Shown: positions 1 through 64,000 of the stretch, piece by piece
Layout: every line of letters starts with the position of its first letter
Position numbering within the stretch: the stretch's first letter is position 1
From: Macrostomum lignano
Lineage: Eukaryota
Assembly: GCA_002269645.1 (NCBI GenBank)
Contig: NIVC01001700.1
Span: 139,923-203,922, forward strand
Length of the DNA stretch: 64,000 nt
Reading direction: 5' to 3'
Made by a program: the position numbers and the translations under genes
The notes under the pieces: generated by a model
The model's database searches: none
What the model saw: only the letters and a program-made list of their open reading frames with translations
Told to the model about the DNA's origin: nothing

Positions 1-37
1 CGTGAGTCCAATGCTCTAACCACTAGGCTACAACCCC
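1..37 (-). mobile_element. 5' head of a tRNA-derived SINE, truncated by the window edge
   Basis: Reverse complement ggggttgtagcctagtggttagagcattggactcacg matches the heads of the copies at 26417 and 45318. Confidence 0.6.
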
Positions 38-551
38 TTCATTTTTAAATCTAAAATATCATATAGATTATAGATTAAAAAGGCCAATGGAAATTTGGGT
101 GTTTAAATAATATTCAAATTCATAATCTTATCAACTTACGTAATAATTACTGTATTGACAACGCAGTCAAAATCATATTAATAAAGCCGATGAGTCACGC
201 CATTTTTATGATTTCCAGACACAGGACATGTATGTAGGATATGAAATTAGCATAGAATCCTTATTTTATAAACTAGAAGGTCTATGAAAATCCACAGAAC
301 TATGAGAAAGGCCAGACATATCAAAAGCTGGACATTGGGTCTGCCTCCCATCAATTGCAATAACAATTTTCGTGCTGAAAAAATGAAAACATTCTATCTC
401 TCCGTAATGTATTTTTTGGTAAAACCAGCCCTTTAAAATTTTACAAAAAATCTTTGTTTCTCGTCAATTTATATTTATAACCGCAAGCATATTCATATTC
501 ATTATAATTACTCGTATTCATATAATAATATTCATAATTATTCATTCGTAG

Positions 552-13532
<12,981 letters not shown>

Positions 13533-13740
13533 GCAGCTTGCATCTCAGATGCCCGGCTGGACTCAGACTTTGAGTATTTATCATTGAAAACAAGAACAGA
13601 CAGACGCTACACTCGCAAGTCGTGCGCTTTAATAATAATACATTAGCAGGAGGGGCCTGTGGGATTCTGCCCATCCATTCCGCTGACTCCGGAGCACTAC
13701 AAGCGCGTCAACACTGTACACAGCCACGCACTCACACACA

Positions 13741-13811
13741 CGCTCACACAGGGTGTACAGCGGTCCTGACTTTCTAATCGTCAGGCATGTACACTCTCTG
13801 TGCCTTTGGGG
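13741..13811 (-). mobile_element. Short interspersed hairpin repeat (family copy 3)
   Basis: Reverse complement matches 2043-2110 and 25798-25861. Confidence 0.7.
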
Positions 13812-13924
13812 TTGACATGCATGGGTGTGAATTGCACGGACAACCCCCCCCCCCGCGGAAATTGACTGAAATTATACATCAATTCGGGAAGCTCAGAAGT
13901 AGAACTTTTGCCAATTACATGTAA

Positions 13925-14376
13925 CACCGATACTAGAATAACTAGATGGGTCACTCAGTACATTTGCGTGTAAGCTACTTTCAGTTCAGTAGTAAGTTAA
14001 ACTGAAGCATTTTAATGTATTTTTAAAGCCGAGGCTCATTTATTGGCTCTTACCCTCCAGCTTAAACCCTTCAACCGCGCCTTTCCAGACTACCCCCCCT
14101 CGCCCCGGCCCAATTTTTATTGCCTTTCTCGGAATTCCAGTCGAAAGCGGCCATGTACATTTCAGTGGACTGGCTAATGTACATTATAGCTGAACCAATT
14201 AGCAAGCTGTTTACGCCTGCAAGCTTGGGCTTCTAAACTTATCAAAGTCATTTCAGCTGCCTTTATTTTTATAAAATAAGCTTATGCATTCTTCTTTGCT
14301 ACTGAACGGAAAGTAGAAAGCTGTTTTACTAAGTATATATGCCTGAGTGGCCCATCTAGTTATTTTAGAATCTGTG
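13925..14376. mobile_element. P-element-type MITE (non-autonomous, ~450 bp)
   Basis: Imperfect ~34-bp TIRs caccgatactagaataactagatgggtcactcag / ctgagtggcccatctagttattttagaatctgtg, similar to the TIRs of the P element at 37372-38845. No clean TSD seen. Confidence 0.6.
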
Positions 14377-14984
14377 CCAAATTAAGGAACTGTTAAAAGA
14401 TTTAATAAATTGTAAACCCCCACCCCCACCCCCCGTTGACACGATATGCGAGTGCAGTGTCCTCTTGAGTTAGCTGTCAATTAATAGCAAATTGAATTTA
14501 TACAATTTCATAATTGCACTGTCAGTTGTCATGGTACTGAATCTTTAAACCTAACGCAGCGAAGTCATGCCTTGTAAATGAATCAGTTTTCGCAATGTGA
14601 TCTTGTATTTTGTCCTCGGTAAGGCATCAATCAATAACGTCTGCGGAAACAATCCAGTACAGTCTTTCTGGCCTCGGGTGAGAAGAACGCTTGTGAATGA
14701 GGTAGTACCTGGCCGAGACCTGTCTCCTAGAAGATTTCTGCTCTTCTAATCATTTTTCTTGCACTGTCTGGACACTATTTCGTCACTGCAGCCTGTCACT
14801 CCGTCCCAGCACTCTGGCCTTCTACTGCTTTCACTCTTTCACTCTGTCCTCTCGGTCTTGTCACCCTGTCGGGTTCGTCTTTCGGTTCACCTGAGATTAC
14901 CTTAGGTTATACCTTATTTAAATCTGGTCTGGTGTCAATCTGTCTTGGCCTCGTACCCCTTAACTTGTCAACCCTTGTCAACTT

Positions 14985-15505
14985 GTCAACCCAGACTTGT
15001 CACTATCTTACTTGTCACTCCTGACTTCTCACCTTCTGACTTGTCGTGTCTTTATTTATCACACCCTGGATTGACGTTTTACCATCTGACGTCTTAACCA
15101 TTTACTTGTCATTCCCCCACTTATCACTCCCTTACTTGTCACTCCCTTACTTGTCACTCCATTTCTAGTCACTCCCTTACTTGTCACTCCCTTACTTGTC
15201 ACTCCATTTCTAGTCACTCACTTACTTGTCACTCCCTTACTTGTCACTCCATTTCTAGTCACTCCCTTACTTGTCACTCCTTACTTGTCACTCCCCTACT
15301 TGTCTCTCCCTTACTTTTCACTCCCTTACTTGTCACTCCATTTCTAGTCACTCCCTTACTTGTCACTCCCTTACTTGTCTCTCCCTTACTTGTATCTCCC
15401 TTACTTGTCACTCCCCTACTTGTCACTCCCTTACTTGTCACTCCCTTACTTGTCACTCCCTTACTTGTCACTCCCTTGCTTGTATCTCCCTTACTTGTCA
15501 CTCTG
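14985..15505. repeat. 15-bp minisatellite
   Basis: Unit acttgtcactccctt, degenerate at the left end. Confidence 0.9.
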
Positions 15506-16229
15506 TCTCGAATCTCCGCTAATCCAACGCCGCATTGGCGTGGCTCTTCATAGATTTTAAAAAACTACGAAATATTTTGTATTATTTTTAGCTTTATATT
15601 TTTTTCGTAGCCTACTGAAAGCAGTATAAATGCACATCTTTATAATAAAATCCACTGCCAGAGATATAGAAATATCGGTCGTTTTGTTCGCTTCTACCGG
15701 ACAGGAGTTCCCGCTGTTGTGTCAGTTCGTCACCATCCATCGATGGGGTTTTATAAGTCGGCAATTTTTTGTGTTTCTTATCAAATCAAATACTTTCGTT
15801 TCTATTTTAATAATTGATAAAATTCGAATTTTTCGAGCGAGCAGCTCATATTATAAAATGCATAGTTTTTCTCTCTTGGATCTGGTCTGTTATAATTATA
15901 AATGGAATTACTCAGCTTTGGTCGCAATGTGTGCAGGTGTTGTACTTTTAAAACGTTCAGAATTGTCATGTCGGATGCGTCCATTTTTATAGATATTCTA
16001 TCAGCTAATATATATGGAACCTCGGTATTACTAAGTCGCACTGTGTTTTTGCCTCTGTGTTGCTTTTGTAGTTGCACGCAAATTTACTTTGTGGCTAATT
16101 ATTAATGTCCAGAAAAATATGTCACTTTGTATTGTTTTCAAAATTCAATCAGAGAACAAGGGGAAATTGATTGTCACATCATGGGAACAGTGGTGGTTTT
16201 TGTCAGCTTATCCAATCACAAACTTCTTC

Positions 16230-16550
16230 CGAGAGGAGTCACGTGCAAAGTGGATCAGCTTATTCTATCTAGAGCAGAAGTGTACGCAAGGAGTCACGTG
16301 ACTGCAAAGTAGACTAGCTTATTATATTTAGGGCAGAAATGTATGAAAGGAGTCACGTGACTGCAAAGTAGACCAGCTTATTATATCTAGAGCAGAAGTG
16401 TACGCAAGGAGTCACGTGACTGCAAAGTAGACCAGCTTATTATATCTAGAGCAGAAGTGTACGCAAGGAGTCACGTGACTGCAAAGTAGACCAGCTTATT
16501 ATATCTAGGGCAGAAATGTATGGAAGGAGTCACGTGACTGCAAAGTGTAC
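16230..16550. repeat. 59-bp tandem repeat carrying the palindrome AGTCACGTGACT
   Basis: Palindrome at 16292, 16351, 16410, 16469 and 16528, plus a partial copy at 16237. Confidence 0.95.
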
Positions 16551-16683
16551 ATACCTTTGATTTCCCAATCTAGGGAAAAATGTACAGCATTAAAAGCCCT
16601 AACTACCGGATAAAGTGCGCGAACGCATCTCTCTCTCTCTCTCTCTCAATGTCTCGCAACTGCTGCCGGCAAAATCACACTGT

Positions 16684-19600
16684 CTAAACTTCGGAATTCC
16701 GCTGAATCTCCAGCGCGTCCATCTGTCGCATGATGAAGTTCAAAGTCTGCTGCCGCATGCTGAACATCTGCGATCTCAGGCTGGCAATGCTGGCGGCCTG
16801 GCTCTGAGCTTGCTGGCGCAGCTGTGTCGTCTCCTCGCGCAGTTGGTCATTCTCCTGCGTGCAGGATATGGTCACAGAGGGTCAGGATTGGGTCACACAG
16901 CTGACTCAAAGTTGCTTAAATTTCAAACTATTCTCATTCAGCAGCCGGTCCCTCACCTGCGCCAGCTTCTCAACTTCGTCGTTGCCGAGCCAGCGGCAGC
17001 CGTCAGCAGCGCTGGCAGTGAGTTCCGTCTGCACTGCCTGCTCCGCCATCGATCTTCGCCTCGTCGGCTGTTGACTGTCGGAGGCGGCGGCCGCTGCCGA
17101 CAGGCCGTCAGCTTGCGAACACGCAGTCGAAACGCCGGAAACCGAGGTCGAACAGCTGACCGGAGCGCTGCAGCCTAAGGATGTCGTTAAACGAGGATTC
17201 GTTCTTACTTCAGATTGGGCGATGGCCTCGTGCAAGACAGGACTGCTGAATGTTGAGTGGGCTTGGGTAGCGGCTAGCAGTCTAGCAGTTCAGATAATTG
17301 GCTATTTTTGTCACACTGGTTACTGTGGCTTGAGTTCAATCACTTCGGTCGTTTAGGTCGCTCCTGCACCTGTCTTTTGGATCATTTGTAAAATCTGTCA
17401 TTTTTGTCGTTCTGGTCACTCTGGAAATTCTGGTCATTCTGGTCACTCTGGTCATTCGGGTCATTTTGGCCTCGGTTCATTCTGGTCACTCGGGTCATCC
17501 TGGTCACTTGGGACATTCTGGTGATTCTGGTGATTCTGGTCACTCGGTCATTCAGACCACTTGGTAATTTTGGTAACTCAAGTCATACTGACCACTTGGT
17601 AATTTTGGTCACTCGAGTCATTGTGGTGATTCTGGTGATTCTGGTCACTCGGGTCATTCTGGTCACTCAGGTCATTCTGGTCACTCGGGTCATTCTGGTC
17701 ACTCAGGTCATTCTGGTCACTCAGGTCATTCCGGTCACTCGGGTCATTCTGGTGATTCTGATGATTCTGGTCATTTGGTAATTCTGGTCACTCGGTTGAC
17801 ACGGTCAGGCCAGTTAACAAAAGTCAAAGGACTCCGCTGGCCGCACCAGACGAAGTTCCGCTGTCTGCGCAGCGGCCGTGACCGGCAGCGGTGGACGCGG
17901 CCTGCCGCCGGCACTCCATGACCACGGTGTCCTTGCAGTGCTTGTGCACGTTGATGCCGCAGTCCCGGCACTTCCAGCCCTGCTTGATGAGGCCCCACAG
18001 CAGGCCGGCGCAGCGGTCGCAGAAGGTCGGCTTAAAGTAGGATGTCTCGTGGAAGTCGTGCTTGAAGCTGCTCTTCAGGGCCTGCGAGTTCGCCCTAAGG
18101 AAGTAGTTCTTCAGCTCCACTTTCGATATCATGCCGTCGCTTGAGTGACAAGGGGGAAAAGTTTGATTTTATTACTCACAGTAGCATTGGTAGAGCTGCA
18201 ACATTGTGAGAGAATGAGTCTCTTTAATGAGTCTCTCTAATGGGTCTCTCTAATGAGTCTCCCTAATGGGTCTCTCTAATGAGTCTCTCTAATGAGTCTC
18301 TCTAATGAGTCTCTCTAATGGGTCTCTCTAATGAGTCTCTCTAATGAGTCTCTCTAATGGGTCTCTCTCTAATGAGTTTCTCTAATGAGTCTCTCTAACG
18401 AATCTGTCTAATGAGTCTCTCTAATGAGTCTCTCTAATGATTCTCTCTAATGAGTCTCTCTAACGAATCTGTCTAATGAGTCTCTCTAATGAGTCTCTCT
18501 AATGATTCTCTCTAATGAGTCTCTCTAACGAATCTGTCTAATGAGTCTCTGTAATGAGTCTCTCTAATGAGTCTCTCTAATGAGTCTCTCTAATGATTCT
18601 CTCTAATAAGTCTCTCTAACGAATCTGTCTAATGAGTCTCTCTAACGAATCTGTCTAATGAGTCTCTCTAATGAGTCTCTAATGATTCTCTCTAATGAGT
18701 CTCTCTAACGAATCTGTCTAATGAGTCTCTCTAACGAGTCTCTCTAATTAATCTCTCTAACGAGTCTCTCTAACGAGTCTCTCTAATGAATCTCTCTAAC
18801 GAGTCTCTCTAATGAGTCTCTCTAATGAGTCTCTCTAATTAGTCTCTCTAATGAGTCTCTCTAATGAGTCTCTCTAAACAATAGCCTCTAACGTACCCAT
18901 TTTAAGTCCCCAAGTATTTTCTCAAGTACAATTGCAATAAAGCAATAGATTATCACAACAGTACTTAAATAGCCATCACTAAGCTGCATACTCCGTATCA
19001 GTGATGATGGATTGAGGCCCACACCCTATTCTTCCATCGCAATATAAATCGCAGAAATGAACCGGAGTCATTGGCACGAACCGCAAAGCCCCCCATCCCC
19101 ATTCGGCCCCGCTGCCTCCAATTCATTTTTAGCCTGTCTCCATTGTGACCCGCGACTGCCATGGTTTTATTGACTGACCTCCCTCTCCCGCCTTTCCTGG
19201 CAGTCGGGAGGAAGGGAGATCGGAACTGAGAATGAGGCAGGTGCTTTCACGGCGCATGACAAAGAATATTAGGGGCGGAAGATCGAGACAAAATTGATTC
19301 TCATTTCGGCTGGCACAGCCTCCGCAACCCCCCCCCCCTTAGTCGGACTGGCTGACCCTAGCAACTAGATAGAATGAGAGATATTTGAGGAGTCTGATAG
19401 TGTCAACCCAGCTGCTGTTGATCCTGCTGCATTGAGCCGGCGTATCATGCTACTCAAGGACCAGGTCTGTCAATATATGCTTGGGTTTGCAAGCCACACC
19501 TGTATCTAGAGCACTCTTGTGTGCGGGGGATGATTTCCATCAAATTCCTAATATGGACCAGGGGGGGGGGTTGCTGCGAGAGACGCAACGAAGCACTTTT

Positions 19601-22600
19601 AAACTCGATGCGTGAGAGCGAAAGCTGAATTTGTAGGGTAGCTGTTAGATTGCGAGAACCTGTTCGTTCACATTGAGTCACTCCTCAGTACCAGTCAGAG
19701 CACCTGTCTGCTCACATTGAGTCACTCCTCAGTATCAGTCAGAGCACCTGTCTGCTCACATTGAGTCACTCCTCAGTACCAGTCAGAGCACCTGTCCGCT
19801 CACATTGAGTCACTCCTCAGTACCAGTCAGAGCACCTGTCTGCTCACATTGAGTCACTCCTCAGTATCAGTCAGAGCACCTGTCTGCTCACATTGAGTCA
19901 CTCCTCAGTACCAGTCAGAGCACCTGTCCGCTCACATTGAGTCACTCCTCAGTACCAGTCAGAGCACCTGTCCGCTCACATTGAGTCACTCCTCAGTATC
20001 AGTCAGAGCACCTGTCTGCTCACATTGAGTCACTCCTCAGTATCAGTCAGAGCACCTGTCTGCTCACATTGAGTCACTCCTCAGTATCAGTCAGAGCACC
20101 TGTCCACTCACATTGAGTCACTCCTCAGTACCAGTCAGAGCACCTGTCTGCTTACATTGAGTCACTCCTCAGTATCAGTCAGAGCACCTGTCTGCTTACA
20201 TTGAGTCACTCCTCAGTATCAGTCAGAGCACCTGTCTGCTCACATTGAGTCACTCCTCAGTATCAGTCAGAGCACCTGTCTGCTCACATTGAGTCACTCC
20301 TCAGTACCAGTCAGAGCACCTGTCCGCTTACATTGAGTCACTCAAAAGCCCCAGCTGCAGGTAAAATTCAAGCCAAGGCAGCAGGCAGACTCACTTGTCA
20401 GTGTCCAGCACAGCAAACGAGTCGATGAAAGGGAAATTTTCGGCAATCTGCTCGAACTCGCTCTCAGAGATCATGTCATCTTTGTCGTGATCGTAAACCT
20501 TGAAAACCGCCTGGAAGGAGTTAATAACTTGTATGTTAGCAGGACACTGGCTTGGTCCACTCGGAATCTGAGAAGTGTAGGATTTGGAGGCTTCGAACCC
20601 GAGACCCACTGAGCGAATACGACTGGCTTGGTCGGCGTTGAGGGCTGCAAAGCATTGCGTCGGTCAGTGCAGAGTGAGTGGCTTGTTGAGTCAATAGGAG
20701 GCATGAAGATTGCTTCTGAGGTAGGGGTGAGGCGCGCGGAGGGTGCTGTGAGGTGCAGCTGCTTGGGTCAGCCATGTGGAGTAGGGGTGAAGATCGGGGA
20801 GGGTGCTGTGGGGTGCAGGTGCTTGGGTCAGCCATGTGGAGTAGGGGTGAGGCGCGCGGAGGGTGCTGTGGGGTGCAGCTGCTTGGGTCAGCCATGTGGA
20901 GTAGGGGTGAGGCGCAGGGAGGGTGCTGTGGGGTGCAGGTGCTTGGGTCAGCCATGTGGGGTAGGGGTGAGGCGCGGGGAGGATGCTGTGGGGTGCAGGT
21001 GCTTGGGTCAGCCATGTGGAGTAGGGGTGAGGCGCGGGGAGGATGCTGTGGGGTGCAGGTGCTTGGGTCAGCCATGTGAAGTAGGGGTGAAGATCGGGGA
21101 GGGTGCTGTGGGGTGCAGCTGCTTGGGTCAGCCATGTGGAGTAGGGGTGAAGAGTGGGGAGGGTGCTGTGGGGTGCAGGTGCTTGGGTCAGCCATGTGGA
21201 GTAGGGGTGAAGATCGGGGAGGATGCTGTGGGGTGCAGGTGCTTGGGTCAGCCATGTGGAGTAGGGGTGAGGCGCGGGGAGGATGCTGTGGGGTGCAGGT
21301 GCTTGGGTCAGCCATGTGGAGTAGGGGTGAAGATCGGGGAGGGTGCTGTGGGGTGCAGGTGCTTGGGTCAGCCATGTGGAGTAGGGGTGAAGAGTGGGGA
21401 GGGTGCTGTGGGGTGCAGGTGCTTGGGTCAGCCATGTGGAGTAGGGGTGAGGCGCGGGGAGGATGCTGTGGGGTGCAGGTGCTTGGGTCAGCCATGTGGA
21501 GTAGGGGTGAAGATCGGGGAGGGTGCTGTGGGGTGCAGCTGCTTGGGTCAGCCATGTGGAGTAGGGGTGAGGCGCGGGAGGATGCTGTGGGGTGCAGGTG
21601 CTTGGGTCAGCCATGTGGAGTAGGGGTGAAGAGTGGGGAGGGTGCTGTGGGGTGCAGGTGCTTGGGTCAGCCATGTGGAGTAGGGGTGAGGCGCGGGGAG
21701 GATGCTGTGGGGTGCAGGTGCTTGGGTCAGCCATGTGGAGTAGGGGTGAAGATCGGGGAGGATGCTGTGGGGTGCAGGTGCTTGGGTCAGCCATGTGGAG
21801 TAGGGGTGAAGAGTGGGGAGGGTGCTGTGGGGTGCAGGTGCTTGGGTCAGCCATGTGGGGTAGGGGTGAAGATCGGGGAGGATGCTGTGGGGTGCAGGTG
21901 CTTGGGTCAGCCATGTGGAGTAGGGGTGAGGCGCGGGGAGGATGCTGTGGGGTGCAGGTGCTTGGGTCAGCCATGTGGAGTAGGGGTGAGGCGCGGGGAG
22001 GATGCTGTGGGGTGCAGGTGCTTGGGTCAGCCATGTGGAGTAGGGGTGAGGCGCGCGGAGGCTGCTGTGGGGTGCAGCTGCTTGGGTCAGCCATGTGGAG
22101 TAGGGGTGAGGCGCGCGGAGGGTGCTGTGGGGTGCAGCTGCTTGGGTCAGCCATGTGGAGTAGGGGTGAGGCGCGCGGAGGGTGCTGTGGGGTGCAGGTG
22201 CTTGGGTCAGCCATGTGGGGTAGGGGTGAAGATCGGGGAGGATGCTGTGGGGTGCAGGTGCTTGGGTCAGCCATGTGGAGTAGGGGTGAGGCGCGGGAGG
22301 ATGCTGTGGGGTGCAGGTGCTTGGGTCAGCCATGTGGAGTAGGGGTGAGGCGCGGGGAGGATGCTGTGGGGTGCAGGTGCTTGGGTCAGCCATGTGGAGT
22401 AGGGGTGAAGATCGGGGAGGGTGCTGTGGGGTGCAGGTGCTTGGGTCAGCCATGTGGAGTAGGGGTGAGGCGCGGGGAGGATGCTGTGGGGTGCAGCTGC
22501 TTGGGTCAGCCATGTGGAGTAGGGGTGAAGAGTGGGGAGGGTGCTGTGGGGTGCAGGTGCTTGGGTCAGCCATGTGGAGTAGGGGTGAAGATCGGGGAGG

Positions 22601-25600
22601 ATGCTGTGGGGTGCAGGTGCTTGGGTCAGCCATGTGGAGTAGGGGTGAGGCGCGGGAGGATGCTGTGGGGTGCAGGTGCTTGGGTCAGCCATGTGGAGTA
22701 GGGGTGAAGATCGGGGAGGATGCTGTGGGGTGCAGGTGCTTGGGTCAGCCATGTGGAGTAGGGGTGAAGAGTGGGGAGGGTGCTGTGGGGTGCAGGTGCT
22801 TGGGTCAGCCATGTGGAGTAGGGGTGAGGCGCGGGGAGGATGCTGTGGGGTGCAGGTGCTTGGGTCAGCCATGTGGAGTAGGGGTGAAGATCGGGGAGGG
22901 TGCTGTGGGGTGCAGCTGCTTGGGTCAGCCATGTGGAGTAGGGGTGAGGCGCGGGGAGGATGCTGTGGGGTGCAGGTGCTTGGGTCAGCCATGTGGAGTA
23001 GGGGTGAGGCGCGGGGAGGATGCTGTGGGGTGCAGGTGCTTGGGTCAGCCATGTGGAGTAGGGGTGAGGCGCGCGGAGGGTGCTGTGGGGTGCAGCTGCT
23101 TGGGTCAGCCATGTGGAGTAGGGGTGAGGCGCGCGGAGGGTGCTGTGGGGTGCAGCTGCTTGGGTCAGCCATGTGGAGTAGGGGTGAAGATCGGGGAGGG
23201 TGCTGTGGGGTGCAGGTGCTTGGGTCAGCCATGTGGAGTAGGGGTGAGGCGCGCGGAGGGTGCTGTGGGGTGCAGGTGCTTGGGTCAGCCATGTGGAGTA
23301 GGGGTGAGGCGCGGGGAGGGTGCTGTGGGGTGCAGCTGCTTGGGTCAGCCATGTGGAGTAGGGGTGAAGAGTGGGGAGGATGCTGTGGGGTGCAGGTGCT
23401 TGGGTCAGCCATGTGGAGTAGGGGTGAGGCGCGGGGAGGGTGCTGTGGGGTGCAGCTGCTTGGGTCAGCCATGTGGAGTAGGGGTGAAGAGTGGGGAGGA
23501 TGCTGTGGGGTGCAGGTGCTTGGGTCAGCCATGTGGAGTAGGGGTGAGGCGCGGGGAGGATGCTGTGGGGTGCAGGTGCTTGGGTCAGCCATGTGGAGTA
23601 GGGGTGAAGATCGGGGAGGGTGCTGTGGGGTGCAGGTGCTTGGGTCAGCCATGTGGAGTAGGGGTGAGGCGCGCGGAGGGTGCTGTGGGGTGCAGGTGCT
23701 TGGGTCAGCCATGTGGGGTAGGGGTGAAGATCGGGGAGGATGCTGTGGGGTGCAGGTGCTTGGGTCAGCCATGTGGAGTAGGGGTGAGGCGCGGGAGGAT
23801 GCTGTGGGGTGCAGGTGCTTGGGTCAGCCATGTGGAGTAGGGGTGAGGCGCGGGGAGGATGCTGTGGGGTGCAGGTGCTTGGGTCAGCCATGTGGAGTAG
23901 GGGTGAAGATCGGGGAGGGTGCTGTGGGGTGCAGGTGCTTGGGTCAGCCATGTGGAGTAGGGGTGAGGCGCGGGGAGGATGCTGTGGGGTGCAGCTGCTT
24001 GGGTCAGCCATGTGGAGTAGGGGTGAGGCGCGGGGAGGATGCTGTGGGGTGCAGGTGCTTGGGTCAGCCATGTGGAGTAGGGGTGAGGCGCGGGGAGGGT
24101 GCTGTGGGGTGCAGCTGCTTGGGTCAGCCATGTGGAGTAGGGGTGAAGAGTGGGGAGGATGCTGTGGGGTGCAGGTGCTTGGGTCAGCCATGTGGAGTAG
24201 GGGTGAGGCGCGGGAGGATGCTGTGGGGTGCAGGTGCTTGGGTCAGCCATGTGGAGTAGGGGTGAAGATCGGGGAGGGTGCTGTGGGGTGCAGGTGCTTG
24301 GGTCAGCCATGTGGAGTAGGGGTGAGGCGCGCGGAGGGTGCTGTGGGGTGCAGGTGCTTGGGTCAGCCATGTGGGGTAGGGGTGAAGATCGGGGAGGATG
24401 CTGTGGGGTGCAGGTGCTTGGGTCAGCCATGTGGAGTAGGGGTGAGGCGCGGGGAGGATGCTGTGGGGTGCAGGTGCTTGGGTCAGCCATGTGGAGTAGG
24501 GGTGAGGCGCGGGGAGGATGCTGTGGGGTGCAGGTGCTTGGGTCAGCCATGTGGAGTAGGGGTGAGGCGCGGGGAGGATGCTGTGGGGTGCAGGTGCTTG
24601 GGTCAGCCATGTGGAGTAGGGGTGAAGATCGGGGAGGGTGCTGTGGGGTGCAGGTGCTTGGGTCAGCCATGTGGAGTAGGGGTGAAGATCGGGGAGGATG
24701 CTGTGGGGTGCAGGTGCTTGGGTCAGCCATGTGGAGTAGGGGTGAAGATCGGGGAGGATGCTGTGGGGTGCAGGTGCTTGGGTCAGCCATGTGGAGTAGG
24801 GGTGAAGATCGGGGAGGATGCTGTGGGGTGCAGGTGCTGGGGTCGGAAGGGTGAGTGTGCTCCATATGAGCTAATTAAGATCCCTGGCATGTCTTTGCGC
24901 CCGTTATTAAAGCTCAGGACTTCACTTCGAACCAGGGGCCTCTCTCCAGGATAGTTTCATGTCTGTCTGTCACATTTCTCTCCTAATTATCCTTTGATAA
25001 GAGATGAACACAATTTCGGGGGAGGGTCAGGATAATTGGACAGGGAAATCGTGGGAACGATGAGCAGTCAAAGTTCTTTAGTCCCTTTCTAGGTGTCTCC
25101 AGGAGTAGTTTGATCTGACTGTTGCTAACTTCCCAAAAAATGTTCTGCACCGAGATTTTGCACGCGCCAGAGGCTACAGCTATTATTCTTTTTGATGTGT
25201 GCCACTTTGTGCGCAACTCTTTGTGTTTAACTCCTGCTCGCTGCTCCTAGAGAATTAACGAATAGGGCGCAGGAGATAAGCCACGCAGGATTCTCCATCT
25301 TACTTAAGTCTGTCTGCCTAGCACAAAATCTGAGCTGAAGGCACTGAACAAACTGGCTTTAATCACCCATGAAGGAGGGCAAGGGACTGACGGAGAGAAA
25401 ATCCAAGGTAGTAAAAGTAAAATTTCAGCTCCATCAAAACAGTCCCTGGGGGATCTCAAATTAAATTAGGATCGAGTAAAAGACCTCCTGCTTACTGTCT
25501 GAAATAAGCTTGGTTTACCTCGCTAATCTGTCATCGATAATGAAGCCGCAGCCCTGCTCAAGCTGGCCTGCTCAAGCTGGCCTGCAGACTCACCGAAGCC

Positions 25601-28600
25601 AGGCAGCGCGGCTCTCTCAGCAGAGAGACCTCGTAAATGTCGTCCTCAGTGTAGTGGCAGTCCAGCGACAGCTGCGGGTTTGTGCAGGTGTGCAGAGTTC
25701 AGTTGCAGATTCTCTGCGACTTGCCTGTACTCAGTGATACCTAGTCTACATGCACTTTTGCGCTGAGCGATTTACACCTTCGTGAGGGTCAACCAACAAG
25801 GCACAGAGTGTACATGCCTGACGATAAGAAAGTCAGGGCCGCTGTACACCCTGTGTGAGCGGAACTGCCTCAGCGCTGGTTGTGGCACAATTTCGCCGTG
25901 GGTGCCCACAACCCACCTGCAATTATCATTATTAATTACCCCCGGTCTGGCTGCGTTGACGGCCCAAGTCTTTATGAGGTCCTCGCCGAGAAATTGTAGC
26001 CTCACACTGTAAAAATTCTCATAGCCAATCAGAGCAGAGCGCTTTGCCGCCAATTTTCACCCCCTCCGAAGAGACTGTACATTTGTACATCAAGAATAAA
26101 AATTGGTATAGACTGCGAACCACGCAGCCAATCAGCGATGAGCAGCATTTATATCTTATAGACATTGGAATGCAGACAGGAATCGCACCGTGAGCGTGTT
26201 GCAGAGGTTCGGGTTCTCCTCGATGCTCATCGGTGTGCCCTGAGCGGCCGTCAGCAGGCCGACTGTCTGCGCCAGCTGGGCGAGCTTGCGAAAGTTGATG
26301 AACCTGCTGGCCGGGCCAGAGAGTCTGTCCGGCAGGGCCGAGTTCAGCTGCATCAGATCTTTCAGGTGGACTGCTCTGCAATGGGTTTGGAGTAGTCTGA
26401 AGTAATCTTCAAGAGAGGTTGTAGCCTAGTGGTCGAATTGGAGATCGGGGGTTCGATTCCCGATCCCAATGGAACAATTTGTGTGTAAGACACTTTACTC
26501 TATATTACTTCAGTTCACCCAGCTGTAAAATGGGTGTGTGGCAACCTTCAGTCCTTAGACTGAACAGCCTATTTTTTATTCATTTCCTTGTTGCCTCCCC
26601 AACAAGGGGGGGGGCGCTGATTGCTAGTCCGCTATACTAAAAGTTTTAGCGCTAAAAATCTGAGAATCTAATATTACTCATGCACCTATAGCCACTCCTG
26701 CTTTATGTTATTTTCAGGAACGATTTAGGAAAATTATTAGAATTATTTTCATTCATTTGTGATGATAAAAGCATTGCCGAATCGCTTTGTATTCAGTGCC
26801 CTCCTCACAGAATTGGTATCTTGAACTCTTGTACATCCGCGTACTCCTTGCGATAGTTGGTGAAGTTGTTCGAGGAAGACAGAAGCTCCACCAGGTCTAG
26901 CAGCATCTGCGAAGTTTATTAATTGTATTCCATCGAGGTGTTTAATGATAGTATATTTAGCTGTCTAATCACAATCTATTCAGATGTCTGATCACAATCT
27001 ATTTAGATGTCTAAATCATGATTTATTCAGACGTCTAATCATGATTTATTTACACGTCTAATCATGATTTATTCAGATATCTAATCATGATTTATTCAGA
27101 TGTCTAATCATAATCTATTCCGATGTCTAATCATAACCTATTCCGATGTCTAATCATAATCTATTTCGCTGTCTAATCATGATTTATTCAGATATCTAAT
27201 CATGATTTATTCAGATGTCTAATCATAATCTATTCCGATGTCTAATCATAATCTATTCAGATGTCTAATCATAATCTATTCCGATGTGTAATCACAAGCT
27301 ATTCCGATGTCTATTTATCTATTCAGACGTCTATTCATGATCTATTCAAATGTCTAATCAAATTTTTTTCGGATGTCTAATAGTAATCTATTCAAATGTC
27401 TAATCATGATCTTTTCATAAATCTAGTCATAATGTACTCAGATATCTAGTCACACTCTATTCAGACGTCTACTCCTGCTCTAATCAACACGTCTTTATAT
27501 GCGTCTATTCCTGTACAACTTGTTTAATATTTTTTTTACTCTCAGAGACTTCTCAGCCTCAAAAGTTACTCGCTCACCTTCTGCGACTTCTGCGACAAGC
27601 AGGCGTGAGTCTTGCTCAGCCTGGCTATGGCGCTGTGGTTCAGACCGCCAATCACCGACATCAGCGAGTTGTAGTTGCGCACCTTCCTCAGCTCCTGCGG
27701 AATTTGGATTGCTGCTGCTGGACAATCATTGCATTTAATCACTCTGCTCGATAATCACGTGTCTAATCACCCTGTTCGATAATCACGTGTCTAATCACCC
27801 TGTTCGATAATCATGTATCTAATCACCCTGCTCGATAATCGTGTCTAATCATCCTGTTCGATAATCATGTATCTAATCCCCCTATTATATAGTCATGTAT
27901 CTAATCACTCTTTTCGATAATTATGTGTCTAATCACCCTGTTCGATAATCATGTATCGAATCACTCTTCTCGATTATCATGTATCTAATCAGTCTTCTCG
28001 ATAATCATGTATCTAATCACCCTGTTAGATAATCATGTATTTAATCACTTTGCTCGTGTCTAATCACCGTGCCGCCCTGCTGGATAATCATGTGCCTAAT
28101 CACCGTATCTACTCACTCTATAATCTTATTAATCCCTCATTGTAAGCTCCCAAAATTTCAGTCTCACTCACCTCCGCAACTTCGAGAAACTTGGCCAAAA
28201 CCGTGGCCCTCTCAGCTGGTGTTGTCTTGCTGAGAATCATACACTGCACCCACTGCGACAGACCATTGAACAGTGTCACCGACTTCTCTAGGAATGGGCT
28301 GCCTCTCAAATTCTCGCCCTGAGCATAGTTCCGCAAGTCGGAGACCTGTGAGAGATTGAGAGATACGAAATTACTGTGTGTATGATCAGTTGTCAAAGTT
28401 TAAACTTCTAAGTTGAACACTCTAAACTGGTGTTGATCACTGAATTATAAAACAGCGTAGCCAATCAGAATCCTTTCGACCAGTTTGTAGGCTAACTTTA
28501 TGACATTGTCATAGTTTAAGCTGAGGTTGTCCCAAACTGCAGACAATCAGAGCTAACCCCAACCCCAGCTAAAAACTCCCCAACCAACCAGAGCTAACCC

Positions 28601-31600
28601 AACCCCAGCTAAAAACTCCCTAGCCAATCAGAGCTAACCCCAACCCCAACTAAAAACTCCCCAGCCAATCAGAGCTAACCCCAACCCCAACTAAAAACTC
28701 CCCAGCCAATCAGAGCTAACCCAACCACAACTAAAAACTCCCCAACCAATTAGAGCTAACCCCAACCCCAACTAAAAACTCCCCAGCCAATCAGAGCTAA
28801 CCCCAACCCCAACTAAAAACTCCCCAGCCAATCAGAGCTAACCCAACCACAACTAAAAACTCCCCAACCAATTAGAGCTAACCCCAACCCCAACTAAAAA
28901 CTCCCCAGCCAATCAGAGCTAACCCCAACCCCAACTAAAAACTCCCCAGCCAATCAGAGCTAACCCAACCACAACTAAAAACTCCCCAACCAATTAGAGC
29001 TAACCCCAACCCCAACTAAAAACTCCCCAGCCAATCAGAGCTAACCCAACCACAACTAAAAACTCCCCAACCAATTAGAGCTAACCCCAACCCCAACTAA
29101 AAACTCCCCAGCCAATCAGAGCTAACCCCAACCCCAGCTAAAAACTCCGCCAACCAATCAGACCTGAATCCGGCGGAACACCTTGAACTCCAGCACGGTG
29201 AGCTGGGCGGCCAGCTGCTCCGGCTCCAGCTGGTTGAACACCAGCGAGTTCACGCTCTCGTGATTCACGCGGCCCTTCTTTAGCGAGTCCAGCCGCAGCC
29301 ATTCGTGCTTGACACTGCGGGTGAGATTGGAGTGGAGGGACACTACGCTTGCAACCTGTGTGCGAATTTTACTGTACGCCCTGCCCTGTCCTTGCAGCAA
29401 AATGCATTAGGCTGAGATGTCAAGACTCAGGGGGTATTGCTGAGATCTCAAGACTCATGTAGGGGAACTGCTGAGATCTCAAGACTCACGTGGGGAATTA
29501 CTGAGATCTCAAGGGTCATGTAGGGAATCGCTGAGATGCCAAGGGTCAATTGTGAGTTGTTAGTAGGCCAAGCATCAAAGAGATTGTTAGAGTTAAGTTA
29601 TGGCTTAAGAGATGCTTTGATGCCAAAGCTCAAAGGGAATGCTGATATCTTAGGCTGGATATCTGGCTTTCAGGACCGATGCTTTTTCTGCTTTAAACAT
29701 CTTTTTCCCTCACTAGCATGGTGACTTTACAAGGTCAAAAGCTACGTGTAGCTTAATAAAAAATTGTTTTTTTCACTTTTTATGGCCTCCCCAAAGGGGG
29801 GGGGCGCAGATTGCTAGTCCTATATACTAAAAATGGTTTGTCGGTAGGGATCTTTTTTAGAGCAAAAAAGTTAGCTGAAAAAGCCTGCTATCTCGCCAAT
29901 GCGTTTCGCCGGCGTCTTGCACAAGATTTGCGAATTTAGGGGTCCTTGCACTTATTGACAGCGTTCTTTCTCATCGTGTCACTTCAGCCCGCGGACTCAC
30001 GTGGCCCGCAGGTCAGCCGAGGACACGATGTTGTCGATGTCGCGAGCGTTGACTCGCTCGAAGAAGGCTTCGACAAGCCTGGCCAGGGCTCGGTTGCCTT
30101 CGAATGCGTTGGGATATTTTTGAATCCAGAATCTGCACGATCGGGCGAAGTTGATGAGTAACGGGTGATGCTATTGCACAATCTTTCACTTGAAGACCCG
30201 AAGGTCCCGAAGGTCCCGAAGGTCCCAATAGTCCCGAAGGTCCCAATAGTCCCGAAGGTCCCAATAGTCCCGAAGGTCCCAATAGTCCCGAAGGTCCCAA
30301 TAGTCCCGAAGGTCCCAATAGTCCCGAAGGTCCCAATAGTCCCGAAGGTCCCAATAGTCCCGAAGGTCCCAATAGTCCCGAAGGTCCCAATAGTCCCGAA
30401 GGTCCCAATAGTCCCGAAGCTCCCAATAGTCCCAAAAGTCCCAAGGGCAAGCCGAAACAGTCCAGGACTCGCCTGATCATAAAAAGTCCGCGCCTGGTCA
30501 TCTGGCTGTTCTGTTCGCAAATCTCAATAATGGTGGACGCCATGGCTACAGAGTCGGTGATCCACTCGTGCATAAGGAACAGCACCCGAAGATATTGCTG
30601 ATTTCGCACCTGCAGCTCTTTGTTGCACACCTCTGCAGGTTGCAGATTGGAATTTTGTAAAGATCTATTTTGATACTAAGAATTGCGTTTGACTCGATTT
30701 GCCAAGGATTTTGAATCTGGCCTCACCGAAGCAGCTCATTCCGAATTCCACGAGGCCGCGAAGGGTGCCGCCGCGAACTTTCAGGTCGTCGTTTGGGTGG
30801 TCGCTCAGCAGAAGTTCAGACTCACCGCTGCGGTTGGGTTGCAGTGAAGGTCATTGAGCAGATCTCACTCAGATCTCATTGAGCAGATCTCACTCAGATC
30901 TCATTGAGCAGTTCTCACTCAGCTCTCATTGAGCAGATCTCACTCAGATCTCATTGAGCAGATCTCACTCAGATCTCATTGAGCAGTTCTCACTCAGCTC
31001 TCATTGAGCAGATCTCACTCAGATCTCATTGAGCAGATCTCACTCAGATCTCATTGAGCAGATCTCACTCAGCTCTCATTGAGCAGATCTCACTCAGATC
31101 TCATTGAGCAGATCTCACTCAGATCTCATTGAGCAGATCTCACTCAGCTCTCATTGAGCAGATCTCACTCAGCTCTCATTGAGCAGATCTCACTCAGATC
31201 TCATTGAGCAGTTCTCACTCAGATCTCATTGAGCAGATCTCACTCAGATCTCATTGAGCAGTTCTCACTCAGCTCTCATTGAGCAGATCTCACTCAGATC
31301 TCATTGAGCAGATCTCACTCAGCTCTCATTGAGCAGATCTCACTCAGCTCTCATTGAGCAGATCTCACTCAGATCTCATTGAGCAGATCTCACTCAGCTC
31401 TCATTGAGCAGATCTCACTCAGATCTCATTGAGCAGATCTCACTCAGATCTCATTGAGCAGATCTCACTCAGATCTCATTGAGCAGATCTCACTCAGATC
31501 TCATTGAGCAGATCTCACTCAGCTCTCATTGAGCAGATCTCACTCAGATCTCATTGAGCAGATCTCACTCAGATCTCATTGAGCAGATCTCACTCAGCTC

Positions 31601-34498
31601 TCATTGAGCAGATCTCACTCAGATCTCATTGAGCAGATCTCACTCAGATCTCATTGAGCAGATCTCACTCAGATCTCATTGAGCAGATCTCACTCAGCTC
31701 TCATTGAACAGATCTCACTCAGATCTCATTGAGCAGATCTCACTCAGCTCTCATTGAGCAGATCTCACTCAGCTCTCATTGAGCAGATCTCACTCAGATC
31801 TCATTGAGCAGATCTCACTCAGCTCTCATTGAGCAGATCTCACTCAGATCTCATTGAGCAGATCTCACTCAGCTCTCATTGAGCAGATCTCACTCAGATC
31901 TCATTGAGCAGATCTCACTCAGCTCTCCGACAGCGCTGCACTTTAACTCAAAATTCGCAATATTCAAGTTGAAGTTTTTGCCTAATTTGTTAAAAAGCAC
32001 TCGAACTGGTGAGTTCCATATTATAATTGCTCTCACAGGAGTCTAGGTAGGCTGGTGGAAGGCGAAACCCTCCTCAAAGGGAAGAGGGAGTGAATTCTTT
32101 CCTGGTCGAACTGAGGAAAATTCTCGCGACAAAAGAGTTCGTAATCCGCTTCCCCCCATTCCCTCATCTCTCACTAATCCTTTGCTTTCACGCTATTAAC
32201 TCGAAAGTCGTCAGTGCAATTCAGTTCTGCCTCGGAAATCGCATGCATATTTTATTACGATGGAGCTAATTGCTTTTTGTGTGAGCCGCAGAATGATTAA
32301 TTTCTGCAGCTCGTCAGCAATGCGCCAGAAAAAAACCTGTTTGTGTTTTTGTTGTCGAAAAACTGAACTCAAATCAATTGAGGGACAGAGATTGAGTGAT
32401 GAATGAGGGATTTGGAGTAAGGGCCGTGACAGAGTGATGGTTACAATTATAGGGACAGCGGGATATTCAGAGTGATAGTTGCATTTAGGCTGACAGAGCG
32501 GCATTCTGAGTAACAGAGTGACATTCTGAGTGACAGAGCAGCATTCTGAGTGACAGAGTAACTGTCTGAGTGACAGAGCGGCATTCTGAGTGACAGAGTG
32601 ACATTCTGAGTGACAGAGTGGCATTCTGAGTGGCAGAGTGACATTCTGATTGACAGAGAGGCATTCTGAGTGACAGAGTAACTATCTGAGTGACAGAGTG
32701 GCATTCTGAGTGACAGAGTAACTGTCTGAGTGACAGAGTAACTGTCTGAGTGACAGAGTGACATTCTGAGTGACAGAGTGACATTCTGAGTGACAGAGTG
32801 GCATTCTGAGTGGCAGAGTGACATTCTGAGTGACAGAGAGGCATTCTGAGTGACAGAGTAACTATCTGAGTGACAGAGTGACATTCTGAGTGACAGAGTG
32901 GCATTCTGAGTGACAGAGTTGTATTTTGAGTGAGAGCACAAGATCACTGATTCATTAATACTTCACTGCTAGGAGGAAGGGCTGGACGAGTAGATGCGTG
33001 ACTGGGGAAAATGGATGTGTGACTGGAAGAAGTAGATATTTGACAGGTGGACAGGGGAGCAAGTGCCTGAATATTGCCATTCTGATAAGGCAGCAATAAA
33101 CCCATTAATCTATTTTGATCAGATCAGCTACTTAATGTAGCAAAGTCAAGACTGTTCTTGACTAAAAATAAACAAAAATTCACTGACAGATTATCCACAA
33201 TTAGAATCAATTTCTGGACATCTGCGTTCGAGTTTAATTCGATACAGTTGGTAGCAAGCAAATATTTCCTAGAATTTGCGATTTCTAATCCGCGGTGGCT
33301 TCAGTCCTAATGTCTAAAATGGCTTTTAAACAGCAGAAGCCAGTGCTAATGGATCTTCTGTAATCTTTTTATGATTTTACACGTCTATTCTTGTTGTAGA
33401 GTCTGGTCACAAAGCTCTGAGTCTGGTCATAAAGCTCTGAGTCTGTTCATAAAGCTCTGAGTCTGGTCATAAAGCTCTGAGTCTGGTCATAAAGCTCTGA
33501 GTCTGGTCATAAAGCTCTGAGTCTGGTCATAAAGCTCTGAGTCTGGTCATAAAGCTCTGAGTCTGGTCATAAAGCTCTGAGTCTGGTCATAAAGCTCTGA
33601 GTCTGGTCATAAAGCTCTGAGTCTGGTCATAAAGCTCTGAGTCTAGTCATAAAGCTCTGAGTCTGATCATAAAGCTCCGAGTCTGATCATAAAGCTCTGA
33701 GTCTAGTCATAAAGCTCTGAGTCTGATTCTACTACCAATTCCCAGTCTGATCATACAGCCAGTTCTCAGTCTGATCATACAGCCAGTTTCCAGTCTGATC
33801 ATACAGCCAGTTCCCAGTCTGATCACACAGCCAGTTTCCAGTCTGATCATACAGCCAGTTCCCAGTCTGATCACACAGCCAGTTTCCAGTCTGATCATAC
33901 AGCCAGTTCCCAGTCTGATCATACACCCAGTTCCCAGTCTGATCATACAGCCAGTTTCCAGTCTGATCATATAGCCAGTTCCCAGTCTGATCATACAGCC
34001 AGTTCCCAGTCTGATCATACACCCAGTTCCCAGTCTGATCATACAGCCAGTTTCCAGTCTGATCATACAGCCAGTTTCCAGTCTGATCATACACCCAGTT
34101 CCCAGTCTGATCATACAGCCAGTTTCCAGTCTGATCATATAGCCAGTTCCCAGTCTGATCATATAGCCAGTTTCCAGTCTGATCATACAGCCAGTTTCCA
34201 GTCTGATCATACACCCAGTTCCCAGTCTGATCATACAGCCAGTTTCCAGTCTGATCATACAGCCAGTTCCCAGTATGATCATATAGCCAGTTCCCAGTCT
34301 GATCATATAGCCAGTTCCCAGTCTGATCACACAGCCTCACTCTCACCCGATCTCCTCGGCAAAGCATGCGTCATCCGATGACCGGCAGGGCTTGTTGGCG
34401 TAGGCGTGCCTCTTCTGCAGACTGGGCACCCGGCCGAGCTGCTGGCCAGCCTCTGATCGAACAGATGGAGCAATTTTGCCGTGTCCCGGATGCAGCAT
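16684..34498 (-). CDS. RASGRP: RAS guanyl-releasing protein (RasGRP/CalDAG-GEF family): REM, CDC25 RasGEF, EF-hand pair, C1, coiled coil; ~743 aa
   Basis: Minus-strand exons with consistent phases: 34347-34498 (putative first), 30727-30827, 30473-30632 (GC donor), 30001-30132, 29164-29314, 28172-28345, 27578-27694, 26809-26906, 26189-26375, 25594-25671, ~20561-20644 (donor ambiguous), 20395-20510, 17847-18139, 16957-17174, 16684-16854. Motifs: LVFNQLEPEQLAAQLTVLEF, FNGLSQWVQCMILS, NYNSLMSVIGGL, FKIPILAVHLKDL, SLDCHYTEDDIYEVSLLREP, VFKVYDHDKDDMISESEFEQIAENFPF, and the C1 domain [42 protein letters not shown]. Confidence 0.93.
17400..17800. repeat. 18-bp (2x9) minisatellite
   Basis: Unit ctggtcactcgggtcatt. 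Confidence 0.9.
18220..18880. repeat. 13-bp minisatellite
   Basis: Unit ctctctaatgagt. Confidence 0.95.
19665..20343. repeat. 44-bp minisatellite
   Basis: Unit cacattgagtcactcctcagtaccagtcagagcacctgtctgct. Confidence 0.95.
20715..24840. repeat. 60-bp G-rich minisatellite array, ~69 units, 4.1 kb
   Basis: Unit gtaggggtgaggcgcggggaggatgctgtggggtgcaggtgcttgggtcagccatgtgga with a few recurrent variants; lies inside a RasGRP intron. Confidence 0.97.
25798..25861 (+). mobile_element. Short interspersed hairpin repeat (family copy 4)
   Basis: aaggcacagagtgtacatgcctgacgataagaaagtcagggccgctgtacaccctgtgtgagcg. Confidence 0.7.
26417..26570 (+). mobile_element. tRNA-derived SINE with CORE-like central domain
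   Basis: A-box-like tagcctagtgg, B-box ggttcgattcc, then aagacactttactc...cttcagttcacccagctgtaaaatgggt, resembling the CORE domain (aagtcacttaacctc...cagtttcctcatctgtaaaatggg). Second copy at 45318. Confidence 0.7.
26960..27475. repeat. ~22-bp degenerate AT-rich minisatellite
   Basis: Core tattc(a/c)gatgtctaatcat. Confidence 0.85.
27735..28105. repeat. ~27-bp degenerate minisatellite
   Basis: Core tgttcgataatcatgtatctaatcacc. Confidence 0.85.
28540..29162. repeat. ~41-bp minisatellite
   Basis: Unit ccaatcagagctaaccccaaccccaactaaaaactccccag, abutting the minus-strand donor at 29163. Confidence 0.95.
30195..30443. repeat. 18-bp minisatellite
   Basis: Unit cccgaaggtcccaatagt, inside the GC-AG intron. 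Confidence 0.95.
30850..31925. repeat. 24/25-bp minisatellite
   Basis: Unit ctcattgagcagatctcactcag(at). Confidence 0.95.
32480..32935. repeat. 20-bp minisatellite
   Basis: Unit attctgagtgacagagtggc. Confidence 0.92.
33395..33727. repeat. 20-bp minisatellite
   Basis: Unit agctctgagtctggtcataa. Confidence 0.95.
33735..34332. repeat. 24-bp minisatellite
   Basis: Unit ccagtctgatcatacagccagtt(t/c), adjacent to the donor at 34346. Confidence 0.95.
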
Positions 34499-34779
34499 AT
34501 CAATGCCCACTGTTGCACTTTAGTTTGAGCAGTTATAGCTATAGTCTGAGTTTGAGACGAGCTCAGTTGAGGATGCACTAAACTAGGCTATTCGATTCCT
34601 AATTCTAATGTGAGATATAGGCTTAATAGATGGTTAACTTGTACAAGTGCACTGCAGTATGTGCTGTGATCGGCCCGGGAAGTTGCAGCCAATGGAGAGG
34701 CTTCATTGATTTTAGCTGAATGCGTGTGCTTCTCATTCATAAAATAGGGATGACCCAATGATTGATATGAGATGAGCTC

Positions 34780-35200
34780 TGCTCTACACAACTCTGCTCT
34801 GCTCCGTTCTACTCTGTTCTACTCTGCTCTACTCTGTTCTACTCTGTTCTACTCTGTTCTACTCTGCTCTACTCTGTTCTACTCTGTTCTACTCTGTTCT
34901 ACTCTGTTCTATTTTGTTCTACTCTGTTCTACTCTGTTCTACTCTGTTCTACTCGGTTCTACTCTGTTCTACTCTGTTCTATTTTGTTCTACTCTGTTCT
35001 ACTCTGTTCTACTCTGTTCTACTCTGTTCTATTCGGTTCTACTTTGTTCTACTCTGTTCTACTTTGTTCTACTCTGTTCTACTCTGTTCTACTCTGTTCT
35101 ACTCTGTTCTACTCTGTTCTACTCTGTTCTACTCTGTTCTATTTTGTTCTACTCTGTTATTTTCTGTTATTTTCTGTTCTACTCTCCGTTCTACTCTTTA
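34780..35200. repeat. 10-bp repeat (ctactctgtt)n
   Basis: Direct reading. Confidence 0.95.
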
Positions 35201-35549
35201 GCCACAAAAAAAGAATTCCAGCCAGATGCTCCTCTATTACCGAAGGAAATATAAGCTTTTTAAAAGCACGAAGAGAGAATTTTAATATTTGCTGCGATGC
35301 TCTTCGATTTCTCGCGTTCATTTCTCCCAATCGTCTTTTTCATCACAAAAAGATCTATCTTGTAGTCAATATTGAGTCGGTTGGGAGTCAGGTTGCGCCT
35401 TTTCTTTGAAGTGGGGCTATTTATTTATCAGGCAGATATTTACCGTAAATGAAGTTTGCATTTTCTGATTCCTCGTGCACTTTTTGAAAGAGGTTATTGA
35501 AGTGCTAGGGCTCAGATGGGGGTTTCTGAGGCGCTTGGGCTCGGGGGGG

Positions 35550-35815
35550 GGGGTTGCTGAGGTAGTAGGGCTCAAGGAGGGTTGCTGAGGTGCTAGGACT
35601 CAAGGGGGAGTTGCTGAGGTGCTAGGACTCAAGGGGGAGTTGCTGAGGTGCTAGGACTCAAGGGGGAGTTGCTGAGGTGCTAGGACTCAAGGGGGAGTTG
35701 CTGAGGTGCTAGGACTCAAGGGGGAGTTGTTGAGGTGCTAGGACTCAAGGGGGAGTTGCTGAGGTGCTAGGGCCCCAGGGGGTGTTGCTGAGGTGCTAAA
35801 ACCCAATGGGGAGTT
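35550..35815. repeat. 29-bp minisatellite
   Basis: Unit gttgctgaggtgctaggactcaaggggga. Confidence 0.92.
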
Positions 35816-36764
35816 GCCAAGGACAACTTGATAACTCAGGACCGGAAACGAGCCAATTCATGGCGAAAAAAGTATGAGGCTTGTTTAAAAGCATTGTTCT
35901 ATGGCCCATCCGTATGCACATTCTTTCAGTTGCCAATGTATACTCGTATCATATTTGCCTTTTTGATAGGAAGTCAGAAGGCGGGTGCGGGTCGGTTTTC
36001 TTAAATGTTGAATAGTTTTATTACATAAAGTAAACATCGTGAAAATACACAATGGGAAAGCTGTACATGCAGCATGTATAAGGAAACTCGCAAAAAATTT
36101 ACGATTCTTTCTTCATCTGAACTACAAACAGAGAGGAAAATAACAGTCACAGAACGGGACAAGAGCTGACTATGATAAATAGAGCATGTTCTACAAAGAG
36201 CTGACCGTTGACATACTGCTAATCAGGTAAAGCAAAGCAGATTGGAGCATAGTGGCAATGTCGTATCGTCGATTGTTTGGGTGCGTTGTGGCGAACTCAC
36301 CCAAGTTGTCAAGTTGGCAGTTATCAAGTTGTCCTTGGGAGTTGCTTAGAGCATCAAAGGGAGAGTTTGGATTGGGGTTTGGGTTAGGCCATAGACCGAG
36401 GAGGGAATCTGAGATACCACAGGTCAAAGATGGATGCTGTTACGAGCGCATCTTAGGCTACATACTCGTATTAACTGATTCAATGGGCCGTATGCAGAAA
36501 GCTTAGTCCAGACTAGCTAGTCCGGACTGGGTAGTTCTGTCTATGGTCTTAAAATCGGTATGCACAAAAGCTAGTCGCGACTACCGAGATTCGTCTAGGC
36601 TAGACTAGTCTAAGCTAGACAGAGCGCCCAACTTTAGCGCCTAGTTTCAATGATTTTTTTAGTTCTATGGCCCAAACCCCTGTAAATGCTTTCTGTTTAT
36701 ATACTGGGTCGCTAACTTAACCGTTCCTATACTGGTTCTCTGTGCATATGCGTATACTTCTGAA

Positions 36765-37041
36765 ATGTCAGCGACAACAGACTACGAAACAGTTCTTCTT
36801 GACATTCTACAAAGACATTCGGCTTCAATTTTGTCGAAGGGCCAAACGCCTGCATTCAGGCGAAGAAGGGCAAACGCTTGGGAAGACGTAACATCTCAAG
36901 TAAACGACCACTTCAAGACCAATTACACGATCGACCAGGTGCAGAAAAAATGGAAAAACATCTTGCAACGAGTTAAGGAAAAAAACTACGAAGAAGACTG
37001 GAGGCGGGCCAGCTCCAAAAATGTCCTCTAATGACTTCAAG
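36765..37041 (+). pseudogene. Truncated, frameshifted Myb/SANT-like DNA-binding ORF of Harbinger ORF2 type
   Basis: ...RRRRANAWEDVTSQVN...TIDQVQKKWKNI... fits Myb/MADF-like W...W spacing. The typical KTGGGP motif (act gga ggc ggg cca at 36997) is in the +1 frame after an A7 run at 36979-36985; the sequence is cut at 37041 by the inversion. Confidence 0.75.
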
Positions 37042-37371
37042 GTTTGGCCCTTCGACAAAATTGAAGCCGAATGTCTTTGTAGAATGTCAAGAAGAACTGT
37101 TTCGTAGTCTGTTGTCGCTGACATTTCAGAAGTATGTACGCATATGCACAGAGAACCAGTATAGGAACGGTTAAGTTAGCGACCCAGTATATAAACAGAA
37201 AGCATTTACAGGGGTTTGGGCCATAGAACTAAAAAAATCATTGAAACTAGGCGCTAAAGTTGGGCGCTCTGTCTAGCTTAGACTAGTCTAGCCTAGACGA
37301 ATCTCGGTAGTCGCGACTAGCTTTTGTGCATACCGATTTTAAGACCATAGACAGAACTACCCAGTCCGGAC

Positions 37372-38845
37372 CATAGATAATAAAAACACTAGATGGGTCA
37401 CTCGCCTATTTAATGAATAAGCTACTTTTAATTGGGCGTCTGTATAGAGTTTTTTTGATATATTTGTGCATCAAGTAAAATTTTATTATGATGCAGATTG
37501 AAAAGTTATGACATTTCAGGTCCTCATTTTTCTATCACACGGACGGGCAATGAAAACTTTGAGCAAAAATGTGGGCTTCGTGAAAAATTGTTAATAGTGG
37601 CATGCACGTAGCACTTGTGTATTTTTATGCACAGGTCATATCAGCTTTTCATATAAACAAAGATGATTTCAAAAAAATAAGTATTATACATGTATAGCAA
37701 TGGGGAACGACAAAAGCATTTTTAAAAACCAAATAAAGTTTTTTAGTTTAAGCTAGTTAGTTGAACTTAGAAGCAAATGTGCATCGACAAATTGAAGAAG
37801 AATGACAGAACGAAATACTGTCTCGAAATACTGATACTAAATGTTTATTTGTATCAATAAACATTTATTGATACAAATGTTTATTACAAATACAAAGGTT
37901 AATTGGGTTTACTTATCTTTCTGCTTGCTGAACATCGCACTGTCCTATCCTTCAGCGATTTGGCCTCACAGCGGCACCAGTGATGCAGCCTGAGACAAGC
38001 GAACTTGACGCACGGAGCACGAGGGGAAGGTCACATTTGCGTGTCGGAAGCGTCTCAATATTGAATGGCTCACGAGATTCTGCAGCAATTTAGTCTTCGG
38101 TAATGAGCCAAAAAAGATTCCAAAAGACTGAAACTTTCCAGAACTGCTTACGATGGTGCTGTCAATCCAGTGTGAACAACACTGTACTGCTTGTTGGCCA
38201 AGTGAACTCCAGATGGGATTTGAGCGGTCAGAGTTTCCTTGCAATCCAGGCAATCCAGTGCACCACTTTTTGCTACACGTAGCCAGCAACAATGGCTTCG
38301 ATTGATGTGTCAGGAGAAGCAAACTGCATTGAAGCACCTCATCTGTGCGTGTCGTCGGCACGGTTTCGGCAAAAGATGCGCTTGATCCGGCTGGTAAATT
38401 TGGCTCTGTGCAGACGTCTTGCAACTTTTTTCTCATCAGCTTCATGGTAACTTCACAAACGCCCTCTTCCTGAAAGGACAGTCTGATGCGCCGCTTAATT
38501 GACGTCTTCTCTCTGAAGTGGCTTCTCCCTGATTAGTCTTGGCAACACTTGGAAAACAAAATAGCGTACTTGCAAAGGAGAAAAGTTAGACAAATACACT
38601 CCTTGCTTAGCTCTGATTTCTCATAGGAAAGCCATGGTGAACCCCTACTACTACTTTTTGATTCTCCCTCGTAGTAAGCTGAATTTCGTTGCTAGAAACT
38701 TTTGTCTATGGCTCAAACCATAGCGCTGACGTGGAAAAACAAAAATCGATAGTCTTGCGCGCTCATATGCCCAGAAGAGAGTAGGCTATTCAGACATCGA
38801 GCGAATTTGCATTAAGTGACCCATCTAGTGTTTTTAGTATCTGTG
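37372..38845 (-). mobile_element. Non-autonomous P-element derivative (1474 bp) with degenerate transposase C-terminal remnants
   Basis: 30-bp TIRs catagataataaaaacactagatgggtcac / cacagatactaaaaacactagatgggtcac; perfect 8-bp TSD GTCCGGAC (37364-37371, 38846-38853). Frameshifted minus-strand remnants KYAILFSKCCQD, RQLSGASDCP, EAIVAGYV/AKSGALDCLDC, GLTAPS and RLHHWCR...SRKISK resemble P/THAP9 transposase C-termini. Confidence 0.8.
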
Positions 38846-39575
38846 GTCCGGACTAGCTAGTCTGGACTAAGCTTTCTGCATACGGCCCAATATTGCTAAC
38901 GGTAATCCATTTTGGCTTTAAACATAGTAAAATGTGACTGTCTACTTAAGAGTAGCAATGAAAGAATTTAAAGCGAATCTCCTATAGTAGTGTGTGCAGA
39001 AAGTTAATGCGCACTGATAGTTGAATAAATAGAACTTCAAACCTGTGCTGTTTTCAAAAGCTTTTCAAGTGCTGTTCCTCGAGTGCAAATTCTAGGGAGC
39101 AGCAGAAGCTACAGTCTATGGTCTTGGGGGTATATAGAATCTGTGCTTTAGACTAGAGTGCCAATAGCGCGGGAAAGAAGCCTATCTATTCTTTTTTGTA
39201 CGAGCTACAGACAGTATTTCGTCCCCACTGATTATGTACTGAATCAATAATGTCTATTGGTGGTCATCGAGCTCCCGAAATAGGCACAAGAGAAAAATAA
39301 AATCTTAATAAAAGCATTCTATGTGACAATAACTGGAGTTAACATCGATTAGATGCTGGCACTGTCTATGGTTAATATTCTATTTCAAAATACGAGTACA
39401 AAATGTCTTGAATACAATTCTCGTAAATAAAACTAAAAACTTTAATGCTCGGATAGGTGAAATTCGACCATAGACATCTGCGCTGGTGGGCTACTTGGGA
39501 GTTGCAGCTTCGTTTGGACTCATCTAGGCTAACTACAACGTACAACGTTACTTACACTTCATCGTAAGATGCGAG

Positions 39576-39992
39576 ATGAGCGCTACGGAGAAGCCGGACA
39601 AAAAGCAGCAACAACAGAAGCAGCGCCATCACGAGCCGATTCTGGCACGCGAAGAGTCCTGGCCGCAGGAGTCGGCTGGTTCACTAGACGAGTCGTCGGC
39701 AACAGCGTGCCGGGCTCCGTTGACAACCGCGACGCCGCAGACGTCACCGCCTCCCATAGGCAAATCGCCGGTGGTTCTGACGGCCCAAGGCAAAACAGCG
39801 GCAGCGGCTAATCAGCACCTTAGAGTAGCTCAGACAGTCAGCCCGTCGCACAGGTGTTCGAAGCCCGTTAGTCAGGAAGAGCTGTCTGACTCGTCGTCTG
39901 CGTCAGCGCCGGACAAGACGACATCAACGTCGCGTCAGTGCAGCAGCAGCGGTGCGCCAGCGCCAGCGTCCGACAATCCACCTCCGTACTGA
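39576..39992 (+). CDS. Orphan S/T/P/Q-rich ORF (138 aa) ending in PPPY; single exon or terminal exon
   Basis: GC-rich open frame in AT-rich surroundings; no recognisable domain; possible AAG acceptor at 39568. Confidence 0.3.
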   Translation: MSATEKPDKKQQQQKQRHHEPILAREESWPQESAGSLDESSATACRAPLTTATPQTSPPPIGKSPVVLTAQGKTAAAANQHLRVAQTVSPSHRCSKPVSQEELSDSSSASAPDKTTSTSRQCSSSGAPAPASDNPPPY

Positions 39993-40249
39993 TGATGAAA
40001 CTGCGCATGCATGTACGGCATGCTGCTCAAGGAGCCTTAAAGTTTTTGGTTTCTCCTCTGCTTCCGTTTTGTTTTCTGTTTTGCGGTTTAGAAGAAATTA
40101 CACTGTCCCAAAAAGATGCCGAGGCTATTTTATTTCAATCCTAAATTTTCGAACGATAGCTAATTGGAAACCGTGGTATCATATTTACTAGATTTATAAT
40201 TCTTGCAAGAAATAGTCCAGGTTACAGACGTGGGTTAGGACATACCATC

Positions 40250-40592
40250 TATAGCGTAATGTCGACATACCAACTGTAAGGACATGCTATCTGTACATGT
40301 AAGGATATGTTATCTGTAAGGACAAAACATGTTATATGGACATGATATTTGTAAGGAAATACCAGTACCATGTTGTATGTACATGTTACTTGTAAGTACA
40401 TACTGTAAAATGTGTATGGACGTGTTACCTGTAAGGACATACCATGTGTATGGACGTGTTACCTGTAAGGACATACCATGTGTATGGACGTGTTACCTGT
40501 AAGGACATACCATGTGTATGGACGTGTTACCTGTAAGGACATACCATGTGTATGGACGTGTTACCTGTAAGGACTACCATGTATATGGACAT
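40250..40592. repeat. 34-bp minisatellite
   Basis: Unit catgtgtatggacgtgttacctgtaaggacatac. Confidence 0.9.
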
Positions 40593-40651
40593 GCAATACA
40601 ATGAGCCTTCTCGGGAAGACTTTCCTTCTCGGTACGAGCCAAGGAACGTAA

Positions 40652-42189
<1,538 letters not shown>

Positions 42190-42908
42190 TCAGGAATTGG
42201 GGCTGGGGCTGAAATGTACGTATAACCTGCACATGCTTAAAAAATCATGTTTTGTGTCATGTTTTACTTTCTTTATATGTCTGTACATGTCTTTACACTG
42301 GTTACCATGAGAACCATGACACCATACGACCTCGTAAATTTATTGCTCAAATTTTCTTTTATACATGGATTGCTCCTAGTAGCGGCAGAAAAAGCACAAA
42401 ATAAAAAATCTTTAACTAGTTTGACTCCACAAATTAAATATACTGTAAATCAGAAAGCTTTATATACTCGACGGGTCTAAAAAAGTATAAATATATTGCA
42501 ATAAATTTGCGGAGTTGATTATGTAGTAAAAATTAACAACATTTTTGCATTTATTTGTGCATTGATAATAAGATAATAAAAGTTTAGCAAATTTCAGAAT
42601 AGAAAGTAGTATTTTTTATAGATTTTATGCTTTTAAACATTATTTAAAACGATTTTCCGCTGCGTCGCTTTTTTTGTATCTTGGAAAAAGAATTACAGAT
42701 AAGAGAAATTTAAGAAAAAAAAGTAGCCGAAAGCCGAGGCCGAAAGCGAAGCACGGCTCTTTGATGTAGCTCATACATTGTTATCCGTGTTCTTTACTTA
42801 CAGTTACTGAATAGAAACTCTATACTATGTGTGAACATCTTTATCTAAGCCTGTAATTTAAATAGCTATATTGAATTGAAGGATCAATTAAGTTTAAAAT
42901 TAAGAAAA

Positions 42909-45900
42909 ATGGGGAATAGAAACACAAAACTTCAAATACTTTCACTTTCCTATGAGGATGCTGAGAGAAGAGGTAAATATCCATGGAAAATACTAAATGT
43001 GGCGAAGCATTTAATTTATTAAATTTAATATTTATGTTATGGCAGCTTTTTCCTTTTTTCCTTATTTGATTATATAACTTCCTTTCATTCTACTTTAATA
43101 CATTAACATTGTTAACATAATATAGTGGTATAGGCCTGATAATTTTTATTTACCATTCAACAATTTAACTTTTTTGAAATGGTAATCTTATGTATTAATA
43201 AGGTATTTCTCTAGCTATCTATCTAGGTTGCCAGTTAGTCAGATTATCATATTCTGTTTTGTAAAACTTTACTCAAAATATACTTAACCTACTATACTAC
43301 TTTAGTATTAGGATTGCAGCTTTACCCTTGGCTTTAGCAATATTTTTAGTCTAATAGATTTAAAAAATTCATAATAAAGTATTTCCTATTGCGTCTTATA
43401 TTTTATTCTGTACCTTATTATACCTAAGATATTCTAAGATAAAGATTGTATTATAGATAAGAATCCAACAAGTACATTCTAAAATCAAGAATAGATTTTC
43501 ATGATGTAATATAAATGTTATTTTGAAAAAAACTATGTTTTGCTAAATTCTATTTTTAATACCCTAAAATATTGTTGGGTCATTATATTAGATCATGTGC
43601 ATAATATTACAATTGAAATAATTCACAAATATCTTGACACATAAACAGTACATTTTATTCTTAAGACCTTATTAGACTGCATATTAATTTAAGATTCAAA
43701 AGCATTTAAATCAATCATTTTTATGGTGAAAAACTTTGCTTAAAGTTTTATCTCATCTATACATGTAGAAGTATATATATTTTTATTTTTAAACTGTATT
43801 AAAAATTCTTGAAAAATGTTAAAATGAACTAGAGCTTCATTTAATGTTATTAAATAGTTAAAAAATCAATTAGCTATTAGCTTTTTGCAGACAAAAACTA
43901 TAACAAAAAACTTATATACCTAACATAATATTAAATATTATATCTTTTTGGAATTAATCATGCTATTAATGATTGCTATTAATCATGCTATTTAAAAAAT
44001 AAATTAGCATATTTTACCTCCAAAAGCATAATTATTTTGAGTAATTATAACTTTCTTTAATGTCATACTATGAAAATAAAACCTAACTAATGCATTTAAT
44101 AACAGAGATCTTTATTGTTGCTTTGTTAAAGCTTCAAAACAAAGTCTAAAAGTTATAGGTAGTAATAGTCAAAGTTGGAAAGGTTTTGAGTAGATTTGTA
44201 ATAGATTTAGCTCATTTATTAAAACAAATGCTTAGCTAAAATAGCTCAAAAACCTTTATTTAGCTATTTGAAATTCAGATAGTCATAAATAGGCATTTTA
44301 TAAATAGATATTTCTTATAAAATAGTATATTTTTAATAGCTATTTTAGTTTGAGTATAATCTGTAATTTATATTTTCAAAGTGTTTATAATTACTTGTAG
44401 AATGACCTTATTGTTTGTATTAAATAAACAATAACTTTTTAGCTTGTAATTGCCAGTTTAAAATCATAAGGCAAAGTAATAAATCCATACTTTTGTCAAA
44501 GTATGGTATGTATGGATTTTTTGTGCATAGGCTCTTTTTGCAAATTTTTCTATAAATAGTATTCTGTTTATATTAGCATATCAGATAGCTTAATAGGTCT
44601 ATTGTTGGTTTTAGAAAACTTAAAGTGAAGATAAAACTATAGCCCTATAAATCATAGAATGTTAGAATACTATATAATACAATATCATTTTTTTACTGGA
44701 GGGACAGTTGACCTCCCTCCCTAGATAGCTCCTCTTTTGCACTTTATTCTCTCCTAATTCCACCTAGCTGCCCCCTCTGTCTCCACCGCTGTGCCACCAT
44801 TTGTCAGCATAAATTAAAGCCTACTTGACTTTTAGTTTCCGAGGCGGAGCTCAAACGCCTGAAGGAGGCCTTCAAAACTATGTCTGTCGGCGACTACATG
44901 AACAAGAAGGTGTTCATGAAGGAGGTGCTAGGCGAGAATGTGCCAAATAAATTGGCTGAGGCAAGTTGTGTTATTAGAATAATATTTACCCAAATGTATT
45001 CGTTCACTTCATCAATTGTTTTCTTCTGGTTTATTGCAGGAGATTTATAGTTTCTTATCTAGTAGCAGTTCGGGACTAACATTCAAAGATCTGCTTGTTG
45101 GCCTTGTGCTGCTAACCAGGGGACGGCTGGCTGAGAAGACGCGCTGTAAGTTATGATATTTATGCGTCATACTATTAGTAGTATGAATAGCAATAAAAAT
45201 ACAACAAGTTTTAAATACACCATATTATACATTACATTGTTGAATTGATTGAAAGCTTAAAACTAGGCCTAATTGGGGTGTTTTGATTATCAGACAGATA
45301 TTATCTTTTAGGGGTTTTTAGTCTAGTGGTTGGAGCGTTGGACTCACTACTTGTAGGTTGGGGGTTCGATTCTCGACCCACCCTGGCACAATTTGTGTCA
45401 TAAGATAATGATGTAACTCTTGCATTGCTTCAGTTCACCCAGCTGTAAAATGGGTGCCAGCATTAGCTGGGGTAATTGAAGGTGTGTGTGGCGACCCCCC
45501 CCATTGCAGTCCTTAGACTGAACAGCCGTACGCAGCCTTCAGTTGCACCGCGCAATAGCTGCGGCTGAGCTGTCGGTTGCTCATCTAACCCAATTGCGGC
45601 AGGTGTAATCAATTATGATTATTATCTTTCAGAATATTTTTTAGATAAAGTTATTTTACGGAAGCCAGCTCTTATTATTGAATTCCAACAATTGCTATCT
45701 ACAGTTCTATTCTGCGTGTACAGCAATGAAAACGGGACACACGTTGAAAAGACTCAGCTAGAGGCGCACATTCAGGATACGGACGGTCGCACGCCACCCG
45801 AACTGCAGGAGCTCTTCAAGAACCGGGACCGGGCCAATCTGGAACAGTTCACCAAGTGGCTGCTTGAGCACCAATCTGTCACCGCCTTCTCCACCTGGCT

Positions 45901-48900
45901 GCTGAAGGAGCCCTGCGTTGTTCGACTGTCCGATGATTCAGAGTCGCTTAGCTTCTATCAGATCCTGGCCGGCGTTACCCACCGTGAGTCTTGGGGCTGT
46001 TTGCACTTTAACCTTGTTTGTACTTTTGTTGTACTTGCACTTTAGTCTGCTTGTACTTTTATCGCCTTAGCAATATAGTATTTTACGAGTATAATATACT
46101 ATTATTGTACTTGAACTTTGGTATGTTTTTATTTTTAGCGCCTTTGCACTTTAGTATATTTGCACTTTTATTGTACTTGCACTCTAGTATCCTTGTACTT
46201 TTGCCGCCTTTGATATTTAGTATTTACATACTGATATTGTATTTGTACCTTGGTATGTTTGTATTTTAGCGCCTTTGCACTTTAGTACGAGTTGTAATTT
46301 TATTGTACTTGCACTTTTGTCTGCTTGTAATTTTATCGCCTTTGCACTTTAAAGTATATTTGTACTTTAAATGCTTTTGGATTTCTGTTATTTTAGTAAT
46401 ATTTTTTTTCATATATGTATTGTTTATTATGTATACTGTGGTCTTCTGCTTTTGTCAAGGTGGCCATTTCAGTAAGATTATTAAACTTTAGTAAACATGT
46501 TTGTATTGTACGTAAAAGCGTGTTTTTATTTTTGTGTCGGTAATATTCCATTTTACTAGCTCTCTGTACCTTATGCATGTTTAAATTTTTTTTAGATTAA
46601 AGTCAGTTGTGACGTGCAACCTCAAACCAGCATATTTTTTATTTGCTTTCAGTTGACGAGAATGACATCATAGAGCTTGAGAAGCGCTACTGGCAGCTCA
46701 AAGGCGTATCGCAGTCCGGTCGATTCGACTTGATCACTTTTCGTCGCCTTGTCTCGCCGCCAATTCCTGACGAAATTGTCGATGGCTTTTTTGCCGCATT
46801 CGACGAGAATAATGACGACCACATCGACTTCAAGGAGATGTCCTGCGGTATTTCCGCCTGCTGCCGGGGGCCCATCACTGAGCGACAAAAATGTATTATG
46901 CTTCTCAGTTGCTAATTTGCTTTGCGACTTCTAGAATTTAGCATGTTGGTTTAGTCAATCTGTGGCTTCCCGACGCCCCGTGTGGACCAGACAACCTAAC
47001 CCAGACACATCATGAGGACCAAGCCAGACACATCATGAGGACCAACCCAGACACATCACGAGGACCAAGCCAGACACATCATGAGGACCAACCCAGACAC
47101 ATCACGAGGACCAAGCCAGACACATCATGAGGACCAACCCAGACACATCATGAGAAACAACTCAGACACATCATGAGGACCAACTCAGACACATCATAAG
47201 GACCAACTCAGACACATCATGAGAAACAACTCAGACACATCATGAGGACCAACTCAGACACATCATGAGGAACAACTCAGACACATCATGAGAAACAACT
47301 CAGACACATCATGAGGACCAACTCAGACACATAATGAGAAACAACTCAGACACATCATGAGGACCAACTCAGACACATAATGAGGACCAACTCAGACACA
47401 TAATGAGGAACAACTCAGACACATCATGAGGACCAACTCAGACACATAATGAGGAACAACTCAGACACATAATGAGGACCAACTCAGACACATCATGAGG
47501 ACCAACTCAGACACATAATGAGGAACAACTCAGACACATCATGAGGACCAACTCAGACACATAATGAGGAACAACTCAGACACATCATGAGGACCAACTC
47601 AGACACATAATGAGGAACAACTCAGACACATCATGAGGAAAAACTCAGACACATCATGAGGAACAACTCAGACATCATGAGGAACAACTCAGACACATCA
47701 TGAGGAACAACTCAGACACATCATGAGGAACAACTCAGACACATCATGAGGAACAACTCAGACACATCATGAGGAACAACTCAGACACATCATGAGGAAC
47801 AACTCAGACACATCATGAGGAACAACTCAGACACATCACGAGGACCAAGCCAGACACATCATGAGGAACAACTCAGACACATCATGATGACCAACTCAGA
47901 CACATCATGAGGAACAACTCAGACACATCATGAGGAAAAACTCAGACACATCATGAGGAACAACTCAGACACATCATGAGGAACAACTCAGACACATCAT
48001 AAGGACCAATGCAGAAACCCCTTTAGGACCAATCCGGATATCCTTTAGGACCAACCTAGACACATGAGAATCAACCCGATCACCTTTTGAGGACCAACCC
48101 GGATACCCCTTGAGCACCAACCCGGATACCCCTTGAGCACCAACCCAGACAATCTCAGTCCAGCTATTCATATCCAGATCGCACCTGCACCCTATCTCCC
48201 CCTGCCCAACTCAGTCTGCTTCAAGGTGTTCGACCGGGACAGAGACGGCTACTTGGACCAGCAGGACGTTCGCCGCATGGTTTGGGCATTCGTATTGGCC
48301 CAGAGTCACACCAGCGTTGACGACTGCTCAACATTGCCCACGACTGCTCCGGTTCAATCGTCGGGAGCCGCCGCCTCCAGTTCGGACGGGAACAGCTGTG
48401 GCGGATTGTCAAACTCGGTAGACAGCGATCTGGTTAATCGGGTGACTGGCGAACTGCTTCAGTTGCACAGCGAGGAGCGCCGGGTCAGCACTGAAGAATA
48501 TCTAATGTGGTCGTTAAGCAACTCTCTGTCCGATGCGCTTATGCGACTGCTGTACCAGGTAGGGCTGGGGTTTAGCATTAGCCTTGTCAAAATTTCAAAA
48601 TTAGGTCAAAACTTTACCTGTCAAATCAGTTAAATCCTTTGAGGTTTCCCGAGATGTCAAGAATTATAAATTACGAGTACTTGATACTCCCAGAACCAAA
48701 GACTACTCAAGTAGAAGGATGGGAGACTATGTTTCTTAGAAAATGTTTATGAGGCTGGTTTTCGCCGAAAAATACACTACAGAGATGGCAAGTTTTCACT
48801 TTTTCTTATTAAAATTGAAAAATGAAAGCTTCCTATCTCCGTAGTGTATTTTTCTAAGAAACAGAGTCTCCCATCCTCCTACTTGAGTAGTCCTTGCCCA

Positions 48901-51900
48901 GAACTTTAAAACAGCTTTATACGAGTACAATGTGTCTTTTTCCGTAATGAATCGTATCTTAATAACATGTAGGGCCCTATTCTCCCCATGCATTTATCCG
49001 TCTCATGTGAATTGCTGATTTCGCACCTGTACAGGTTTGCCATGTAGTTCTGGGCCTGCGGCCACAGTACAGGCAGGACGAGCAGCGCATTGTGTACGAA
49101 TGGGTAAACCGGGAGCGGCGGCGCGGACTCCAGCCTGGCGACAACTGGTACCTGGTGCACCCTACCTGGTGGGCAGCCTGGCAACAGTATGTCAGCTTCG
49201 ATTCGGACGCGCCCCAGCATCATCACTATCCGCTGCAGCTGCAGCAGCCGCAGTCGCAGTCGGCGCCTCCAAAGCGGCACCAGAAAACTTCCTCAATTAG
49301 CAGTGTGGGCGCCGGGTCCATTAGCGGAGTCTCAGCTTCATCATCGGGGTCTGGCGTTGCTGGCGTCAAAGCGCCGCCTCCTAAACCCGGCGCCATCAAC
49401 AACGCGCCTTTACTGGCGCCCTGCCCCGGCCGGCCGCCTTCTCTGACTAACGAAGGCGGCCTGCTGCGTCGCGGACCCGACGGCGGCCCGTTGCGACCTG
49501 GCGAGGACTTCCAAATGCTCCCAGACAAGGTCTGGTGGGCCCTGCAGGCCTGGTACGGCGGCGGCCCGTCTCTGCCCCGCCTAGTAACAGACTCCGGCAG
49601 CCTGGAGCTCTACCCCATCTCCGTAGGCATTCTCAAGCACCAGCAGCCGGCTCCGGCTGGCGCTGCCGGCTCCTCCGCCGTTGCCCGGGCGGCCAGCGTT
49701 GGCCGGTTCATCTCCGGCGTTTTGCCAACCTCGGCCGCTATGGCGGCGGCAGCGGCTGCATCTGCTGTTGTCCCCGGTGGCTCCTCCTCGGCTGCGGCTG
49801 GCTCAGGCGCTGCTGTCGCCGGCGCGCCTCCCGCTGGTGTCAGCGCCGATGCAGCCGCCGCCGCGGCCGCCATCCCGCGCCGGGTGCTGTGCCATTCGGC
49901 CTGTTTCAGCCGGCGCCATACGGTTGGCCAGCTGTACACATTTTTCAGTCAGCGAATGTCAGTTGCTAAGGAGAATTTCCGATTATGGCGCGTGTTTGAT
50001 GACGGACACCAATTGGAGCCGCTGGAAGCTGAGAACGCCTGTCTAGAGGAGCTGGGCCTGCCAGACACTGGCGGCTGCCTGCTGTTCGAGGTGCGCAATC
50101 GGGATCTGACATGGCCGGAGGAGCTGGCCGAGCTAGCGAAGAGCCGGTCCCTGGTCCGCAGGCGCAATTCAATGATGCGAGGCGTCACAGGGCTGAACAA
50201 TTTAGGCAATACCTGCTTTCTGAATTCGGCTCTGCAGTGCGTTAGCAATACGCCTACATTGACGGCCTACTTTCAGGATGGCCTGCACCTGTACGAGCTG
50301 AACCGGTGGGTGGCCAGTTAAACACTGAAACTGTTTTACAATTAATGTTATGCATAAGTTACTAATGTGCTTTTATTTATTTTGCAGCACTAATCCGTTG
50401 GGCATGAAAGGCCACATGGCTGAACGATACGCCGAACTAATCAAAGACATGTGGAACGGCAACGCGTCTGTTGTGGCGCCGCTTAAACTGCGGGTGAGTT
50501 TTGCTTGCGTTTTATGTATCATGTGTTGTTTCAGATGATACATGATCGAAGTGAAATAATACATGATTCATGTGCCACATGATACATGATCGAAGTGACA
50601 GAGAGTACATGATTCATGTGCCACATAATACATGATCGAAGTGACAGAGAGTACATGATTCATGTGCCAGATGATACATGATCGAAGTGACAGAGAGTAC
50701 ATGATTAATGTGCCACATGATACATGATTGAAGTGACATAGAATACATGATTAATGTGCCAGATGATACATGATCGAAGTGACAGAGAATACATGATTCA
50801 TGTGCCACATGTTACATGATTGAAGTGACATAGAATACATGATTAATGTGCCAGATGATACATGATCGAAGTGACAGAGAATACATGATTCATGTGCCAG
50901 ATGATACATGATCGAAGTGACAGAGAATACATGATTCATGTGCCAGATGATACATGATCGAAATGACAGAGAGTACATGATACATGTCTTATGATACATG
51001 ATCAAAGTAACAGAGAATACACGATTCATGTCTCCTACAATACATGGTTCTACTTTCCATCGCACTATACCTACAGATGACGATCGCCAGGTACTCGCGC
51101 AGGTTCTCAGGCAATCAGCAGCACGACTCGCAAGAGTTTCTCAGCTTTCTACTCGACGGCTTACACGAGGATCTGAACCGGGTGAAGGAGAAGCCCTACA
51201 CCGAGCTGAAGGACTCGGACGGCCGCCCGGATGACGAGGTGGCAGCGGAATGCTGGGACAATCACCTGGCCCGCAATCAGAGTATTATTGTCGATTTATT
51301 TCACGGCCAATTGCGCACCGAGGTGCAGTGCAAGGTGTGCTCAAATTCGTCCGTTAAGTTCGATCCCTTCTCGGTGCTGTCCCTGCCGCTGCCGCTGGAG
51401 AACTCACTGCTAATTGAGGTTATCGGTGAGTTAATTAATGAGCTAATGTGAGGTATTAGGGTTTCAGATGATGAGATACTGTTTAAGATGATCATACTAG
51501 GTGAGATACTAGGTTGAGATGATGAGCTACTAGGTGAAATACTAGGTGTCAGATAATAAGATACTAGGTATTACATAATGAGATACTAGGTGCGATACAG
51601 GTGTCAGATGATGAGCTACTAGGTGAGATACAGGTGTCAGGTGATGAGCTACTAGGTGAGATACTAAGTGTCAGGTGATGAGATATTAGATGAGATTCTA
51701 GGTGACAGATGATGAGCTAGTAGGTGAGATACTAGGTGTCAGATGATGGATACTAGGTGAGATACTAGGTGTCAGATGATGGATACTAGGTGAGATACTA
51801 GGTGTCAGATGATGCGATACTAGGTGAGCTACTAGGTAAGATACTAGGGGTCAGATTATGGATACTAGGTGAGATACTAGGTGTCAGATGATGCGATACT

Positions 51901-54900
51901 AGGTGAGCTACTAGGTGAGATACTAGAGGTCAGATGATAAGATATTAGGTATTAGATGATGAGATACTAGTTATCAGGATGTTAAATATCGGCAAGCCCT
52001 TATTAGTTACTCAATAAACGGTCGTTGTCCTCCCACACCGCCCTTCCCACTCCGCAGTGTTCTTCCTAGACGAGCGGCTGCCGGTCCGGTTCGGCGTGCT
52101 GCTGAATCACGATGACAAGTACGCTGAGGTGCGGAAGGCGGTGTCAGACAGGTTCGGCATCGATCAGCGCCTCATTGTGCTGGCAGCGGTTATCTCTTCA
52201 ACTGTGCTGGTTAGCGTTATATTTTTGGATTGATCGCACTACTACTCATTAGTAGCAAGTAACGCAATTTTTAACTCAATTGTTTTAAATCTCGGCAGAA
52301 CTTCCCATCGGACGAGCAACAGATTAAATATTTGGCTTCTGGTAGTTCGCTATTCGCCTACCTGATGCCGTCAGCTGTGCCGATCGTGTCCGTGACCCCG
52401 GCCGTGACCCCAGCCGTGACCCCGGCTACCCGTCAGCCAGTTTGCAACGGCAGCAATGGCCCCAGCGCCAACAGCCAGCTGTCAAGGAACAGCTCAGTGA
52501 ACAGCCTGGCCGAGCAGTTGCCCGATCAGCAGCAGACACAAAGCCTGCAGTCATCCTCATCGTCCGCGTTGATGTCTAGAACTCTGGGATTCGCTCTAGT
52601 GTATCATCGAAAGCAGGTTCGCATGGATGTGTACTTTCTATCTTATCACAAAACCAGGCTGTCTCTGTTTAGCCTGCCATGCGTGCTGCCTCTGCTGCCC
52701 GGGATGAAGAACTCCGACGTTTATCGCTGCATTTGGATGCAGGTGAGCTGTTGTGCGAATTGGCTAATCCCCTGGTGTTATGAGGGATTAGCGGCCCACT
52801 GACTCCCCAGGTGTTATGAGGGATTAGCGGCCCACTGACTCCCCAGGTGTTATGAGGGATTAGCGGACTAATGACTCCCCAGGTGTTTTGTTATGAGGGA
52901 TAGCGGGCCAATGACTCCCCAGGTGTTATGAGGGATTAGCGGCCCACTGACTCCCCAGGTGTTATGAGGGATTAGCGGCCCACTGACTCCCCAGGTGTTG
53001 TGAGGGATTAGCGGACTACTGACTCCCCAGGTGTTATAAGGGATTAGCGGACTACTGACTCCCCAGGTGTTATAAAGGATTAGCGGCCCACTGACTCCCC
53101 AGGTGTTATAAGGGATTAGCGGCCCACTGACTCCCCAGGTGTTATGAGGGATTAGCGGCCCTCTGACTCCCGAGGTGTTATGAGGGATTAGCGGACCTCT
53201 GACTCCCCAGGTGTTATGAGGGATTAGCGGCCCTCTGACTCCCCAGGTGTTATGAGGGATTAGCGGACCTCTGATTACCCAGGTATTATAAGGGATTAGC
53301 GGACCACTTATTCGGAACGCTTAACATCCTACATCAACATCGATCCCGCAGGTGAAGCGCCTTGTAACTCCCAAGCCGGAGTTTCCCCATTCCAATCACG
53401 CCACCTTAGGCGACATGGTGGGCGCCTCCGGCGAGTATCCATTCCAGGTGAAGTGCATCAATAGCACCGGTCTGGCCTGCGCCCTGTGTCCCTGGTACCG
53501 GTTCTGCCGCGGCTGCCTTGTGCCGTGCGACGATTCCATCTATGACACGTCACGCTCTGACCATCTGGCTGTAGACTGGGAGCATACAGCTTTGCACCTG
53601 CGCTATCAGGCCTCGCTAGAGAGGGACTTTGCTACTGATCCATCTTTGCAGCAATTGCAAAAGGTTTGCAGCTTGGGTTGTAAGCTTCTTTGTTTAGGGT
53701 TGCTGCTAATAGTTCACGATCTCGTAATAATTCTTATAACTTGCTTGGGCGTCCCATAACCTAGTCACCCTTAACACAGTCCTGTGTCGTTCTAGGATTC
53801 AATAATGTCTGTCTAGGTGTCGCCATATCCACTCAGGTGTCCTTGGTACCCGTCCGTGCTCATATAGACGTCCTTGGCACCCGTTCCATGTAAATATAGG
53901 CGTCCTTGGCTCCCGTCCGTGCTCATATAGGCGTGTATGAACGTCCTTGGCACCCGTTCCATGTAAATACAGGCGTCCTTGGCATCCGTCCGTGTTCATA
54001 TAGGCGTCCTTGGCACCCGTTCCATGTTCATATAGGCGTCCTTGGCAGCCGTTCCATGTAAATACAGGCGTCCTTGGCATCCGTCCGTGTTCATATAGGC
54101 GTCCTTGGCACCCGTTCCATGTTCATATAGGCGTCCTTGGCAGCCGTTCCATGCTCATATAGGCGTCCTTGGCACCCGTTCCATGCTCATATAGGCGTCC
54201 TTTGCACCCGTCCGTGCTCATATAGGCGTCCTTGGCACCCGTTCCGTGCTCATAATAGGCGTCCTTGGAGTTGGCACCCGTTCCGTGTTCATATAGGCGT
54301 CCCTGGCACTATTACGCTTCCGTTCCGTGCCCTGGACACTGTCCAGTGTTCATTTAGATATCCTTGACACTGTCCCATTTCTACCTAGAGGCGTCCATGA
54401 CACTGCCCATTTCCCCCTAGAGACGTCCATGACACTGTCCCATTTCTACCTAGAGGCGTCCATGACACTGTCCCATTTCTACCCAGAGGCGTCCTTGACA
54501 CTGTCCCGTGCCCATGTATGATAGTCTTTAACTCTCTTGGTTTCTTTATTATTGTGTACAACTTACACTACTGTTAATAAGTAGGAGAACGCGACTTTCT
54601 GTTCTTTATCAAGGTTGTCGCCGAGCCAATGAACCTGGACGCCTGCTTTCGCGCCTTCACCCGCGTCGAGGAGCTTAACGACAAGGACACCTATTTCTGC
54701 TCCAAATGCCGCGAGCACCGCACTGCCAGCCTGGCCATGCGGCTGTGGCGCCTGCCTCCCATTCTCATTCTGCACCTCAAACGCTTCCACTTCGTGGCTA
54801 ATCGGTGGGTGAAGTCGCACAAAGTGGTCACCTGTCCGACTCGCGGTCTCCGGCTGCAGCCGCACGCCAGTCCCGGGGCGCCCGCCGCCACAGACGATGC

Positions 54901-55720
54901 CCAATACCATCTCTACGCTGTGATCTGCCACTCTGGCATACTGGGCGGTGGCCATTATGTGTCCTATGCGAGAAGCTCCACCGGCCAGTGGTACCTGTTC
55001 AATGACAGCTCTGTCAAGGTGGGCGTCTGCTAAAATTATCTTAGTCCACTCTCTACTCTCTCAGTCCACTCTCTACTCTCTCAGTCCACTCTCTACTCTC
55101 TCAGTCCACTCTCTACTCCCTCAGTCCACTCTCTACTCTCTCAGTCCACTCTCTACTCTCTCAGTCCACTCTCTACTCTCTCAGTCCACTCTCTACTCTC
55201 TCAGTCCACTCTCTACTCTCTTAGTCCACTCTCTACTCTCTCAGTCCACTCTCTACTCTCTCAGTCCACTCTCTACTCTCTCAGTCCACTCTCTACTCTC
55301 TCAGTCCACTCTCTACTCTCTCAGTTTACTCTGTACTCTCTCAGTCCACTCTCTACTCTCTTAGTCCACTCTCTACTCCCTCAGTCCACTCTCTACTCCC
55401 TCAGTCCACTCTCTACTCCCTCAGTCCACTCTCTACTCGCTCGGTTTACTCTTTAATCTCTCAGTCCACTCTGTACTCTATCTGTCTACTCTCTGTCTTT
55501 CTACAAATTACTTTGCACACTTATTCACATTCACGCCACATTGCAGCCGGTGTCTGAGGACCAAGTGGACATGACAACCGCCTATTTGTTATTCTACGAG
55601 CGGGACGATACTAAATTGGAGAAACTGCTGCCGGATGTCACCGGGAGGGCGCCGTGCGAGGGACCGATTCAGGAGGACGAGGTGGACACCGAGATGCGCA
55701 AGATGTGCAGCCTGCAGTGA
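42909..55720 (+). CDS. USP32: Ubiquitin carboxyl-terminal hydrolase 32 (EF-hands, DUSP, UBL, USP catalytic domain, CAAX); 1456 aa
   Basis: 14 exons with consistent phases totalling 4371 nt: 42909-42972, 44836-44960 (GC donor), 45040-45145, 45705-45983, 46653-46892, 48215-48558, 49035-50305, 50388-50493, 51077-51425, 52058-52209, 52299-52742, 53352-53663, 54614-55018, 55547-55720. Motifs: [42 protein letters not shown], Cys box [32 protein letters not shown], His box [26 protein letters not shown]-terminal CSLQ. Confidence 0.95.
45318..45530 (+). mobile_element. tRNA-derived SINE with CORE-like domain (second copy)
   Basis: tctagtggttggagcgttggactcac...ggttcgattctc...cttcagttcacccagctgtaaaatgggt...cagtccttagactgaacagcc, shared with 26417-26570. 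Confidence 0.72.
46010..46370. repeat. Degenerate AT-rich tandem repeat
   Basis: Recurring gcctttgcactttagta / ttgtacttgcac. Confidence 0.65.
46995..48005. repeat. 23-bp minisatellite
   Basis: Unit cagacacatcatgaggaacaact. Confidence 0.95.
50515..51010. repeat. 46-bp minisatellite
   Basis: Unit gatacatgatcgaagtgacagagagtacatgattcatgtgccacat. Confidence 0.92.
51445..51975. repeat. Degenerate ~30-bp minisatellite
   Basis: Core gatactaggtgagatactaggtgtcagatgat. Confidence 0.85.
52770..53310. repeat. 36-bp minisatellite
   Basis: Unit ccccaggtgttatgagggattagcggcccactgact. Confidence 0.95.
53830..54305. repeat. ~32-bp minisatellite
   Basis: Unit ataggcgtccttggcacccgttccatgttcat. Confidence 0.9.
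54333..54512. repeat. ~33-bp minisatellite
   Basis: Unit gacactgtcccatttctacctagaggcgtccat. Confidence 0.85.
55040..55495. repeat. 20-bp minisatellite
   Basis: Unit ctctcagtccactctctact. Confidence 0.95.
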
Positions 55721-55744
55721 TGCCCGTCCCGACTCACTAAACGC

Positions 55745-56522
55745 CTGTCTGTCTGTCTGCCTGTCTGTCTTTCTCTCTGTCTGTCTTTCTGTCTGTCTTT
55801 CTGTCTGTCTGTCTTTCTCTCTGTCTGTTTCTGTCTGTCTGTCTGTCTTTCTCTGTCTGTCTTTCTGTCTGTCTGTCGTCTGTCTGTCTGTCTGTCTGTC
55901 TTTCTCTCTGTCTGTCTGTCTGTCTTTCTGTCTGTCTGTCTTTCTGTCTGTCTTTCTGTCTGTCTGTCTTTCTCTCTGTCTGTTTCTGTCTGTCTGTCTG
56001 TCTGTCTTTCTCTCTGTCTGTCTTTCTGTCTGTCTTTCTGTCTGTCTGTCTTTCTCTCTGTCTGTTTCTGTCTGTCTGTCTGTCTTTCTCTGTCTGTCTT
56101 TCTGTCTGTCTGTCTTTCTGTCTGTCTTTCTGTCTGTCTGTCGTCTGTCTGTCTTTCTCTGTCTGTCTGTCTTTCTCTCTGTCTGTCTGTCTTTCTCTCT
56201 GTCTGTCTTTCTGTCTGTCTGTCTTTCTGTCTGTCTGTCTGTCTGTCTGTCTTTCTCTCTGTCTGTCTTTCTGTCTGTCTGTCTTTCTGTCTTTCTGTCT
56301 GTCTGTCTGTCTTTCTCTCTGTCTGTCTTTCTGTCTGTCTGTCTGTCTGTCTGTCTGTCGTCTGTCTGTCTTTCTCTCTGTCTGTTTCTGTCTGTCTGTC
56401 TGTCTTTCTCTGTCTGTCTTTCTGTCTGTCTGTCTGTCTGTCTGTCTTTCTCTGTCTGTCTGTCTTTCTCTCTGTCTGTCTGTCTGTCTTTCTCTCTGTC
56501 TGTCTTTCTGTCTGTCTGTCTT

Positions 56523-56553
<31 letters not shown>

Positions 56554-56721
56554 TTCTCTCTGTCTGTCTTTCTGTCTGTCTGTCTTTCTGTCTTTCTGTC
56601 TGTCTGTCTGTCTTTCTCTCTGTCTGTCTTTCTGTCTGTCTGTCTGTCTGTCTGTCTGTCGTCTGTCTGTCTTTCTCTCTGTCTGTTTCTGTCTGTCTGT
56701 CTGTCTTTCTCTGTCTGTCTT

Positions 56722-56752
<31 letters not shown>

Positions 56753-57008
56753 TTCTCTCTGTCTGTTTCTGTCTGTCTGTCTGTCTTTCTCTGTCTGTCT
56801 GTCTTTCTCTCTGTCTGTCTTTCTGTCTGTCTGTCTGTCTGTCTGTCTTTCTCTCTGTCTGTTTCTGTCTGTCTGTCTGTCTTTCTCTGTCTGTCTTTCT
56901 GTCTGTCTGTCTGTCTTTCTCTCTCTCTGTCTTTCTGTCTGTCTGTCTGTGTCTGTCTGTCTGTCTGTCTGTCCATCTGTCCGTCTGTCCACCTGTCTGT
57001 GTGTCTGT
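55745..57008. repeat. Complex (CTGT)n/(CTTT)/(CT) microsatellite
   Basis: Starts ~25 nt after the USP32 stop codon. Confidence 0.97.
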
Positions 57009-57899
57009 CTAGCGCGCCAAAGACCCGCGCACTGATCCAGCTGGGCTGTGAGAACTGCAGACTGCGGCAAGCAAACAATAATCATCCCATTGTGATTTCC
57101 CTATTATTAGCTTTGCAGTGTTGCTTTTTCCCTGAATTTTTGCGCATTCTCCAATCGCGATCGATCGCTACATGCACTTTTGCCAGCGCCTCCGATGTCT
57201 GTCTGTCGATGCTTCTTGCCCGTATCCAGAGCGTGTGCAGGGGTTTATAATGCTGTCCGGTATAGATTATTGCTGTGTAACAGTATGGCCGAGTAACACA
57301 TAGTTACTTCAATGGGGGCACAATTACTATATGATAATATTGCTAACACCGTGTTGTATGGATATTCCTATTTATAGACATTTTGTGCGCTTTTTTATTT
57401 TTCTACAATTCAGACTTGTATCTGTAAGTTGATTTAGTAAGCGTAAGCGATGTTTCTATTTGTAGCGCTATGAAGCAGCGGCCAGCGGCTGACGCAGGTG
57501 GTGCCTTGCTATGTAAACCTAATTGTGTTTTCGATGTGCGAGTCTTCAATGGGAACACGTTGATGTATATTGGTCAGTTAAAAAAGGTTCTATCCTCACG
57601 TTGGCTCGCCTGGCCGCTGCAAGCCCTCCTCTTATCAGTGCCACTTCTGTTGTCTAAGCTCTCCCATTCTCTAAGCAATATTCAGGACTTGCTATTCGAA
57701 TATAGAATAGATTATATATATACTATTGCTTATATATAATGCGTATTTGTTGGCTTGTGATCGATTTAATAATTCCGCGCTAAAAATACAGACTCACCTG
57801 CGCCTTCTGATCCGCGTCTAACCTTGTCGCTTCTGTATTGTGCTGTTTTACTTATCCTAAATGGGATTTTCACTATTCCCTGTCTTACCATAGGGGCTG

Positions 57900-58335
57900 A
57901 GGACCTAGAATATGCCAAAATGGGATTCTTATAGTTCCATATCTCCCTGTATGAGTTGGCAGCCTTGAATATCCCGAAATGGGATTATTATGGTTCCATA
58001 ACTCCCTGTGTGAGTTGGCAGCCTAAAATATCCCAAAATGGGATTATTATTGTTTCATAAATCCCAGTATGAGTTGGCAGCCTTAAATATCCCAAAATGG
58101 GATTATTATGATTCCATATCTCCCAGTTTGAGTTGGCAGCCTAAAATATCCCAAAATGGGATTATTATTGTTTCATAAATCCCAGTATGAGTTGGCAGCC
58201 TTAAATATCCCAAAATGGGATTATTATTGTTTCATAAATCCCAGTATGAGTTGGCAGCCTTAAATATCCCAAAATGGGATTATTATTGTTTCATAAATCC
58301 CAGTATGAGTTGGCAGCCTTAAATATCCCAAAATG
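57900..58335. repeat. 59-bp minisatellite
   Basis: Unit gagttggcagccttaaatatcccaaaatgggattattattgtttcataaatcccagtat. Confidence 0.92.
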
Positions 58336-59509
58336 GGATTATTATGATTTCACATCTCTCTGAACCCGCGAAGTCGTAGCTATCAACAACTTATCAACTT
58401 ATCTGGCACTTATTCAGCATTGTCTTTCTTCCCCAGTTTGTGAATTGTGAGTGACTGGAATTTCTCCTTGTCCTTCCTCAGAGACTGTGACTTTGATTTT
58501 TGTCTTATATTGTTTCTTTCTAATTATTTTCCGAATAATATTCCCGATCTGCTCTCGTCCTGAGCTCCATTATCCCAATGGCTATCTGATTATTCGCATG
58601 CTTTCTAGTTGAAATTAATTTGATAATTCTTAACGCGATCGCAGCATGTCTTATTAAATTTGTGTTTTTACCTTGATTGATGTTCTTCATCGCTTAACTC
58701 AAATGGCATATGCACATGTGTACATTGCTGCAACCTTGCTGATAGCGAACTGTTTAGTAGCAGGATATCAATGAATACACTTGTGTATTGTTGCGGTTTA
58801 GAACACTTCTATATAAATCTATTTATAAATAATATCATAATAAATATTCAATACTAATGTGGGATAATTATATTGTTATTATGTGTACACACGGACTCGC
58901 AGCATTGGCTGGTTTATAACTAACACTGGGAGCTGATTTCAGCTTTCATTTTACATGAATTTTTATTGAATTATAGTCAGTGATGAAGATAATGGTATTA
59001 GTCCCTAATTGGCACTGTCCCAAAATATATTCTGCTGTAGGTTTCGTCTATTTAATGATTTTAGTTCAAAATGAAAATACATTATTTATTATAAGTAGCT
59101 CGTATACAACTATGCAGTATCTCATCATTAATGATAAGAGTTTATCGCGCAAACAGTTTTATATTGCACAAAGTCTGTTTGCTGTTCCAGTGGGCGGGTT
59201 GACACACACACACACACACACACTCAGTGCTCACCTGTTTGCATGCACCGGGTTTTCTTCATTGCGGAATGCGGAGCTCTATAAACTTTTGGCAATTTGC
59301 CCTCCAAATCGATATGAAAGCTGCTCATGAACAGTGAGTTGAGCTGTCAGTTGGCTGTTGGTTAGTGCGCATGCGTCAGCCCATGCAGTGCGTGGGCGGG
59401 GCGTCGGCGGATTGAATGGCTGGGCTAAGAGCTCGCATTGAATGTATTATACGATACTGATTGCCAACAAAGGAAGTTGTCGCCGCATTTCTTTTTGGCA
59501 TCCAAAATC

Positions 59510-60812
59510 AAGCCAAGAGACTGAGGGCGCCCATCAAGAGACAGGGGCGCTAATCAAGAGACAGGGGTACTCACCAAGAAATACGGGCACCCACCAAGAG
59601 AAAGGGGCACCCACCAAAAGAAAGGGGCACCCACCAAGAGAAAGGGGCACCCACCAAGAGAAAGGGGACCCACCAATAAACAGGGGCACCCACCAAGAGA
59701 CAGTTAGCGGCCCACCAAGAGACAGGGGCACCCAACAAGAGACAGTGAGCGGCCCACCAAGAGACAGGGGCACCCACCAAGAGACAGTTAGCGGCCCACC
59801 AAGAGACAGGGGCACCCTAACTGAGACAGTTAGCGGCCCACCAAGAGACAGGGGCACCCACCAAGAGACAGTTAGCGGCCCACCAAGAGACAGGGGCACC
59901 CACTAAGAGACAGTTAGCGGCCCACCAAGAGACAGGGGCACCCACCAAGAGACAGTTAGCGGCCCACCAAGAGACAGGGGCACCCAACAAGAGACAGTTA
60001 GCGGCCCACCAAGAGACGGGCACCCTAACTGAGACAGTTAGCGGCCCACCAAGAGACAGGGGCACCCACCAAGAGACAGTTAGCGGCCCACCAAGAGACA
60101 GGGGCACCCACCAAGAGACAGTTAGCGGCCCACCAAGAGACAGGGGCACCCACCAAGAGACAGTTAGCGGCCCACCAAGAGACAGGGGCACCCAACAAGA
60201 GACAGTTAGCGGCCCACCAAGAGACAGGGGCACCCTAACTGAGACAGTTAGCGGCCCACCAAGAGACAGGGGCACCCACCAAGAGACAGTTAGCGGCCCA
60301 CCAAGAGACAGGGGCACCCTAACTGAGACAGTTAGCGGCCCACCAAGAGACAGGGGCACCCACCAAGAGACAGTTAGCGGCCCACCAAGAGACAGGGGCA
60401 CCCACTAAGAGACAGTTAGCGGCCCACCAAGAGACAGGGGCACCCACCAAGAGACAGTTAGCGGCCCACCAAGAGACAGGGGCACCCAACAAGAGACAGT
60501 TAGCGGCCCACCAAGAGACGGGCACCCTAACTGAGACAGTTAGCGGCCCACCAAGAGACAGGGGCACCCACCAAGAGACAGTTAGCGGCCCACCAAGAGA
60601 CAGGGGCACCCACCAAGAGACAGTTAGCGGCCCACCAAGAGACAGGGGCACCCACCAAGAGACAGTTAGCGGCCCACCAAGAGACAGGGGCACCCAACAA
60701 GAGACAGTTAGCGGCCCACCAAGAGACAGGGGCACCCTAACTGAGACAGTTAGCGGCCCACCAAGAGACAGGGGCACCCACCAAGAGACAGTTAGCGGCC
60801 CACTAAGAGACA
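59510..60812. repeat. 42-bp minisatellite
   Basis: Unit ccaccaagagacagttagcggcccaccaagagacaggggcac, built from two related halves. Confidence 0.95.
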
Positions 60813-61654
60813 TGTGTACATGTAATTTGAAATAAAAAAATATAGAAATTTTCTAATTGCTCGTCTGCGGGAAGATTTTCCAAGACAAATTGTAACAAGC
60901 CGCAAGTGACTGGCTGCGCAGAATCTCATAAATAGGTCTATTTACATTTCAATGCAATTTTTTACCCCTAATTTCCGACAAACAGAACCAAAAACGGAAA
61001 TGATTTGAGAAAATTAGAGAGAACAGTTGTTAATTCCAGATCCACATGAAAATTCTCTTTAATACTATTTTAACACCCTGAGCTTGAGTCCACCTTGGGC
61101 CAGGAGTTCAGTTAAAACGTGAGTCAGCCAAGCTTTAAGTTGCACCACGTCTCCAAAAGTGTTAAATCCTCACCCAAAACTCTGCACCTGCAGCTTCACA
61201 TAGCAGCCACCGCATTTGCCGTTCCCATGGGGAAGGAAGGGATTTAGGTATGGGAAACTAAGTCTGCCAGGTGACGGACAGGCCCAGACGGTCACTAAGG
61301 TGGCGTTGGTTGGCTGTTGGCCTTATAGAACTGGATTTTCCATCTATTCAGGTGCAGAGTGTCACACCATTTCACCCCCTGTCTCTCTCTCGCACCTCTC
61401 CTTTATTGGCAAGTCCAAGGAAACTTTAAACCAGTGTCTGGAGTTGACAACTCTCCACCCCACATAAAATCCTCATTTTCATCCAGCCACTTACATGCAT
61501 ACGATTAGGCATATTTTAACGTTTTACAATTTTCAACAAAAATGATCATAATCCAAATACTGAAAATGGTAATGGTAATGGTAAAGGGCAGGGGCCGGCA
61601 AACTATTTTGAACTTAAGGGGCAGATAGAGAACCTAGCACAGGACTGCGGGTCA

Positions 61655-61930
61655 GAGAGGAGAGTGGAGAGGAGAGAGGAGAGAGAAGTGAAAGTAGGAG
61701 AGAACGGGAGAGGAGGAGAGAGGAGAAAGAGGAGAAAAGGGAGAGGAGGGGAGAGAGGAGGGAGAGGAGGAGAGGACGGAGATAGAGAGGAGGGGAGAGA
61801 GAAGTGAGGGGAGGGGAGAGGGGAGAGAGGAGAGAAGGGAGAGGAGACGAGTTGGGAGAGGGGAGAGGAGGAGAGAGGAGATGGGAGATGAGAAAAAAGA
61901 GGAGATTAGCGGAGAAAAACTGAGAGGAGA
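61655..61930. repeat. Polypurine (GGAGA-like) low-complexity tract
   Basis: Almost purely G/A on the plus strand. Confidence 0.9.
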
Positions 61931-62400
61931 AACAAGCCTTTATCGGGCCGAATTGCTATTGTGAAGTTTCAAAGGACCCGACAGTGCCGGATAGAGAGGG
62001 CTTCATGGGCCGGAGTTTTGCGATTCCTGCTACAGGAAAACACTGATTTGAAAGCTTAAAATCTACAAGCTACGGAAGCTACAAATTTTAACAAAATACA
62101 AGTAGCTCGTATAGCTGTTCTAATGTAGTTTAGAAAACTTAAGTATGACAAGGTGACGTGTGTGACAAATTGGATACATACTCCAGTTACTCCAGATTTT
62201 TGGTCCAGAATCTCCTTGTCAAGTCCCAATTTTTTGGGGGGCTGCCTGAGTCACTTCAGCACTTCCCACGCCTCCACACACACAGCACACAACAGCACAG
62301 CAGACGGTTGGGCACAGCAGCTTCAGAACTGACGCTGGCTGGCGGGGGAGGAGCTAAAAATAGAACACTGCCCCCCTGCCCCACCCCCCTTCCAACGCCG

Positions 62401-62410
62401 GCTATAAATC
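62401..62410 (+). promoter_or_regulatory. Candidate TATA box of the peptide gene
   Basis: gcTATAAAtc in a GC-rich context ~125 nt upstream of the ATG at 62532. Confidence 0.45.
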
Positions 62411-62531
62411 CGAGGCCCCGGCGGCGGCCTCCAAGCCCTCTTCACTTTTCTACGAACTCATTCGCAACTACCAGTCAGACGCAAAAGGCAAAAAGACAAC
62501 CAACAAAGGAGCAAGAAAGCAGACAGCAGAC

Positions 62532-62825
62532 ATGCAACGATTAAACGGCAGCCTTCTCATTGCTCTGGTATTCACCATGGCCCTGTGTATCGCCACACTG
62601 GACGCTGTGGCCCTGTCTCCGTCCGGGGCTCTGCGACTGGAGCTGAACCGCAACTCGGCCGCCAGCGAGACCTACTTGATGCGGCAGCGGCCGGATTCCG
62701 AGTCCCCAGCGGCAGCACTGCTCAGCAGGAAGCGACGCGGACCTGAGAACGTGCTCATGCGAGCCTACCAGTGCAACCTGTACCGGAAGCAGGGCAAGAA
62801 GCCGCCGCCCAGCCTGAAGTGCTGA
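62532..62825 (+). CDS. Intronless secreted prepropeptide (97 aa), putative neuropeptide/hormone-like precursor
   Basis: Hydrophobic N-terminus (LLIALVFTMALCIATLDA), furin-type RKRR at aa 66-69, C-terminal 28-aa peptide GPENVLMRAYQCNLYRKQGKKPPPSLKC with two Cys. GC-rich codons, upstream TATA-like motif, downstream AATAAA motifs (~63270, ~63337). Confidence 0.75.
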   Translation: MQRLNGSLLIALVFTMALCIATLDAVALSPSGALRLELNRNSAASETYLMRQRPDSESPAAALLSRKRRGPENVLMRAYQCNLYRKQGKKPPPSLKC

Positions 62826-63663
62826 AGTGTCCTCCGCTCCGGCCGTTACACCAAATTTGACAGTTTTTTTTCTTGTGCTGCTCTCGCTAGTTAGCGTTGC
62901 TATGATGCTGTGATGCTGTACTCTCTACATCATCAATGAATAGTTGAACTCAGCTAGGAAACTGGCTTTGTAATTGCGCTGGCCAACCAACTCAATTATT
63001 CCGCGAAGTTGTCTTTGAAATTTACATTATTTTAAATTTTTGCATGTTTATTTAGCTTGCTTCACGCGTAAACCAGTCACAACCCACATCTTTACACAGT
63101 TCATATGACCTCCAGCTGCTCATACCGCTTGTGCCCTCCTGACCTCAAGTGAGCTCGGCTCTCAGCTGTTTCTCATTGCTCACTAATTGCTCACAATTGA
63201 AAGTCTAAAAAAAGTGCCGCCGATTGTATTCAATCGCAAATTTTCTGAGCATTTCTTGCTTATAAATTGAATAAAATAACTGACTGGATCAGAGTTCGAT
63301 TAAACAAATCCTGCCTTGGATTTTATTTCTTCCGTCAATAAATAAACGAAAAGTTTGACGAGCCTGCACTTACAGCATCGGCAAAATGAGGGCACAAGTG
63401 GAAGCAATTGAGCTGTCAGGTGGTATCTCTATGTGCCAGCGCCTATAGGCCCTGGCCTAGTCATTCTGTGCCAGCGTGCGCACCGCAGACACAGAGAGGA
63501 GAACAGATAATAAGAAGACAGAGAGGAAGGAGTCACCGACTCTGCCGCTTGCTCACTGCAAGAGTTTAACTGTACTTAGAACTTTGTTACGGTAGGGGGG
63601 GGGGGTCGCCCAGCGCAAAAAAGTTGCCAATGCAGATTGATGGGAATTTTCACGCTCGCTGCA

Positions 63664-63678
63664 GAGAGAGAGGGAGAG

Positions 63679-63730
<52 letters not shown>
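63664..63730. repeat. (GA)n microsatellite
   Basis: Direct reading. Confidence 0.95.
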
Positions 63731-63733
<3 letters not shown>

Positions 63734-64000
63734 TTTTAGCTTTCGCATTCCACCTATATAGTCTGGTTGCTCCTGGTTACCGGAGCGCGCCGGCCGGCAT
63801 TGAAGTGTTTGTTTGTGGGTGGGGCAGGTAGTTATTTTATAGCAGCACTGCAGACCGAACTGGGAGGGCTGGCGCACAATGCACCCGGCCAGTAATAGAG
63901 AAGCGATAGGAATGCGGCCACGAACTCCAACGTTTGCCAAGGAGTTCTAGATAAGTACATCTGGATAGAAAGTTAACTGCTAGCGAACTGGCACTGATTT

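What the first reader, a model, noticed from the sequence alone, without database searches (positions are those of the whole stretch)
36485..38888. Harbinger-derived foldback element with two identical ends facing a Myb gene fragment: a possible hairpin-RNA silencer
Seen in sequence: with the nested P element removed, the element is ~920 bp. It consists of a 363-bp arm (36485-36847), a 194-bp spacer and the inverted same arm (37042-37371 plus 38854-38888), flanked by AAT on both sides. Each arm holds the element terminus, the upstream region and the first 28 codons of a Myb/SANT-like ORF, so identical MSATTDYETVLLDILQRHSASILSKGQT ORFs start on both strands and converge on the spacer. Established: Harbinger elements carry a Myb-like ORF, have short GG(G)CC-type termini and make 3-bp TSDs; the maize Mu killer locus is an inverted duplication of a transposon end whose hairpin transcript silences the family. 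Inference: the intact TSD suggests it moved as a unit using two copies of one end, and any transcript through it would fold into ~330 bp of near-perfect dsRNA able to silence the autonomous family in trans.
Basis: partly seen in the sequence, partly recalled or inferred. Interest (0 to 1): 0.8.

Follow-up and report, generated by a model that had tools for sequence, protein, structure and literature searches.

The report
Defective Harbinger transposon folded back on itself
This is a real but broken copy of a Harbinger-type jumping gene in which one end has been duplicated in mirror image, so any RNA made from it would fold into a long double strand; that could feed RNA silencing, but it is a known kind of transposon debris and the silencing role is untested.

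Summary
Window 36485-36847 (363 nt) and 37042-37371 plus 38854-38888 (365 nt) are reverse complements. They have no substitutions and one 2-nt indel. A 194-nt spacer separates them and AAT flanks both sides. The right arm carries a non-coding P-like element with 31-nt TIRs and an 8-bp duplication, GTCCGGAC.

Harbinger ancestry is now supported by evidence. The ORF is a Myb_DNA-bind_5 domain (E = 1e-9). Its closest relatives (33-44% identity) lie in public contigs that also carry a DDE_Tnp_4 transposase. Three of those contigs share the terminal motif GGNNNGTATGCA and the same subterminal layout. Where both ends can be compared, the ends share only 23 nt (L001) or about 110 imperfect nt (L006). 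So a 363-nt arm containing 28 codons is a derived rearrangement, not a natural long TIR. The indel and the one-sided insertion argue against an assembly palindrome.

Two inferences are weaker. This clade inserts at A/T-only trinucleotides, so the matching AAT does not show that the element moved as a unit. The silencer role could not be tested here. A transcript would form a stem of about 324 bp, but neither RNA data nor the source genome were available.

Verdict: a new member of a known kind, of modest interest.

The parts
36482..36484 (.). Left 3-bp flanking repeat AAT (putative target-site duplication)
   Evidence: identical to 38889-38891
36485..36847 (+). Left arm (363 nt): Harbinger 5' (Myb-side) terminus, subterminal repeats, putative promoter, 5' UTR and codons 1-28 of the Myb-like gene
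36485..36496 (+). Terminal motif GGGCCGTATGCA (clade pattern GGNNNGTATGCA); mirror copy at 38877-38888
   Evidence: the same motif ends the elements in L001 (both ends), L006 and L007
36504..36528 (.). Near-palindrome TAGTCCAGACTAGCTAGTCCGGACT within a CTAG-rich subterminal region (8 CTAG in 36513-36641 against 2.4 per kb in the window). Inferred binding sites for the Myb-like protein
   Evidence: binding role inferred from Harbinger3_DR, as described in PMC9710019
36555..36576 (+). Second, internal copy of the terminal motif (CGGTATGCACAAAAGCTAGTCG), about 72 nt from the end; the relatives have one at about 90-95 nt
   Evidence: (family D3)
36698..36703 (+). TATA-like box TATATA, 62 nt upstream of the ATG; a mirror copy lies in the right arm, so the two putative promoters converge
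   Evidence: read from the sequence; promoter function is inferred, not tested
36765..37031 (+). 88-aa ORF holding a complete Myb_DNA-bind_5 domain. Its tail is out of frame after the A7 run at 36979-36985
36848..37041 (+). Spacer or loop (194 nt): single-copy continuation of the Myb gene (codons 29 to about 93), cut at the junction 37041/37042 with no microhomology
37042..37371 (-). Right arm, inner 330 nt (inverted copy of element positions 36-363, with 2 extra nt at about 37135-37136)
37364..37371 (.). GTCCGGAC, left copy of the 8-bp duplication made by the nested element
   Evidence: target motif in PMC2577343
37372..38845 (.). Nested non-autonomous P-like element, 1474 bp, with 31-nt TIRs (37372-37402 / 38815-38845, 29/31). 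No recognisable protein domain
38846..38853 (.). GTCCGGAC, right copy of the 8-bp duplication
38854..38888 (-). Right arm, outer 35 nt, including the terminus
38889..38891 (.). Right 3-bp flanking repeat AAT

Best explanation
This is a defective, non-autonomous derivative of a PIF/Harbinger DNA transposon. It belongs to a clade whose ends read GGNNNGTATGCA. The first 557 bp of the element carry the terminus, CTAG-rich subterminal repeats, the promoter region and about 93 codons of the Myb-like gene. They are joined head-to-head to a second, inverted copy of the first 363-365 bp. The transposase gene and the natural 3' end are gone. The most likely origin (inferred) is aberrant double-strand-break repair during or after transposition. 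In that scheme, synthesis from both broken ends copied the same Myb-side end, which is possible because the two natural TIRs are near-identical, and the two products were joined without microhomology. A P-like MITE later inserted 35 bp from the right terminus. This moved the terminal repeat 1.5 kb away from its subterminal sites and probably immobilised the element. The locus most likely has no evolved function. Its one predictable activity is to make dsRNA. A read-through transcript of either strand folds into a stem of about 324 bp with a 194-nt loop. If the two mirror-image Myb promoters fire, the convergent transcripts also pair with each other across the Myb 5' UTR and codons 1-93. In an RNAi-competent host that dsRNA would be diced into small RNAs matching the 5' part of the family's Myb mRNA and its ends. 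Shown here: the structure, the family assignment, its derived nature and the folding potential. Inferred: the repair origin, promoter activity, small-RNA output and any silencing effect.
For: Structure. Myb domain. Family: phmmer against 1.84 billion representatives found only distant relatives, best 44%. The closest ones sit in contigs with a convergent DDE_Tnp_4/Plant_tran transposase gene (L001, L006, L007, L008). L001, L006 and L007 end in GGCTGGTATGCA, against GGGCCGTATGCA here, and have a second internal copy of that motif and CTAG-rich repeats. Derived nature: the two ends of L001 share only 23 nt; those of L006 share about 110 nt at about 80% with gaps; neither reaches the ORF start. 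Truncation: the family frame TGGGP..K.S.ND continues in frame +1 up to the junction, and relatives are 140-440 aa. Not an assembly artefact: the arms differ by a 2-nt indel, only one arm carries the P-like insertion with its own 8-bp duplication, and the flanks are unique and differ on the two sides. Folding: -759 kcal/mol, z = -81, for the element without the insertion; 324 arm-to-arm pairs in the present state. There is no AATAAA or ATTAAA on either strand inside the foldback. Symmetry: in L001 the terminal motif and its internal copy lie at the same distances from both ends, so two 5' ends mimic the natural arrangement.
Against: There is no transcript or small-RNA evidence. No transposase remnant or second copy lies in the window, and the source genome could not be found, so I cannot show that an autonomous parent exists to be silenced. 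The flanking AAT is not the canonical TWA Harbinger target. The promoter is inferred from a TATA-like box only. The locus lies in intergenic DNA rich in minisatellites and transposon fragments, about 7 kb upstream of the nearest recognisable gene (a USP32-like gene starting near 45839), so host read-through transcription is not assured.
Confidence: 0.72

Rival explanations
1. Effective trans-silencer. The locus acts like maize Mu killer: its hairpin RNA yields small RNAs that heritably silence the autonomous Harbinger family in this genome.
For: It has the same anatomy as Mu killer, which is a partial inverted duplication of a transposon end plus the start of its gene (PMC3440606). A perfect stem of about 324 bp is predicted. 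Inverted Ac/Ds duplications also start siRNA silencing (bioRxiv 10.1101/2020.01.07.897926), and animal hpRNA loci silence selfish genes (PMC10317233 and PMC10292708). Mirror-image TATA-like boxes could drive transcription without help from a flanking gene.
Against: Nothing here shows transcription, small RNAs or a target. Mu killer depends on read-through from a flanking gene, and no gene is seen next to this locus. Most inverted transposon fragments are inert. The stem covers only the 5' UTR and 28 codons.
Confidence: 0.2
2. Mobile foldback family. The two-5'-end unit is itself a transposable non-autonomous element, MITE-like at 922 bp, that inserted here as a unit and exists in many copies.
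For: It has exact termini at both ends and AAT on both sides. Two identical ends reproduce the symmetrical arrangement of terminal and subterminal motifs seen in L001. The arms show no substitutions, which suggests youth.
Against: The window has only one copy. There were no exact matches to the terminus in JGI metagenome contigs and none to the junction-specific ORF in the gene-position index. The flanking match is weak evidence because the clade's flanks are all A/T-only trinucleotides. In-situ rearrangement of a resident copy would keep its duplication.
Confidence: 0.35
3. Natural long TIRs. The parent element normally has terminal inverted repeats of about 360 bp that include the ORF start, and this copy is a simple internal deletion.
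For: Some DNA transposon families do have long TIRs, and PIF/Harbinger TIR length is variable (bioRxiv 10.64898/2026.05.26.728016). L006 shows about 110 nt of imperfect subterminal inverted similarity.
Against: In L001, L006 and L008 the two ends lead into different genes, Myb and transposase. Where both ends can be compared (L001, L006), the similarity between them stops well before either ORF. Sharing 28 codons between two unrelated genes is implausible.
Confidence: 0.03
4. Assembly or sequencing artefact: a palindromic chimera.
For: Palindromic chimeras are a known artefact of long reads and of amplification (general knowledge).
Against: There is a 194-nt asymmetric spacer and a 2-nt indel between the arms. 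A 1474-bp insertion with its own TIRs and 8-bp duplication sits in one arm only. The inversion ends exactly at the transposon termini, and the unique flanks differ on the two sides.
Confidence: 0.03
5. Two independent head-to-head insertions of the same family, followed by deletion of everything between them.
For: If the family prefers A/T trinucleotides, matching outer flanks can arise by chance.
Against: It needs three events within 1 kb. The arms have no substitutions. The inner junction lies inside both copies, with no trace of intervening host DNA.
Confidence: 0.05
6. Protein-level repressor. The left arm plus the spacer expresses an 88-aa peptide holding only the Myb domain. It occupies the subterminal binding sites and blocks transposition, like the KP repressor of P elements.
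For: The ORF keeps the whole Myb_DNA-bind_5 domain (profile positions 10-75 of 78) behind its own TATA-like box. It lacks the C-terminal coiled-coil part seen in relatives.
Against: Convergent transcription and hairpin formation would tend to destroy this mRNA. The tail is frameshifted. There is no evidence of expression or of selection. The KP analogy comes from memory.
Confidence: 0.05

Closest known systems
Autonomous PIF/Harbinger elements with convergent Myb_DNA-bind_5 and DDE_Tnp_4 genes (public contigs L001 from Logan SRR26493807, L006 from Logan ERR14788473, L007 from ENA ERZ23491819)
   Same: The terminal motif is GGNNNGTATGCA. A second internal copy of that motif lies 70-95 nt in. 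The subterminal repeats are CTAG-rich. The Myb gene starts 280-350 nt from the end and reads inward. The flanks are A/T-only 3-nt sequences.
   Different: The window copy has no transposase gene and no natural 3' end. Its right end is an inverted second copy of the left end. Myb identity is only 33-44%, so these contigs are cousins, not the parent. The flanks are not the canonical TWA.
Maize Mu killer (Muk), a natural inverted duplication of the TIRA end of MuDR and part of mudrA
   Same: It is an inverted duplication of one transposon end plus the 5' part of the adjacent gene, and a long hairpin RNA is predicted (PMC3440606).
   Different: Muk belongs to the Mutator superfamily and is from a plant. 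Its hairpin is about 4 kb and is driven by read-through from a flanking gene. Silencing by siRNA is shown genetically. Here the element is a Harbinger in a probable animal, the stem is about 0.33 kb, no flanking gene is seen, and nothing has been tested.
Inverted Ac/Ds duplications made by alternative transposition that trigger siRNA silencing in maize
   Same: A transposition or repair accident creates an inverted transposon duplication that can yield dsRNA (bioRxiv 10.1101/2020.01.07.897926).
   Different: Those are hAT elements. The rearrangements are larger and include host DNA. Silencing was demonstrated.
Animal hairpin-RNA (hpRNA) endo-siRNA loci, for example in Drosophila simulans
   Same: Long inverted repeats derived from selfish genes are transcribed into hairpins that Dicer processes (PMC10317233 and PMC10292708).
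   Different: Those loci are expressed, are known RNAi substrates and target meiotic drivers. Here expression is unknown and the target would be a transposon's Myb gene.
MITEs and other internally deleted non-autonomous DNA transposons formed by abortive gap repair
   Same: It is non-coding or truncated, keeps the termini needed for mobilisation, and a repair-accident origin is proposed (bioRxiv 10.64898/2026.05.26.728016).
   Different: Ordinary deletion derivatives keep both natural ends. This one has the same end twice, and no evidence of amplification is available.
Drosophila P element (comparison for the nested insertion only)
   Same: It has 31-nt TIRs beginning CAT and an 8-bp duplication. 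That duplication, GTCCGGAC, equals the core of the P target motif ATRGTCCGGACWAT (PMC2577343).
   Different: It has no THAP or transposase coding capacity. The host is not a close relative of any sequenced insect in the databases. Its superfamily rests on the end features only.

Membership tests
PIF/Harbinger superfamily | 3-bp target-site duplication | tested here: met
   AAT on both sides. This is weak on its own: 1/64 by chance, and much more likely if the clade prefers A/T trinucleotides.
PIF/Harbinger superfamily | Characteristic TWA (TAA/TTA) target | tested here: not met
   The flanks are AAT/AAT here, AAT in L001, ATT in L006 and TAT in L007. All are A/T-only, but none is TWA in the register that gives a duplication here.
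PIF/Harbinger superfamily | Short TIRs shared with elements that encode a DDE_Tnp_4 (PIF-type) transposase | tested here: met
   GGGCCGTATGCA here against GGCTGGTATGCA at the ends of L001, L006 and L007, which carry DDE_Tnp_4/Plant_tran genes.
PIF/Harbinger superfamily | Myb/SANT/MADF-like second gene | tested here: met
   Myb_DNA-bind_5 at E = 1.1e-9, above the gathering score. It is truncated at about codon 93 and frameshifted.
PIF/Harbinger superfamily | DDE transposase gene (autonomous members) | tested here: not met
   tblastn of the L001 transposase against the window gave nothing below E = 1. This copy is therefore non-autonomous, which is compatible with being a derivative.
Mu killer-type hairpin silencer | Inverted duplication of a transposon end including part of its gene | tested here: met
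Mu killer-type hairpin silencer | Transcribed into a hairpin RNA | not testable with these tools
   Only folding potential is shown. No RNA data were available.
Mu killer-type hairpin silencer | Produces small RNAs and silences active family members in trans | not testable with these tools
   There are no small-RNA data, and the source genome and its autonomous copies were not found.
MITE / mobile foldback family | Multiple dispersed copies with the same internal junction, each with its own duplication | not testable with these tools
   The window has a single copy. There were no hits in the public collections searched.
P superfamily (nested element) | 7-8-bp duplication and TIRs of P type | tested here: met
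   8-bp GTCCGGAC on both sides and 31-nt TIRs at 29/31. It matches the P target motif core.
P superfamily (nested element) | THAP-domain transposase | tested here: not met
   No Pfam hit for any stop-free segment of 45 aa or more. The copy is non-autonomous, and hAT, which also makes an 8-bp duplication, is not formally excluded.

The most novel reading that the evidence does not exclude
A naturally arisen, self-driven silencer of a Harbinger family in an animal genome. The two mirror-image Myb promoters fire towards each other. Without any host promoter, they make both a hairpin and intermolecular dsRNA covering the Myb 5' UTR and codons 1-93. The resulting siRNAs or piRNAs shut down the protein that recruits the transposase. 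This would be an animal, PIF/Harbinger counterpart of Mu killer that carries its own trigger.
Probability: 0.12. Interest if true: 0.6.

Novelty: new member of a known kind. Interest (0 to 1): 0.3.

Why it matters
How a genome first recognises an active DNA transposon is still known from only a few natural cases, such as Mu killer and the Ac/Ds inverted duplications, all from plants. A clean, young inverted duplication of a Harbinger 5' end that includes its own promoter would be a convenient test case in an animal. It would matter only if the family is active in the source genome and the locus is expressed. Without those data it is simply a well-resolved example of a common by-product of transposon repair. 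It is useful for annotation, because two converging 'Myb' ORFs here should not be called genes. It also defines a Harbinger clade with GGNNNGTATGCA ends and non-TWA flanks.

Tried and rejected
1. Exact-product look-ups of the 88-aa ORF and of the junction-specific 99-aa ORF found nothing on record.
2. A word-indexed homology search with the Myb ORF gave no hit. The full HMMER scan was needed.
3. An exact 22-nt terminus search in JGI metagenome contigs gave 0 hits.
4. Identifying the organism failed. The USP32-like exon has a best named hit of only 32% (Periplaneta), and Rfam found nothing in the window.
5. A search for a transposase remnant or a second Harbinger copy in the window found none.
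6. A coding domain in the nested element was looked for and not found.
7. Fold-back priming was rejected as a simple origin. There is no microhomology at 37041/37042 (read), and self-primed synthesis on the chromosome would have run past the terminus into flanking DNA.
8. I first read the relatives' flanks as an AWT preference. L007 (TAT) weakened that to 'A/T-only trinucleotides'.
9. The Pfam hits SCNM1_acidic/OCRE (ORF 33732-34364) and Collagen (ORF 30013-30627) fall inside minisatellites and were treated as low-complexity artefacts.
10. L008 is a distant relative (30% identity) with the same gene layout but no detectable TIRs, so it was not used for end comparisons.
Full report
**Observation**

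The structure is exactly as described. The repeat finder reports three perfect inverted pairs: 36520-36754/37137-37371, 36754-36847/37042-37135 and 36484-36527/38846-38889. I aligned 36485-36847 globally against the reverse complement of 37042-37371+38854-38888. The result is 363 vs 365 nt, no substitutions and a single 2-nt indel 10 nt upstream of the ATG.

The spacer is 194 nt, and the element without the insertion is 922 bp. The flanks read TTCAAT|GGGCC...GGCCC|AATATT. Two ORFs starting MSATTDYETVLLDILQRHSASILSKGQT converge from the two arms.

One correction concerns the nested element. The element proper is 37372-38845 (1474 bp), with 31-nt TIRs matching at 29/31. GTCCGGAC is duplicated at 37364-37371 and 38846-38853. 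The window holds no other copy of the arm.

**What the element is**

The + strand ORF is a Myb_DNA-bind_5 domain (E = 1.1e-9, above Pfam's cut-off). A word-indexed search found no relatives. A full HMMER scan of 1.84 billion representative proteins found only 30, the best at 44% identity.

The closest relatives could be placed on contigs. L001 (3494 bp) carries the Myb gene reading inward from one end and a DDE_Tnp_4/Plant_tran transposase gene reading inward from the other. L006, L007 and the more distant L008 have the same convergent two-gene layout. This is the defining PIF/Harbinger organisation (PMC9710019; bioRxiv 10.64898/2026.05.26.728016).

The ends match as well:
- The window element starts GGGCCGTATGCAGAAAG.
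- L001 starts GGCTGGTATGCATAAAAAG at both ends.
- L006 starts GGCTGGTATGCACCGAAAG.
- L007 starts GGCTGGTATGCAAGAAAAG.

All of them carry a second internal copy of the GTATGCA motif 70-95 nt in, within CTAG-rich repeats. The window arm has 8 CTAG between 36513 and 36641, against 2.4 per kb in the window as a whole. By analogy with Harbinger3_DR, whose Myb-like protein binds a subterminal 9-bp motif (as described in PMC9710019), these repeats are probably protein-binding sites. That is an inference.

**Derived foldback or natural long TIR?**

It can be answered only through relatives, because the parent was not found. In L001 the two ends share just the 23-nt TIR (22/23). In L006 they share about 110 nt at about 80% identity with gaps. 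In both, the similarity stops far from the ORF starts at about 330-350 nt, and the two ends lead into different genes. A perfect 363-nt repeat containing a promoter region and 28 codons is therefore a rearrangement.

The Myb gene is truncated, not complete. After the A7 run at 36979-36985 the conserved family continuation (TGGGPAPKMSSNDFK) lies in frame +1 and runs to the junction at 37041. In an alignment with ten relatives the G and D of that stretch are invariant, and the relatives go on for 140-440 aa. So the window copy has a frameshift, and the stop codon of the 88-aa ORF is not native.

**Is it an artefact?**

This is very unlikely. The arms differ by an indel. The spacer is asymmetric. 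One arm alone carries a 1.47-kb insertion with its own TIRs and duplication. The inversion ends exactly at the transposon termini, and the unique flanks differ on the two sides.

**The nested element**

It has no recognisable coding domain. Its 31-nt TIRs and 8-bp duplication fit the P superfamily. The duplicated GTCCGGAC is exactly the core of the 14-bp palindromic target of the Drosophila P element, ATRGTCCGGACWAT (PMC2577343).

The element inserted after the foldback formed, because the left arm has the intact site at 36520-36527. It separates the right terminus from its subterminal repeats by 1.5 kb, which probably ended any mobility. That last point is an inference.

**Did it move as a unit?**

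The matching AAT is weaker evidence than it looks. The flanks next to the GG terminus are AAT/AAT here, AAT (and ..T) in L001, ATT in L006 and TAT in L007. All are A/T-only, and none is the canonical TWA. If the clade prefers such sites, a match on both sides is cheap.

There is also an in-situ route that keeps the original duplication. After excision, gap repair from a sister copy could have used the Myb-side end as template for both broken ends, which the near-identical TIRs make possible. The two products would then have been joined. The junction at 37041/37042 shows no microhomology, which fits end-joining better than fold-back priming.

**How it would work**

Without the insertion, the element folds as RNA into a single perfect hairpin (-759 kcal/mol, z = -81). 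In its present state, a transcript of 36385-38988 still forms 324 arm-to-arm pairs (36524-36847 with 37042-37367), plus a 39-bp terminal stem across the insertion.

Each arm has a TATA-like box 62 nt upstream of its ATG (36698-36703 and its mirror copy). There is no AATAAA or ATTAAA on either strand within the foldback. If the Myb promoters are active, the locus would make convergent transcripts without help from a host promoter. These would give a hairpin stem of roughly 120 bp per transcript and an intermolecular duplex across the 5' UTR and codons 1-93. All of this is inference.

The locus lies in intergenic DNA full of minisatellites, with a non-LTR retrotransposon fragment at 40741-42183. 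It is about 7 kb upstream of the first recognisable exon of a USP32-like gene. Host read-through transcription is therefore not assured.

**Comparison with known systems**

The anatomy parallels maize Mu killer (PMC3440606) and the Ac/Ds inverted duplications that start siRNA silencing (bioRxiv 10.1101/2020.01.07.897926). Any output would resemble that of animal hpRNA loci (PMC10317233 and PMC10292708). Membership of that functional class needs transcription, small RNAs and a trans effect, and none of these could be tested here. Membership of PIF/Harbinger as a non-autonomous derivative is well supported, except for the non-TWA flank.

**Verdict**

This is a real, cleanly resolved, rearranged Harbinger derivative with a later P-like insertion, and a new member of a known kind. 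I put the probability that it is an effective silencer at about 0.2. The more specific 'self-driven animal Mu killer' reading gets about 0.12. Interest is 0.3.

Noticed in passing
window 13925-14376: A second, roughly 450-bp P-like MITE. Its ends (CACCGATACTAGAATAACTAGATGGGTCACTCAG / CACAGATTCTAAAATAACTAGATGGGCCACTCAG) resemble the TIRs of the nested element, but its 8-nt flanks (ACATGTAA vs CCAAATTA) do not match. It is probably an older or rearranged copy.
   Followed up: partly
window 35896-35931: A 36-nt stretch, GTTCTATGGCCCATCCGTATGCACATTCTTTCAGTT, is 75% identical to an internal part of the Harbinger arm (36662-36697) and contains a CGTATGCA motif like the terminus. It may be a relic of an older related element about 590 bp upstream.
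   Followed up: no
whole window, e.g. 20721-24844 (60-bp unit x 69), 5724-7868, 30851-31927, 46998-48009, 59513-60812: The density of minisatellites is extraordinary: 102 TRF rows, most with units of 10-60 bp in long arrays, covering a large share of the 64 kb. Many long 'ORFs' on both strands, and some Pfam hits (Collagen, SCNM1_acidic/OCRE), are artefacts of these repeats.
   Followed up: partly
window 45839-52748 (+): A USP32-like gene with EF-hand, DUSP and UCH parts lies in several exons (45839-45988, 46628-46891, 48211-48561, 49032-50303, 50335-50505, 51071-51424, 52590-52748). The best named hit is only 32% identical (Periplaneta americana), so the source organism has no close relative in the protein database.
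   Followed up: partly
window 40741-42183 (-): A 480-aa ORF with an RNase H domain and weak RVT_3 and zf-RVT hits. It is probably the 3' part of a non-LTR retrotransposon, 1.9 kb downstream of the foldback.
   Followed up: no
L001 1-23 and 3431-3453; L006 6-24; L007 147-165: The public Harbinger contigs most similar to the window element form a clade with ends GGCTGGTATGCA. Their A/T-only 3-nt flanks (AAT, ATT, TAT) are not the textbook TWA. This may be a clade-specific target preference worth checking on more copies.
   Followed up: partly
window 36478-36484 + 38892-38895 (inferred empty site CAATATTG): The reconstructed pre-insertion site ..TTCAATATTGC.. contains the 8-nt palindrome CAATATTG, offset from the 3-bp duplication. 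This could be chance or part of a palindromic target.
   Followed up: no
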